From assembly GCF_006345805.1 (NCBI RefSeq), contig NC_043006.1, positions 102,424,001 to 102,488,000 on the forward strand: 64,000 bases of DNA, given 5' to 3'. Origin of the DNA: Octopus sinensis. Lineage: Eukaryota. The notes under the pieces were generated by a model. That model did not search any database and had not been told where the DNA came from. It saw only the letters and a program-made list of their open reading frames with translations. The first letter of the stretch is position 1. Every line of letters begins with the position of its first letter. Shown here one piece after another: positions 1-64,000 of the stretch. The position numbers and the translations under genes are program-made.

Positions 1-352
1 GTCGGGTGATTGACTCATACTGTCTCTGACATTTGAGTACCTGGGTAGAATTTGCACTCAGGTAAATATGTTGACATATACTACGAGATATCTCATCTGA
101 TGACCCAACAATTCCCTTGATCCGCAAAACTCCTCTGATACTTTATTTATTAACCCTCCACCCCCACCCAAAGCTTGATAAATTAAGTAGCGGGTGTGGC
201 AGTATGGTAAATACTTGGCTTCTCAACCACATGGTTCTGGGTTCAATCCCACAGTGTGACACCTTGGGTAAGTGTCTTCAACTATAGCTCCAGGTTGACC
301 AAAGCTTTGTAAGTGGATTTTGCAGGTGGAAACTGAAAGAAGCTTGTATATC

Positions 353-354
353 TA

Positions 355-397
<43 letters not shown>

Positions 398-400
398 TAT

Positions 401-451
<51 letters not shown>

Positions 452-452
452 T

Positions 453-513
<61 letters not shown>

Positions 514-527
514 ATATATATATATAC
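353..527. repeat. Interrupted (TA)n microsatellite (one of many)
   Basis: Direct reading; similar tracts near 5636, 6146, 6680, 8330, 13620, 24904, 33790, 50805. Confidence 0.98.
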
Positions 528-795
528 TTTATTTAAAGTAAGAACATGGGAGTGAATCGAGTTTCACGTTCCCGTCGTCGGACATTTTTGTTAAAATTTT
601 AACAAAAACTGTCCAACGAACAGGAATGTGAAACTCCGAGTAACAGGTTTTGTTGAATTTCTGCTGCTTTTAAATAAAGCATATTACTCTACCCCTGGAA
701 TTTGAGTACTCTTTTTTCCACCTTGTTTCACATTTATGTGTTTACCCAGGTATATATATATATATATATATACACACACATAGACACTCATATAT

Positions 796-831
<36 letters not shown>

Positions 832-1330
832 CTACACATACACACACAAACATGTATGTATATATAAATGTATATACACTTACATGTGTGTGTGAGAGAG
901 AGAGAGAGAATGTATGTATATGTTTGTGTGTGGGTGTAAGTTGTTTTGTGTTTTCATGTCTTGTATGATAATTGTAAACGAGTGTCACTGTCATACAAGC
1001 AGTGTCATTCCTTTCCAATATTCTGTAGAAATATGTCTATCCATAGGGATAGCGGCAAAAAGGGTTGGTGGCAGAAAAAGAAAATCTGACTCAAATAAAC
1101 TCTGCTTGACCCCTGTGGAAAAGTGGACTTCAAATGATGATGGTGAGGATGATGATAATGATGTTGACAAGGCAAAGGTGACATCAAAGGGATTTTGAAC
1201 TTGGAGCTCAGAGGGTTGCAACACATACCACAGGGCAACCTTTCTGACTCTAACTTTTCTGCTGATTCACTCCCATGTTCTTACAGTGTGACAAACTTAT
1301 TTTTAAAAAATGGTGAAATATATATATATA

Positions 1331-1705
1331 GGCGCAGGAGTGGCTGTGTGGTAAGTAGCTTGCTAACCAACCACATGGTTCCGGGTTCAGTCCCACTGCG
1401 TGGCATCTTGGGCAAGTGTCTTCTGCTATAGCCCCGGGCCGACCAATGCCTTGTGAGTGGATTTTGTAGACGGAAACTGAAAGAAGCCTGTCGTATATAT
1501 ATATATATGTATGTGTGTCTGTGTTTGTACCCCTAGCATTGCTTGACAACCAATGCTGGTGTGTTTACGTCCCCGTCACTTAGCGGTTCAGCAAAAGAGA
1601 CCGATGGAATAAGTACTGGGCTTACAAAGAATAAGTCCTGGGGTCGATTTGCTCGACTAAAGGCGGTGCTCCAGCATGGCCGCAGTCAAGTGACTGAAAC
1701 AAGTA
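1331..1705 (+). mobile_element. tRNA-derived SINE, family A (bipartite, split by a microsatellite)
   Basis: A box TGGCTGTGTGGT, B box GGTTCAGTCCC, body ..AGACGGAAACTGAAAGAAGCC. Other copies near 189-345, 5325-5460, 6720-6885(-), 27190-27300, 55780-55945, 56480-56640(-), 59100-59280(-), 61405-61545(-). Confidence 0.85.
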
Positions 1706-3881
1706 AAAAAAAAAATTAAAAAAATATATATATATATATCCTTACCATCAACATTCAGCTAGATAGAGTTTTTTTTGTGTGTGTGTGTGTGGTGTAATAT
1801 CTATGTGTACATGTGTGCGTGATGTGATATTTTCTTTTTATCGTGTGTGTGTGTGTGTGTTTATACAGAATAAAATCTATGACAAACTCTGATGCTTTAA
1901 AAAAAGTTTTCTATTCCGAAGCTTTGTTTTAGTTTTTGTTGTCTGTTTTTAAATAATTGTATTTATTTTTTTCCTTCTTTTTCCTGCCCCTTTTATTTGT
2001 CTAATGAATGTAAGGTTTCAATGATCGAATTATTGCAATGCTTCATAACCACAACGCTACTTTCTACCCATACCATGTGAATACAAAAGATTGCAATGAA
2101 ATTTCGTCTGTCACAGAAAACCATTTCAAAATTAACATATTTTTGTTGTAGTTGTTGTTGATTTTTCTGGCAATTATTTTTCTTTTAATCTCGAATGTTT
2201 TCATTTTTTGAAGGTTTTTTTTTTGTTGTTGTTGCTGTACGCTGATTTTTTTCTTTTTTGTTTAAATTCTTCCTTTTTAATCTGATTGCTGAATAAAACA
2301 GTGAATTTCTGTGATGTTTTTAGTTATGGCTATCTTTATTGCATTTCAAATGTTTTACAAGAAGAATATTTTGGCTAATTAAGCTAATAATTAAATTCCA
2401 TTTACTTGGAAATTTTTACCAAATGATGCACCATATTATTAATAATCAAAGTAAGAACAATAACAAGAACAAGAACACAGAAAAGAAAGACAATAATTAC
2501 TCATCCATACACATATATCTACACATTCACTCACACACACACACACACACACACTCACATGGGCACACACAGAGTTTAAAAGAAAATTATAAACAAAAAA
2601 TCACATACATTAATTCCTTCGAAGAAATGTAAAAGACTCTGTGGCGCTTCACCGAAATACAAAAAAACAAAAAATTGCTGAGAAATGGGTCATGGGATTA
2701 ATTCCTGTTCACTTGAGATCTAAGAATAATTCAGAAACTAGCAATAACTACACGATAGTGTCTGCAACAAAAATCATGAATAACAACAATTCTAAACCAT
2801 TTTAATTAAGGAGAGAGAAGAGTTAAAGAAGATGAAAACAGAAAAAATATAACATTCTGAATATTTTTACCCAAACTTTTCAAACTTTAAAAAAACAAAA
2901 AAAAAGAAGACAAACAAAAGAATCGAATTTGAAAATTACTTTGAAAGTTTCTTATGAATTGGTGATTCTTGGAATGGCGATTCATTGCAACACATTTATT
3001 TGAAGATAAAATATTCAAACATTCAATGTTGATTCTCTTTTGATGAAGTGCTCAAAGATTTTGGAAAGAAGCGGCTGTACATCACCATCACCATCACCAT
3101 CATCATCTTCAGCCTTCTCCTCCAGCTCATCTTCGTTATTTTCTTAATCCTCCTCCTGCTCCTCATCATCATCATCATGCTCAGTGCCACCAACAACAAC
3201 ACCTCCACGCCTCCACCACCATCCTCACTACAACTATTGTCATCTTCATCACCATCAGCAGCAATATTGTTATCTTCAACTCCCTTTCAGTCATACTATG
3301 TCAGGTTAGTTTGTAATATAGTAATTGACTCATGACTCAATTTTTATGTCAAGCTGTCCATAAAATTCAATATCTTGAAATCTAACCTCATAACTCCTTT
3401 CCATGTCTTCTCAACTTATTCTCTATCACACTCCCAAAATATTCATTAACCTTCTTCAAATGCCAATGCAACACCATTGCAGTTATCTCCCTTACTTATA
3501 TTGGCTTCTCCTCACACTGCTCACACTCCATGCCAGTATTAATTCTACCTCAATCACTAATATATAATTTTTAATAAGCTTATTGGCAAATCACAACATC
3601 AGTGCCTGTTCTGGCACTGGTTTTCTATATAAACAGCTGCTATCTCCAGTAGTCATGCAACCATCATTGATGAGACCAAGGAAGGGTGAAATCCCGTGAT
3701 TTGGTGGCCTCGGCATGCGAAATGATGGGGATTTATCTCCCTTCTAGTGATATATACAAGAGTGTATTTTGCACCAAAAGCCAAAGTTTCTCTCCTGGTA
3801 TCTACCATAGTCTAGCTTGTTCTAACAGAACACCTATGTTTAAAAGGGGATAAATATTAACTCTCAGTATGTTAACCAAGG

Positions 3882-4135
3882 TGGAGGCACGTGGCTTAGT
3901 GGTTAGGGTGTCAGCACCATGATCATAAGATTGTGGTTTCAATTCCTGGACTGGGCAACGCGTTGTGTTCTTGAGCAAAACACTTCATTTCACGTTGCTC
4001 AAGTCTACTCAGCTGGCAAAAATGAGTAACGCTGTGATGGACTGGCATCCTGTCCAGCTGGGGAACACACACATACGCCATTGAAACTGGGAAACCGGGC
4101 CCATGAGCCTGGCTAGGCTTTAAAAGGGCACATTT
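3882..4135 (+). mobile_element. tRNA-derived SINE, family D
   Basis: TGGCTTAGTGGTTAG A box, GGTTTCAATTCC B box; second copy at about 4404-4700. Confidence 0.75.
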
Positions 4136-5626
4136 ATTTTATTTTATGTTAACCAAGTTTAATTCGTTGATCACTGGAAAGAATAAAAAGCTGAGTTGAT
4201 AACCCACGGGATTTAAACTGAAATCAATGACTAGAAAAGAGTTTTGGTAGAGTGTGTGTGCTGCCTACTATAGATTTTTTTTTTTACTCCTTGCTCTATT
4301 TGACAAGAATTATCATTAATGCTCTTGCTCCCATCGCTTCTTGTCTACCCTTTTCTGACCCTTTCTGATGTTTCTCTGTCTTATCCCTCTCCTCAGTGAA
4401 GGTGCATGGCTTAGTGGTTAGGGTACTCAACTCATGATCATAAGGGCATGCATTCAATTCCCAGCAGTGCGTTGTTGAGCAAAACACTTCATTTCATGTT
4501 GCTCCAGTCCATTCAGCTGGCAAAAATGAGTTGTACGTGTATTTCAAAGGGCCAGCCTTGTTGCATTCTGTGTCATGCTGAATCTACATCAGAACTACAT
4601 AAAGGGTACGCATGGTTGTGGAGTGCGCATTAATTTCCCAAGCAAGCTGTTCTGTAGATGAGATCAACTGAAACTCTTGTCATCAAAACTGACAGAGTGC
4701 CAGATATTCCTCTCCTCACTCTTTGGTTACTTTCTACTCTCTACAGTTACTGAGTACAAAGCACTGCCATTCCTAGGTTGGTGCCACAAAAACATGTGGT
4801 ACACATGGTAAATGTGGAGAAAGCATACAATTGTAAGGTACATATAGTTCTGTTTTATCAAAGATTATTCAAATCTCTTCAGTGTTAGTAACATGAGAAA
4901 ATGCATGCAATACACTCTGTAAAATAGTTGGCGATATAGAAAGGGTTTCAAGCAGTGGCAGATGGTGGTTGTTGTGTGGGGTGTGCTGCCACATCCAATG
5001 CGAACCAAGCAACAGTATAACAAAAGTTTTCCATTAAGATTTGTGATTAAATTAATGAGTAAAGTTGATATTTATAATGAATTTGCCATTTTCGATGAGT
5101 GTGCAGCACACACCTAGCACACCTGGAATATATGCCCTTGGTGTCAAACCATAGAAACCTTGTCAGATGATGTGGATGAGCACCAGTATTTGGGGGCAGT
5201 GTTTCCTTATATGAAATAATTCAGTTGGTGATGACCTTCCAACTCATGTCTGCATGGAAGGGGGACATAAAATAATGACAATGATGCTGACGATGACAAT
5301 AACATTTTCATTATGGGTGCAAGAGTGGCTGTAAACCATGTGGTCCCAGGTTCAGTCCCAGTGTGTAGAACACTTTGGATAAGTGTCTTCTACTATAGCC
5401 TCAAGCTGATGAAAACCTCTTGTGAATGGATTCGTTAGGTGGAAACTGAAAGAAGCCCATCATTGCTGAACTCTACATGCTTTATTTTCATTCTCTCTCT
5501 ATTTATTTCCTCTTATTCCTTTCTGTCGAAGAGCATAGGCTCAAAATGTAAAAGATTTTTCCATTTTTCCCGACCATCAAACTTGTACACTTGCTTGTTG
5601 TTCCTACACCTGTCTTTGTATATGTA

Positions 5627-5675
<49 letters not shown>

Positions 5676-6143
5676 ATATATGAACAGTTTGCAGTCAGCA
5701 TTAGTGACTGAGTTCTGCTATTGGACTGCCTGGTTAGGATAAAACTTAGCTCCAAGCAGTTATTAGGAATAAACAAACTTTAGGTTAGTTCAAATATGTT
5801 TGTGACAAATATAAAATTTCTAAATTGTAAATTCTCTTCTATATTAAAAGGTATAAGAACACCATATCTGGTGAGTGCTTTCCCCATTGGATTCCCAGAC
5901 ATGCATTTCTGGCTCTTTAGCATTCCTCAATGGGAAATATTGAAGTGCCAGAAATGAGCATCTGAGAATCCAGTGGGGGAGGCACCGGGCAAGTATGGAG
6001 TTTTTATACTTTTTACCATAAGAGAGAATTTCTTTTCAATGGTAACAGCTGTGAATTTACCTTTAGAAGCTAAGATGTGTCACAAACATAACTAGCCTAA
6101 AGGTCATTTACACACACACACACACATGCATAAATGATGATGA

Positions 6144-6191
<48 letters not shown>

Positions 6192-6682
6192 AGAGTTTAC
6201 AAAAAAAACAAACGATGAAGACAGGTGGTGTACAAAACAAACAGATGTATTAGTATAACGCTCAGGAATAGAAAAAGTCTTTTACGTTTTGAGCCTACGC
6301 TCTTCTACAGAAAGGGACACAGAAAAAGCAAGGAGAAAAACAAGGCGAGAAAAAAATGTGTGTAGTGGCTAACGATCTATCATGGCAACTAGTGCCAGAC
6401 AATATATACTATCTTTAGTAGGTAGGTAAGGCAACAACTATAACAAATCAGCCCCAGGACTTATTCTTTGTAAGCCTAGTGCTTATTCTATTGATCTCTT
6501 TTGCTGAACTGCTAAGTTACAGGAATGTAAACACACCAACATTGGTTGTCAAGTGATGGTGGTGGGGACAAACACAAACACAAAGACACACACACATAAA
6601 TATATACATACATATAGATATATATATATGTATGTATATATATGTGTGTGTGTGTGTATATATATATATATGTGTGTGTGTG

Positions 6683-6721
<39 letters not shown>

Positions 6722-8311
6722 TAGAGGCTTCTTTCAGGCATTCTGTATACCAAATCCACTCCCAAGGCTTTGGTCACCCTAAGGCTATAGTAGAAGACAC
6801 TTGCCCAAGGTGCCATGCAGTGGGACTGAATTCGGAACCATGTGACTGGGAGGCAACCCCCTTACCCCACTGCCTTACCTGCACCTCTGCTAGCATTTCA
6901 CTTATCACTTCCATTTCTGATCACTTATTCCCTCTTCTTTACACACTGAACAATTACACTTCACTAATTTTCACTCACTAAATAACTAATAGCATTATCA
7001 TCTCCAGGCCTCACATCTTAGTAGAGAATATATCAAATCAGCACCAATTCTTCCTGGCACTCTGTTTTATCAATCCCAGTAGGATGAAAGCCAGAGTTGG
7101 CTTGGATGAAAGCCAAGGTTGACAGAATATTACAAGCCATAACTAAACAGCACAAGGCATTTTGTCTGACACCAATTTACTATCCACTTAGTCCATTTAA
7201 TGTTAATAAAATAGCCAAAAACACTTTACCGTAATTTGTATTATCTCTAATCCATTTCAGGTTGGAATCCAACCTTAGTTGATTATTGCCTTTCGAGAAT
7301 GATAGATATGTATTAGGCATCTACTGGAGATGCTACCATTAACTATACATCCCTTGGCTTTGTGCCGTAGTTTTTAAGTCTAACTGTAAGCAACGTGAAG
7401 GATACGAGCTGGCAGAATTGTTAGCATGCCTAGCAAGATGCTTAGTGCCTTTTCATTCATCTTTATGTTCTGAGTTCAAATTCTGCTGAGGTCGATATTG
7501 CCTTTCATCTTTTTTTTGGTGGGCGGGGGGGATAAAATACGTATCAGTTGAACACTGGAGTCACTGTAATTGACGTTCCTCTTCCCCAAATTTGCTGGCC
7601 TTCTGCCAAAATTTGAAATCGATATTAAGCAATGTGGTAGTTCCAGAATGAAATTGCACTATTTACTTTCACTTCTTTTCATTCTGAGTTCAACTCAGGG
7701 TTTTTGTTATTAATAAAAGGAGCACCAAATCTGCACCGAAGGGCTTCTTGTAAATGTGTGGCCCTTTCTTTGCCAATTTAAAGACACCAGCAGAGAACAT
7801 CATTGTCAGCCCCTCCCCCTCATCTGCCTCCACCACTGTCTCTGCTTCGACTGTCTTCCCTGTCTCCCCATCATCATCATCATCTAATGTCCAGCAGCAA
7901 TGTTTTTCCATGGTTTGGACAGTTTGTCAGTGCCTGGTGAGTTGAAGAATCCCATCATGCACCAATGTCTATTTTGGCATAGTTTCTATGGCTTCGGTGT
8001 AAATTCACTTTATTTGGGTCATCAAAGAATGCATGAACATCAAAACAACTCATTTCCACTCTCTGCTGTAAAATACTGGCCCTTTTTTTTTTTTAATAAA
8101 CTATGAACTAATTTTATGCAACTCAACAGGATCTCTGGTGGTGGTGCCATGAAGGACATACTCAGAATACTTTGTAAAGTGATTGGTGTCAGTCAGGGCA
8201 TCCAGTCGTAGGAACCAGGCCAAAATTGAAACCTCTGAGAAGACATGATTCCTTCAACTGATACTTATTTTATTAGCTCCCAAAAGCATATATATGCATG
8301 TATGTGTGTGA

Positions 8312-8437
<126 letters not shown>

Positions 8438-8446
8438 TATATATAT

Positions 8447-8757
8447 GGAGGTGCAATGGCCAAGTGGTTAGGGTAGCGGTCTCGAGGTCGTAGGATAGCA
8501 GTTTCGATTCCCAGACCGAGCGTAGTGAGTGTTTATTGAACAAAAGCACCTAAAGCTTCACGAGGCTCCAGCAGGGGGTGGTGACAATCCCTGCTGTACT
8601 CTTTCACCACAACTTTCTCTCACTCTTTCTTCTGTTGGCCTGCTCGCTTAGCCAGCAGGGTGGCGTCATTTGAAGGCTAAAACAATGCGAAGCATGTTGT
8701 GACCAGTGATGTGTAGCAACATCTGATAGCCTGGTCGGGTCACGGTCATCATGGTGA
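8447..8757 (+). mobile_element. tRNA-derived SINE, family E (reverse copy at about 55967-56250)
   Basis: TGGCCAAGTGGTTAGGG A box, GTTTCGATTCC B box; near-identical inverted copy in intron 10. Confidence 0.8.
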
Positions 8758-9876
8758 TGTATATATATACACACACACATACACATATATGTATATAACC
8801 CAGTTGTACCTAGTGTAAGCTATGGACACATAAGAGGTGCAGCAATATCAAAGGAAGGCTAACTGGGATGATAGTTTTTGTATGTGGCAGATGCTCGGGA
8901 GCAATAAATAACACTGAAAGTGTGCAGAGAACCACTGCTGAGGACATGCATAAGGTCGCAAGGAATGAAGCCAGCATGCTCTGATGAATGTGTAATGTCA
9001 GTGTGCATACTTGACAGAGTGTAGGTACCTTGAGAGAAAAGTTGAACCGAAGAAGCATCAGTTGTGGTGTGCAAGACTGTGCTAGTATGGTCATGTGGCG
9101 AGAATGCATAAGCGGACGTTAAACGATGATGATGATGATATGAGGTTTGGTAAAGGAAGATCTTAAATCAAGATGTTAATTACCAGTTAAAGGGGCAAGA
9201 CTAAGAAAATCAATGATGATATTACAGGGGAAATCTTTATCATGGGGTTCTATAATTGAATGATTTACACAATATTGTTATACTGTATAAAGATAATATT
9301 TAGGGTTATCAAGAAAAAATATTAAGAAAATATTATAACCAAAAAGGATAAATTTTTAAATAATTTTGAGTATATACCAAAATTTACAACAATAGAGAGA
9401 GAAAAAAAATTACATAGAATTAGTTTAATAATTATTCATATCTATATATATAAAACTCAACTTGTGTGTCTGTGTGTGTATCTGTGTGTGTGTGTTTAAC
9501 TTCCCGGCACATCTTCTCCTAGCCAACAAATCATAGAACCACCAAAAATGGGTCACTTAAAGTTTAGGCAAATGAAAATTGAACTGCGCTATTTCTGTTC
9601 CGAAATTCATCTCGCAAGTGCAAAAATCGATAATGTGTTTGTTTAGGCCTTATTCCATGCATTGAATAGTGAACTTTACTCAGTCAGCTGTTTGACGTGA
9701 ACTGTGTTCACCACGCATGTAAGCATGCGTAAATTGCATGAAAAATAAAAAATCAAGATATAAAAATGAATCGCCGTAAACATTGTAGAAATTCGGCAAA
9801 GAAATGAATTTTCGGGATGTAGCCTGGAGGGTTTTTTCGTATTAATCATTTGGACTTTGTGAACACATACCAATTA

Positions 9877-10242
9877 TCTATATATATAAAGCTGAAGTTG
9901 TCTGTGTATGGCAGGTTTGGTAGCCTTCAACTAACACTATCTCCTCCAAGACCCTGCGGCACAAGTTGACCAAAATTGAGTGTATGATAGAAGAAGGCTT
10001 GCTCTTCCTTTCGTAGAAGAAAAAATTCAAATCGGACCATGTTAACACCAAAAATTATTTACATCAAAAAGGTGCTTTTTTCTATGAAAATCCCTGTTTT
10101 TTTACGATTTTTTGACTGTCGCCATTTTTCGTGTATTTCAACCAGAAAAATGTTCACTTAAAGAGAATAACAAGCTACATAATGCAAAATTTTTACTTTT
10201 CAAAAATTCCAATTCTAAAGCAACGCCGGGTGAAAATGCTAG
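9877..10242 (+). mobile_element. Non-autonomous Helitron-like element (a second 5' end starts at 9441)
   Basis: A|TCTATATATATAAA start; GCAACGCCGGG subterminal motif and CTAG|T end. Confidence 0.6.
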
Positions 10243-11169
10243 TACTTAAATATCTACTTATTTGGTGGTATCTATGAAGATTGATCACTGGCATTTACTG
10301 GCAATTTAGTAAAGGAATACTGGGTCGATAGAACAGGCTAACTACATAATAATAATCTAAGAGGCATATTATAAGTTGTGAAGTTACCGGTGCTGTTATA
10401 TATAAGCTAATATAAATTTCTAGTACAAAAATTAGGTTTACTTACATAAAGGCTATTATAAAAATAATATGATCAGTAGGGTAGACCACCATAGAAAGGA
10501 ATAAATAGTTTAATCACTAAAAAACATGATGAAGTATATATACCTTATTATCATCAAAAGAGAAGAGAAGACTGTATAGAATTTGTTTAATAATTCAGTC
10601 ATTTAAACTAAAATTATTTATTTATTAGGTATAAAGACTGATACTTGGTATTTACTAGAGGAATGCTGAGGCTATAGAACATGCTAACTATATATCAATT
10701 ATAAACTGAGAGGCATAATATAAGTTTTAAAAGTTTCCAGTGTTAATACATACATGATAATATACTTTCTTAGGGGCACTTAATTAGGAGGGCTACTTAC
10801 ATAAAGGCCTTTATAAAAATGATAATATGATGAGGAGGGTGGAACACTATAGAAAGGGATAAATAGATTAATCACTAAAACCATGATGAAGTTTGACTAA
10901 CTAGGCAGGAATATTCATAGGATAGTATAACAAATCCATGGTGTACACTGACTTACTATACAATATAGCTTATATTATATGCAAAGTACTTTAATTCCTC
11001 ATGTAACTAAATATCACTTCATTTATATATATATATATATATATATATTTGCCTAATAGTGGTTTTATCTCTAATTTAATATAATATAATATAATATATT
11101 TATACTATAAAATTGGATTTAATCCTAAATCTAATTTTTCCCTGTAAGTTTGGATTTATTCCCTAATAT

Positions 11170-11208
<39 letters not shown>

Positions 11209-11287
11209 TAGAGGATAAGAATAATTAGATCCAACACCTAAAAAGCGTTAATTTCGAAAATATCTAAATGTACAGGTGACGCTATGT

Positions 11288-11680
11288 ACGCATGATACCC
11301 TCAGGTCTAATCTATTGTTAAACAGGTTGCTCTTGTCTTTATTCTTAAAAATTTCATATGTTTCCATTAGAGCACACCTCACACTCATATCTACTATTTC
11401 TACAAGGCTGCGCTTTTCTTACTATTTCCCATTTAAGGCTAAACTCAATTCCACTTTCCTTCAGTTCCTAAGTCTTACTAGATCATGATGTACAATTAGC
11501 CTCATGTTTAAGTCTAAAAATGATTATAAGACGTTTTTTTTTATATCAGTCGAACATCCAATATATATATATATAACATTACTGGTTATAGTTATGATTG
11601 TACATTTATCAATTACATTCTGGATAAGACATCAGCCAAATAATGGACAGTGGGATCTAACTCTACAATTGCAACTCGGA
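11288..11680 (-). pseudogene. Decayed Penelope-type GIY-YIG endonuclease
   Basis: SCNCRVRSHCPLFG*CLIQNVI...YIGCSTDIKK-R-YNH-F...ELKESGIEFSLKWEIV...CEVC...NRLDLRVSCVH with stops and frameshifts. Confidence 0.8.
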
Positions 11681-11719
11681 GAATTATTATTATTAATATT
11701 AGTATTATTGATATTCATA

Positions 11720-11750
<31 letters not shown>

Positions 11751-12006
11751 CACTATTATTATTAGTCCCACTACTACTATCAGGTGTGTTAAGTTCATGT
11801 CTGCTATTATCTATCTCCCCTTCAACTGTAGTATCATTTAAATCTGCTTTAACATCAACAGGAATATCATTAATTTCTATGCTAGCATAGGCCCCAGAGC
11901 TACAATCTATCTTGTGTATATTACAAGTATTAACACCACCATTTCTATTTTCCACTTCATCATTAATATTACTATTCTCATTTTGGGGGTTTACATTAAA
12001 GTTGAC

Positions 12007-12038
<32 letters not shown>

Positions 12039-12093
12039 CTCTCTCTATATATATATATAATTATAGTTATATAATTATATATATATATATATA

Positions 12094-12570
12094 TCATCAT
12101 CATCATCATCATCATTTAACATCCACTTTCCATGCTAGCATGGGTTGGACGATTTGACAGAGGTCTGGCGAACCAGATGGCTGCACCAGACTCCAATCTG
12201 ATCTGGCAGAGTTTCTACAGCTGGATGCCCTTCCTAACGCCAACCACTCCGAGAGTGTAGTGGGTGCTTTTATGTGCCACCGACACGAGGGCCAGTCAGG
12301 CGGTACTGGCAACGGTCATGCTCAAATGGTGCTTTTTATGTGCCACCTGCACAAAATGTTTTTTCACGTGCCACCAGCACAAGTGCTAGTAAGGTGATGC
12401 AGGTGATGATCACGCTTGAATGGTGTTTTTAACATGCCATCGACACGGAGGCCAGCTTTTTGCTCTGGCAACAATCTCACTCGTATGGTACTCTAGGCAC
12501 TCCACTAGCACAGATACCAGTCATCGAATTTGATTTTGATTTTGATTTCACTTGCCTCAACAGGTCCTCA
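12094..12570 (+). mobile_element. RTE-associated short element family C ((CAT)n end, internal GTGCCAC repeats)
   Basis: CATCAT..TTTAAC.TCCACTTTCCATGCTAGCATGGGTTGGAC..GGATGCCCTTCCTAACGCCAACCACTC. Copies near 17950-18153(-), 35243-35550, 38180-38552(-), 39300-39631(-), 39910-40165(-), 46282-46790, 46840-47088(-), 49944-50210, 53400-53731(-), 56975-57180, 60350-60702(-), 62250-62410. Confidence 0.8.
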
Positions 12571-12579
12571 CAAGCAGAG

Positions 12580-13130
12580 TTTAGTGTCCAATGAAGGCTA
12601 TGGTCTCACTTGTGCTAGCTGAATCTTCTCAAGTACAGCATATTTCCAAAGGTCCCAGTCACTAGTCATTGCCTCGGTGAGGCCCAATGTTTGAAGATCA
12701 TGCTTCACCACCTCATCCCAGGCCTTCCTGGGTCTACCTTATCCACAGATTTCCTCAACCACTAGGGTGTGACAATTTTTCACACAGCTATCCACATCCA
12801 TTCTCACCACATGACCATACTAGTGCAATCGTCTCTCCCAGATAAGGGATCAGGGCACCCTGTCAAAAGCTTTCTCCATGTCAACGAAAGCCAGGTACAG
12901 GGGCTTATCTTTGGCTAGGTATTTCTCCTGCAGCTGTCTTACTAGAAATATAGCATCAGTGGTGCTTTTCCCTGGCACAAACCCAAACTGCACCTCATCC
13001 AAACTGACTCTCTCCCTAATTAGTTGGGCTATGACCCTCTCCGCGACAATCTTGGCAAATTTTATGACTCTACCCACTGTGATTCTGTCAACTCCATCAT
13101 GCCCTTTCCTAACAGACCCTGCTCTATAGT
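12580..13130 (-). mobile_element. RTE LINE remnant (RT domain fragment fused to C-terminal fragment)
   Basis: QFGFVPGKSTTDAIFLVRQLQEKYLAKDKPLYLAFVDMEKAFDRVP; downstream GRPRKAWDEVVKHDL. Colinear older fragments lie at about 14100-14460 and 15730-16045. Confidence 0.85.
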
Positions 13131-13621
13131 CTTAGATTTTGATATACAAAGATTTGATAAACAAGACTATGTATCAAAACTGACCCCAAAATCAGTGACA
13201 AGCTAGAACCCTAACAAGTTTCTTTTTTCCTGATGTCTTAGTAGCTTCTAAGCTGAAGTGAAAACAGCATGGACTTTGTCTGCCTTCCTACACTCTTAGA
13301 GGATTTAAGTAAACTTATACAAATGTGTCCAACTAACTAAATTAATTCTATTTATTTATGCAGCTGAGGATAGTCCTGCATTTAAATTGATGTAATGATT
13401 GCATTGTTCAATTAAATGGAGCTGCTTGAAATGGTAGTTCTGCATCACCTCTGGATATTCTGTTGCTTATTTTGATTTTATTTACCTTATTTTGAAATTT
13501 TACGGATAATACTGCACTAATTTTTGGTGCCTCACTGCAAGTACCTAATTCATCTGAATCTCAATTATTTTGGTTTATATATATATATATATAAAGAAAA
13601 AAAAAAATATATATATATATG

Positions 13622-13659
<38 letters not shown>

Positions 13660-14099
13660 AAATGCTGTATGAAAGAAAATTAATTGATAACAGAATAGAA
13701 CATGGTAAAGTAATTGACATCCAAAAATTACAAAGGACAAAGAAATAATTGTACATCACAAAACAAAATACAAACAAGCCCCTTGTTATTTAACCCCAGA
13801 TGATGCCTGATCAAAATTTATATTGTTATTCTGTCATTCTGAATGTGGAGCTACATTTTTCAGATGTATTCTTCCTTTCTTGAGGCACTAGAGCATGATT
13901 TACGAGAGATTTGACTGCTGTTTCTAGCAAACTGAGCAAACTATATAGAGCCTTCATTATAGATTCCTTAGAAAAGAAAAACAGAGAAAATTGGAAGCGA
14001 TGGCACCAGTACACTCAGTTCAAAGGAGACATTGAGCCAACAAAGGGAATATTTATGTGGCTGCCAAATCTACTCCAAGTCATACCTTGTTTTCATAAG

Positions 14100-14460
14100 A
14101 AAGCACCCTCTTGTGTACCTTTTCTTAAATGGTACCCTCTCCTAGCACAAACCCAAATTGCCTCCTGTCTAACCTAATTCTTTTTGTAATTAGTTGTGCT
14201 CATAAATCTTCTTGTTACTTTGAGAGAATGGTTCATCAGTTTACTCCCTTTTTCTACAGTATTTTCTTCCTTCTTGTAGCAGTTATTGCTACTCTATGAA
14301 TTGGTTATAACACTTCTGTCATTGACTACCCAAGTGATTAGCACATGTCTGGCTTCATCAGATGTTTCCTGCATCTCAGCAACTATTTCTGATGATCTAG
14401 CTGTTTCCCTTATTTTCATACCATTGTGCTTTTGACTGTATTGCTCCTTACTTTATGTAT
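14100..14460 (-). mobile_element. Highly decayed RTE RT fragment
   Basis: Minus-strand remnants SEIVAEM and QFGFVLGEGT. Confidence 0.55.
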
Positions 14461-15729
14461 ACTATTTATATTAGTTGGACTGGGTCCTCATTTTGGTTGT
14501 TGCTTTCACCTATATTTTGGCTGTTGTACGTTTCACCTTTCTTCAGTTGTCTTGCATTGAACTCATTTGTTGTATTGGAATTTTTAACCTGAACACAAGT
14601 GTTCAATGTTCTCATTCTGCTCTCCGTGTTGTGTGACATTACCTCCATGGATTAAACAAAGTGTTAGGTTTGAAATTCCAATATAACAACTGATTTCAAC
14701 ACAAGGTACCTGAAGAAGGTTTGAGCATACAACAGCCAAAATGTAGTGAAAACAATGATCAAGATGAGGATGACAGTTAACTAATATAAACAGTTTACAT
14801 ATTACAGAATTCCTCATCCAGAAATATAAAATTGTAATATTTTCTATTAATTTAATCAATAATGTGTTCACTATTAAAGCTTTATCAAATAATCAAAAAC
14901 AATAAAATCTGAACTCAGACCCAGGCAAGGCACTAAGGTGAATCATAAGAGACCTGACGAAGGGTGGAGCATACATAACCAGAATGTAGTGAAAGCAACA
15001 ATCAAGGTGAGGTCGCCAGTTTGACTAATTTAGACAGTGTGCATGATATAAATTCCTCATCTCAGAAATATAGAAAAGATCTCAACTTTGTTAGCTAGTT
15101 CCACTCAGCTCCATTGTGTGGCTTTTAGAGGCCCCCTGCAACTTTTTGTTTTGAGGCCCCATCCCTTCAATCAAAATTCATAATCTACGCACCTTTTATT
15201 CATAGCTATATTTTACTTTATTCTACCTGAAGTTCAATATTTTACGCTATCCTAAAGAACATCTTTAAAAGTACAGACAAGTTAAATTTATTTAGGTTTA
15301 TTACAAATTTCAATAAGTAAAACTTCCAGATATGAATAAAAGAACACTTTTATAACCCAGATAACTTTCAAAGACAAACACGGAACACTTTTCACTTCCT
15401 GAAATTATCAATCAGTTCAAAATAATCAAGCTGAGAGCTAAGTTCATGTTCAATAAATATCATAGACAATCCATAAAGTTTGGTACACCTCCATGATACA
15501 ATATTTTTACAAGACCTTTTTCAGGTACAATTAATTACCATTTTATTTCTTGAAATTTTCAGTTAACATAGTTTAATTCTTGTTCAACATCTTAACCAAA
15601 GTAAATAGATGACTCATCTCTGTACAATGATCTTAACTCGGGCCCCCTGTAATCACAAGGGGTTGCAGGGGCTTGGTGACGGGCCCTGGTTCCACTATTG
15701 GATCTACTAAATTCATGACATTCAGTAAC

Positions 15730-16045
15730 CTCTTCCAGTAATATTTCCATGTTTTTTTCCCCTTCTCAGCATCAATAATACCAAGTTCTTTGCAATTGTT
15801 TCAAACACACAGCCTTGATGCCTGCTGACACTCTCCACTTTACAAACTGAGCCACTTCATCCCTGTGATCTTATTCTCACACAACAGTTACAAGCACCTT
15901 GCTTCCAGCTTCTCTCTCTGCTGTGTATATCTGATGTGCAGCTTCAATTGTAATAGCACAATATTCTTCCCTGCTTCTTCATTCTTTCAATCTTCCTAGG
16001 TCTGTTTCTTAGCTCTTATGGCTCTATCTAGCACACCATTCCACC
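15730..16045 (-). mobile_element. Highly decayed RTE endonuclease-RT linker fragment
   Basis: Degenerate similarity to the RTE linker region; colinear with the 14.1 and 12.6 kb fragments. Confidence 0.45.
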
Positions 16046-16051
16046 ACTATA

Positions 16052-16351
16052 TCCTCTTCTATATATAAAAATGAAGTTGTGTGTCTGTCTCCTACGATTT
16101 AGATTCCTAACTACTCCCACATTTTGTGGTGCAGTGTAACCAAAACCGGGTATCTTATAGTCGTGATTCATATCGAGCCCTTCTGGGTATTAGTGCGCGT
16201 CTACGATGAGTCTACGATTTTAAAAAAAATTTACCATCATTTTTCCCCATTTTTAATGCATTTTTTTGCTATTTTTTGGCTATAACTCTCTAAAAATGCT
16301 TATATAGTTATTTCCATTACAAACCCGAGCAATGCCGGGCGATACCGCTAG
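16052..16351 (+). mobile_element. Non-autonomous Helitron-like element
   Basis: A|TC...TATATAAAA start; CCCGAGCAATGCCGGG hairpin then CTAG|T. Confidence 0.65.
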
Positions 16352-16798
16352 TTTTCTATATAAGTATTTTGCGACATGATTTTGCTGTGGATTTGTATTA
16401 TAATGATAACCACACCTACGCATTAACAAGATATTTCTTCAACTCCCTCTGCATATTCATGCTTTTGTCTTCTTCCTTCTCCTGTTTGTATTTGTGCAAA
16501 TGCATTATTTCAATGTCAATGTTTATTTGTAGTTCAATCTTAGGTTAGCCACCAAACAAATTGAATTCACTTCTAAAACATATCCAACGGAATAATCTGT
16601 AAAAATATTAAAAATACAGTGAAATATTTTCCTTTTTATTTTGAATCTAAATTTTAAAAAAAGATAGCAAAAAAAAAACAACGAAAAAAAGAAACAAAAG
16701 CAGAATTTATTCATATGACATATCTGAAACAATATATATATATTATAAGATTGGATATTACTTTGTGAGGTGTGTGTAGTGAGTGTGACTGTATAGTG

Positions 16799-16858
<60 letters not shown>

Positions 16859-17043
16859 ACTCATACTCAGAAGCTGGAAAAGAGAAATAGGGAGACAGAA
16901 AACAAAGATGCTAAATGAAAGGAAGTTGAGGGGAGAGAAATGTAGTCAAAGAGAGAGAGAGAGAGAGAGAGAGATAATGATAGCAGGTTATAAGCTGCTC
17001 TGAGAAAATTGAGAGGTTGAGTGAATTAAAAAAGTTAGAATAT

Positions 17044-17330
17044 TACGATAGATAGATAAATAGATAGATAGATAGATAGATAGCTGGCTGGCTGGCTGGC
17101 TGGCTGGCTGGATGGATGGATGGATGGATGGATGGGTGGGTGGATGGATGGATGGATGGATGGACGGATGAACGGATTGATGGGTGGATGGATGGATGGC
17201 TGGATGGCTGGATTGGTGGGTGGATGGATGGGAGGGTGGATGGGTGGGTGGGTGGATGGATGGGTGGGTGGATGGATGGATGGGAGGGTGGATGGGTGGA
17301 TGGCTGGCTGGGTGGATGGGTGGATGGAGG
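17044..17330. repeat. Compound tetranucleotide microsatellite (GATA)n(GGCT)n(GGAT/GGGT)n
   Basis: Direct reading. Confidence 0.97.
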
Positions 17331-19140
17331 GAGAAAGAGAAAGAAAGAGTGAGAGAATGAAGAGTGGTGAGAGGAGAAAGCCAGATATACTACTGAGTTC
17401 AAAAGTAGAATAAATTGATTTACCATAAAGAAGGGAATAAGTTTAACATTTTCATTGGTCAAAGATTGGGAAAGATGATGCAGCAGCAGTACTCAGTGTT
17501 CAAAACCCTGTCTGTTGAGTTATGGAAAAGGGCCATAAACAAGTTCCCATATTTGGTGGCAACTATCCGTATCAGGTGATGTTGGCCCTTATTTCAGCAA
17601 ATTGCAGTTCCAGTGCATTTGTGTGTTGTCAAGATTAATGGCAAATTCTATGCAATTTCATGCTAAATGATGGCTATATGGTATTGAGATGTGCAGGAAA
17701 TACAAGGCAGAGGATTCGTAAAGGTTTACTCAGCCAGTAATTGTGGTGCTTCAATCTGGTATTCAAAGGATCCTTACTAAGCACAAACACATAACATTCT
17801 CACCCCTCACGAAGCTCTCATTCTCATACACTAGCAATTAATATTCAGTATAACATCCTTTTGTAAATTAATAGTTGAATCATCAATCAGTAAATAAACA
17901 AGTTAATAAAATTCAAATATTGTGGTTGGTTTTATTTAGGGGCAGCAGCCCCGCCTTGGCTGGCTTCCGTGCCGGTGGCACGTAAAAAGCACCCACTACA
18001 CTCGTGGAGTGGTTGGTGTTAGGAAGGGCATCCAGCTGTAGAAACTCTGCCTGATCAGACTGGAGCCTGGTGCAGCCCCTGGCTTCCCAGACCTCGGTTG
18101 AACCATCCAACCCGTGCTAGCGCTGAAAACGGACGTTAAACGATGATCATGATGCGCCCAGACCAAATAATCCAGCACCCAGGTAACCACAACGACACTG
18201 GATTAACTGAATTCTTACTGCTGTCATGTGATGTTCTGTTATGGCCCTTTATGCTTTGAGACCAAATCCTTTCAGTGTTAATAAAATATAGTATCAGTCA
18301 AGTTTTGAGGAAAATGGAAGAACGCACCATAATTTAAATTGGGAACAGCAATAATGTGGAACATGAAAACCTAATTTGGTTTTCTTGATTTTCAGGAACA
18401 AATGAGTTGATACTTCAAAATAAGTAAATCTTGCTTCTTGCCTTCCAACTTTAAAATATTTTTTTTCAAGATAGTCTTTGAATTTCTATGTTTGAAACAC
18501 TAGAAATTCAATTATCAAAAATATTTTTTAAAATTTTCTCCCTACACCTTTACTAACAACATATAATACTTTCCAAATTTTGATGATTAATGTAGTAAAG
18601 GAGATCCATATGAATTTGTGGAATCAATTGAAAAGGAAATTTAAAAGAATGGTGTGTAAGAGAATATGCCTGAGTCTCAACTTTTCAAATTTTTGTGATG
18701 AAATGAAGGGGGAACCAGTAAATCACAATTTTTAAAATTTCATGATTGATTTGTTATGTCTCACAGAAAATATATTCTACCTGTTGTAATCCATTATCAA
18801 ATGTTTTGGCTCACATTTTTATTCCTATTATCAAATAAATCTGTTATTACTGATTTTTTATGCCTACATTTTGTAATATATTACATGATATAATATTACA
18901 CAATATACTGTAATATAATAAATTCAACATAGGCACAAGCATGGCGGTGTGGTACGAAGTTTGCTTTCCATTCCCAATCACATGGTCCCAGGTTCAGTTC
19001 CACTACAGTCCTGGAAACTTTGAAAGACAGAAACTGTGTGGCATGGTGCAGAGTCCTGTTGCTAGATATAGAGTCTTCCTGTAGCCACCCTCTGACCCAG
19101 GGCAGCACTATCTCCTCTAGGCCTTCATGTTGAGCCTGAG

Positions 19141-19242
19141 ACCATGTGGGAAGATGAATGGAGGCATAATGTCACCATCACTAGTGATCACACCATGTGG
19201 GAAGATGAATGGAGGCATAATGTCACCATCACTAGTGATCAC
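19141..19242. repeat. Perfect 51-bp tandem duplication
   Basis: ACCATGTGGGAAGATG...GTGATCAC twice. Confidence 0.95.
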
Positions 19243-19249
19243 ACCAAAC

Positions 19250-19480
19250 ACCATAATGTTGACTGGATGTTTGATATTTTATCACTCTCGGTACATGTCC
19301 TCAGATTGACACCCAAACACTCTGAAATGTTTGTATTGGAGCTTCCAGCATGAATGACATGCAGAACAACATGTTGTTTCCAAATTTCTGGCAGAGCGAA
19401 TTGTGTCATGGTGCTGTTTTTCTCACAGATGGTGCTCAACTGACCCTACTATACTGTGTAGTTGACAAAATCAAAAACAA
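19250..19480 (-). mobile_element. Tc1/mariner-like transposase N-terminal (HTH) remnant
   Basis: MTQFALPEIWKQHVVL..IHAGSSNTNISECLGVNLRT resembles a paired-type HTH. Confidence 0.45.
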
Positions 19481-19559
19481 ACAATGCACATGATCAAAAT
19501 TAAAAATATAAATGGTGACAATTTACCCATTGCACCATGCATGTATATATATATAGTAT

Positions 19560-22500
19560 GATGGCCGTCCACTTGTGACCGAGGAAGACCATTGCTGACC
19601 TTCAGGAACATTGTGTGCTCAAGGACTAACTTATATTTTGCATTTGCAGCTCCATTGGTGGCTAATGAGTTGGTGGCATACACAACTGCAAACATTGCAG
19701 ACCAAGCTTTCCCCATTTACTATACGAGCCATGCACTTTCGCGCAGCTCGCTTAAGTTCTTCATGCTGGATACGTGTTCTCTCAAAAGTGTTGATCCCCT
19801 CCTTAACCTGCTTCCTCCATCTGTGGCGATGACAGGCATTGTTCTCCCAGTCAGTGTCACAGGCCTTTAACGAGGACATGACACAGTCCTTAAATCGCAG
19901 CCTTGGTTTCTGCCGGAGTCTCCTTCCATTCACAAGTTCTCCATGGAGCATCTGCTTATGGATCCTTCTATCCTTCATTCTAATAAGGTGTCCAGTCCAA
20001 CGCAACCGGTGCTTGTGCACCATCGCCTCAATACTCAAGATATCAGCTGTCCTCAGGACCTGTGTGTCTGGAATTTTTGAGGTCCAGCCAACATTGAGAA
20101 TGTGTCTGAGACATCTCTGATGAAAGCGTTCAAGGACCCTTACCTGACGTTTGTACAGAGTCCATGTCTCATATGAGTAGAGAAGCGATGTCAATACACA
20201 TGCACGGTACACAGCAATTTTTGTTCTCCTTGCGATGCCATGTTGGGACCAGACACGAAACTGAAGAGACCGGAAGGAATTAGTTGCTCTCTGCAACCTG
20301 AAGATATTTCCTTGTCCAGGGAGCAAGAACAGCTGAGTGTGCTGCCCAGGTAGACAAACTTGTCTACTACTTTCACTATTGTTCCTTCAACCAAGATAGC
20401 TGGTTCCATATATGGATTTCCTGGTGCAGGCTGGAACATTACAACAGTCTTGTCCAGGCTAATGCTGAGTCCAAATGCCCTGCAAGAAGCAGAAATGCAA
20501 TTCATGAGTATTTGCATGTCATCCACTGTATGAGTGACTACGTCACAGTCATCTGCATAAAGGAGGTCACGAATAATAGACTGGGAAACCTTTGAATTGG
20601 CAGCAAATCGGCGAAGATTAAAGAGGTGACCAGAAGATCGATATCTGACATATTCCCAGAGAGCTAACCTTAGCAAAAGCATGAGTAAAAGCAGCAGCAA
20701 GGTACAAAGAAAAGAGAGTTGGGGCAAGGATGTCACCCTGCTTGACACCATTCTCTACAGGAATGGGTCTCGCCATGGTGCCACCAACATTGACCCAAGC
20801 CTCCATCCCATCATGAAATGATTTAATTATAGATACAAAGTGATCCAGACATCCAAGTTTGCCAAGTATTTTCCATAGAAAGGCCCTATTTACAGTATCA
20901 AAGGCCTTTGTTAAATCAATGAATACCTGGACAAGATCCATATTCTGCTTATAGCACTTCTGTATCTGTCTTGCTGTGAAAATCATATCCATTGTCTCTC
21001 TACTAGATTGGAAGCCACATTGAGATTCAGATAGGACATCATTTACGAGACACCCATTCAGACGGGTAAGAAGAATATTTGCCAGAACCTTGCCAGCAGC
21101 TGATAGAAGAGCAATACCTCTGTACTTACCACACATTGTTCTGGCTCCTTTTCCTTTATACAGAGGAAGAATAATTGCATCCTTCCAGTCCTTAGGGATT
21201 GCACCATCCCTCCAGACTGCACTAATAAGTTCATGAAGGGACTGTGTGATGCAATTACCACAAAATCGCACGACCTCAGCACAAATTCCATCCTTTCCAG
21301 GTGCCCTACCAAGATTCAATTTACTTATTGATGTCATTACTTCATCTATTGAGGGCGAGGAGTCTAAGGAGCCAGTGATAGGTCTTTGTTGCATAGTATC
21401 AATCACTGTTTCATCCACAACTGACTCATGGTTTAGGAGTTCAGAGAAGTGTTCGATCCAGTGACCTGTGATTTCTGTTGATTTAGTAAACAGAGTGGAA
21501 GACTCCTTGGAAAGCAAAGGAGCTGATGTGGAGCTCTTAGGTCCATAAGCTCACTTCATAAGACGGTAAAGCTTCTTGCTGTCATTTGCATCAGCAGCAG
21601 TCTGAACATCACGAGCAAGATACTCCCACCAAGTGTTCTGCATCTTCCTGAGCGATCGCTGTAGTTGTGATTTTACACTGTTATAGTGGGCAAGTGCTAG
21701 ACTTCGCTGCACAGTAGACAGTTCTCTGTGCAGCAACACATTGTGGGCATAGCACTTTACCACTAATAGTCGCTGAATTTCAGCATCATTCTCATCAAAC
21801 CAGTCTCTGTGTCTGGCAGTAACATACCCCAGTGTTTCGGCTGCACATTGAACAACTTGGTCTCAAAAATCTTCCCATGCTGCAGCAGTTTCAATGCTGG
21901 ACAAGCGAGTCTGAAGCTCTTTTCTAACCACATCATATACCTTGTGGACATTTAGACGGCGAGGAATGCTGACTGGTTCTCTTCTCTCTTTCGCCCTAAT
22001 CACCACTCGGAACTTTGCTCGCACCAGACTGTGGTCTGTCCAGCATTCTGGTCCATGCAAGGACTTGACATTACAAATGTCATAAATGTCGTGCTTGCAA
22101 ATGATGACATAATCTAGCAAGTGCCAAACTTTGGACCTTGGATGCATCCTTGTTGTTGTGTGATCAACTTTGTGCACAAAATGAGTGCTTGCAATGTAAA
22201 GTCCATGTTCTTCGCAAAGCTCCAGTAGCATGAGACCATTGCTATTCATTTTCCCTACTCCAAAACGTCCTGGAGAGTTCCATGTTTGCCAGTCTGTTTC
22301 AACCCTGGCACTGAAATCCCCCAGTAGAATGACTTTATCAGAATTGGGGATTTTTCTAAGTATGGATCTCAGGTGGGTATAAAAGATTGTCAAAGTAGGT
22401 GCTTAGGCACTTATTAGAGTAGCAAACCGCTTACCTTTCAAGTGCAACCGTAGCGTCATTATACGTTCATTTATAGGAACAGGGAGCTCTTCCAACTTCT

Positions 22501-23720
22501 TAAGGATATCAGATCGGACTGGAAAACCAACACCAGCCTCTCTGCACTCCTCCTTCTGCCTTTCTTTCCAAAAAAAGGTGTATCCACTTCCTACTTCCTT
22601 AAACTGACCATCACCTTCTATACGAGTCTCTGAAAGTGCAGCTATATCAATTTTATAACAGTTCAGCTCATGAGCAACAAGTGCAGTGCGTCTTTCAGGC
22701 CTGCAATCACTCTTATTGTCCAACAGAGTGTGTTCATTCCAACATGAAATGTTTAAGTTCCGTCCAGATTTTATAGATAAAAGACTCTTTGTTTTTCGAG
22801 CGCAGGGTGGACATCTGTCAGTCGTGCTAAACTAACCAGATATAGAAAGAGAGGCAATTTTTGGTTCACCTTTTCTTGAACCTCCCCGGTCTCCGGGTGA
22901 GCAGTGCCTTCTCCAAATGGAGCTGCTCAGACACCCATGCAGCAACCGAATCCTACCGCTGTCTTGGGCAACAGGGAGACGACTTTATATCTAGCATGGG
23001 CCGCCTACATGCAGGTCGCTGACTACATGCTTCCAACCCGTCAGGTCTGCATGCTTCACCACCTTTCCATTGCCGCAGAACTTCCGAATAAAAAAAAATA
23101 AAAATATATACTAAAAATGAAGAAAATATATACTAAAAATAAGATAAATATATAGAGAAGAAAAGAAAAGAATGCCCATATCGAGCAGAGGTCGGCAATT
23201 CCTGTGCAGAGTTTTAGGTCCAATAAGGCTTGCACAACACCTCATAGACCCTCTCCACTTTATTGACATTATCCAGAGACAAGCCGGAGCAAGATGTCTG
23301 GTGCCAATATGAGTCGCAGGCTCAGAGATGTGGGAGTGCCGTGATCTCTAGCACAAACCAAAGATCCTCAAAATGTCAAATGCCATTCCCTGCATATCTG
23401 GTTTTATATCAGAGAGACCTTCTCCGAGAGACATGCTTTAACAAAAGCTGACGGGCGCCTCACTCCCAGTGGTTTTTCAGCATGCCGGACACCACCCCGG
23501 AATTTTTGTGTACCCGTGCTAACATTTATTGGATGGCCGTTGACTCTCAAGAGGTCCTCCGCCCTTTGACCGGTTTTGTTTTTTATCCTGCAGGGTGTCC
23601 AATAAACACCCTCCTCACCAAGCAAGCTTGGTGGGGTTGCCGGTTTAGTCACCGACGACCCGACCATGCAGCATGTTGTACTGGGTTACATGATACCAGT
23701 AGCACTCGAAAGTGACCTGA
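19560..23720 (-). mobile_element. Full-length RTE-clade non-LTR retrotransposon (APE endonuclease + RT), frameshifted
   Basis: Minus-strand ORF pieces: RPERRTALVAHEL...IAALSETR and ILLGDFSARV...WTDH (APE); YRGIALL, ESQCGF, FIDLTKAFD, GVKQG..LAP.LF, LLYADD, FVYLGS, RLRWTGH (RT and C-terminus). About 0.9-kb 5' UTR. Identical 16-bp flanks TATATATATATAGTAT at 19544-19559 and 23721-23736 (TSD). Confidence 0.93.
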
Positions 23721-23770
23721 TATATATATATAGTATACACACATGTATATATACATACATACATGTGTAT

Positions 23771-23813
<43 letters not shown>

Positions 23814-24051
23814 TAAGGGTAGAAATTGATATTTATCAATTAAGACCAGTGGTCTAGCATATTAAAAAAGAATCCGAAGATTAAAATATTTATATATACC
23901 AATTAAGGACTGAACACGAAAAGTGGACAGTCAACATGCTAGATATAGACGTCAAATCGCCATTCACCACAAAAGATTATGTTCTCAGATCAAACTCAAC
24001 ACAAAACCATAGCAATAAACAAGTGAAAAATATACGAAATAAAATAATTAC

Positions 24052-24115
24052 CCATGTACTAATTAGTTTCAGCTGTTATTTTCCGCAAGGAAAACTGCAG
24101 CCATCATCAGCATGG
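24052..24115 (-). ncRNA. Type I hammerhead ribozyme, inverted second copy
   Basis: Reverse complement of 24687-24750 within the 387-bp inverted repeat. Confidence 0.85.
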
Positions 24116-24686
24116 TCCGTTATAAATGTAATTTGCTGGACTAGATGGAAACACGATACCGAAATATCGCGTGCATGGAGTTCAGCCTATTACATTTGAA
24201 TATATCTTTCAAATGCCTTTACTTTGGCGCGTTGAAACCCGAGAAAACTAGCCTGCAGCTAATAATTAGCAGCAGTTTTATTGCTATGGTTTTGTGTTGA
24301 GTTTGATCTGAGAACATAATCTTTTGTGGTGAATGGCGATTTGACGTCTATATCTAGCATGTTGACTGTCCACTTTTCGTGTTCAGTCCTTAATTGGTAT
24401 ATATAAATATTTTAATCTTCGGATTCTTTTTTAATATGCTAGACCACTGGTCTTAATTGATAAATATCAATTTCTACCCTTGATTAATTTTATATAAATA
24501 AATATGTTCTCTAACCGATAAATTAACTGCTGCTAATTATTAGCTGCAGGCTAGTTTTCTCGGGTTTCAACGCGCCAAAGTAAAGGCATTTGAAAGATAT
24601 ATTCAAATGTAATAGGCTGAACTCCATGCACGCGATATTTCGGTATCGTGTTTCCATCTAGTCCAGCAAATTACATTTATAACGGA

Positions 24687-24750
24687 CCATGCTGATGATG
24701 GCTGCAGTTTTCCTTGCGGAAAATAACAGCTGAAACTAATTAGTACATGG
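24687..24750 (+). ncRNA. Type I hammerhead ribozyme (canonical core)
   Basis: Stem I CCATG/CATGG; CUGAUGA 24692-98; extra U; stem II GGCUG/CAGCU with inner UUUUCC-UUGC-GGAAAA hairpin; GAAA 24732-35; palindromic stem III ACUAAUUAGU; GUA cleavage triplet (cut after 24745). Confidence 0.85.
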
Positions 24751-24901
24751 GTAATTATTTTATTTCGTATATTTTTCACTTGTTTATTGCTATGGTTTTG
24801 TGTTGAGTTTGATCTGAGAACATAATCTTTTGTGGTGAATGGCGATTTGACGTCTATATCTAGCATGTTGACTGTCCACTTTTCGTGTTCAGTCCTTAAT
24901 T

Positions 24902-24941
<40 letters not shown>

Positions 24942-24948
<7 letters not shown>

Positions 24949-26163
24949 ATATCGGACAAACGGGACGCCGCTTGGCTGACCGGTTCGCGGAACACCTTCG
25001 TGACATCCACCTTGCGAACGACACACGGTCTCACGCCATTTCCGCTCCACCGGTCACTCCTTGCAACACCTATCTGTGTTCGGTTTGTCCTTACACAGTG
25101 GCCATCCGGATTCCCGTTTGCGCCGTGAACAGGAATTAATCTTCTCTCTTCGCTCTTATACGCCATTTGGTCTCAACTCTCCCCCCCTCCTCATCTAACC
25201 TCACCCCCCTCCTCACCTATCCTTTCTCCCCCCGACCCCTACTTCTTCAGTCCTTCATCCTTTCACCCCTACTCCCCTTCCCTTCTTCCCTCTTTCTCCC
25301 TCCCTCTTCCCCTTCCCTCTGCTCCCTCACTCCCTCTCTCCCCTTCTCTCTCCCCCTCTCCCTCTTTCCTCCTTCATCCCCCTCATCCCCTTCCTTCTCC
25401 CCCATCCTATCCTCTCCCCCTTCTCCCCCCCCTCTTCTTCCCCTCCCCTTCTCTCCCCCCTCTTCTCCCCCTCCCCTCTTCTCCTCACTACACCACATGA
25501 CTTTACACATCACATCACATATGATGTGCCATACTAATACACACACCAACTAATACATACTAATACGTACTAATACATACTAGTACATACTAATACTTAC
25601 ACCAACCCTATACATACACACGTCCAGACCCCGCATACGCACTTATACTCTCTCACACCACACCTATACATACCAATACGTACTAATACATACTAATACA
25701 TACTAATACATACACCAACCCCATACATACGCACGTCCAGACCAATCTTACGCACTAATACTCTCTCATACACACAACACACACACACACCCTTATACAC
25801 TAATACTAATACAACCAACCCTATACATATACACATCCAGACCCCTCCCACGCACTTTTAGCTGGTCCCTCAACCCTTTTATCAACCCTATTATCTCCCC
25901 TTTTTCGCTCTCGCGTCTCATGTTTGATCTTTGACCTCTGCCGAAATCAGATCGCCATGTTGATTCGTTAGCTACTGCATGCATTTTTTTTCTCTCCTTC
26001 TTTCTGTGTTTTTCTCTCTCTGTGTATCTTTCTGTTGAAGAGCGTAGGCTCGAAACGTTAAAGACTTGTTTTATTTATATTTCCTGAGCGCCATACTAAT
26101 ACAATTGTTCGTTTGTTTTCCACCTGCCTTCGTCTTTTGTTTATTTTCATAAAGCTTCCCGTT
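24942..26163 (+). mobile_element. 5'-truncated Penelope-like element: GIY-YIG endonuclease C-terminus, polypyrimidine tract and pLTR-like 3' end
   Basis: YIGQTGRRLADRFAEHLRDI...(1-nt frameshift)...VSRHFRSTGHS...SRLRREQELIFSLRSYTPFGLN; C/T tract about 25180-25490; hammerhead-like motif at 26027; bounded by (TA)n/(TG)n. Confidence 0.85.
26027..26064 (+). ncRNA. Minimal type I hammerhead-like motif with variant core (CUGUUGA-A)
   Basis: UCUUU/AAAGA stem I, GAGC-GUAG-GCUC stem II, GAAAC-GUU with ACGU palindrome; A6 replaced by U. Degenerate copies at 5518-5555 (+) and 6278-6315 (-). Confidence 0.55.
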
Positions 26164-26294
26164 ATATATATATATACACACATACATACATATGCATACA
26201 CATCCAGGTGATCTGACCTAGGTTGATCAAGCCTAGGCCCTTGACCAAGTGGCACTCTACTGACCTGACTCTTTTCAGTCAGATTCATCTTGAC

Positions 26295-26548
26295 CAGTGG
26301 TTCCCAAACTATTTTGGGCTGCTGTCACCTTGGCACCTTGACCACATTCCTAGCACCCCACCCTACTTACCACCACAAACATAGACCACTTTCTGTAGTA
26401 AATTCAAAACCTAATTAACCTATTGTTGTTTTTACATCCATTGCCCCCTTTTGGCCACCCTATTATCACCTCAATTTTTCTTCAGCTCCCCTTTGGATCC
26501 ACCCCTCACCCTCCATAGGTGCAGTACCACCCACTTTGGGAACCACTG
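26295..26548. mobile_element. hAT (Charlie-like) MITE
   Basis: TIRs CAGTGGTTCCCAAA / TTTGGGAACCACTG; 8-bp flanks ATCTTGAC and ATCTAGAC (NTCTAGAN-type target). Confidence 0.85.
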
Positions 26549-26556
26549 ATCTAGAC

Positions 26557-26915
26557 ATTTTCCTTACATCCTCTACATTGTTCTTGATGGTTCTTCTTCT
26601 GTGAGCTCCTGAAATGCTCAGAGTTTCATAGGCCTTACTCAGAGTATGATCTGCAAATACTTGACTGCCAACCTCCACCAGCAAAAACCTTGCTCTCCAT
26701 TCATTCTTGTGGCAGTCCTTTGCCAAGTCCTGGTACTTGTTCTTCTTCTCCTGAGCTGCCTCCATTCTTAACCCCCAGGGCACAGTTAACCCCAGAAGGA
26801 CCAGCTGCATAGTTTTGCTGGGAACCAAGATGATGTCTTGTCATAGCAAGATCTGGTGACGTGTGCCAGAAACTTTAGCTATTTCTCTAGATCATCTTCT
26901 ATCAACCAGTCCTGT
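26557..26915 (-). mobile_element. Restriction-like endonuclease (RLE) C-terminus of a Hero/NeSL-type non-LTR retrotransposon
   Basis: DWLIEDDLEK...DIILVPS..QLVLLGLTVPWGLRMEAAQEKKNKYQDLAKDC..EW.A..LVEVGSQVF matches the PD..ELTVPW..K..KY..VEVG.RGF pattern. Confidence 0.75.
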
Positions 26916-28422
26916 GTTGTCTAATAGGAAATTCCTTTACATGTCTATCTAACATGTAAAACTTTGTAATTCCTATTAGCAAATGAAATGTGTGTAATGG
27001 TGAATAGATAATATCAAATGTTTTTCAACTTCCTCTTTTGGAAGCAAACAATATTTCTAGAATTTTGTAATATGTATCTTACATCATTGCAACGACAGCA
27101 TCTATGTATTAGATTCTAATACTGGAATTACTAGATGTGCTTCAAGAGGACACAGCTTGGATTTTGCCATGCCTACGTAATATACATGTGGGTGTGGCCG
27201 TGTGGTAAGAAGTTTACTTCCCAACCACATGGTTCAGAGTTCAGTCCCACTGTGTGGTACACTGGCAAGTGTCTTCTGCTATGGCCTTGTGCCAACCAAA
27301 GTCTTGAGAGGTGCTATTACTCTGGGTCAGAGTAGATCTGGGAACAACAGTGACTAAAAGGTGATTTCACAATCCTTAAAATCTTGGAACTGCCACAATA
27401 AGGCCTCACCACCAGTTGTAGTTTAAAGTCTTACCCATCCTATCAAGACTGAGGGATGGAAGCTGGTAAAGTTATCATCAAATCATGGAACTGGCCTGAA
27501 TGCTTACTACAGAGTATGTTACTCTAAAGACACTCAAAAGTCAAATGGCACATTTAATCCAGAAGGTGGTGGATTAAATGAATCATAGATTTGTCAGACA
27601 TTATAGTGTGATTTGAAGGAGGTTTGGCTTCTATTTCTAGCATGTTATGCAACCTTCTAGAATTTTCCCTGATAGTTTATCATTAGTTAAATAAGCATTT
27701 ACTACCACACATGTTTTGAGATTCAAAGTTCTGGCTATGGTTCAAAAGTCTGCTTTTATTTTGAACTCAGCTGCTCTTATTGAATGATAAAATGTAGGTT
27801 TCTAGCTATGAACAACCTTTTTGCTTATAAATATTCATTTGACTCTTTTTTGCTATTTACACCCAAACTGATTTTAGCTGTTCACTGACTTAGATTTAGT
27901 GATAAGTGCAAAGGGAGAGTGATGAGAGAAGGAGAGATGTAAGGGAAAGGAATGTCCGAGGAGAGGTGGCATACACCTGACCAGCTCCAAGGAGCAGAGA
28001 CTATAATAGAAGTGAGAGAAAAATCAAAGAGGGGAGGCAATGCATCTGTGTACCATCAGCTGGAGCATGGCTGTTGGTGATTTTGTGCCAATCAGTTGGG
28101 CAGCCCTTTTCTGGATGAGGTCTAGGCTGTCTCTATCTGCATCAAGAGCAGTACCATCTCAGATATGAGAGCATTACAATTTGGCTTTGATTGACTTAAC
28201 AAATGGATCAACACCTGTTAATTATTGTTGTTGGCTTATCCATCAAATCCGAGAATAACAAATAATTGCTCTGATTAAAGAAATTGATGCTGAACATAAT
28301 TGAATTTGTAAGAACATAGTTTACACTAGAGAAAGCTGCAATAAAAGTACTTGGTAGCACCAAATGACCCTACTTTGCATTTGGAGGAAGGGACAGAGCC
28401 ATGCCCCTTGCAGGACCTCCAA

Positions 28423-28666
28423 GACTAGTGAGATTGATGTCATATGATTGATGACTAGTGAGATTGATGTCATTTATGATTGATGACTAGTGAGATTGAT
28501 GTCATATGATTGATGACTAGTGAGATTGATGTCATTTATGATTGATGACTAGTGAGATTGATGTCATATGATTGATGACTAGTGAGATTGATGTCATTTA
28601 TGATTGATGACTAGTGAGATTGATGTCATTTATGATTGATGACTAGTGAGATTGATGTCATTTATG
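28423..28666. repeat. Minisatellite, 8 units of 30/32 bp
   Basis: GACTAGTGAGATTGATGTCAT(TT)ATGATTGAT; unit order 30,32,30,32,30,32,32,partial. Confidence 0.97.
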
Positions 28667-28882
28667 TTCTGGTTATACTGTTGCAAGTCAATACCTGCAA
28701 GAAAGACATGATCATTCCAGAGGAACAATGTTCTTCAGAAGGAAGACTTGGAATAGTAATTAGTGTAGGGATGCAACAAGAATGGTGAAAGATGGAGAAA
28801 CAAGTTGATCAGGGGTATCTGAGAGGAGTAGGTACAAAGCCAGCCACCTTTGTGGAGCTGAGGCTGTTATAATAGTCTATAA

Positions 28883-29115
28883 AAGGCGGCGAGCTGGCAG
28901 AAATGTTGGCACGCCGGGCGAAATGCGTAGCCGTATTTCGTCTGCCGTTACGTTTTGAGTTCAAATTCCGCCGAGGTCAACTTTGCCTTTCATCCTTTCG
29001 GGGTCGATTAAATAAGTACCAGTTACGCACTGGGGTCAATGTAATCGACTTAATCCCTTTGTCTGTCCTTGTTTGTCCCCTCTATGTTTAGCCCCTTGTG
29101 GGTAATAAAGAAATA
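28883..29115 (+). mobile_element. SINE family B, intact, 15-bp TSD
   Basis: GGCGGCGAGCTGGCAGAA...GAGTTCAAATTCC...AAAGAAATA; TSD TATAATAGTCTATAA at 28868 and 29116. Confidence 0.9.
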
Positions 29116-30529
29116 TATAATAGTCTATAATAGACTTTAGTTTGGTCCCCTACACATGGAGAAAGCTGGATAAGGATGAATGGCTCAAAATGTTGTGAGT
29201 AAATAAAAATAAGATTAAGGATTAGTAGAAAATCTAGAGATAAATTTTTTTGTTCTCAGTCTTGAGTGGAGAATAAGTGAGTTTACAAAAGTTTTGTAGA
29301 TAAAGAGAGAACAAGATATTCTCATTTGTGGACTAAGAGGAAAAAACTAGACTTCTGGTGCTTCAGAATCCCTGCAGTTGTGAACAATGGAAGTGGCAGA
29401 TAGATTCTGTCAATGAACTGATTAATGATTGGGGAAAAAAGTATTATGAGGGATTCTATATGCAGTCACAAATCAGCAAGAAATAGTAGCCAAATCTCAT
29501 CGAAATCACAATACTGTTAAAAAAAAAAAGGAATACAGCCTTAGTTATGGTACATCTAAAAAAAGAAAAAAAATTGAAATAAACATGACAAGAACATCTT
29601 TGACTAACAGACTGCTTGATCAGGACTTCTTTCGAATAAATAACATTAGTAACTGTAATAAGGATGGCGGTAAAGTTGATGTTTATGTGTTAGCAAGGTT
29701 GGATCGTGTGGGAAGAAATTTAGGGAACTGTTATCTCTGTCTACATCAAAGGATTTGTTTCTCTTTGGAGAGAGAAAGAAATTATATGGTGCAAAGATCA
29801 GTAACAGAGGAATGTTTCAAAGAATCTGTGACAATTTGAAGAGAAACAAGGACAACAATATGGCTGAAGGATGGAGATGGAATGGGCAATAGAAGCAAAA
29901 GTAAGCAGAATAAACTGAGGAACATGAAATATATTGAAGAATGTGGGGAGGAACAGTGATGACTGGTGGTGTTTAGCTTCAACTTAAGCAGTCCTATAAT
30001 CAATGCCATTTCAGACAAAATGTATATAGAAAAAAAAACAAAAAAACTGAGGTCAAATACTCAAAGACATCACCTACTCGAAAAACAATCGTTAAATTTG
30101 CGACAATATATTAAATGAAGTTAGTTTCCCACCTCCTCAAAATAGACGATAATTTTAAGTAAAGTCATTAGCTTATTTTTTCATCCTTTAATTAGCAGAG
30201 TAGGCAGTGCCCGTGACCCTTTACAAGGCTTCTAGGATTAGTGGTAGGAGGGAGCAGGGCAAATATCGTCAAAACAGAGACTTGGTCCATATGTTTACAA
30301 CAGAGTGGATACTGTTAAAGACTCTTATCATATCGGTGGGGTAAACTGTGCAGTTGATTATACCTATCACTCATGCAGGTCATGGAAGGATTTGAACTCA
30401 GAACACAAAGAACTAGAACAAATACTGCAAGGCATTTGGTTCAACATTCTAACAGTTCCATTAATCCACCACTCTGAATTATGATGGAGAGCAGCAAAGT
30501 TCTTGGCTTTAAGGGCATCACGAAAGGCC

Positions 30530-30695
30530 TTGTTGGTGGTCCAATATTCCGAGTTCCTTTACAGGGTCTAGAAAAACTGAAGGACCAATGCAATAAGTGT
30601 GTGAATCTGAGAGAGGAATATGTTGAATGAAATCATAATTAACTGATCCTCCAGTGTTTTCTTTTACCCAAAGCAGGAAACTTTTCAGCACTTCC
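30530..30695 (+). mobile_element. mariner transposase C-terminal remnant
   Basis: QGLEKLKDQCNKCVNLREEYVE* (30562-30630) matches the mariner GI.KL..RW.KC....G.Y.E* ending. Confidence 0.6.
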
Positions 30696-32903
30696 TTGCA
30701 GTATTTGTCACCATCTTGACAAGATGAAACACAAAGTTGACCTTGGCTGGGTTTGATCCCAGAGCATAGAAGGTCAGAACAAATAGCATGAGGTATTCCA
30801 TCCAACACTCTAATGAATCTGCCAATCCACCATGTAATGTAGTTATCTCTTAAAGCAATAGATACAAGATTCAAAGGTTCAAGTCTCATGGGAGTGGTGG
30901 TTCTTCTTTTTTCTGTTAGGTGGTTGACTTGATTCCTTGTTTAGCACCATTGCCTGGCCTTTGGATGCCTTTTGGAGTACTCTTAGTTACAAGCATTTAG
31001 GTCAATCACCTGTCACAAAATAACTTCCTTCCTTTCTCTCCATCTTCCATCTCAGAAACCCTGAACAAGGACACAGATGCTGACTTCCACTTCTTTCTAG
31101 AAGTCCTTTGTAACAGAGATAACATGTACTTCTCAAATTCACCTCCATCGTTCAGTAGAGCATCCTTTTTGACATCTACAAATAAAAATTAACTTAAAAA
31201 AAAAAAATAATAATAATATTCTAATCCTTTCAGCACTTTCAGGCAGTGGAATGGCTGAGTCATTAGAGCTTAGGACCAAATGCTTTGTGATATTTGTTTC
31301 AGTTCTCTGTACCCCAAATTCAAATCCTACTGAGGTGAATGTTGCCTTTTATCCTTTAAGAGGTTTTTATGTTTGTCTAAAGTCTCCCTTGGTTTTAGTA
31401 AAGAATCATGTATATCATTATAAGATATATAGATTGCATGTTCATTCGTAGAAGTAACAAAAGAAACTAACTTTAAAATAACAGTGGATCAAAGTAACAA
31501 ACATTACAAATTCTGGTGGTTTTTGATCCATTGCTTTGATAATTCACTTTGGGTTGCTGTTGGTTACATAGGTTCTGTTACATTAATTATCCTCTGAAAA
31601 AAACGGAAGAATCTGCATAATTTGCCCTGATGAAAAACTTTCACCCATCTCACTTGTAAATAATTTGTTGCACCAATTTATCCAAAACACATAATACGGA
31701 TTAGTTGTTTGAAGTATATTACACACAATGTGATTAGACCTTCAATCCAATTCTTATCGACACTCAACACAGCACAGGACTCAACAAGATAGGTATGTTG
31801 ACCAATCCGTAACGATTAATGTGATGAGCCTATATAACTCAAATGTTTTCTATATACCATAATAGAAATTGGTCTTGCTACAAGGTAATAAAGTATTGGT
31901 CAAGCGCAGTGGATTTTCAGAATTGTGAGGGTCTTAGTTGAGGTGCCTTTTGGTGTTTTTCTTGCTCTTTACATTGTAAGTTCATGGGTGGTTAGTTTAA
32001 TCCATCCTTCTCTTTAACATCGTCACCAGGTTTTGCTGTAAGCATTCAGATCAGGTCTCTGGCTAGAAGGTGACTTCCTTCTGACCTCATCCAGTCTTGG
32101 AAGGCCTAAAGAGAAAGGTTATAGATGATGTTCTTCTCATCCCTGACTAGCGATAAAAATGTGCAGAAGACGACTCAAGACATGTTTTGGTTCTGTAAGA
32201 GCTCCGTACCGACTGCATTCCGTTGAGAAGGTTTAAGACCAAACGTGCATGGAGTCGTCTCCCGTCTTTGTTAAAACTTTAAAATAATGTTAACACTTGA
32301 GCCGATATTGTTTTCGTTTTCTATTTTTTACCTAGTGGTATAATAATTTCCAATTAAGCTAACAGTTATTTTAGATTAAATACACTTCCAATTTCTTTTA
32401 GAGATTAGGGTGTTAGTTGAAGGGGATTTAGCTACTATTTCTAACAGATCGAACAACCACATTGATATTTCGTCGTTTCTCCCAGGAGCAATGGTTATAT
32501 AACTGAATAAGCATAAGATAGGTTAATGTTTTCTGGATGACAGGAGATATTTAGAATAGCATTAATAAATTTATTAACACCTGGAAAAATATCTGGCATC
32601 TCAGAATATGAGATCCAGGTGCGATGAGAAATTAAAAATTAAAAAAACGAAACACGAAACATTTTTAGAGATAAGAAAGAATGTTATGTGTTAGCCTTTG
32701 AAATATGTAAGCGTTAGACATTGTCATGGATATTTAAAGCATAAATGAAGCAGAAACCATTCTGCTGAGATGCTGCGATGGTATAAATTACTCCAGGTTA
32801 TGATAATTATTAATAAACTACAACATACTCGATTTTTAATTAATAATTTTAAAATTAATTGCGTGAGTTAAAGTCGTAATTATCTCCCTTGAACCTTCTG
32901 AAG

Positions 32904-33016
32904 ATGGCGGCCTCCATGGTGCGAGGTCGGCTTTGCAGGTGCTTGTTGCGGCGAACGAAACACTTGGAGCCAGGGTTCCCTCACACCTCGGTCCGGAATG
33001 CATCCTACTATGTCTT
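32904..33016 (+). CDS. Exon 1 (MAASMVRGRLCRCLLRRTKHLEPGFPHTSVRNASYYV-L), mitochondrial presequence-like
   Basis: aagATGG start context; donor TT|GTAAGT at 33017; phase 2 joins exon 2. Confidence 0.85.
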
Positions 33017-33783
33017 GTAAGTGCCCTATGATTTACAGAAAACACTTTTTGTTATATCTCATTAATGTTGTTTCCGTTTTATCTCCCTTCGATGTGAAGG
33101 TTACTGCGGTTTCTTTATTTCTTATATGACCCCCACTGCATCTCAGGGTGTGTTTGGGTGCATCTAAGGGTGTTTTGTGTGCATCTGAGGGTGTGTATGT
33201 GTGCATCTAAGGGTGTGTACTTGGGTGTGTATGTTTGTGTATGCAGTAAGGAGAGACTCCGTCTGATCTCGGACTGTTCTCTGTATTTTAAACGTAGAAC
33301 CAGCTGATTAGGCTGGAAGCATGGGAAGAGAGAACTGAAGTTTAGTAAATTCTTCTCGTGAATTATATCAATAAAACGTCTATTCAATCACTGTGTAATT
33401 TAACTTTAAAAAATATTCAGTTTCTTCTTTATATTAATATTTTTTTCCTCTAAATATTTCATGTGTCGGCAAGTTGACTCTTATGAAGTAGAGCATTTCT
33501 GTTATTTCTTGTAATGTTTCTTTACGAAACTAATGTCCTTGAGAATGAATGAACGTCACAGAATCTTATATATTCGTCATTTTATATTTTAAGAGTCTTT
33601 TGTCTTTGTGTTTTTTCTAAAAAATTACGACACAATTCATTCTGACATTTTCCTTCGAATTCAAACAAGACAGTGTTAACCCTATTATATTACCTTGCCG
33701 GACCTGTTTATTGTTATTTCTACTTCAAATGTCTATTAAATAGAGTGTGACTATGTAAGAAAATACTCGGTTGGCTATAAGCA

Positions 33784-33830
<47 letters not shown>

Positions 33831-36800
33831 ATATACATACACACACACACAATTATCGTATTATATAAGACTAATCGCGTGAAACCTTGCTTTCCCAGGA
33901 TGTTTTCGAAACTTTGTTTCGTTATTTCTGAAAATCTTTCAAATTTTATTAGATAACTTCAAAAGGTTCTCGAGGATGTTTGTTGACTTCGAGCCCCAAC
34001 AAATATTGAACTCATAAATACTATCGATCTTATGTTGTGTAGGCGTGCACTTAACCCATTAGCATTTAAACCGGCCATATCCGGCCAAAAGTATTCTACC
34101 TGTTCTATGTTCAAACTGGCCAGATCTGGTCTCTCACACCAACCCTACAATATCGTTTTAAAAATTGGGGTGATAGAACCAATGTCTTCTTTCACCTAAA
34201 TTTCTGGCCAATTGGACAGAATCGTTGACTCTTCAAAAATATACTTTGTAGTGTAACAACCACATGTGTATATAAACAAACTTACATTTGTTTTTTAGAA
34301 GCGTCGAATATGTATTGTGTAATACAGAGTGATATTTCGAACGCAGTATCACTGTTAAAATAGCAGAAAAATTGGGTATTATTACCCTTAGAAGGCAGAA
34401 AAAAGTTTTTTAGTATTTGTTTCAGCCCTTTCGGTTTTGAGTTCAAATCACACCAAGATCAGCCTTGCCTTTCATCGTTTTGGAGTTGATAAAATAAAGA
34501 GTACACTTTTACTGTTTCGTATAACCAGACGCGTTTAATATTTCTTTTCTACCTCATGAAGAAAGAAAAAGGGCAAGAAACTGTGTGGCTGTTTCCTTTG
34601 CTAATAATTTGATTCTATTACACCCATTTCTCAAGACTGGTGTAATAGTAAAATAATGCTAAATAAAGTACCAGTTATGTACTATGGTCGATGGTGTTCG
34701 CTAAACCTCTCCCCAAAATGCTGGCCTTGTGCCTAAATTAGAAATTATTAAAGTGTTGGAAAAATGCCATGCATACTTCCAGCATTTTACATTCCTAGTT
34801 CAAATCTTGCCAAGGTTAACCTTACTTTTTATCTTCTCAGGGGATCGATAAAATAAGGTATCAGTCAAATGCTAAAATTGAGAATCACAGCTCTCTTATC
34901 TTAAAATTGTTGACTTTGCATCTAAATAAGACGCTCAATTTTAGCATTTGACTGATACAGACACGGACTCAAAGATACATGCATACAAAAACATACAGTA
35001 AGCTTCTTTCAGTTTCTCTCTACCAAATCCACTGAGAAAACTTTGATCAGCCTGAGGATTTAGTAGAGGAGACCTTACCCAAGTTGCCATACAGTGGGAG
35101 TTAAATTGAAACCATGATTGGGAAGCAAAGTTCTTATTACACAGCCATGCCTGCACCTATTTGTGCATAAATGTTCCATGACTTCACATTTCACTGACTG
35201 AAACAGCAACATGATGTTTACATTGCTTCTTGATGGTCACTCTCATCATCATCTTTTGTCCATGCTGGCGTGGGTTGGACGGTTTGATCAGGGCTGGCAA
35301 GCTGAGGGGGCTGCATCAGACTCCAGTCTGATTTGGCATGGTTTCTATGGCTGGATGCCCTTCCTAATGTCAACCACTCTGAGAGTGTAATGGGCGCTTT
35401 TACGTGCCATCAGCATGGATGCCAGCTATGTGACACCATAATTTGCCATGACTATGATTTCACTTGGCTTGATGGGTCTTCTACACAAGCATGGCATATT
35501 GCCAAAGGTCTCGGTCATTTGTCATTGCCTCTGTGAGGTCCAATGCTCAAAAGTGCTCTTTATGTGCCACCAGCACAGGTGCTAGTTATCCAATGCTTGA
35601 AAGGTGCTTTTTATCTACCACTGGCACAGGTGCTTCTTGCACAACACCAGCATTGGCCACATTGTTTCCTTGAGGCCCAACACTTGATACATGGTTTTTA
35701 TGTGCAACCGGCATGGATGTCAGTTACAAGACACTGCTATGACCTATGCTTTCAAAACCAATCCTATGGAACAAATCCCTTACTTGACAAACATGCGAGG
35801 GGTTTGCAACAAGAAGGGCATCTGATGCAAAAATAAGTCCCACTCCAACTCATAATAACATGGGAAATCGGTCAGTAATCAAATGAATAATACCTAAGTT
35901 ATTCTTTAGAAATATTGGGTAAATACCCACCTAAACCTTTTTTTACTGAATGGTTCAGTGGATATGATCTTGGGCTACAAGCTTAGCAGGTTCAAATCCT
36001 TTGTAGGAATTTTGTGTCTCACTTACATTGGCTGATACTGTTACATCTTATTTAACCCTTTACCTGTCCTGTGTAATATGTGATGTCCTAAACAAGCTAA
36101 AGGTTAAATCAGGTGTTGTGTATCACGTGGTACACAGAACATATTTCCCTGGCATCCATTTGTTATATATGATACACATTCCTAATTTTTTTCAACCACT
36201 AAAGTAACTTGGGACTTATGAAAGGAAAGCTTTATATCTCTCAATGTCTGAAACTAGGACAAGTTAAAAGTATGAAAACATGCTTAAACATTGTGGACAA
36301 ACTTATGAAAATGTTTTAAATAGGCAAAGGGTTAATACCAACAGTTAACCTTTGAATACCTCTGGGGATGTTCATTCTATTGTAGGCATTTGGGTCAGGT
36401 TTCTGGTCTGAGGTTGATTTCCTCCTAATAATTTCAAAGACCCTGAAAAGTGGCATGGGCACTGCTTTTTCTCCTCTTGTTGAGTTATGAAAAAAGTGAC
36501 CATCCATGCAAAATTCATTTGTGTTCACCTTCAATACATTAAAGTTATAGAATCAATGTTTGGATGGAAAACCTATTTTATTTTGAACTTTTTTCGTTTT
36601 CTTTATTTCAGATTGCCAGAAATACCTCCAGACACAGCTGAAACCAATGCTGTCATGCGATTTAAAGAACTCCCCAAATTTGGTTCCATAACGCCAAAGG
36701 ATGTCGTGTTGGGTGCTGCTAAACTTGCCATTGAATTTGAAACTAATTTAGGCAACCATCTCGAACAGTTAAAAGGTTTGTAGCTTGGATTTCTTTTCCG

Positions 36801-39800
36801 TTTTTTTTGCTTCTCTTACATTAGAATTAATTGACTGGTTCTAGAATATTCAAATATATATTCATGTTGTAACAGTTTCAAGAAGTTCTTAGCAAAGAAC
36901 AGACCACTATTTTCAGCATTTATTGGCCTGGAGAAGGCATTTGGCCGAGTGACATGCTCTGTAGTGGTAGTCACTAAGACAAAACGAAAAAAATGTTGTT
37001 GAAGAATGGCTCATGAGCACCGTGCAAGATACGTACAAAAATACTGTTATCAAGATGAGAATTAGCAAGGAGTTTGGCGAGGAATTCAGCATGTAGGGAG
37101 ATATCTCTCAGGGTTTGGTTCTTAGCCCACTTCTGTTTATTGTAGTTCTTCAGGCTAAGGCAGAGGAGTTTAAAAGTTGAAATTCATGGGAACCTTTGTA
37201 TGCTGATATCATTGTTGAATCTTTGTAAGAATTATAGAAAAAATTTCTGAACATGCAAGCAAATTTTTAAATAGGCAAAGAGGGTTAATACCAACACCTA
37301 ACCTTTGAATACCTTTAGGTAAGTTCATTCTATTGCAGGCTTTTGGGTCATGTCTCTGGTCTGAGGTTGATTACCTTCTAATAATTTCAAAGACCCTGTA
37401 AAGTGGCATGGGCACTGCTGTCTCCTCTTGTTAATTTTAGTTTGTAGGAAAGAAGACAAAACTCTGCTGTCTATGTTTAACATGCAGAAAATGAGTTGTT
37501 AGGAATGCCTTGTGGTATACTCAGTGTGTAGGTGTACAACAGGTGCATTAGGATCATACGCTGGTTGACAGGAGGTCTCTATGTATAGCAGACTAGCAGG
37601 ACTAATAGCAGTTAGAGTTCTCAAAATAAATTCTTTCAAATGATCTTGACACTCGTTAGAAGTATTTGACAATTGAATGGCTTAATTAGTGGTTGAGGAA
37701 GATGTTGAAAAAGAATAGTTATCCGAGTGAAAATGGGGTGAAAAAAGTGTTCGGGAAGTTGTTACTTCTGCAAACAAAAGTGAGATTCTCTCTCTCTCTC
37801 TCTTAGTGAAAAGAAGATGGTAAGATGTATGTATACAAACTGTGATGCTGCATGGTACCAAACATTGGTATTGAATAGGTAGGATGTGTAAATATTGGAA
37901 AGAAATGAAACAAATATGTTCTGTTGGATGTGTAATGTTGGAATAACATGGTGCAAATGAACCGAGAGAAAAACTGGGTGCAAAGGGAATCAAATGTCAT
38001 GTACAAGAGAGAAAACTGTGCAATGACAGGCATGTGTAAAGAGGGAGCAGGTGACCCAAATGAAAAGAAGCTGCAAAAGAAGAAAAGAAGGAAAAGTGAT
38101 GAAAATTGATCCAATGTATCTTTCCATTTTTCTTAAGGCAGTGATCTATGTTTGGTTCAAATTCTGAAGCAGACACATCATCAAAGTATTGCTAATATTG
38201 ATTGTTTTGTTTGGCCGTAGCCAGTACCGCATCGACTGACCTCCGTGCTGTGGGCACGTAACAAACACCATCCAATCGTGGCCGTGCTAGCCTCTCCTGG
38301 CCTCCATGCAGGTGGCACGTAAAAAACACCATCCGAGCGTGGCCGTTCGCCAGCCTCATCTGGCTCCTGTGTCGGTGGCACATAAAAAGCACCCACTACA
38401 CTCACGGAGTGGTTGGCGTTAGGAAGGACATCCAGCTGTAGAAACACTGCCAGATCAGACAGGAGCCTGGTGCAGCCTCCTGGCTTCCCAGACCCCAGTT
38501 GAACCGTCCAACCCATGCTAGCATGGAAAGCGGCCGTTAAACGATGATGGTGGTGTAATATTGATTGTTTTAAGGTGGCGAGCTGACAGAAATATTAGCT
38601 GTATTTATTTCTTAATTGCCCACAAGGGGCTAAACATAGAGGGGACAAACAAGGACAGACAAAAGGATTTAGTCGATTACATTGATCCCCAGTGCATAAC
38701 TGGTACTTATTTAATTGACCCCGAAAGGATGAAAGGCAAAGTCAACCTCGGTGGAATTTGAACTCAGAACGTAGCAGCAGACAAAATACCACTAAGCATT
38801 TCGCCTGGCATACTAACAATTCTGTCTGTTCGCCACCGTATGCTTAGCAGTATTTCGTCTGTCTTTATGTTCTCGGTTCAAATTCTGCTGAGGTCGACTT
38901 TGCCTTTCATCCTTTCAGGGTCAATAAATTAAGTACTGGGGTCAATCTAATTGACTGGCCCCCCCCTACCCCAAAATTTCGGCCCTTGTGCCTAGAGTAG
39001 AAAATAATGTTGATTTTGTTTTGTTTCTTTGTTCTTTAGATCCTCAGATGGAGAAGACATTTGAGAATGTTTTCAATCCTATTGAGGAAATCTCAGTTCC
39101 ATTAAACTATGCTTGGCGCCTTGCGAAACATCTCAGCTACATAAAAGGGAATGAAAAATTCAGGGAGTCTTTCCAGAGAGTAAGTAGATATATGATTTCT
39201 TTGTATTATTTGTCTGTCTATTTCTCTCCCTCTTTCTCTTCCAACTGATTATTTTTGTAACAGCAGATGAGTCATGGAAGTCAGTTTTAACAGATAGATG
39301 GACTTTTTACCTGTGCCGGTGGCACATAAAAAAGCACCATCCGAACGTGGCCGTTGCCAGCGCCGCCTCAACTGGCTTCCGTGCTGGTGGCACGTTAAAA
39401 GCACAAATCCAATCGTGGCCGATGCCAGACCCCCCCCCCTGGCACTTGTGCCGGTGGCATGTAAAAAGTACCCACTACACTCGCGGAGTGGTTGGCGTTA
39501 GGAAGGGCATCCAGCTGTAGAAACACTGCCAGATCAGACTGGAGCCTGGTGCAGCCCCTGGCTTCCCAGACGCCGGTTGAACCGTCCAACCCGTGCTAGC
39601 GCGAAAAACGGACATTAAATGATGATGATGATGTGTACATTCTAGAATGAATGTATTGCTTTCATTGTCAGCTCCAAGTCAAGCCTGATTAAACAGACCG
39701 TTGTTCAATGGCATTCCAAGTGTGACCATCCTGTCTGTTTTCAAGTATATTGTTGTATTTAGGATTATAGCATTTGTTACATCATTCCTTTTTTTTTTAA

Positions 39801-42800
39801 TTGGGAGGATATGATTTGAGGGAAATTTAGCAGTTATTTCTATCTGGTTGTACTTTCTCCTTGGCTATCAAACAGATAGCTCTTTTTTTTCTTTTGTATT
39901 CCTTCTACGGGCCCCCATGCTGGTGGCACGTAAAAAGCACCATCCAACCGTGGCTGTTTGCCAGCCCCGTCTGGCACCTGCACTGGTGGCACATAAAAAG
40001 CACCCACTACACTCACAGAGTGGTTGGCATTAGGAAGGGCATCCAACCGTAGAAACATTGCCAGATCAGACTGGAGCCTGGTGCAGATCTGGCTTCCCAG
40101 ACCCCAGTTGAACCGTCCAACCCATGCTAGCATGGAAAGCGGACGCTAAACGATGATGAGGATGTAACTAGGTGTTCTTTCCGAGATATGTGGGTGGTAC
40201 TATAGTGTCTGGCATTTTATAAAAGATTTGTCTCAGCCTTATTTTATTGACCCTTGAAGGATGAAAGGCAAAATTCACCTCAGTGCATAAAGATAGACCA
40301 TTAAATACCACAAGGCATTTTGGCTGATGCTTTAATAATTCTGCCAATCTGCTGCCCTTTTTGGGTGTCAGACCAATTGAATCAGTTCTAATCATATTAT
40401 TGCTGTATAGATAGGAAAAGCAAATTCAACTCCTGTGAGATTTGAATTCTGAAATTAAATGTTTCTATTCCTCAGCTATCGAAATAATTATGATAATAAT
40501 ATTGATTTCAAATTTTGCCACAAGCCCAGCAATTTCAGCAGGGGTGGGTAAGTTGGTTGCATCAAACCCAGTATTCAACTGGTACTTATTTTATTGACCC
40601 TGAAAGGATGAAAAGCAAAGTTGATCTTTGCAGAATTTGAACTCGGATCATGAAGATGGATGCAATGCCACTAAACATTTCACCTAGCATGCAAACAATT
40701 CTGCCAATTTACTGCTTTAACAATGACAATAGTAATATTAACAACATCCTGTTGATTTTTTTTATTAGGTAATGGAATCCTAGATACACTTTTTCAATTA
40801 AAAGATAAGATGATGATGATGGCAATGCTTTTGGCCATAGGTCTTCTGCTCAGTCAAAGCTCAGAGCATAAAAACAAAAATTGACCATTTTTATTGAACA
40901 CAAACATTAAATACAAATTCAGATTCTCAACTGAAGGGTTTACTTTTGTAACACTTGTTTATTTCCTTGGCGTTACCATGGAGTTAACAATAGTCATCAT
41001 TATCATCATTGTTTAAATTACTAATTTCCCCTGCTTGCATTGAGGTAGGTTTTCTTCAGCCAGATACCCTCCTTTTTGCCAGCCTTCACCTGTTTCCAAG
41101 CAAGGTGGTATTTCTTCATGGCCTGACATGTTTTTGTGGATTGAAAATGGACACTGCTTGTAAGAGGGTGACTCTCATTTACAAGTGTCTTATGATATCA
41201 GGGCAAAGACACAAAGCACACACATATACATACAATGAGCTTCTTTCAGTTTCTGTCCACCAAATCTAGTCTTTAACTTTTCTTATTTTACTGAGCTGAA
41301 AGGATGAAAGGCAAAGTTGAAGTTGGCAGGATTTGAGCCCAGAAAGTAAAGAACTGCTGGGCATTTTGTCTGACAACTTTACTAATCCACCATCTTCAGT
41401 TATGAAATAACAATAACCATTATTCTTATTTTTATTATTATCCCTTGCAGTATTTCTGTTTCTTTATGCTGTGAGTGTAAATCCTGAGGTCAACTTTACC
41501 TTTCAAGGCTTTGCTTGACCTTAAGCTATAGCAGCAGACATTTGCTTAAGATACTTCACAGCGGGACTGTACCTGAAATCATATGGTTGAGAATCTTCTT
41601 AACAATACAGTCATACCTGTGGCTGTACAACTGTTAAATTATCACCTGTTGTATAACTATTTAAATTCTATCTTTTACCTTTTAGATTCATTCACAAGTG
41701 GATCAAGCTAAGAACGAGAGGTGGATAAGTGAACCGTTGTATAATGCAGTAAAGGTAAGTTGTTACACAACCACTAAATATCTATTTGTTTCTACACTTC
41801 TCCAAATATTAAAGACAGTGTGTGTGTCCTGTAAAGAAACAGGGTTGAATAGATCTTTTGATAGCTACACTCAGGCTGTTTATACTCTTAATAATATTTT
41901 CCTATTAATTTCAGCTCTACAGTCCTAAAAGGACATGGATGAGCTGGTGCAGTTATGGACTTTTTGGACAAGGATAGGAGGACAACAGTTTGAGTGTTTA
42001 GGTCTCTGGTCCTCCTTGTTCTGCTCTATACTTACACAACTTGGCCTCTGCCTGGGGTCCTTAGGAGCTGTCTGAATTCCTTTACTACTAGAACACTTTG
42101 CAGGATTATGGGTCAGATATTGGTCAGATTTTGTATTCAACCAATGACTCTACTCAGAAACTGGGATGGTGTCCTGTCCTTGTATGATTCAGGAGTTCTA
42201 TCTCAGACTATTTGGCCATGTTGCTTGATTTTTCAATTTAGACTCTGTTTATCATGTTCTCTTCATTTAGAATCTGGCTTGTGTTAATTGACCATATGCC
42301 ATATGGTCACAGCAGATGTGGAGGCATCTCATGGAAATAAGGACTGACTGGGACTCAGTTCAAAGGGTTGCCTGAGAGGTGAATATACCTACAAATGGTG
42401 AATGCAGCAATGCACTGAAATGGTGCACTGCCCCCCCACCAGAACCCTAAAACATGTACCTTCCATCTAACAAGCTTCCACACAGTTTCCATCCACCTAA
42501 TTTTACTCACAAGGCTTGGGCAACCCAAGCTTGTGCTAGAAAGACATTCTCAGGGTTCCACATTGTGGGAACCATGCAGTTGTGTCCAACGCCCACTGTC
42601 TTCAGGACCCTTACTTACAATTATGTCCAGTCCTTTCTCCCCAGAACTTTGACCCTCTGGAATCTGCTCCCTACTTGTGTCTTTCCTTTAGAGGGTGTTG
42701 ATTTGCAACTGTTTAAGCAGAGCATTAACAAGAGCAAGTTCACCAGTTCTGGAGCTCCTGTAAAGGTTATGGGCCCTGCAAGTGTAAAAAATAAAAACAG

Positions 42801-45800
42801 AAAAAAGGGAATTCCTAAATCACACAACTATTCATTTATCTCCTTTAACCCTTTAGTGTTCACATTATTCTGCCAAAACTAACCCTTTTTTATCCACATT
42901 GTTTTGAACTAATCATGCATTATCTTGTAGCTATGAGATTTTGATGAGGAAGCTGTTAATTTTTAGAACGATATTGTAGGGTTGGTGTGAGAGACCAGAT
43001 CTGGCCAGTTTGAACATAAAACAGGCAGAATACTTTTGGCCGGATATGGCCGGTTTAAATGCTAAAGGGTTAATCCTTCAGCACTCAGATTAGTTTGTCA
43101 AATATAAAGCTTATTTATTCACCTTATTTTGAATTAATCCTATATTATCTTGTAGCTTTGTGATTTTGTTTATGGGTTTATTTACTTTTAGTTTGACAAT
43201 TTAGGGTAGGTGTAAGAGGGTGTTTTTGGCCAGTTTGAACATAAATCAAATAAAATATTTTGGCCGGATATGACTGGCTTAACCCTTTGGGATTCAGATT
43301 TCTTTGTGAAATTTATTGCTTATTTAATTCATACTGTTTTGAATTAATCACATATTATTTTGCAACTTTAAAATTTAAATGGTGTGGCTTTATATTTTAA
43401 AAATGACATTGTAGGGTAGGTGTGAGAAGTTGGATCCAGACAGTTTTAACATAAAGCAGGTGGAATATTTGGGCCGGATTAAATGCTAAAGGGTTAAAGT
43501 ATTTATGTATTTATTTACTATTTTCTTCTCTTGTTTTCAGGAAGTGAATGCTGACCGATCTAAATTGGATACCTACCAGCAGCAGTTACTTAATCTTTAT
43601 CTATTAGAAGGCCACTTAAATGGCATTGAGATCAGTGGGTCCAGCCGGAAAAAGTTTATTGATATCTTACGCAAACTAACACGTGAAAGAAATACATTTA
43701 GGTAAAATATACTTCTCACAGTTGCCAAACAAGTTTCTTTGTTCTGCCTCTACCTCCCGTCCTCTCCCCACAGCTTCTGTGCCTCCTTAATGGCCCTTCT
43801 TATTTTTCTCCCATGGCCTAACTCCATGGCCCCTACACCTCTCTCACCTTTGCTGAGTCTCTAATGATTCCTCTATCCTAGTTTACTGTTCCCTACATGT
43901 CCCCTTTCCCCCACATCTTTATATACTTGTCCTTATAATATAGGATAGCCCTAGACCCCTCCACACTACTTACTCTATCCTCCTGCTTTTCTCAATAATC
44001 CTGTCCCTAATCTCTTCCTTCTCTCTCATAGTGGTCAGTCTACAATCCACTATCTTATCAGTTCCTGCCAAACTGTCCAGCCTGCGCAAGCATGAAAACC
44101 TGATGTTAAATGATGATGATGATGATGTCCTTCAACTGTATTTCTTAACCTTCAGCTATCATAATACTCTCTCTCTCTCTTTCGGAGAGGCACTGAGCAC
44201 CTACACACACACATACACACACGGCAGTAACTTCCACCTACCAACTTCAATCACAAAGCTTCGGTCGACTCGGGGCTAAAGCAGAAGACACCTGCCTAAA
44301 GTGCAATAAAGTTAAATCCAGTGAGATGTCTGAAGATGTCTTTGCCCTATTCTAAATGCATACAAACAAGAAATTATATATTTTTAAGTATATTTGGCCT
44401 TCTTTGTAGAAATTAACCGTAAATGAAGATGCTAATTAGTGGCACATAACTGATCCTTGAGAATGTTGCTTGCAAACCTTTCATTTCTCTTTAATTCCTT
44501 TGATTTCTACCCAAAATCCATATTTCTATGTTATTAACATACATGAAACCACTCTTGTTTAATTTTTCATGTTCAAATTAAAACTAATGTCCTTTAAAAT
44601 TTCATTATTATACGAAGGATGATAACTTAAAAAGTTTGCTTGTATTTACATTATAATTGGTATTCAAATTTACCTTAGTATAATACTGAACACACTCTGT
44701 ACTACTTATGACTTGCTTACTTTAAATTGGTGGTTCATAATTGAGGTCCTTATGATCTTTGAAACAATAGAATTTATTTTTGTATGACAGAATAAATTTT
44801 AAGCCAGAGAACATAAATGGAGAAGAGTCTTATATGCATTAAAATAATCAATTGAATAGATACAATATCTCAGATAGCATCAGATGCAATATCTTAAAGG
44901 TTTTGTTCTTTCTCTCTGCATTCTGTGTTCAAATCCCACCCAAATCATATTTGCTTTTCATTGTTATGGGGTTGTTAAAAAGTGTACCAAGAGTGATGGA
45001 TTGGTTGAACTTAAAAAACTTTGGATCAGATACCTTGTTGTATTTGTTCTGAAATTTTGCTTTCTTAGTTCAAATTCCACCATGGCTCACGTGAGTGGTA
45101 GGCTTTAATCCATTGCCTTGTTTGATAACAACACCTGGCATCTTGGGTGCCTTTAGTGAAGACCATTCTGTTGCAAGAATTTATGCTGGGAGAGTTATTA
45201 ACCTGCCGGATAAAATGTTTAGCAGCGTTTCTTCTAACTTTATGTTCTGAGTTCAAATTCTACAAAGGTTATCTTTGCCTTTCATCCTTTCAAAATCGAT
45301 AAAATAAAGTGTCAATTTTGAGCAGTGGGTGGGGGTGGGGCTTCAGTATAATCAACTTGTCTCTGCCCCCCAAATTTCCAGCCTTATGCCTATTGTAGAA
45401 AAAAAACAAACTCATACCAAGTCTCCAGTGTAAAGATATCTATTTCTTTACTGCCCACAAGGGGCTAAACACAGAGAGGACAAACAAAGACAGACAAACG
45501 GATTAAGTCGATTAGATCGACCCCAGTGCGTAACTGGTACTTATTCAATCGACCCCGAAAGGATGAAAGGCAAAGTCGACCTCGGCGGAATTTGAACTCA
45601 GAATGTAACGACAGACGAAATACCGCTGAGCATTTCGCCTGACGTGCTAACGTTTCTACCAACTCGCTGCCATGCCAGTGTAAAGATACCTTCCTCTCTC
45701 TCTCACCTATTTCATGGGGCCCTGTAAAAATTCATGGGTAATGCCTACCATCATTACTTAAAAAAACACATTTTTAAACAATCCTTTATTAAGGTATTAT

Positions 45801-48800
45801 TATATATTTCGTTTTCAATTTGTTCAGGAGCAAAGTGATGGTGTGTCAGAATATGTTTTCTCAGTGGGTCACTGATTACTCTTTTGTCAAAAATATGTCC
45901 CCTGCTATAATATCCATGATGGCTGCTGACAAGTAAGTTGAATTTCTTTGGTTTGGAAACTTTTGGCTAATTTTGTAAATTCTACAGCTATATATATACT
46001 CATTCTTTCAGAACTAGACATCACCTTTCCACAGGTGCAAGCAACTATTATGTGGTGAAGAAGTTCACTTTGAAACCATGTGGTACTGGGTTCAATCTCA
46101 CTGACAGTACATTGTGTGTCTTGTACTCTATCCTCAGATTAATTAATATCTTGTAAGTGAAACTCACAGAAACTATGCAGATGCTCATTGTGTGGGTGTA
46201 CTTATATGCTGTTGGCATGAGAAAATGCTCTGAGTTCACCATGTAGATATAACCAAAATGAGCAGTGTGGCTTTTGTTTATCATCATCATCATCATCATC
46301 GTTTAATGTCCACTTTCCATGCTATCATGGGTTGGACGAATGACTGAGGGCTGGCGAATCAGATGGCTGCACCAGGTTTCAATCTTGCTCTGGCAGAGTT
46401 TCTACAGATGGATGCCCTTCCTAACGCCAACCACTCCGAGAGTGTAGTGGATGCGTTTATGTGCCAGTCAGGCGGTACTGGCAACAACCTTGCTCGAATC
46501 TTTTACACATGCCACCGGCACAGGTGCCAGTAAGGCGATGCTGGTAACAATCACGCTCGAAGGTGTCTTTTACTTGCCACCAGCACAGAGGCCAGATAGC
46601 CGCTCTGGCAATGATCATGCTTGGATGGTGCTCTTTAAGGCGACGCTGGTAACGATCATGCTCGAATGGTTCCTTTTAAGTTCCACTGGCACAGAAGCCG
46701 GTTAGCCGCTCTGTCAATGATCACACTCGTATGGTGCTCTTTGCACCCCGCTAGCACAGATGCCAGTCATCGAATTTGATTTTGATTTTTGATTTAGTAT
46801 AGTGAAAATGTAAGGGTTCCAACATTACATAGATGTATGGTGCCAGTGCCATGTAAGAAGCACCCATGCCAGTGCTACATAAAAGTACCTCTGCTGGTGC
46901 CACGTAAAAGCACCCAGTACACTCTGTAAAGTGGTTGACATTGGAAAGGGCATCCAGCCATAGAAACCCCTGTTAAAACTGACAAGGAATCCAGACAGCC
47001 CATCAGCTGGCCAGCTCCTGTCAAACCATCTAAGCCATGCTAGTATGGAAAACAGACGTTAAATGATGATGATGATGATGATGATGATGTACAATATGAC
47101 TTCTGGTTACCAAAGCCAAAATGTACAATGCAACTTCTATCTAAGATAGTGAAAATGTATAAGATGAGCTCAAGTCTGTTTGGCTGATATGTGCAAAATT
47201 CTCTGTCGTAAGTAAAGCTGAACTGTAATGAATGACCACTAGTTAATATTTTAGGTACTGCCTTGTGGTGTATTTTATTACTGATAAGTACAGAGAATTC
47301 TGACCAAGTCTACGTCACTCTCTGCCACTGTGGCCACCACCATAGACTGTGTGGACATATTAAGACAGACTGGAGTGTTGTGGGGTTAAATATAGCATGT
47401 CTGTACTGCCAAACTGCAGCCTATACAGCAAACCACTGCATGTCAGAGTATGGTTCTCTACTAGATGGTGGTATGGTTTATTTAGAATAACAGAATTATT
47501 GCTTAGGACTAGCTGTTTGATTACCTACCATAGATCTCTGTAATCAAAGCTGGCTTGATGCTAAGCAACAACAGCTAAATGCAATGATTTCTTGCCAAAT
47601 ACTTCTAATATATATATATAATATGATCTGAACTGATACTGTTTAGATGCTCAATATTGATTTGAAACTAATAAGATATAATTGATCTCTTTTATTATTT
47701 GACTTTTACTAATTAAAGCCTGAATCTGATTGATTAGGCCTTCATCAATTAGTTTTAGTGTTGCTTGGTGAGAATACAGCAGACCATGAACTATGTAGAG
47801 AACTTAATATGATATGTGTGTGTATACACAGGCTTCAGCATAATTTCTTTGTGACAAATTTCCCTCACAAGGCATTGGTTACCTGAGGCTTTGATGGCAG
47901 ACACATGTCCAGGGGATCAAACCTAGGGATCTTTTCGGTTTGAACGGCAGTTTTTTCTAGCAGTGTCATATGAAATTGTCACCCATAATTATGACCCTAG
48001 TATCGATCTATTGCATTTCAATCTGTTTTAGGGTTAGGGGTGGGGGGAAGGCTATCTTGTTTTCACAAATGTAAATAAACCCAATCTGCTTCTTAAACGA
48101 GGCACATATTCATACGGCACAGAATGTTGTTTACCTCAATGGACATCAGTGATTGGTTGAAATTGCAGAAATTGAAGAAAAAAACAACAAATATCTTTCA
48201 AACTTTAGAATTTTCTCAATAAAGCCAAGAGAAAAAGATGTTTTATAGACATATTCTACCAGTATACAAAGTTTAAAATTTTTTAGTTACCTAGAAATTA
48301 TGTTAAAAACTGCCGTTCAAACCGAAAAGATCCAAACCTAGAACTGTTGTGTGTGGAAATGAACTTCTTTACTGCACATCCATGTCTATTCACATTTTTC
48401 CATATTTTAAATATTCTTTTTCTTTCAGTTTTTACATAAAGCTTATCACATCACTTTAACTCTAGTTAATTTCATGAACTTTTTCATTCAAATCCTGCTA
48501 CAGTCGACTTTGCCTTTCATCCTTTTGAGATTGATAAAAAATAGTTATCAATCCAGAGTGGTGTATTGGCAGAACTGTCTGAATGTCAGACTAGGTACCT
48601 TGTGGTGTTTGTTTTGGCTATCTACATTTTGATGAGATGCCTAAAAACACCCTGATCAACCCTTAGGACTAGTGGAGTGACTAAAGCAAATCTTCAAAAT
48701 GAAATTCCAACACCAAATAGATGTTACTGAACAAAGTCATGATGCGGTTCCTCCAGTTGGAGAATCAGGTGTTCTAGTCACTTTATTGTTCTTTAATTTA

Positions 48801-50803
48801 CAAATAATTATTTAGAACAGACACAATTATGGTAATATTTTTAGAAAGGCTGATATGTTTTCAGAAAATTTTCATCTCCAGACTAAAAGCCTTACAATAT
48901 TTAGTCTAATCCCTCTATGTTCTAAGTTCAAATTTCCATTGAAACCAATTTAGTTTTTCTTCAGTCCAAAGGCCTAAATTAAGTACCAAAACTGTTTCAG
49001 TAATATATTACAGTACCAGACCAGCTGATTGTAAACTATATTCCTTTCTCAAAAATTGTTGGACTGCTGTTTGGTCTAAAGAAACCATTAAGTGTCCTTG
49101 TAATAATTTTATGTTTAAAAATGAAACTGTATTTCCATTACCAGACAACAACCCAAAGTCGGACCATGGCAAGTCACACTTCAGAGTCAGGTATACCAAG
49201 CATTCCTGGAGCACTGCCACAACCGGACACTTCGTTGGAATGTATGGCAAGCATACAATAGCCGTGCAGGACCAAAGCATCAGGAACGAGATCTTGCGAA
49301 CCACAAAATTATTCATGAAATAAGGCTTCTTCGGTAATATATATAAATACATATATTTATTATAAGATTTTTCTTTTCAGTTGTTGCAATATGTTTGAGA
49401 TGAGAATGAAAAGTGATCATAGAATGGTAAAAAATATTGTAAAATTGTAAGGGCTTTCAGTCAGAGGTAAGACAGACCCTGAGAAGACTTGGAGGAGGTC
49501 ATCATTGAAGTATGTGAAAGATTGAATGCATAACAACATTTTTTGGTTAATGAATCTTAGACTTCTGAAATTTATTAATTTTCATCCAACTTAAAAATTG
49601 TGAAATTTGTTTACTCTCTTTGTTGCACCTCAAAACACAAAGTTGTTGAAATATTTCACTTAAACAAAATTTTAATATTTTTACCTTTTGCTCAATTTAC
49701 CTAGATTTACCTGTAATTAAAGTCACTTTGAGACAAAAGTTATGCAATAGAATTGATTAAGAACCCTTTCTTTAATCATGTTCCAAATATCACATTAATA
49801 TGTTGATAAGTAAAAAAGTTACAGTTATTTAATGAAACAAGCCTAAATTCATGATTATTTTAGAATTTAATTGAAACTCATAAGGGGTGTATTTTGGTCA
49901 GAAATATAGTAATGAAAGGGTTAAGAGCTTCTATCATCATCATCATCATATGTCTGTTTCCCATGCTGGTATGGGTTGGATGGTTTGATAGGAGCTCGCC
50001 AGCTAGAGAGCTATCCAAACTCCAATTGTCTCTCATGGCATGGTTTCTACAGCTGGATGCCCTTCCTAATGCCAGCCACTTTACAGAGTGTGCTGGGTGC
50101 TTTTTATGTGCCACCACCAAGAGTGCGTTTTATGTGGCACCAGCACCTGTAAAGGATAAGCCTGTATGTATGGCAGTGATCTTACTTGTCTTCTCAAGTA
50201 CAGCAAATTACCACTATTCCATGGCCTTTAGAATTAAGTAATTTTTAAAATATTTTTTTACATATTAAAATACACCACTACCACCACTGTCTCATCTTAA
50301 TGGACATTTTTCTATGAGTGTATGGGCCAGACAGAAATGAGGCTGAATTCTGTCATCAATCCTCATCCATATTCTATCAGTTTTATGAATATACCAGCCT
50401 GATCTAGCCTCTCACATCTACCCTACAATGTCATTCTAAAAATAAACAATCACATCTTCAAAATTTCAAAGCTACAAGATAATGCATGATTAATTCAAAA
50501 CAATATGAATAAATATGTCTTGCATTTGACAGAGTAATCTGAATGCTAAAGGATTAGATTAACTATATCATTCTTACATGATCAGTGTGGAATGTCAGTT
50601 TTCAGGATATTGGGTCTCAAAGACTAGATGACGTAGGTGTAAGAGGACTGACAGGGTGCTACGGCTGAATATTGTGGGCCTGTCCAACCTTGTGCAGCAT
50701 TGGAAAATAGACATAGAAATAATAATGATGGTAGTTAAGAAAGTAATGGCAAATATCTAAATTTGCAAAACTAACCTAAAAAATTGGATTTAATACTGTT
50801 CAG

Positions 50804-50853
<50 letters not shown>

Positions 50854-51472
50854 GGGTCCAGCTAACTGCTTCACCACATACTCAAATTAAAAAAAGGAGT
50901 TAAAAATTCCTTTTCTACTACCATCAGAATCTCCATGATGGTAAACATACTTTTTTATGAAGGCAAAGAGAAAAACAATGAACCAACGCGACCAGGATTA
51001 ATTATATACGTGTTTCGAGATTAAAATAATTTAAGTTTTACTTCTCTCTTCCGTATAATATTTCCAATTTTTATAAAAGTGCTAGGGCTGAATATGCACA
51101 CAAGCGACATCATGTAACAGATATCCAACCAACAGAAAGGCGACGAGCTGGCAGAAGTGTTAGCACGCCGGGTGAAATGCGTAGCCGTATTTCATCTGCC
51201 GTTACATTCTGAGTTCAAATTCTGCCGAGGTCGACTTTGCCTTTCATCCTTTCAGGGTTGATAAATTAAGTACCAGTTACGCACTGGGGTTGATGTAATC
51301 GACTTAATCCCTTTGTCTGTTCTTGTTTGTCCTCTCTGTGTTTAGCCCCTTGTGGGTAGTAAAGAAATGGGTATCCAACCAACACTTCCAAAACTTACAG
51401 AGCCGAATGTGAATACACTATTCAAACTCTCTACCCATGTGTATGCTACGAACAATACTGCAGAAAACTGCA

Positions 51473-51503
<31 letters not shown>

Positions 51504-54500
51504 ATTAATTAATGAGAGGGATGGAAGATGTAATATACGAGAATCTTTATTAATCGCTACAATTGTTTGGACCCATCTAGTATCGATCCCTCACAGGTAG
51601 GATGCTGCTGTGAATGTGCTTTACTGGCAAACTACCTGGTGTATACCATACAGCTTATTAACTACTAACTATATATATATAAATATTTGTTTTGTGTTTG
51701 TTTCTGTCATTGTCCTAAACATTCGCTTGCCATTCCCAACAGCTTCTCTCTGTTCACCATTGAAATTGTAAGGATTTTGGGGATAACTGTCAAGGAAATG
51801 GCAGTGTCCGCTCTTGGCTGTGAATTTTCCATTTGTTTTTTTGTTGTATTTCTGTTTAATTTTTGGAACTTATTATAAAACTTATTTCTCCAGTTTTATT
51901 TATAAAGAACTGTTTTTTCTTTTCTATTTCTTGCAGACAGGACATTGCTGACATTTTAGGGTATAATAGCTTTGCTCATATGTCTATGGAGACCAAAATG
52001 GCAGGATCTGTAGAGAATGTGCTCACTATGTTAGAAACGTGAGTTCCATACATATACCGATTTTCTTTATTCTTTATTCTCTTACTTGTTTCAATCATTG
52101 CACTGTGGACATGCTGGGGCATCAGTTTTGAAGAGTTTAGTTGCCATAATTCATTCTCTACATATTTTCAAGTTTGGTATTTATTATTTTGGTTTCATTT
52201 TGCCAAATGACCAAGTTACATGGATGTAAATGGAAAAGAGAAACAAAACACTATATTCCAGCTAAAAATAAAAGTATTTTAAGAAATCAAAAAATATCAA
52301 GTAGCTTCTATTATGGTCTCAAGAAGGCTCTGGAATTTGGCACATGCGTTCCTCACTGTGTCCCTGGGAAGATCTACAAACACCTCCTTCATCTTGGCCC
52401 ACCAGCTCGGCCTTGATGTTGCTGGCAAACTGGTTGGTGTTTTTCTCAACTGCACCCTACACATAGTAATTGGGATAACAATCAGAGGGAATTAGAAGGC
52501 CAGAAATTGGGGCTGGAGAGGCCATAGAAAATCTTCAACAACTACTTCTGTGAAAGTATGCAAGGAGCCAGATTCTGTTGCCTTCCAACAGCATCCATCT
52601 TCAGTCAGGGTTTGACAACAGTCTCCAGCAGCTTCACGTAGCTGTCTGAATTGAGCTTAAGACCTTGTTCAGAGATGTGGGGATGGATTCCCGTGTGCAG
52701 GTGTAGTCAAATGCCTGGTGTGTGTGTTCCTGCTGGCCACAGCTTCATAGTCATCATTGCAGCAGTCGTGATGTTGGCATTTTGATAGTTACGTACAAAT
52801 CATCATGACACAGGTAATCTTTTCCAATATTTAGAAAGCTTCCAGCTCTCCATGTCAGTTACCTTTTTCTTAATTACAACTTCAATATTTATGCTTCACT
52901 GTCGTTCCCTGTTCACCAATACATCAAGCTGTTTCTGAAAAAAAAAAAAAAAGACATAAAATTTGTCAAATTTAGCTTGATCATCCCATATAAATATATG
53001 AATTTTTTTAGTTTTCATTATTATTATTATTTATTTGTCTGTTTGTTTAGATATAAAAATCATTTTAAACCTATTGCTAAAGAAGAATTAGAAGAGTTGC
53101 AGGATTTTGCTGTTTCTGAAGGCTTTCCCCATGAGTTACAGTGTTGGGATGTTCCTTACTGGAGAAGGATACACAAAAACCAGTATTATGGGTGAGTAGA
53201 ATTACAAATACACTTTCTCTATTTTCTTTGTGGCTGCAAGTAATTTATTTTTCATAGTTAGGTTACATGAGACGTGTAGAATGAAGAATCTTGGTCCAAA
53301 CTCAACAAAATCCCTTTAGTTTCACTTCCCAGTCCACACTAAGTACTTTTTGCCTATCTTTCCTCCCCACTACTACTATACTCTAGAAATCCCTCTTTGG
53401 TTTTTCCGTGCCAGTGGCACGTAAAAGGGCTCCAGTCGAGCCTGATTGTTACCAAAGTTGCCTTACTGGCACCTGTGTTGGTGGCATGTGTAAAAGGATT
53501 CGAGCAAGGTTGTTGCCAGTACCGCCTGACTGGCCCCCCCGTGCCGGTGACACATAAAAATCACCCACTACACTCTTGGAGTGGTTGGCACTAGGAAGGG
53601 CATCCAGCTGTAGAAACACTTCCAAATCAAGATTGGAGCCTGGTGCAACCACCTGGTTCACCAGCCCTCAGTCAAAATCGTCCAACCCATGCTAGCATGG
53701 AAAGCAGACGTTAAAAGATGATGATGATGATGTTAACCAGGTGTTCTGATGTTGAATCTGAAAACCTAGCACTCCTTGTTCATGTACATCATATGTCCAT
53801 AGCAGTACAAATTCCTCTCCTGCATACATAAAATGCTCTCTTATTTATGACCTACTTTCCATGCAAATTGATGTTATATTTCCAATAGACTTTGTTTGCA
53901 CCATTTCTCTCTGGCCCTTCTACATTCAGCTGCCCATGTCTCACTACGTTGAAGTATATTTCTACATTAATGGCTATGTGGATGTAGGTTCACATATGGT
54001 TCTATAGTTAAGCATTGTGAGTGGATATAGTTGACAGAAAATGAAAGAAGCCTGTTGTATGTGTGTCTGTGTTCATGCATGAGTATGTTTGTGTCTCCTT
54101 ATCTTGACATTACATGCAAATTGTAAGCAGCATCAGTTGTTTGCAATCTTCCAAGTAAATGTACTGTTTACATTCAAAAGACTAGGGGCAAATGTTTCCT
54201 TATTTGGAAACAGGAGAGGTTGGTGTTAGGAGCAGCATAGGGTGGTTGAAAATCTTGTCTCACTGAGTTTCCTCTAACTCATGCAAGCATGGTGGAATAG
54301 TAGACATTGAAATGATGATGATGATGATGATGATTTCTGTAAATTTCCTAAAATATGTCTTTACCATTTTATATTTCTGTGTTTATCCAGCATCAATGAA
54401 AGCCAGATAGCTCAATATTTCCCATTGTCTCATGTTTTGAATTCTCTCTTCAAGTTTTGTGAAAAACTTTTTGGAATTACAATCAAGGTTTGTGAACAGT

Positions 54501-57500
54501 TATCTCAAGTACATACCTTATATTTCATTAATAGTCTGTTAAAAAATAATTAATAACATTAACACCAACAATAATAATTTGTCACTTTGAGGGGAGGGGC
54601 CCTAACAGATTATGTTGACTCCTATACTTGATTGATTATTTATTTCAACACTTAAGAGGTTTGAAAGATATTCGTTGAAAATTTCATTAGAAATATCTAT
54701 TTTTCTGAAAGTTATGAGGAAACAAAATTGGCAGGTGGAGAGGTACAATTCTGTAGTTATGTCCAATTAACATAAATCAAATCCAGTTTTCTCATTCAGC
54801 TTTCTGCTTTTTCAGCAACACACTACAAATATGCAACAATACTGGTTTAGGCATAATTTAATTGATGCTGTATTAAATTTATAATTTGTAGAAAGTAGTG
54901 TTCAAATATTTGGGCAGCCTTTTTATTTCCAGAAGTATAAACAGACATGAAAAAACATTGCCTCACAGTAAGCTGAAATGACGCATTGAATAAGATTTGT
55001 GATTGAAGCATTTACTTGAAATTTCAAAACCACATTTTGATAAAAATATATTACAACTTGAATTTACAAAAATTTTCCAACCTTTAATAATTGCTGTCTT
55101 TTAATAATAAAAGTTACCTAATCCCAACAAATTGATAAGCATGGTTCTCCATTAAAGTATAGATAATGATTTTTTCTAAATAAGCACACGGCTAAGAATA
55201 TTTTGATATGGAAACGGACAATTATATTGATCTCCGTCCCCAGCACTTGGCATGTACTTTATTTTACCAACACCAGAAGGCTAAGCAGCAAAGTCATTAA
55301 TAGTTAGATTGTAATTGAGAACATAGAGAGTTAGAACAAATATCACACTTTAAACGTAGATGATGATGATGATGATGATGATTTGTTTGATTCCTCTCTC
55401 AGTTCTGCTAACCCACCATTTTTAATAATAATTTAGTTATAAACTCATGTTGTTGATTAAATCACTTTCAGCATTAGATAAAGTGTTATGCCCCTTGTTC
55501 CGTGGACCCAAACAGTTTATCTGAGTCAGGGAAACTCATAAAATTGATTTGTTTTCACAAACCAAAATTGGGCTGTTCTTTTGTTCTTTCAGTCATTTGA
55601 CTGCAGCCAGCTGGAGCACCACCTTGAAAGGTTTTTAGTCGAACAAGTCAACCCCAGAACTTACTTTTTCTTAAAGCCTACTTATTCTATTGGTCTCTTT
55701 TGCTGAACTGCTAAGTTAGGGGGATGTAGACACACCATAACCAGTTGTCAAGCAGTAATAGGGGACAAACATGGACAAGGCACAAGAGTGGCTGTGTGGT
55801 AAGTAGCTGGCTTACCAACCACATGATTCCAGGTTCAGTACCACTGCATGGCACCTTGGGAAAGTGTCTTCTGTTATAGCCTCAGGCCGACCAGAGCCTT
55901 GTGAGTGGATTTAGTAGACAGAAACTGAAAGAAGCCCATCGTGTGTATATATATATATCACGTGATCACGTGACCGACCAGACCATCAGATGTTGTTACA
56001 CATCGCTGGTCACAATGCTTTCGCATTGTTTTAGCCTTCGAATGATGCCATTCTGCTGGCTAAGCGAGCAGGCCAACAGACGAAAGAGTGAGAGAAAGAG
56101 TACAGCAGGGATCACCACCCCCTGCTGGAGCCTCATGGAACTTTTAGGTGTTTTTGCTCAATAAACACACATAACGTCCAGTCTGGGAATCGAAACCACA
56201 ATCCTACGACCGCGAGTCCGCTGCCCTAACCACTGGGCCATTGCGCCTCTACGTATATATGTATGTATGTATGTGTGTGTGTGTGTCCGCCAACATTGCT
56301 TGACAACTGATGCTGGTGCATTTACATCCCCATAACTTAGCAGGTCGGCAAAAGAGACTGATAGAATAAGTACTAGGCTTACAAAGAATAAGCCCTAGGG
56401 TTGATTTGCTCGACTAAAGGTGGTGCTCCAGCATGGCTGCAGTCAAATGACTGAAACAAGTAGAATGAAAGAATATATATACAATGGGCTTCTTTCTGTT
56501 TCCGTTAACCAACTCCACCCACAAGGCTTTGGTCAGCCCAAGGCTATAGTAGAAGGCACTTGCCCAAGGGACCACACAGTGGGATTGAGCCCAGACCCAT
56601 GTGGTTGGGAAGTAGGCTTATTTCCACACAGCTATGCTTGATGAAAAAAGTATAAAAAGAACTGAAAACAAAATTCCAACAAGATTAAAATTATAAATAA
56701 ATTTTTTTAATATTTTATTTATTTCTTTAAATTACAAATCTCTGTTTTTCCTTTTGAATTATTATGAACTCTTTAGCATTCACACTGTTCTCTCAAAAGT
56801 AATGTGTATTTATTCACATTGTTCTGAATTAATCATGCGTTATCTTGTAGCTTTGCTAGTTTGATGAGGTAACTGTTAATTTTTAGAATGATATTTTAGG
56901 GTTGATCCGAAAGGCCAGATCTGGGTAGTTTGAATATAAAACAGGTACAATATTTTAGCAGGATATCATCAACATCATTGTCATTTAACGTCCACCTTCC
57001 ATGTAGGTATGGGTTTGATGGTTTACTGGAGCCAGCCAGGTAGAAGATTACCCTAGGCTACTGTGTCTGCTTTGGCAGGTGTTTTATGGCTGGATGCCCT
57101 TCCAAACACCAACTACTCTGCTGAGTGGACTGAGTGCTTTTTATGTGGCACCAGCACAGGCAAGGTGGTCAGTTTTGGTATAGTTTTTACAACCAGTTTA
57201 AATGCTAAAGAGTTAAAGCTTAAAAATAAGCAATATGAGAGATCACTGCATTAATCCTTTGTATGCTAAAAATAGACGTCAAACCGTTTTACCACAAAAT
57301 CTGTGTTCTCAACTTAGTAACGAGCTAGACAAATGGAAAGAAATAAACATAGCACTTAATTCCATCCCATACTCTTATTAGTTAAAGCTTAAGTTTATAA
57401 CTTTTACAATGGGATATGTTTTCTGAATTCAGTTTCAAGTTTATAATATTCACCATTTTATCTTTTCCTCTTCTTAGTCTGCTATTCCTGGGAGGGTCGT

Positions 57501-60500
57501 AGGAGTACAGTCCTTGGGTACGTCCATAGGGGCCAATCAGAAGCAACCTTCATTAGACCTGGTTGGATTCCCAAGCATGACCAGCTGAGACAATGGATTT
57601 ACCTCTGGGTCTCCTGCTGGTTGGCTCAGTTTGAAAAATCTGTCTTGTAATTCTTTCCTGTGAAATTCTAATTGCATGTCCGTAGTGCCAAAGCTGTGAC
57701 CTTTCAATGTGGGGAAATGGTAATTCATCCTGGAGAGAGCCCCTGACCCCAGACATTACACCCTTTTGAGTAATGTTATTGCTGAGATTCTTCAGAGGAA
57801 TATTCTTTATTACTCTAGGCACGAGGCCTGAAATTTCTGGGGAGCGGGACAGTCGATTAGATTGACTCCAGTACGTAACTGGTACTTAATTTATCGACCC
57901 CAAAAGAATGAAAGGCAAAGTTGACCTCGGTGGAATTTGAACTCAGAATGTAAAGACAGACGAAATATGCTAAGCATTTTGCCCAGTGTGCTAACGTTTC
58001 TGCCAGCTCACCACCTTCCTTCAGAGGAATATTAAGAGAAAGAAAATTTGGTTCAGTTTTTCAAACCTTAGAATTTATTTTCTACCAAAATTTAGAGCTG
58101 GATTTTTTTTTTTTACTTTAAAAAGATTTTTTATTCTGTACAACAGGATGAATCTGATCAAAATGACAATTCACTGCCAGATGTGAAACTGTTTGGTGTT
58201 TATGATGAAAAAGGTAAGAATTTTTTTTGTCTATTATGGTTTATGATTTTTGTGTGTGTATTTTTTAAGATATCACCAATTACCAGCCACTGCATAAAAA
58301 TTGATGTCAGAGTGCTCTCCCCTCTCTACCACAAATTCTTTTTCAACACTTGATTTCCTCCAAATAGTTTTGTAAACATTGGCGTTGCTCGGGTTTGTAA
58401 GGGAAATAACTATATAAGCACTTTTAGAGAGTTATAGCCCAAAAATAGCAAAAAAATGCATTAAAAATGGAAAAAAATTATGGTAATTTTTTTTTAAATC
58501 GTTGACTCATCATAGACATTTTTAGAGAGTTACTTCCCTTATATAATAGCGAAAAAATGCATTAAAATGGAAAAAAATGATGGTAAATTTTTTTTTAAAT
58601 CGTAGACTCATCGTAGTCGCACGCTAATACCCAGAAGGGCTCGATATGAATCACGACTATAAGATACCCGGTTTTGGTTAAACTGCACCGCAAAATGTGG
58701 GAGTAGTTAGGAATCTAAATCATAGGAGACAGACAGACACACAACTTGACTTTTATATAAAAACATATATAGGGAAAGTGGGAAACTGTGCATCTGAATG
58801 TATTGAATTTAATAAATATTGTATTGAGCCATATTGAACACTTTATATCTGGATTAGTCGTGTCTTGATATTCTGAATTCAATTCCTTTCCGAGCAAGTA
58901 CTTATCAGCAATATATTGGAAACCATATCTATTTACACTTCATCCTTCAAACAACAAAATGACATTACGAGTAAATAAAAATAACCTTTTTATTGAAGCA
59001 TAGTGTAACAGAAGTCGTCCCCTGAAATGTCATTGTGCATCTGCATCTGAACGTGCTTTGAGCATCCAAGTGATGTTGGAGGGACAAACACAGACACACA
59101 CACATATATATACATATATACGACGGGCTTCTTTCAGTTTCCGTCTACCAAATCCACTCACAAGGCTTTGGTCGACTTGAGGCTATAGTAGTAGAAACTT
59201 ACCCAAAGTGCCATGCAGTGGGACTGAACCCAGGACCATGTGGTTGGTAAGCAAGCTGCTTACCACACAGCCACTCCTGTGCCATGTAAGGAACAAATGG
59301 TATAAACTTCGTCGGCGAGCTGGCAGAATCGTTAGCACGCCAGGCAAAATGCTTAGCGGTATTTCGTCTGCGTTACGTTGTGAGTTCAAATTCCGCCGAG
59401 GTCGACTTTGCCTTTAATCCTTTCGGGGTCGATAAATTAAGTACCAGTTACGCACTGGGGTCGATGTAATCGACTTAATACCTATGTCTGTCCTTGTTTG
59501 TCCCCTCTGTGTTTGGCCCCTTGTGGGTAATGAAGAAATAGGTATAAACTTCATCCTGTGTTTATCATCTTTATCCTATATATCATAACCAGTAATATTA
59601 CTGAATACAGTTAAACAGCAAGCTGGCAGAACTGTTGGCAAATTGCTCTGAGGCATTTCATTTGTTTTTATATCCGAGGATGACTTTGCCTTTCAATCTT
59701 TGGGGATTGATAAAATTAGTAACAGTTGAACACTGGGGTAGATATAATCGATTTACATTTTCCCCCTAACTTGCTGACAGAATTGTTACCACATTGGACA
59801 AAATGCTAAGTGGCCTTTCGTCCATTTTATGTCCAGAGTTCAAATTCTGCCGAGGTTGACTTTGCCTTTCATCCTTTAGGGGTTGATAAAATAGGTACTG
59901 CTCGAACACTAAGGTCGATATAATCGATTTACACCCTCCCCTGAACTTGTTGGCAGTATTGTTACTGTGTCAGGAAAAATGCTTAGTGGCATTTCATCCG
60001 TTTTACCTTCAGAGTTCAAATTTTGCTGGGGTCAACTTTGTTGTTCATCATTTTAGGGTTGATAAAATAGGTAATACTTGAACACTGGTGTCGATCGATA
60101 TAATCAATTTACACCCTTCCCTGAACTTGCTGGCCTTGTGCCAAAATTTGAAACCAAGGATTGTCACTGCACCAAACAAGCTAGTTAGCAGCATACATCA
60201 TCTTCAAATTCCATCAAGGTACACTTTGCCCTTTGGGTGGAGTCAATGAAATAAGTACCAGTCAACTACTGGAGTCGATGTAATCAACTTAACCCCTTCC
60301 TGAAACTGCTGTCCTTGTGCCAAAATGTTAAACCAATATTACTAAATGTTGCTGACTGGCACCATTTGAGTGTGATCGTTACCAGCATTGCCTTACTGGC
60401 ACGTGAAGAAACATTCAAGCGAGGTTGTTGTCAGTGCCGCTGGACTGGCTCCTGCGCAGGTGGCATGTAAAAAACACCATTTGAACGTGGCTGTTGCCAG

Positions 60501-63500
60501 TACTACCTGACTAGCCCTTGTGCCGGTGGCACGTAAAAGCACCCACTACACTCTCAGAGTGGTTGGTGTTAGGAAGGGCATCCAACTGTTGAAACTCTGC
60601 CATATCAGATTGGAGCCTGGTGCAGCCATCTGATTTGCCAGTCCTCAGTCAAATCGTCCAACCCATGCTAGCATGGAAAGTGGACGTTAAACAATGATGA
60701 TGACAGAAGTAACCACACTAGTTTACTGGAAGCAGACTGATAGGTGATATTCTATGCGGAGCTATAAATTCACCAGTAGTAGTCATAGATTTAACTCTTT
60801 AGCATTTAAAGCAGCTGTATTCAGCTAAGACGTTCTACGTTCAAACTGGCCAGATCTGGCTTCTTACACCAACCCTACAATGTCATTCAAATAATTCAGT
60901 TACCTCATCAACATCTTGAAGCTACAAAACAAGGCTTGATTAACTCCAAACAATGTGAATAAATAAACATTCCGTTTAACAGAACAGTATGAATGCTAAA
61001 GAAATGTTAGATTGAAACTACTTCATTTTCAAATTATTTCTATTTTCTTTTTTTTCCAGGTGAATACAGAGCATCTTTCTTTTTCGACCCCTATGCCCAT
61101 CAAGGTAAAATGAGTGGAACATGGATGGAAATTGGTCGAGGTGAGATTCATTACATCGCTATTGTTTCTAAATTAGATTCTTTAATAAATTCATATTTTA
61201 CTTATTTCAGTCATTAGGCTGTGGCCATGCTAGGGCACTGCCTTGAGGAATTTTAGTTGAATTAATCAACCCCAGTACTTTTTCTCCTTTTTTTAAAGCC
61301 TGCTGCTTATTCTATTGGTCTCACTTGCTGAACTGCTAGGTTGTAGGGAAGTAAACACCAGCGCCGGTTGTCTGTTGGTGGGGGGGGGCAAACACAGACA
61401 CATAATGGACTTCTTTCAGTTTTTGTCTACCAAATCCACTCACAAGGCTTTGGTTGGCTTGAGGTTATAGCAGAAGATACTTGCCCAAGGTGCCACACCT
61501 TGGGATTGAACCCAACACTATATGGTTGAGAAGCAAACTTCTTACCATGGGACCAAGATGATAAAAAAAAAATTAATGTTCTCAGTGGATACCTTTTTTT
61601 TTCAACCCTTCCTTGATACCAACCTTAAGAAGTCTACTAGTAAATGTGACCGAGTTAGACCTGCACTGGACTCTTCACATTCTTAAGATTGCCAAAAAGG
61701 CCAAAGATGTTTCAGTAAAACGGTAGATGGCTGCTTGCCCCCTATTCCATGGCTGTGGTACATCCACCTTTAGTTTATCTTGCCAGTCTGGAACCCCATT
61801 TCGTCCAGAATAGGAATCAATTTTAGAAGCTCTCCAGAGACATGCAATCAGACAAATACTCTCGGTCAATCACAATATCTTGAATGTTATTAACGCTCAA
61901 TGTGTCATGGCCCATGTAGTATGCCTCATGTGTTGCAGTCTGCATGTTGTAATATATGTGTTGTGCAAACCTGTTTTAAGTTATAATAATTCCTCTAGAC
62001 ATTAAATTTAATCAATAAATTAATTAGTTTATCTTTAATCTTTCAGAGCGAAGTGATTTACATGGCGTGAAACCATTTTCTTATTTGGTGCTAAACCTTC
62101 ACAAACCACTTGTGCCCAGTATACCAACTCTTATGACACTTCAGGAAGTCCATATGTTGTTCTCAGAGGTATTGACAGTTTATCTTTAACCCAGCCCTGT
62201 ATTCTAATATCAGTTCATTACTCAGTTCATTTGCAGGTGCTGTCAAGGGATTGATTCATGCCAACACGGGTTAGGTGGTTTGACCAGGGCTGACAAGCTG
62301 GAGAGCTGCACCAGGTTCCAGTCTGATTTGGCCTGGTTTCTACAGTTGGGTGCCCTTCCTAACACCAGCCACTTTACAGAGTGTGCTGCGTGCTTTTTAC
62401 ATGCCATCATTGACCTTTCATTCAAGTGTGTGTTAGTGTGGATACAGCGTAGCTAAGAAGTTCACTTCGCAACCACGTGGTCCCACAAAATCACTTGCCT
62501 CAGGTCAAACCAAATCTTGAGTGAAATTGGGTTGACAGAAACTGTGGGGAAACCCATCAAATATATTGTACCTATAATTCAGGGGTACCTATAATTCAGA
62601 GGTACCTATAATTCAGGGGTACCCATAATTCAGAGGTACTTTTGTGTCATGCACTGTATCATGCTGATTCTGCCTAAGGATTATGTTAAGGATATACATG
62701 TCTGTGGAATACTCAGCCACTCATTAATTCTATGGGTGGGTAATTCATTTGAGTGACTGAATCCTCACTGTCAAAACCAACAGAGATCCATTTACTTACT
62801 TATATGTGTGGTGTGAGTTAGTTAGTTAGTTAGTTAATTATTTGGCTTAAAAAGCAAAAAGCAAGGCCATGTAGGGGAACATGGAGTTATGTACAGGGTG
62901 GTGTTCATGTAAAGAGTTCAGGCCACTTGTGGTCAAGGGAGACTTTGAACCGAGTGGTCATCGGCATCTTCACTATCTCGTCTGGCAGCTTTAATCATTA
63001 ACTAAATTATCAATCAGATGTATGCTTTGCTTCCATTTTGTTTTACCCTTTTATGACTGCAACCACTGTTTATTGTGTGACAGGTAAGGGCATGTCTGAG
63101 GTGGTGAGCTGGCAGAAATGTTAGCACGCCGGGCGAAATGCATAGCCGTTACGTTCTGAGTTCAAATTCCGCCGAGGTCGACTTTGCCTTTCATCCTCTC
63201 GGGGTTGATAAACTAAGTACCAGTTACGCACTGGGGTCGATGTAATCGACTTAATCCCTTTGTCTGTCCTTGTTTGTCTCTTCTGTGTTTAGCCCCTTGT
63301 GGGTAGTCAAGAAATAGGTAAGGACATGTCTCCTTGGCGTCTGTCCCTCTAGGACAGTGGTTCTCAACCAAACGCCATAAGATTGTGGGTCCTATAAGAT
63401 TTGTGGAGAAGGGGGTCCACACAAGAAAAATCGTAAATTGGGTCCACAGTTGTAATTTATGAGTCCATGAAAAAATTTTGCTTTAGGTGTATTCATTGCA

Positions 63501-63983
63501 AGAAGCAGCTACGTTTCTTTCTCTGACATTTTACATAATACAACCTACACAAGTAATTGTGTGATCAACAAAATAGGAATTTTGAAAGAAGTATCTATGA
63601 AACTAGTTTTTAAATGGCTATGGGGGTCCACCTGAATAAAATAGTAATAATCTGGTTGTGAACCACTGCTTTGGATGGAGTTTTTAAAAAAATGGTCTTC
63701 TTCTTAGAAATGAAACTGTTTATAATGATAATGATATTTGTCATATTTCCTTGATAAATTCATTCTGTTTTATTCCAGTTTGGTCACGGTCTACAACAAA
63801 TGCTAACTACAGTTCCATACAGTGAGATAGCAGGTCAAAGAAATGTGGAATGGGATGCACTTCATGTCTGCTCCAGTTTCATGACCATGTGGCTATCTGA
63901 TGCACGTACCCTGAAAAGTTTAACATCTCACTATCAGACAGGTGAACCCATGCCCGATGAAATGGTGGACACACTTCTTAAAG
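32904..63983 (+). CDS. Spliced gene (14 coding exons in window, 3' incomplete): M3A family oligopeptidase A-like protein, probably mitochondrial, with degenerate zinc site
   Basis: Exons 32904-33016, 36612-36775, 39040-39179, 41686-41754, 43541-43701, 45828-45932, 49145-49333, 51937-52038, 53051-53191, 54391-54487, 58147-58213, 61060-61140, 62047-62168, 63779-63983 all have GT-AG boundaries and compatible phases (1756 nt, 585 codons, no stop). Motifs GPWQVTL, ILGYNSFAHMSMETKMAGSVENV, WDVPYW, YFPL, FFDPYAHQGKMSGTWM, EFGHGL, VEWDA and HYQTGEP match the OpdA/PrlC-type M3A architecture. Family recognised from memory. Confidence 0.93.
33135..33240. repeat. Imperfect ~21-bp tandem repeat in intron 1
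   Basis: GCATCT(A/C/G)AGGGTGT repeated four times. Confidence 0.8.
36612..36775 (+). CDS. Exon 2 (LPEIPPDT...NHLEQLK)
   Basis: tttcag acceptor, G|GTTTGT donor, 164 nt, phases fit both neighbours. Confidence 0.9.
36920..37640 (+). mobile_element. Decayed RTE RT fragment in intron 2, interrupted by a 165-bp insert
   Basis: LEKAFGRV, QGLVLSPLLFIVVLQA, WEPLYAD remnants. Confidence 0.65.
38608..38840 (-). mobile_element. SINE family B (intron 2)
   Basis: Reverse complement of the 28883-29115 type. Confidence 0.85.
39040..39179 (+). CDS. Exon 3 (DPQMEKTF...ESFQR)
   Basis: ctttag acceptor, AGA|GTAAGT donor, 140 nt. Confidence 0.92.
41686..41754 (+). CDS. Exon 4 (IHSQVDQAKNERWISEPLYNAVK)
   Basis: ttttag acceptor, AAG|GTAAGT donor, 69 nt, phase 0/0. 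Confidence 0.92.
41920..42400 (+). mobile_element. Decayed RTE LINE C-terminal fragment (intron 4)
   Basis: VFRSLVL.VLLY..TW.L...LNSFTTRTLCRIMG. Confidence 0.6.
42560..42740 (+). mobile_element. 3' end of a Jockey/L2/CR1-group LINE
   Basis: RTLTYNYVQSFLPRTLTLWNLLP.CVFP...DLQLFKQSINK terminal motif. Confidence 0.55.
42849..43493. mobile_element. Three adjacent piggyBac-type MITEs sharing TTAA sites
   Basis: TTAA at 42845, 43070, 43279, 43494; first unit has intact CCCTTTAG...CTAAAGGG TIRs. Related solo copies near 34055, 50390, 56765, 60792. Confidence 0.75.
43541..43701 (+). CDS. Exon 5 (EVNADRSK...ERNTF-R)
   Basis: ttttcag acceptor, AG|GTAAAA donor, 161 nt. Confidence 0.92.
45440..45675 (-). 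mobile_element. SINE family B (intron 5), 14-bp TSD
   Basis: TSD CCAGTGTAAAGATA on both sides. Confidence 0.9.
45828..45932 (+). CDS. Exon 6 (SKVMVCQN...MMAAD-K)
   Basis: tgttcag acceptor, AA|GTAAGT donor, 105 nt. Confidence 0.88.
49145..49333 (+). CDS. Exon 7 (QQPKVGPWQVTL...HEIRLL-R)
   Basis: ttaccag acceptor, CG|GTAATA donor, 189 nt; GPWxVTL and YNSRA motifs of M3A peptidases. Confidence 0.93.
51135..51371 (+). mobile_element. SINE family B (intron 7), 13-bp TSD
   Basis: TSD TATCCAACCAACA at 51122 and 51372. Confidence 0.9.
51937..52038 (+). CDS. Exon 8 (QDIADILGYNSFAHMSMETKMAGSVENVLTMLE-T)
   Basis: ttgcag acceptor, AC|GTGAGT donor, 102 nt; LGYxxFA...KMA motif. Confidence 0.95.
53051..53191 (+). 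CDS. Exon 9 (YKNHFKP...WDVPYWRRIHKNQYY-G)
   Basis: gtttag acceptor, GG|GTGAGT donor, 141 nt; WDxxYW motif. Confidence 0.95.
54391..54487 (+). CDS. Exon 10 (INESQIAQYFPLSHVLNSLFKFCEKLFGITIK)
   Basis: atccag acceptor, AAG|GTTTGT donor, 97 nt; YFPL...LFGI motif. Confidence 0.93.
57495..57760 (-). mobile_element. Decayed RTE LINE C-terminal fragment (intron 10)
   Basis: IERSQLWHYGHAIRI..ERITRQI....PTSRRPRG. Confidence 0.6.
57805..58018 (-). mobile_element. SINE family B variant (intron 10), TSD
   Basis: TTCAGAGGAATATT repeated on both flanks. Confidence 0.8.
58147..58213 (+). CDS. Exon 11 (DESDQNDNSLPDVKLFGVYDEK-G)
   Basis: caacag acceptor, G|GTAAGA donor, 67 nt; PDVxxFxVYD motif. Confidence 0.88.
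58381..58760 (-). mobile_element. Helitron-like element, same family as 16052-16351, with internal duplication and clipped 3' end
   Basis: Reverse-complement match to 16060-16340; the aaaaaatgcattaaaa...aaatcgt segment is repeated. Confidence 0.65.
59311..59540 (+). mobile_element. SINE family B (intron 11), 12-bp TSD
   Basis: TSD GGTATAAACTTC at 59299 and 59541. Confidence 0.9.
61060..61140 (+). CDS. Exon 12 (EYRASFFFDPYAHQGKMSGTWMEIGR-E)
   Basis: tttccag acceptor, G|GTGAGA donor, 81 nt; corresponds to OpdA FYLDxYAR.GKRGGAWM. Confidence 0.94.
62047..62168 (+). CDS. Exon 13 (RSDLHGVKP...EVHMLFSE)
   Basis: tttcag acceptor, GAG|GTATTG donor, 122 nt; ends at the Glu of the degenerate HEXXH. 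Confidence 0.92.
62568..62639. repeat. 17-bp minisatellite x4
   Basis: GTACCTATAATTCAG(G/A)G with alternating GGG/GAG ends. Confidence 0.93.
63100..63315 (+). mobile_element. SINE family B (intron 13)
   Basis: Full head and tail; near-TSD AGGTAAGG..CATGTCT. Confidence 0.85.
63355..63668. mobile_element. hAT MITE in intron 13
   Basis: TIRs CAGTGGTTCTCAACCA / TGGTTGTGAACCACTG; TSD degenerate. Confidence 0.7.
63779..63983 (+). CDS. Exon 14 (FGHGLQQML...VEWDALHVCSSFM...HYQTGEPMPDEMVDTLLK)
   Basis: ttccag acceptor, G|GTAATC donor, 205 nt; the gene continues beyond the window. Confidence 0.95.
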
Positions 63984-64000
63984 GTAATCTTTATTTATAT

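What the first reader, a model, noticed from the sequence alone, without database searches (positions are those of the whole stretch)
62163..63865. M3A peptidase with a rewired zinc site: HEXXH becomes SEFGH and the third ligand Glu becomes His (probable pseudopeptidase)
Splicing exon 13 to 14 gives ...MLFSE|[9 protein letters not shown]...[13 protein letters not shown]. Active OpdA-type enzymes read LFHEFGHGLHHML...WDAVELPSQFM. The first zinc His is Ser516 (TCA, 62163-65). The catalytic Glu517 and second His520 remain. The third ligand, 26 residues after that His, is His546 (CAT, 63863-65) instead of Glu. The other 585 codons are open, splice sites are clean and structural motifs are kept, so this is a maintained gene, not a pseudogene. 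A-to-I editing cannot restore either residue. Inference: a catalytically dead mitochondrial peptide-binding or scaffold protein, or less likely a re-arranged Glu/His/His metal site.
Basis: partly seen in the sequence, partly recalled or inferred. Interest (0 to 1): 0.75.

Follow-up and report, generated by a model that had tools for sequence, protein, structure and literature searches.

The report
Catalytically dead oligopeptidase A, protostome-wide
This octopod gene is an intact, strongly conserved copy of a bacterial-type peptide-cutting enzyme that has lost the residues needed to cut, and the same loss is found in 107 of the 108 protostome sequences compared (molluscs, annelids, arthropods), pointing to an old and apparently undescribed non-enzymatic role.

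Summary
Exon 13 (62047-62168) ends ...HMLFSE and exon 14 (63779-63983) begins FGHGLQQ...[12 protein letters not shown]. The first zinc histidine is therefore Ser516 (TCA 62163-65) and the third zinc ligand is His546 (CAT 63863-65).

The window holds 14 clean GT-AG exons, 585 codons. They align without gaps to the Argonauta hians orthologue, which has the same Ser and His codons. dN/dS is about 0.05 overall and about 0.01 around the former active site. A third cephalopod has SEFGH in assembled mRNA. No alternative HEFGH exon exists in the window.

Of 108 protostome orthologues, 107 lack at least one of the four zinc or catalytic residues; only Priapulus keeps all four. All 25 cnidarian, echinoderm, hemichordate, amphioxus and bacterial relatives keep all four. 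Lophotrochozoans lost the third ligand. Arthropods replaced the catalytic Glu with Lys or Arg. These are two independent losses after a shared shift in the protostome stem.

The fold is predicted to be fully retained. The N-terminus looks like a mitochondrial presequence. I found no description of an M3-family pseudopeptidase in the literature. The function is unknown; my best guess is a non-hydrolytic binding or regulatory protein in mitochondria.

The parts
32904..33016 (+). Exon 1: ATG and basic N-terminal extension (MAASMVRGRLCRCLLRRTKHLEPGFPHTSVRNASYYV...), a putative mitochondrial presequence
   Evidence: tblastn with the Argonauta orthologue P0016. Donor GT. 7 K/R against 1 D/E in 37 residues.
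36612..36775 (+). Exon 2 (start of the mature protein, LPEIPPDT...)
   Evidence: AG/GT
39040..39179 (+). Exon 3 (TOP_N domain)
41686..41754 (+). Exon 4
43541..43701 (+). Exon 5
45828..45932 (+). Exon 6
49145..49333 (+). Exon 7 (start of the Peptidase_M3 domain)
51937..52038 (+). Exon 8 (LGYNSFAHMSMETKMAGSV, the most conserved block in protostomes)
53051..53191 (+). Exon 9
54391..54487 (+). Exon 10
58147..58213 (+). Exon 11
61060..61140 (+). Exon 12
62047..62168 (+). Exon 13, ending ...HMLFSE. Ser516 (TCA 62163-65) replaces the first zinc His. The catalytic Glu517 (GAG 62166-68) is kept. A phase-0 intron follows the Glu codon.
63779..63983 (+). Exon 14, FGHGLQQ...[12 protein letters not shown]...LLK. 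His520 (second zinc His) is kept. His546 (CAT 63863-65) replaces the third-ligand Glu. The gene continues beyond the window; about 138 codons are missing.

Best explanation
The window carries the first 14 exons of the octopod orthologue of the animal OpdA/OOP-type M3A gene. This is the bacterial-type oligopeptidase A whose plant homologue OOP degrades targeting peptides inside organelles.

In protostomes this orthologue has become a pseudopeptidase.
- Shown: a burst of substitutions shared by all protostomes, Priapulus included, came first (for example P501C, G610A, F595H and loss of the Gly-Gly loop, E. coli numbering).
- Shown: the catalytic machinery was then dismantled at least twice independently. 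The third zinc ligand Glu was lost in the lophotrochozoan stem (mostly to Gln; His in octopods). The catalytic Glu was replaced by Lys/Arg in the arthropod stem.
- Shown: further lineage-specific erosion followed. In cephalopods the first zinc His became Ser, and the two substrate-positioning Tyr became His.
- Shown: the protein keeps the whole two-lobed clamshell fold (predicted), remains under strong purifying selection, and is transcribed.

Inferred: it no longer binds zinc in the canonical way and does not hydrolyse peptides.

Inferred, less securely: it is imported into mitochondria through its basic N-terminal presequence. There it would use the conserved former substrate cleft to bind, without cutting, a peptide or a partner protein. 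It would then act as a binding, regulatory or scaffolding factor, as other mitochondrial pseudopeptidases do (alpha-MPP, complex III core proteins).

The confidence given (0.8) is for the core claim: a selectively maintained, catalytically inactive orthologue. The specific binding or regulatory role in mitochondria is much less certain, about 0.35.
For: - Sequence and gene model.
- Family membership: Pfam PF01432 E = 2.1e-78 and PF19310. The best PDB sequence matches are Arabidopsis OOP 4KA8 and CYOP 4PUT.
- Catalytic positions: 107 of 108 protostome sequences lack at least one of His, Glu, His, Glu. All 25 bacterial, cnidarian, hemichordate, echinoderm and amphioxus sequences keep all four.
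- Pattern of loss: lophotrochozoans have lost the third-ligand Glu; arthropods have Lys/Arg at the catalytic Glu; Priapulus keeps the full set.
- Orthology: in a neighbour-joining tree protostomes are monophyletic in 100/100 bootstraps and animals in 98/100. The tree broadly follows the species tree. Protostome distances to bacterial OpdA are about twice those of the active animal proteins, 1.4 against 0.76.
- No active paralogue: a search with the coral enzyme returned no protostome protein among the 120 best hits, although deuterostomes appear there at 56-60% identity.
- Selection: omega about 0.05 against Argonauta, about 0.007 for residues 500-585.
- Transcription: intron-less contigs in 17 assemblies for P0017.
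- Fold: AF2 model of the Argonauta orthologue has pLDDT 89.9 and pTM 0.86. TM-scores are 0.90 to 4PUT, 0.91 to human TOP and 0.82 to OOP.
- Substrate contacts: Nln His601, Tyr606 and Tyr613 contact the substrate backbone (PMC11310207). Their Argonauta equivalents are His, His, His. Across protostomes they are retained in only 9%, 31% and 7% of sequences.
- Presequence-like N-terminus across the family: median 5 K/R against 0 D/E.
Against: - No biochemical data exist. Loss of activity is inferred from residues only.
- Several lophotrochozoans still have HEFGH with Gln as the would-be third ligand, and Priapulus has the full set, so residual or complete activity in some lineages cannot be excluded.
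- Octopods keep Glu517, His520 and a new His546, which could in principle hold a metal.
- The C-terminal quarter of the window's own protein lies outside the window. Its residues are inferred from the 87%-identical Argonauta orthologue.
- Mitochondrial location rests on composition only; no predictor or experiment was available.
- dS is near saturation (pS 0.65), so omega is approximate. True dS is if anything larger, and omega smaller.
- The tree is neighbour-joining only and places Priapulus outside Lophotrochozoa + Arthropoda.
- Many cleft residues that are invariant in active enzymes have also changed, so 'still binds peptides' is a guess.
Confidence: 0.8

Rival explanations
1. Rewired but functional metallopeptidase. 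Glu517, His520 and the new His546 (perhaps with another residue) hold a metal ion, and the protein still hydrolyses peptides.
For: The catalytic Glu and the second His are kept, and a potential ligand (His) sits at the third-ligand position in the window and in Argonauta. The surrounding helix and loop are extremely conserved (omega about 0.007).
Against: The third-ligand position is Tyr in two other cephalopod sequences (P0017, P0001). In other lophotrochozoans it is Gln, Arg, Pro or Ala. No His/His/Glu set is therefore under selection. The first-His position varies freely across protostomes (H, Q, Y, S, L, R, F and others). The Tyr equivalents of Nln Tyr606 and Tyr613 are His in cephalopods. 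The Gly-Gly hinge of the catalytic loop is Asp-Gln.
Confidence: 0.08
2. Decaying pseudogene, or an annotation or assembly artefact. The Ser and His codons would be errors or neutral decay in a dying gene.
For: Two catalytic residues are missing. The window's own species has no transcript evidence in the tools used.
Against: There are 14 exons with canonical splice sites and no stop or frameshift in 585 codons. The alignment to Argonauta is gap-free, with identical TCA and CAT codons in an independent assembly, and omega is about 0.05. A third cephalopod has SEFGH in mRNA. The family is conserved across protostome phyla.
Confidence: 0.02
3. An alternative, mutually exclusive exon supplies an active HEFGH version in some transcripts.
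For: The HEXXH motif is split by an intron (Glu | Phe). The 1.6-kb intron 13 could in principle hide an exon.
Against: A six-frame scan of the whole window finds five HExxH strings, none in an M3-like context. tblastn with exon 13, exon 14 and the coral catalytic segment finds each only once. An alternative exon 13 could not restore the third ligand, which lies in exon 14. Orthologues in Argonauta and P0017 read SEFGH.
Confidence: 0.01

Closest known systems
Arabidopsis organellar oligopeptidase OOP (At5g65620; PDB 4KA7/4KA8) and cytosolic CYOP/TOP2 (PDB 4PUT)
   Same: Best sequence matches among solved structures (E about 1e-21 for the 108-residue catalytic segment). Same two-lobed fold, TM 0.82-0.90 over about 700 residues for the Argonauta orthologue model. 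Same domain pair TOP_N + Peptidase_M3. An N-terminal targeting extension, as in OOP.
   Different: OOP has HEFGH plus Glu and the GGY...YY.Y loop and degrades 8-23-residue peptides (as stated in PMC9291397). The octopod protein has SEFGH plus His. Its Argonauta orthologue has DQH...YY.H. Identity is only about 32%.
E. coli oligopeptidase A (OpdA/PrlC) and the cyanobacterial M3 metallopeptidases
   Same: Homologous over the full length (30-33% identity) and collinear. The active-site helix and the EWD loop can be aligned residue for residue.
   Different: The bacterial enzymes keep all catalytic residues. Cnidarian and deuterostome orthologues are 53-54% identical to the cyanobacterial enzymes. 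The protostome proteins are about twice as divergent.
Active animal OpdA-type orthologues (Acropora, Nematostella, Saccoglossus, Strongylocentrotus, Branchiostoma)
   Same: Same gene by phylogeny: animals are monophyletic in 98/100 bootstraps. They share the TTVPYS motif and a basic N-terminal extension.
   Different: They keep HEFGH, Glu, His601 and all the Tyr residues. 78 of the 208 columns that are at least 95% conserved in active proteins are retained in under 50% of protostome proteins.
Mitochondrial pseudopeptidases of family M16: alpha-MPP and the complex III core proteins
   Same: A functional analogy only. These are inactive homologues of a zinc peptidase that are kept in mitochondria for binding or scaffolding (review PMC11266112).
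   Different: A different family and fold (M16, HXXEH). They act as partners of an active paralogue. No active OpdA-type partner was found in protostomes. No interaction data exist for the M3 protein.
Neurolysin and thimet oligopeptidase (M3A, vertebrates)
   Same: Same fold (TM 0.89-0.91). Neurolysin is partly mitochondrial. Its substrate-contact residues could be mapped onto this family.
   Different: A different M3A subfamily (about 20% identity). These are active enzymes.

Membership tests
Peptidase family M3, subfamily M3A, OpdA/OOP type (homology) | Significant match to the Peptidase_M3 domain (PF01432) plus the TOP_N domain (PF19310) | tested here: met
   PF01432 E = 2.1e-78, profile positions 1-313 of 457 (cut by the window end). 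PF19310 E = 1.3e-12.
Peptidase family M3, subfamily M3A, OpdA/OOP type (homology) | Two-lobed all-helical clamshell fold with a five-stranded sheet | tested here: met
   Tested on the 87%-identical Argonauta orthologue. pLDDT 89.9; TM 0.90 to 4PUT and 0.91 to 1S4B. Not tested on the window's own truncated product.
Active oligopeptidase A / OOP (EC 3.4.24.70-type zinc peptidase) | HEXXH motif: two zinc-binding His and the catalytic Glu | tested here: not met
   The window reads S-E-F-G-H. The first His is Ser516.
Active oligopeptidase A / OOP (EC 3.4.24.70-type zinc peptidase) | Third zinc ligand Glu, 25-26 residues after the second His | tested here: not met
   His546 aligns to E. coli Glu499 and to the Glu of OOP WDAVELPSQFM.
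Active oligopeptidase A / OOP (EC 3.4.24.70-type zinc peptidase) | Substrate- and transition-state-positioning residues of the C-terminal loop (Nln His601, Tyr606, Tyr613; GGY..YY.Y) | tested here: inconclusive
   This part of the gene lies beyond the window end. In the Argonauta orthologue the residues are His643 (kept), His649 and His656 (both Tyr to His), and GG is DQ.
Active oligopeptidase A / OOP (EC 3.4.24.70-type zinc peptidase) | Zinc content and peptide hydrolysis | not testable with these tools
   Needs recombinant protein.
Pseudopeptidase (inactive enzyme homologue maintained by selection) | Essential catalytic residues replaced | tested here: met
   Two of three zinc ligands are replaced in the window. 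107 of 108 protostome orthologues lack at least one of the four residues.
Pseudopeptidase (inactive enzyme homologue maintained by selection) | Intact reading frame under purifying selection | tested here: met
   585 open codons. Omega about 0.05 against Argonauta. The family is conserved across protostome phyla.
Pseudopeptidase (inactive enzyme homologue maintained by selection) | Expressed | tested here: inconclusive
   The cephalopod orthologue P0017 lies on 17 intron-less transcript-like contigs. No transcript data for the window's own species.
Mitochondrial matrix protein | Cleavable N-terminal presequence | tested here: inconclusive
   37-residue extension with 7 K/R and 1 D/E, ending in a conserved ...VRNASYYV motif, and predicted disordered in the Argonauta orthologue. 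No targeting predictor or experiment was available.

The most novel reading that the evidence does not exclude
All protostomes (or at least Lophotrochozoa and Arthropoda) carry, in place of the organellar oligopeptidase of other animals, a pseudoenzyme that I infer from its phylogenetic spread to be more than 500 million years old. Its new, non-catalytic function arose in the protostome stem, before the catalytic centre was dismantled. The zinc site was then destroyed convergently by different first hits: the third ligand in Lophotrochozoa and the catalytic Glu in Arthropoda, with Priapulus as a living intermediate. This would be the first pseudopeptidase clade of family M3 and a natural series for studying how an enzyme turns into a non-enzyme. 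It would also mean that database names such as 'probable cytosolic oligopeptidase A' are functionally wrong for hundreds of invertebrate genomes.
Probability: 0.6. Interest if true: 0.6.

Novelty: new member of a known kind. Interest (0 to 1): 0.5.

Why it matters
- **A new pseudopeptidase family.** Pseudoenzymes are an established category, but a 2024 review of inactive metallopeptidase homologues lists none from family M3. A 2022 survey of OOP evolution does not mention inactive animal members. A conserved, phylum-spanning M3 pseudopeptidase would add a new family to that catalogue.

- **Annotation.** These genes carry names such as 'oligopeptidase A' or 'probable cytosolic oligopeptidase A' in mollusc, annelid, crustacean, chelicerate and insect genomes. 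Those names imply an activity the proteins most probably lack.

- **Mitochondrial peptide turnover.** Protostomes would lack the OOP branch of organellar peptide clearance and would have to rely on other peptidases.

- **Enzyme-to-pseudoenzyme evolution.** Independent dismantling in two superphyla, plus an apparently intact intermediate in Priapulus, gives a tractable test case for whether a new function precedes loss of catalysis.

Tried and rejected
- **Alternative exon.** A six-frame HExxH scan, plus tblastn with exon 13, exon 14 and the coral catalytic segment, found nothing else in the window.
- **Structured RNA or tRNA genes.** ARAGORN and Rfam at gathering thresholds returned 0 hits. 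The tRNA-like stretch in intron 13 is a repeated SINE-like element, not a gene.
- **Literature.** 'oligopeptidase A' plus 'pseudoenzyme' gave 0 papers. 'Probable cytosolic oligopeptidase A' gave 3 papers, all incidental proteomics lists. The pseudopeptidase review and the OOP evolution paper say nothing about inactive M3 members. A tick midgut proteomics paper uses 'pseudoprotease' only for S01 homologues.
- **First protein search.** The 108-residue catalytic segment returned mostly single-exon fragments, because of the word index.
- **Pseudogene or assembly error.** Considered and rejected on the Argonauta codons and on omega.
- **A new Cys/His metal site.** The protostome-specific conserved residues (Cys at E. 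coli position 501, His at 90 and 595) suggested this. I could not test it, because the structure tool returns no coordinates, and I do not claim it.
- **Tools left unused.** I did not run the exhaustive representative-protein search or the cluster look-ups. They carry no taxon names cheaply enough to add to the picture.
Full report
**1. What is in the sequence**

The window is AT-rich animal DNA with short exons and long introns. At the reported coordinates exon 13 ends ...CAT ATG TTG TTC TCA GAG, followed by the donor GT at 62169. Exon 14 begins after the acceptor AG at 63777-78 with TTT GGT CAC GGT CTA CAA CAA. Spliced, this reads ...[43 protein letters not shown]...

HMMER alignment to Arabidopsis organellar oligopeptidase (4KA8) and E. 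coli OpdA puts four residues as follows:
- Ser516 (TCA 62163-65) on the first His of HEFGH;
- Glu517 on the catalytic Glu;
- His520 on the second His;
- His546 (CAT 63863-65) on the third zinc ligand Glu (E. coli Glu499).

**2. Gene model**

I took E. coli prlC from a public record as a yardstick. I then used the best full-length homologue, Argonauta hians P0016 (723 aa, 87% identical), to locate the exons. There are 14 exons on the + strand from 32904 to 63983. Every one is flanked by AG and GT. Together they give 585 codons plus one base, with no stop.

The alignment to the Argonauta protein has no gap over these 585 residues. The gene runs off the window, and about 138 C-terminal codons are missing. 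Pfam recognises TOP_N (E = 1.3e-12) and Peptidase_M3 (E = 2.1e-78, truncated at the window end).

A scan of the whole window found no second copy of exon 13 or 14 and no HExxH string in an M3-like context. An alternative 'active' exon is therefore not available here.

**3. It is real and it is maintained**

The independent Argonauta genome assembly has TCA, GAG, CAT and CAT at the four positions.

Nei-Gojobori comparison of the 585 codon pairs gives dN = 0.072 and pS = 0.65 (dS about 1.5, close to saturation). Omega is therefore about 0.05 or less. For residues 500-585, the former active-site helix and loop, dN is 0.015 and omega about 0.007. That is the most constrained part of the protein measured.

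A third cephalopod protein (P0017, 74% identical) is carried by 17 intron-less 2-5 kb contigs. The three I read come from Logan assemblies of sequencing runs, and I interpret these contigs as mRNA. It reads LFSEFGHG...WDALYICS. A fourth cephalopod-like genomic fragment (P0001) reads the same.

Pseudogene, assembly error and alternative splicing are thus all poorly supported.

**4. The loss is clade-wide**

A search with a draft of the protein returned full-length homologues from these groups:
- gastropods, bivalves, a chiton and cephalopods;
- annelids, a nemertean and a priapulid;
- chelicerates, a myriapod, crustaceans and many insects.

Aligned to E. coli OpdA, almost none has the full catalytic set. 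Counting the four positions His-Glu-His-Glu, 107 of 108 protostome sequences lack at least one. Only Priapulus caudatus has all four.

A search with the one sequence that looked active, which turned out to be a coral, returned orthologues from cnidarians, hemichordates, echinoderms and amphioxus at 56-81% identity, followed by cyanobacterial enzymes at 53%. All 25 of these non-protostome sequences have HEFGH, the third Glu and (where complete) the loop HIF-GGYAAGYYSYKW. No protostome protein appears among the 120 best hits of that search. I therefore see no sign of an active OpdA-type paralogue in protostomes.

**5. How it was lost**

A neighbour-joining tree (686 columns, 49 taxa, 100 bootstraps) gives these supports:

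| Clade | Bootstrap support |
|---|---|
| Animals | 98/100 |
| Protostomes | 100/100 |
| Lophotrochozoa | 100/100 |
| Arthropoda | 97/100 |
| Cephalopods | 100/100 |

The tree broadly follows the species tree, so these are orthologues. Mean distance to the bacterial enzymes is 0.76 for active animal proteins, 1.13 for Priapulus, and 1.4 for molluscs, annelids and arthropods.

The catalytic positions tell a stepwise story:
- Every lophotrochozoan has lost the third ligand (Gln in most; His, Arg, Pro, Ala or Tyr in others), while many still have HEFGH.
- Arthropods almost always have Lys or Arg in place of the catalytic Glu (71 of the 108 protostome sequences; a few have Thr, Asn or Gln). Most insects and crustaceans keep the third Glu.
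- Priapulus keeps all four residues and all the tyrosines.

The first hits therefore differ between the two superphyla, so inactivation happened at least twice.

All protostomes, Priapulus included, nevertheless share derived states that are absent from active proteins:
- Pro501 to Cys in ELPSQ;
- Gly610 to Ala;
- Phe595 to His;
- loss of the Gly-Gly hinge.

Of the 208 alignment columns that are at least 95% conserved in active proteins, 78 are retained in fewer than half of the protostome proteins and 67 in at least 90%. I read this as a functional shift in the protostome stem that relaxed selection on catalysis, followed by independent decay of the catalytic centre. The order of events is an inference from parsimony on a distance tree.

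**6. Other catalytic features**

In human neurolysin the substrate backbone is held by His601, Tyr606 and Tyr613 (PMC11310207). The equivalents in the Argonauta orthologue are His643, His649 and His656. The Gly-Gly preceding them is Asp-Gln. Across protostomes these three residues are retained in 9%, 31% and 7% of sequences. So the substrate- and transition-state-positioning side chains have gone as well as the zinc site. For the window itself this region is beyond the end of the sequence.

**7. Fold and location**

AlphaFold2, using a 47-sequence alignment, models the Argonauta orthologue with mean pLDDT 89.9 and pTM 0.86. Only residues 1-42 are disordered.

Foldseek against the PDB gives these target-normalised TM-scores over about 680-700 residues:

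| Structure | TM-score |
|---|---|
| Arabidopsis TOP2 (4PUT) | 0.90 |
| Human thimet oligopeptidase (1S4B) | 0.91 |
| Neurolysin (1I1I) | 0.89 |
| OOP (4KA7/4KA8) | 0.82 |

The whole clamshell is kept.

The window's N-terminal 37 residues have 7 Lys/Arg and 1 Asp/Glu. They end in a ...VRNASYYV motif that recurs across lophotrochozoans. The family median for the N-terminal extension is 5 basic residues against 0 acidic. This is what a mitochondrial presequence looks like, but no predictor or experiment was available, so the location is inferred.

**8. What it most likely does**

- Shown: an intact, expressed, strongly constrained orthologue of an organellar oligopeptidase that lacks the residues needed for zinc binding and catalysis.
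- Inferred: it is catalytically dead.
- Inferred more weakly: it acts in mitochondria as a non-hydrolytic binder or regulator using the former cleft. Within protostomes the most conserved blocks are still those that build the cleft: residues 321-345, 521-545, 651-670 and 686-720.

The 'rewired Glu/His/His metal site' idea is unlikely to describe a selected feature. The third-ligand residue differs even among cephalopods, and the first-His position varies freely.

**9. Comparison with what is known**

By descent the protein is a member of family M3A of the OpdA/OOP type. It fails the defining catalytic features of the active enzymes. It fits the definition of a pseudopeptidase.

A 2024 review of inactive metallopeptidase homologues lists M12, M14, M15, M16, M24 and M41 examples but none from M3. 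The 2022 survey of OOP evolution does not mention inactive animal members. Targeted text searches found nothing else. MEROPS may flag such sequences automatically as non-peptidase homologues; that is my own knowledge and I did not check it.

I therefore rate this a new member of a known kind. The specific observation on the octopod gene is correct but is one instance of a much wider pattern that appears to be undescribed.

**10. Limits**

- No activity, metal or localisation data exist.
- The tree is distance-based.
- dS is near saturation.
- The C-terminal quarter of the window's protein was not seen.
- The window's species has no transcript evidence here.
- Taxa such as nematodes, flatworms and brachiopods were not sampled among the listed hits.

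Noticed in passing
window 19634-22831, minus strand: Degraded non-LTR retrotransposon (LINE), about 10 kb upstream of the gene. Open segments match Exo_endo_phos_2 (21866-22402) and RVT_1 (20621-21550) but are broken into several frames.
   Followed up: partly
window 12853-13131, minus strand: A second, short reverse-transcriptase fragment (RVT_1, E = 1.7e-07).
   Followed up: partly
window 28957, 38727, 45561, 51211, 57906, 59382, 59836, 63158 (39-nt core; both strands): Eight copies (0-3 mismatches) of a SINE-like element with a tRNA-like head (…GAGTTCAAATTCCGCCGAGGTCGACTTTGCCTTTCATCC…). Seven lie in the gene's introns, including intron 13 between the two altered codons; the copy at 28957 lies upstream of exon 1. 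ARAGORN and Rfam call no tRNA there. A 176-bp tandem array of related sequence lies at 59674-60134.
   Followed up: partly
window 62568-62639 (intron 13): A 17-bp tandem repeat, GTACCTATAATTCAGAG x 4.2 copies, 92% matches.
   Followed up: no
window 17063-17332, 347-526, 8331-8446, 28423-28666: Microsatellites and minisatellites: (GATG)n 67 copies, (TA)n 92 and 58 copies, and a 32/62-bp minisatellite. The GATG array produces long spurious open frames on both strands.
   Followed up: no
Family alignment (E. coli OpdA positions 501, 90, 595, 610): New residues that are near-fixed in protostomes only: Cys two residues after the former third ligand (74%), His at position 90 (91%), His at 595 (80%) and Ala at 610 (93%). 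Whether the new Cys and His residues cluster in space, as a possible new site, could not be checked because the structure tool returns no coordinates.
   Followed up: no
This indicates that the phase-0 intron splitting HEXXH between Glu and Phe is conserved across many lophotrochozoans.
   Followed up: partly
(Foldseek ranking): The AF2 model of the Argonauta orthologue is closer to 4PUT, 1S4B and 1I1I (target-normalised TM-score 0.89-0.91) than to the peptide-bound structures 4KA7, 5LUZ and 8VJU (TM 0.81-0.83). From memory, the first three are open and the latter three closed conformations, which would make this an open clamshell. It may only reflect the predictor.
   Followed up: no
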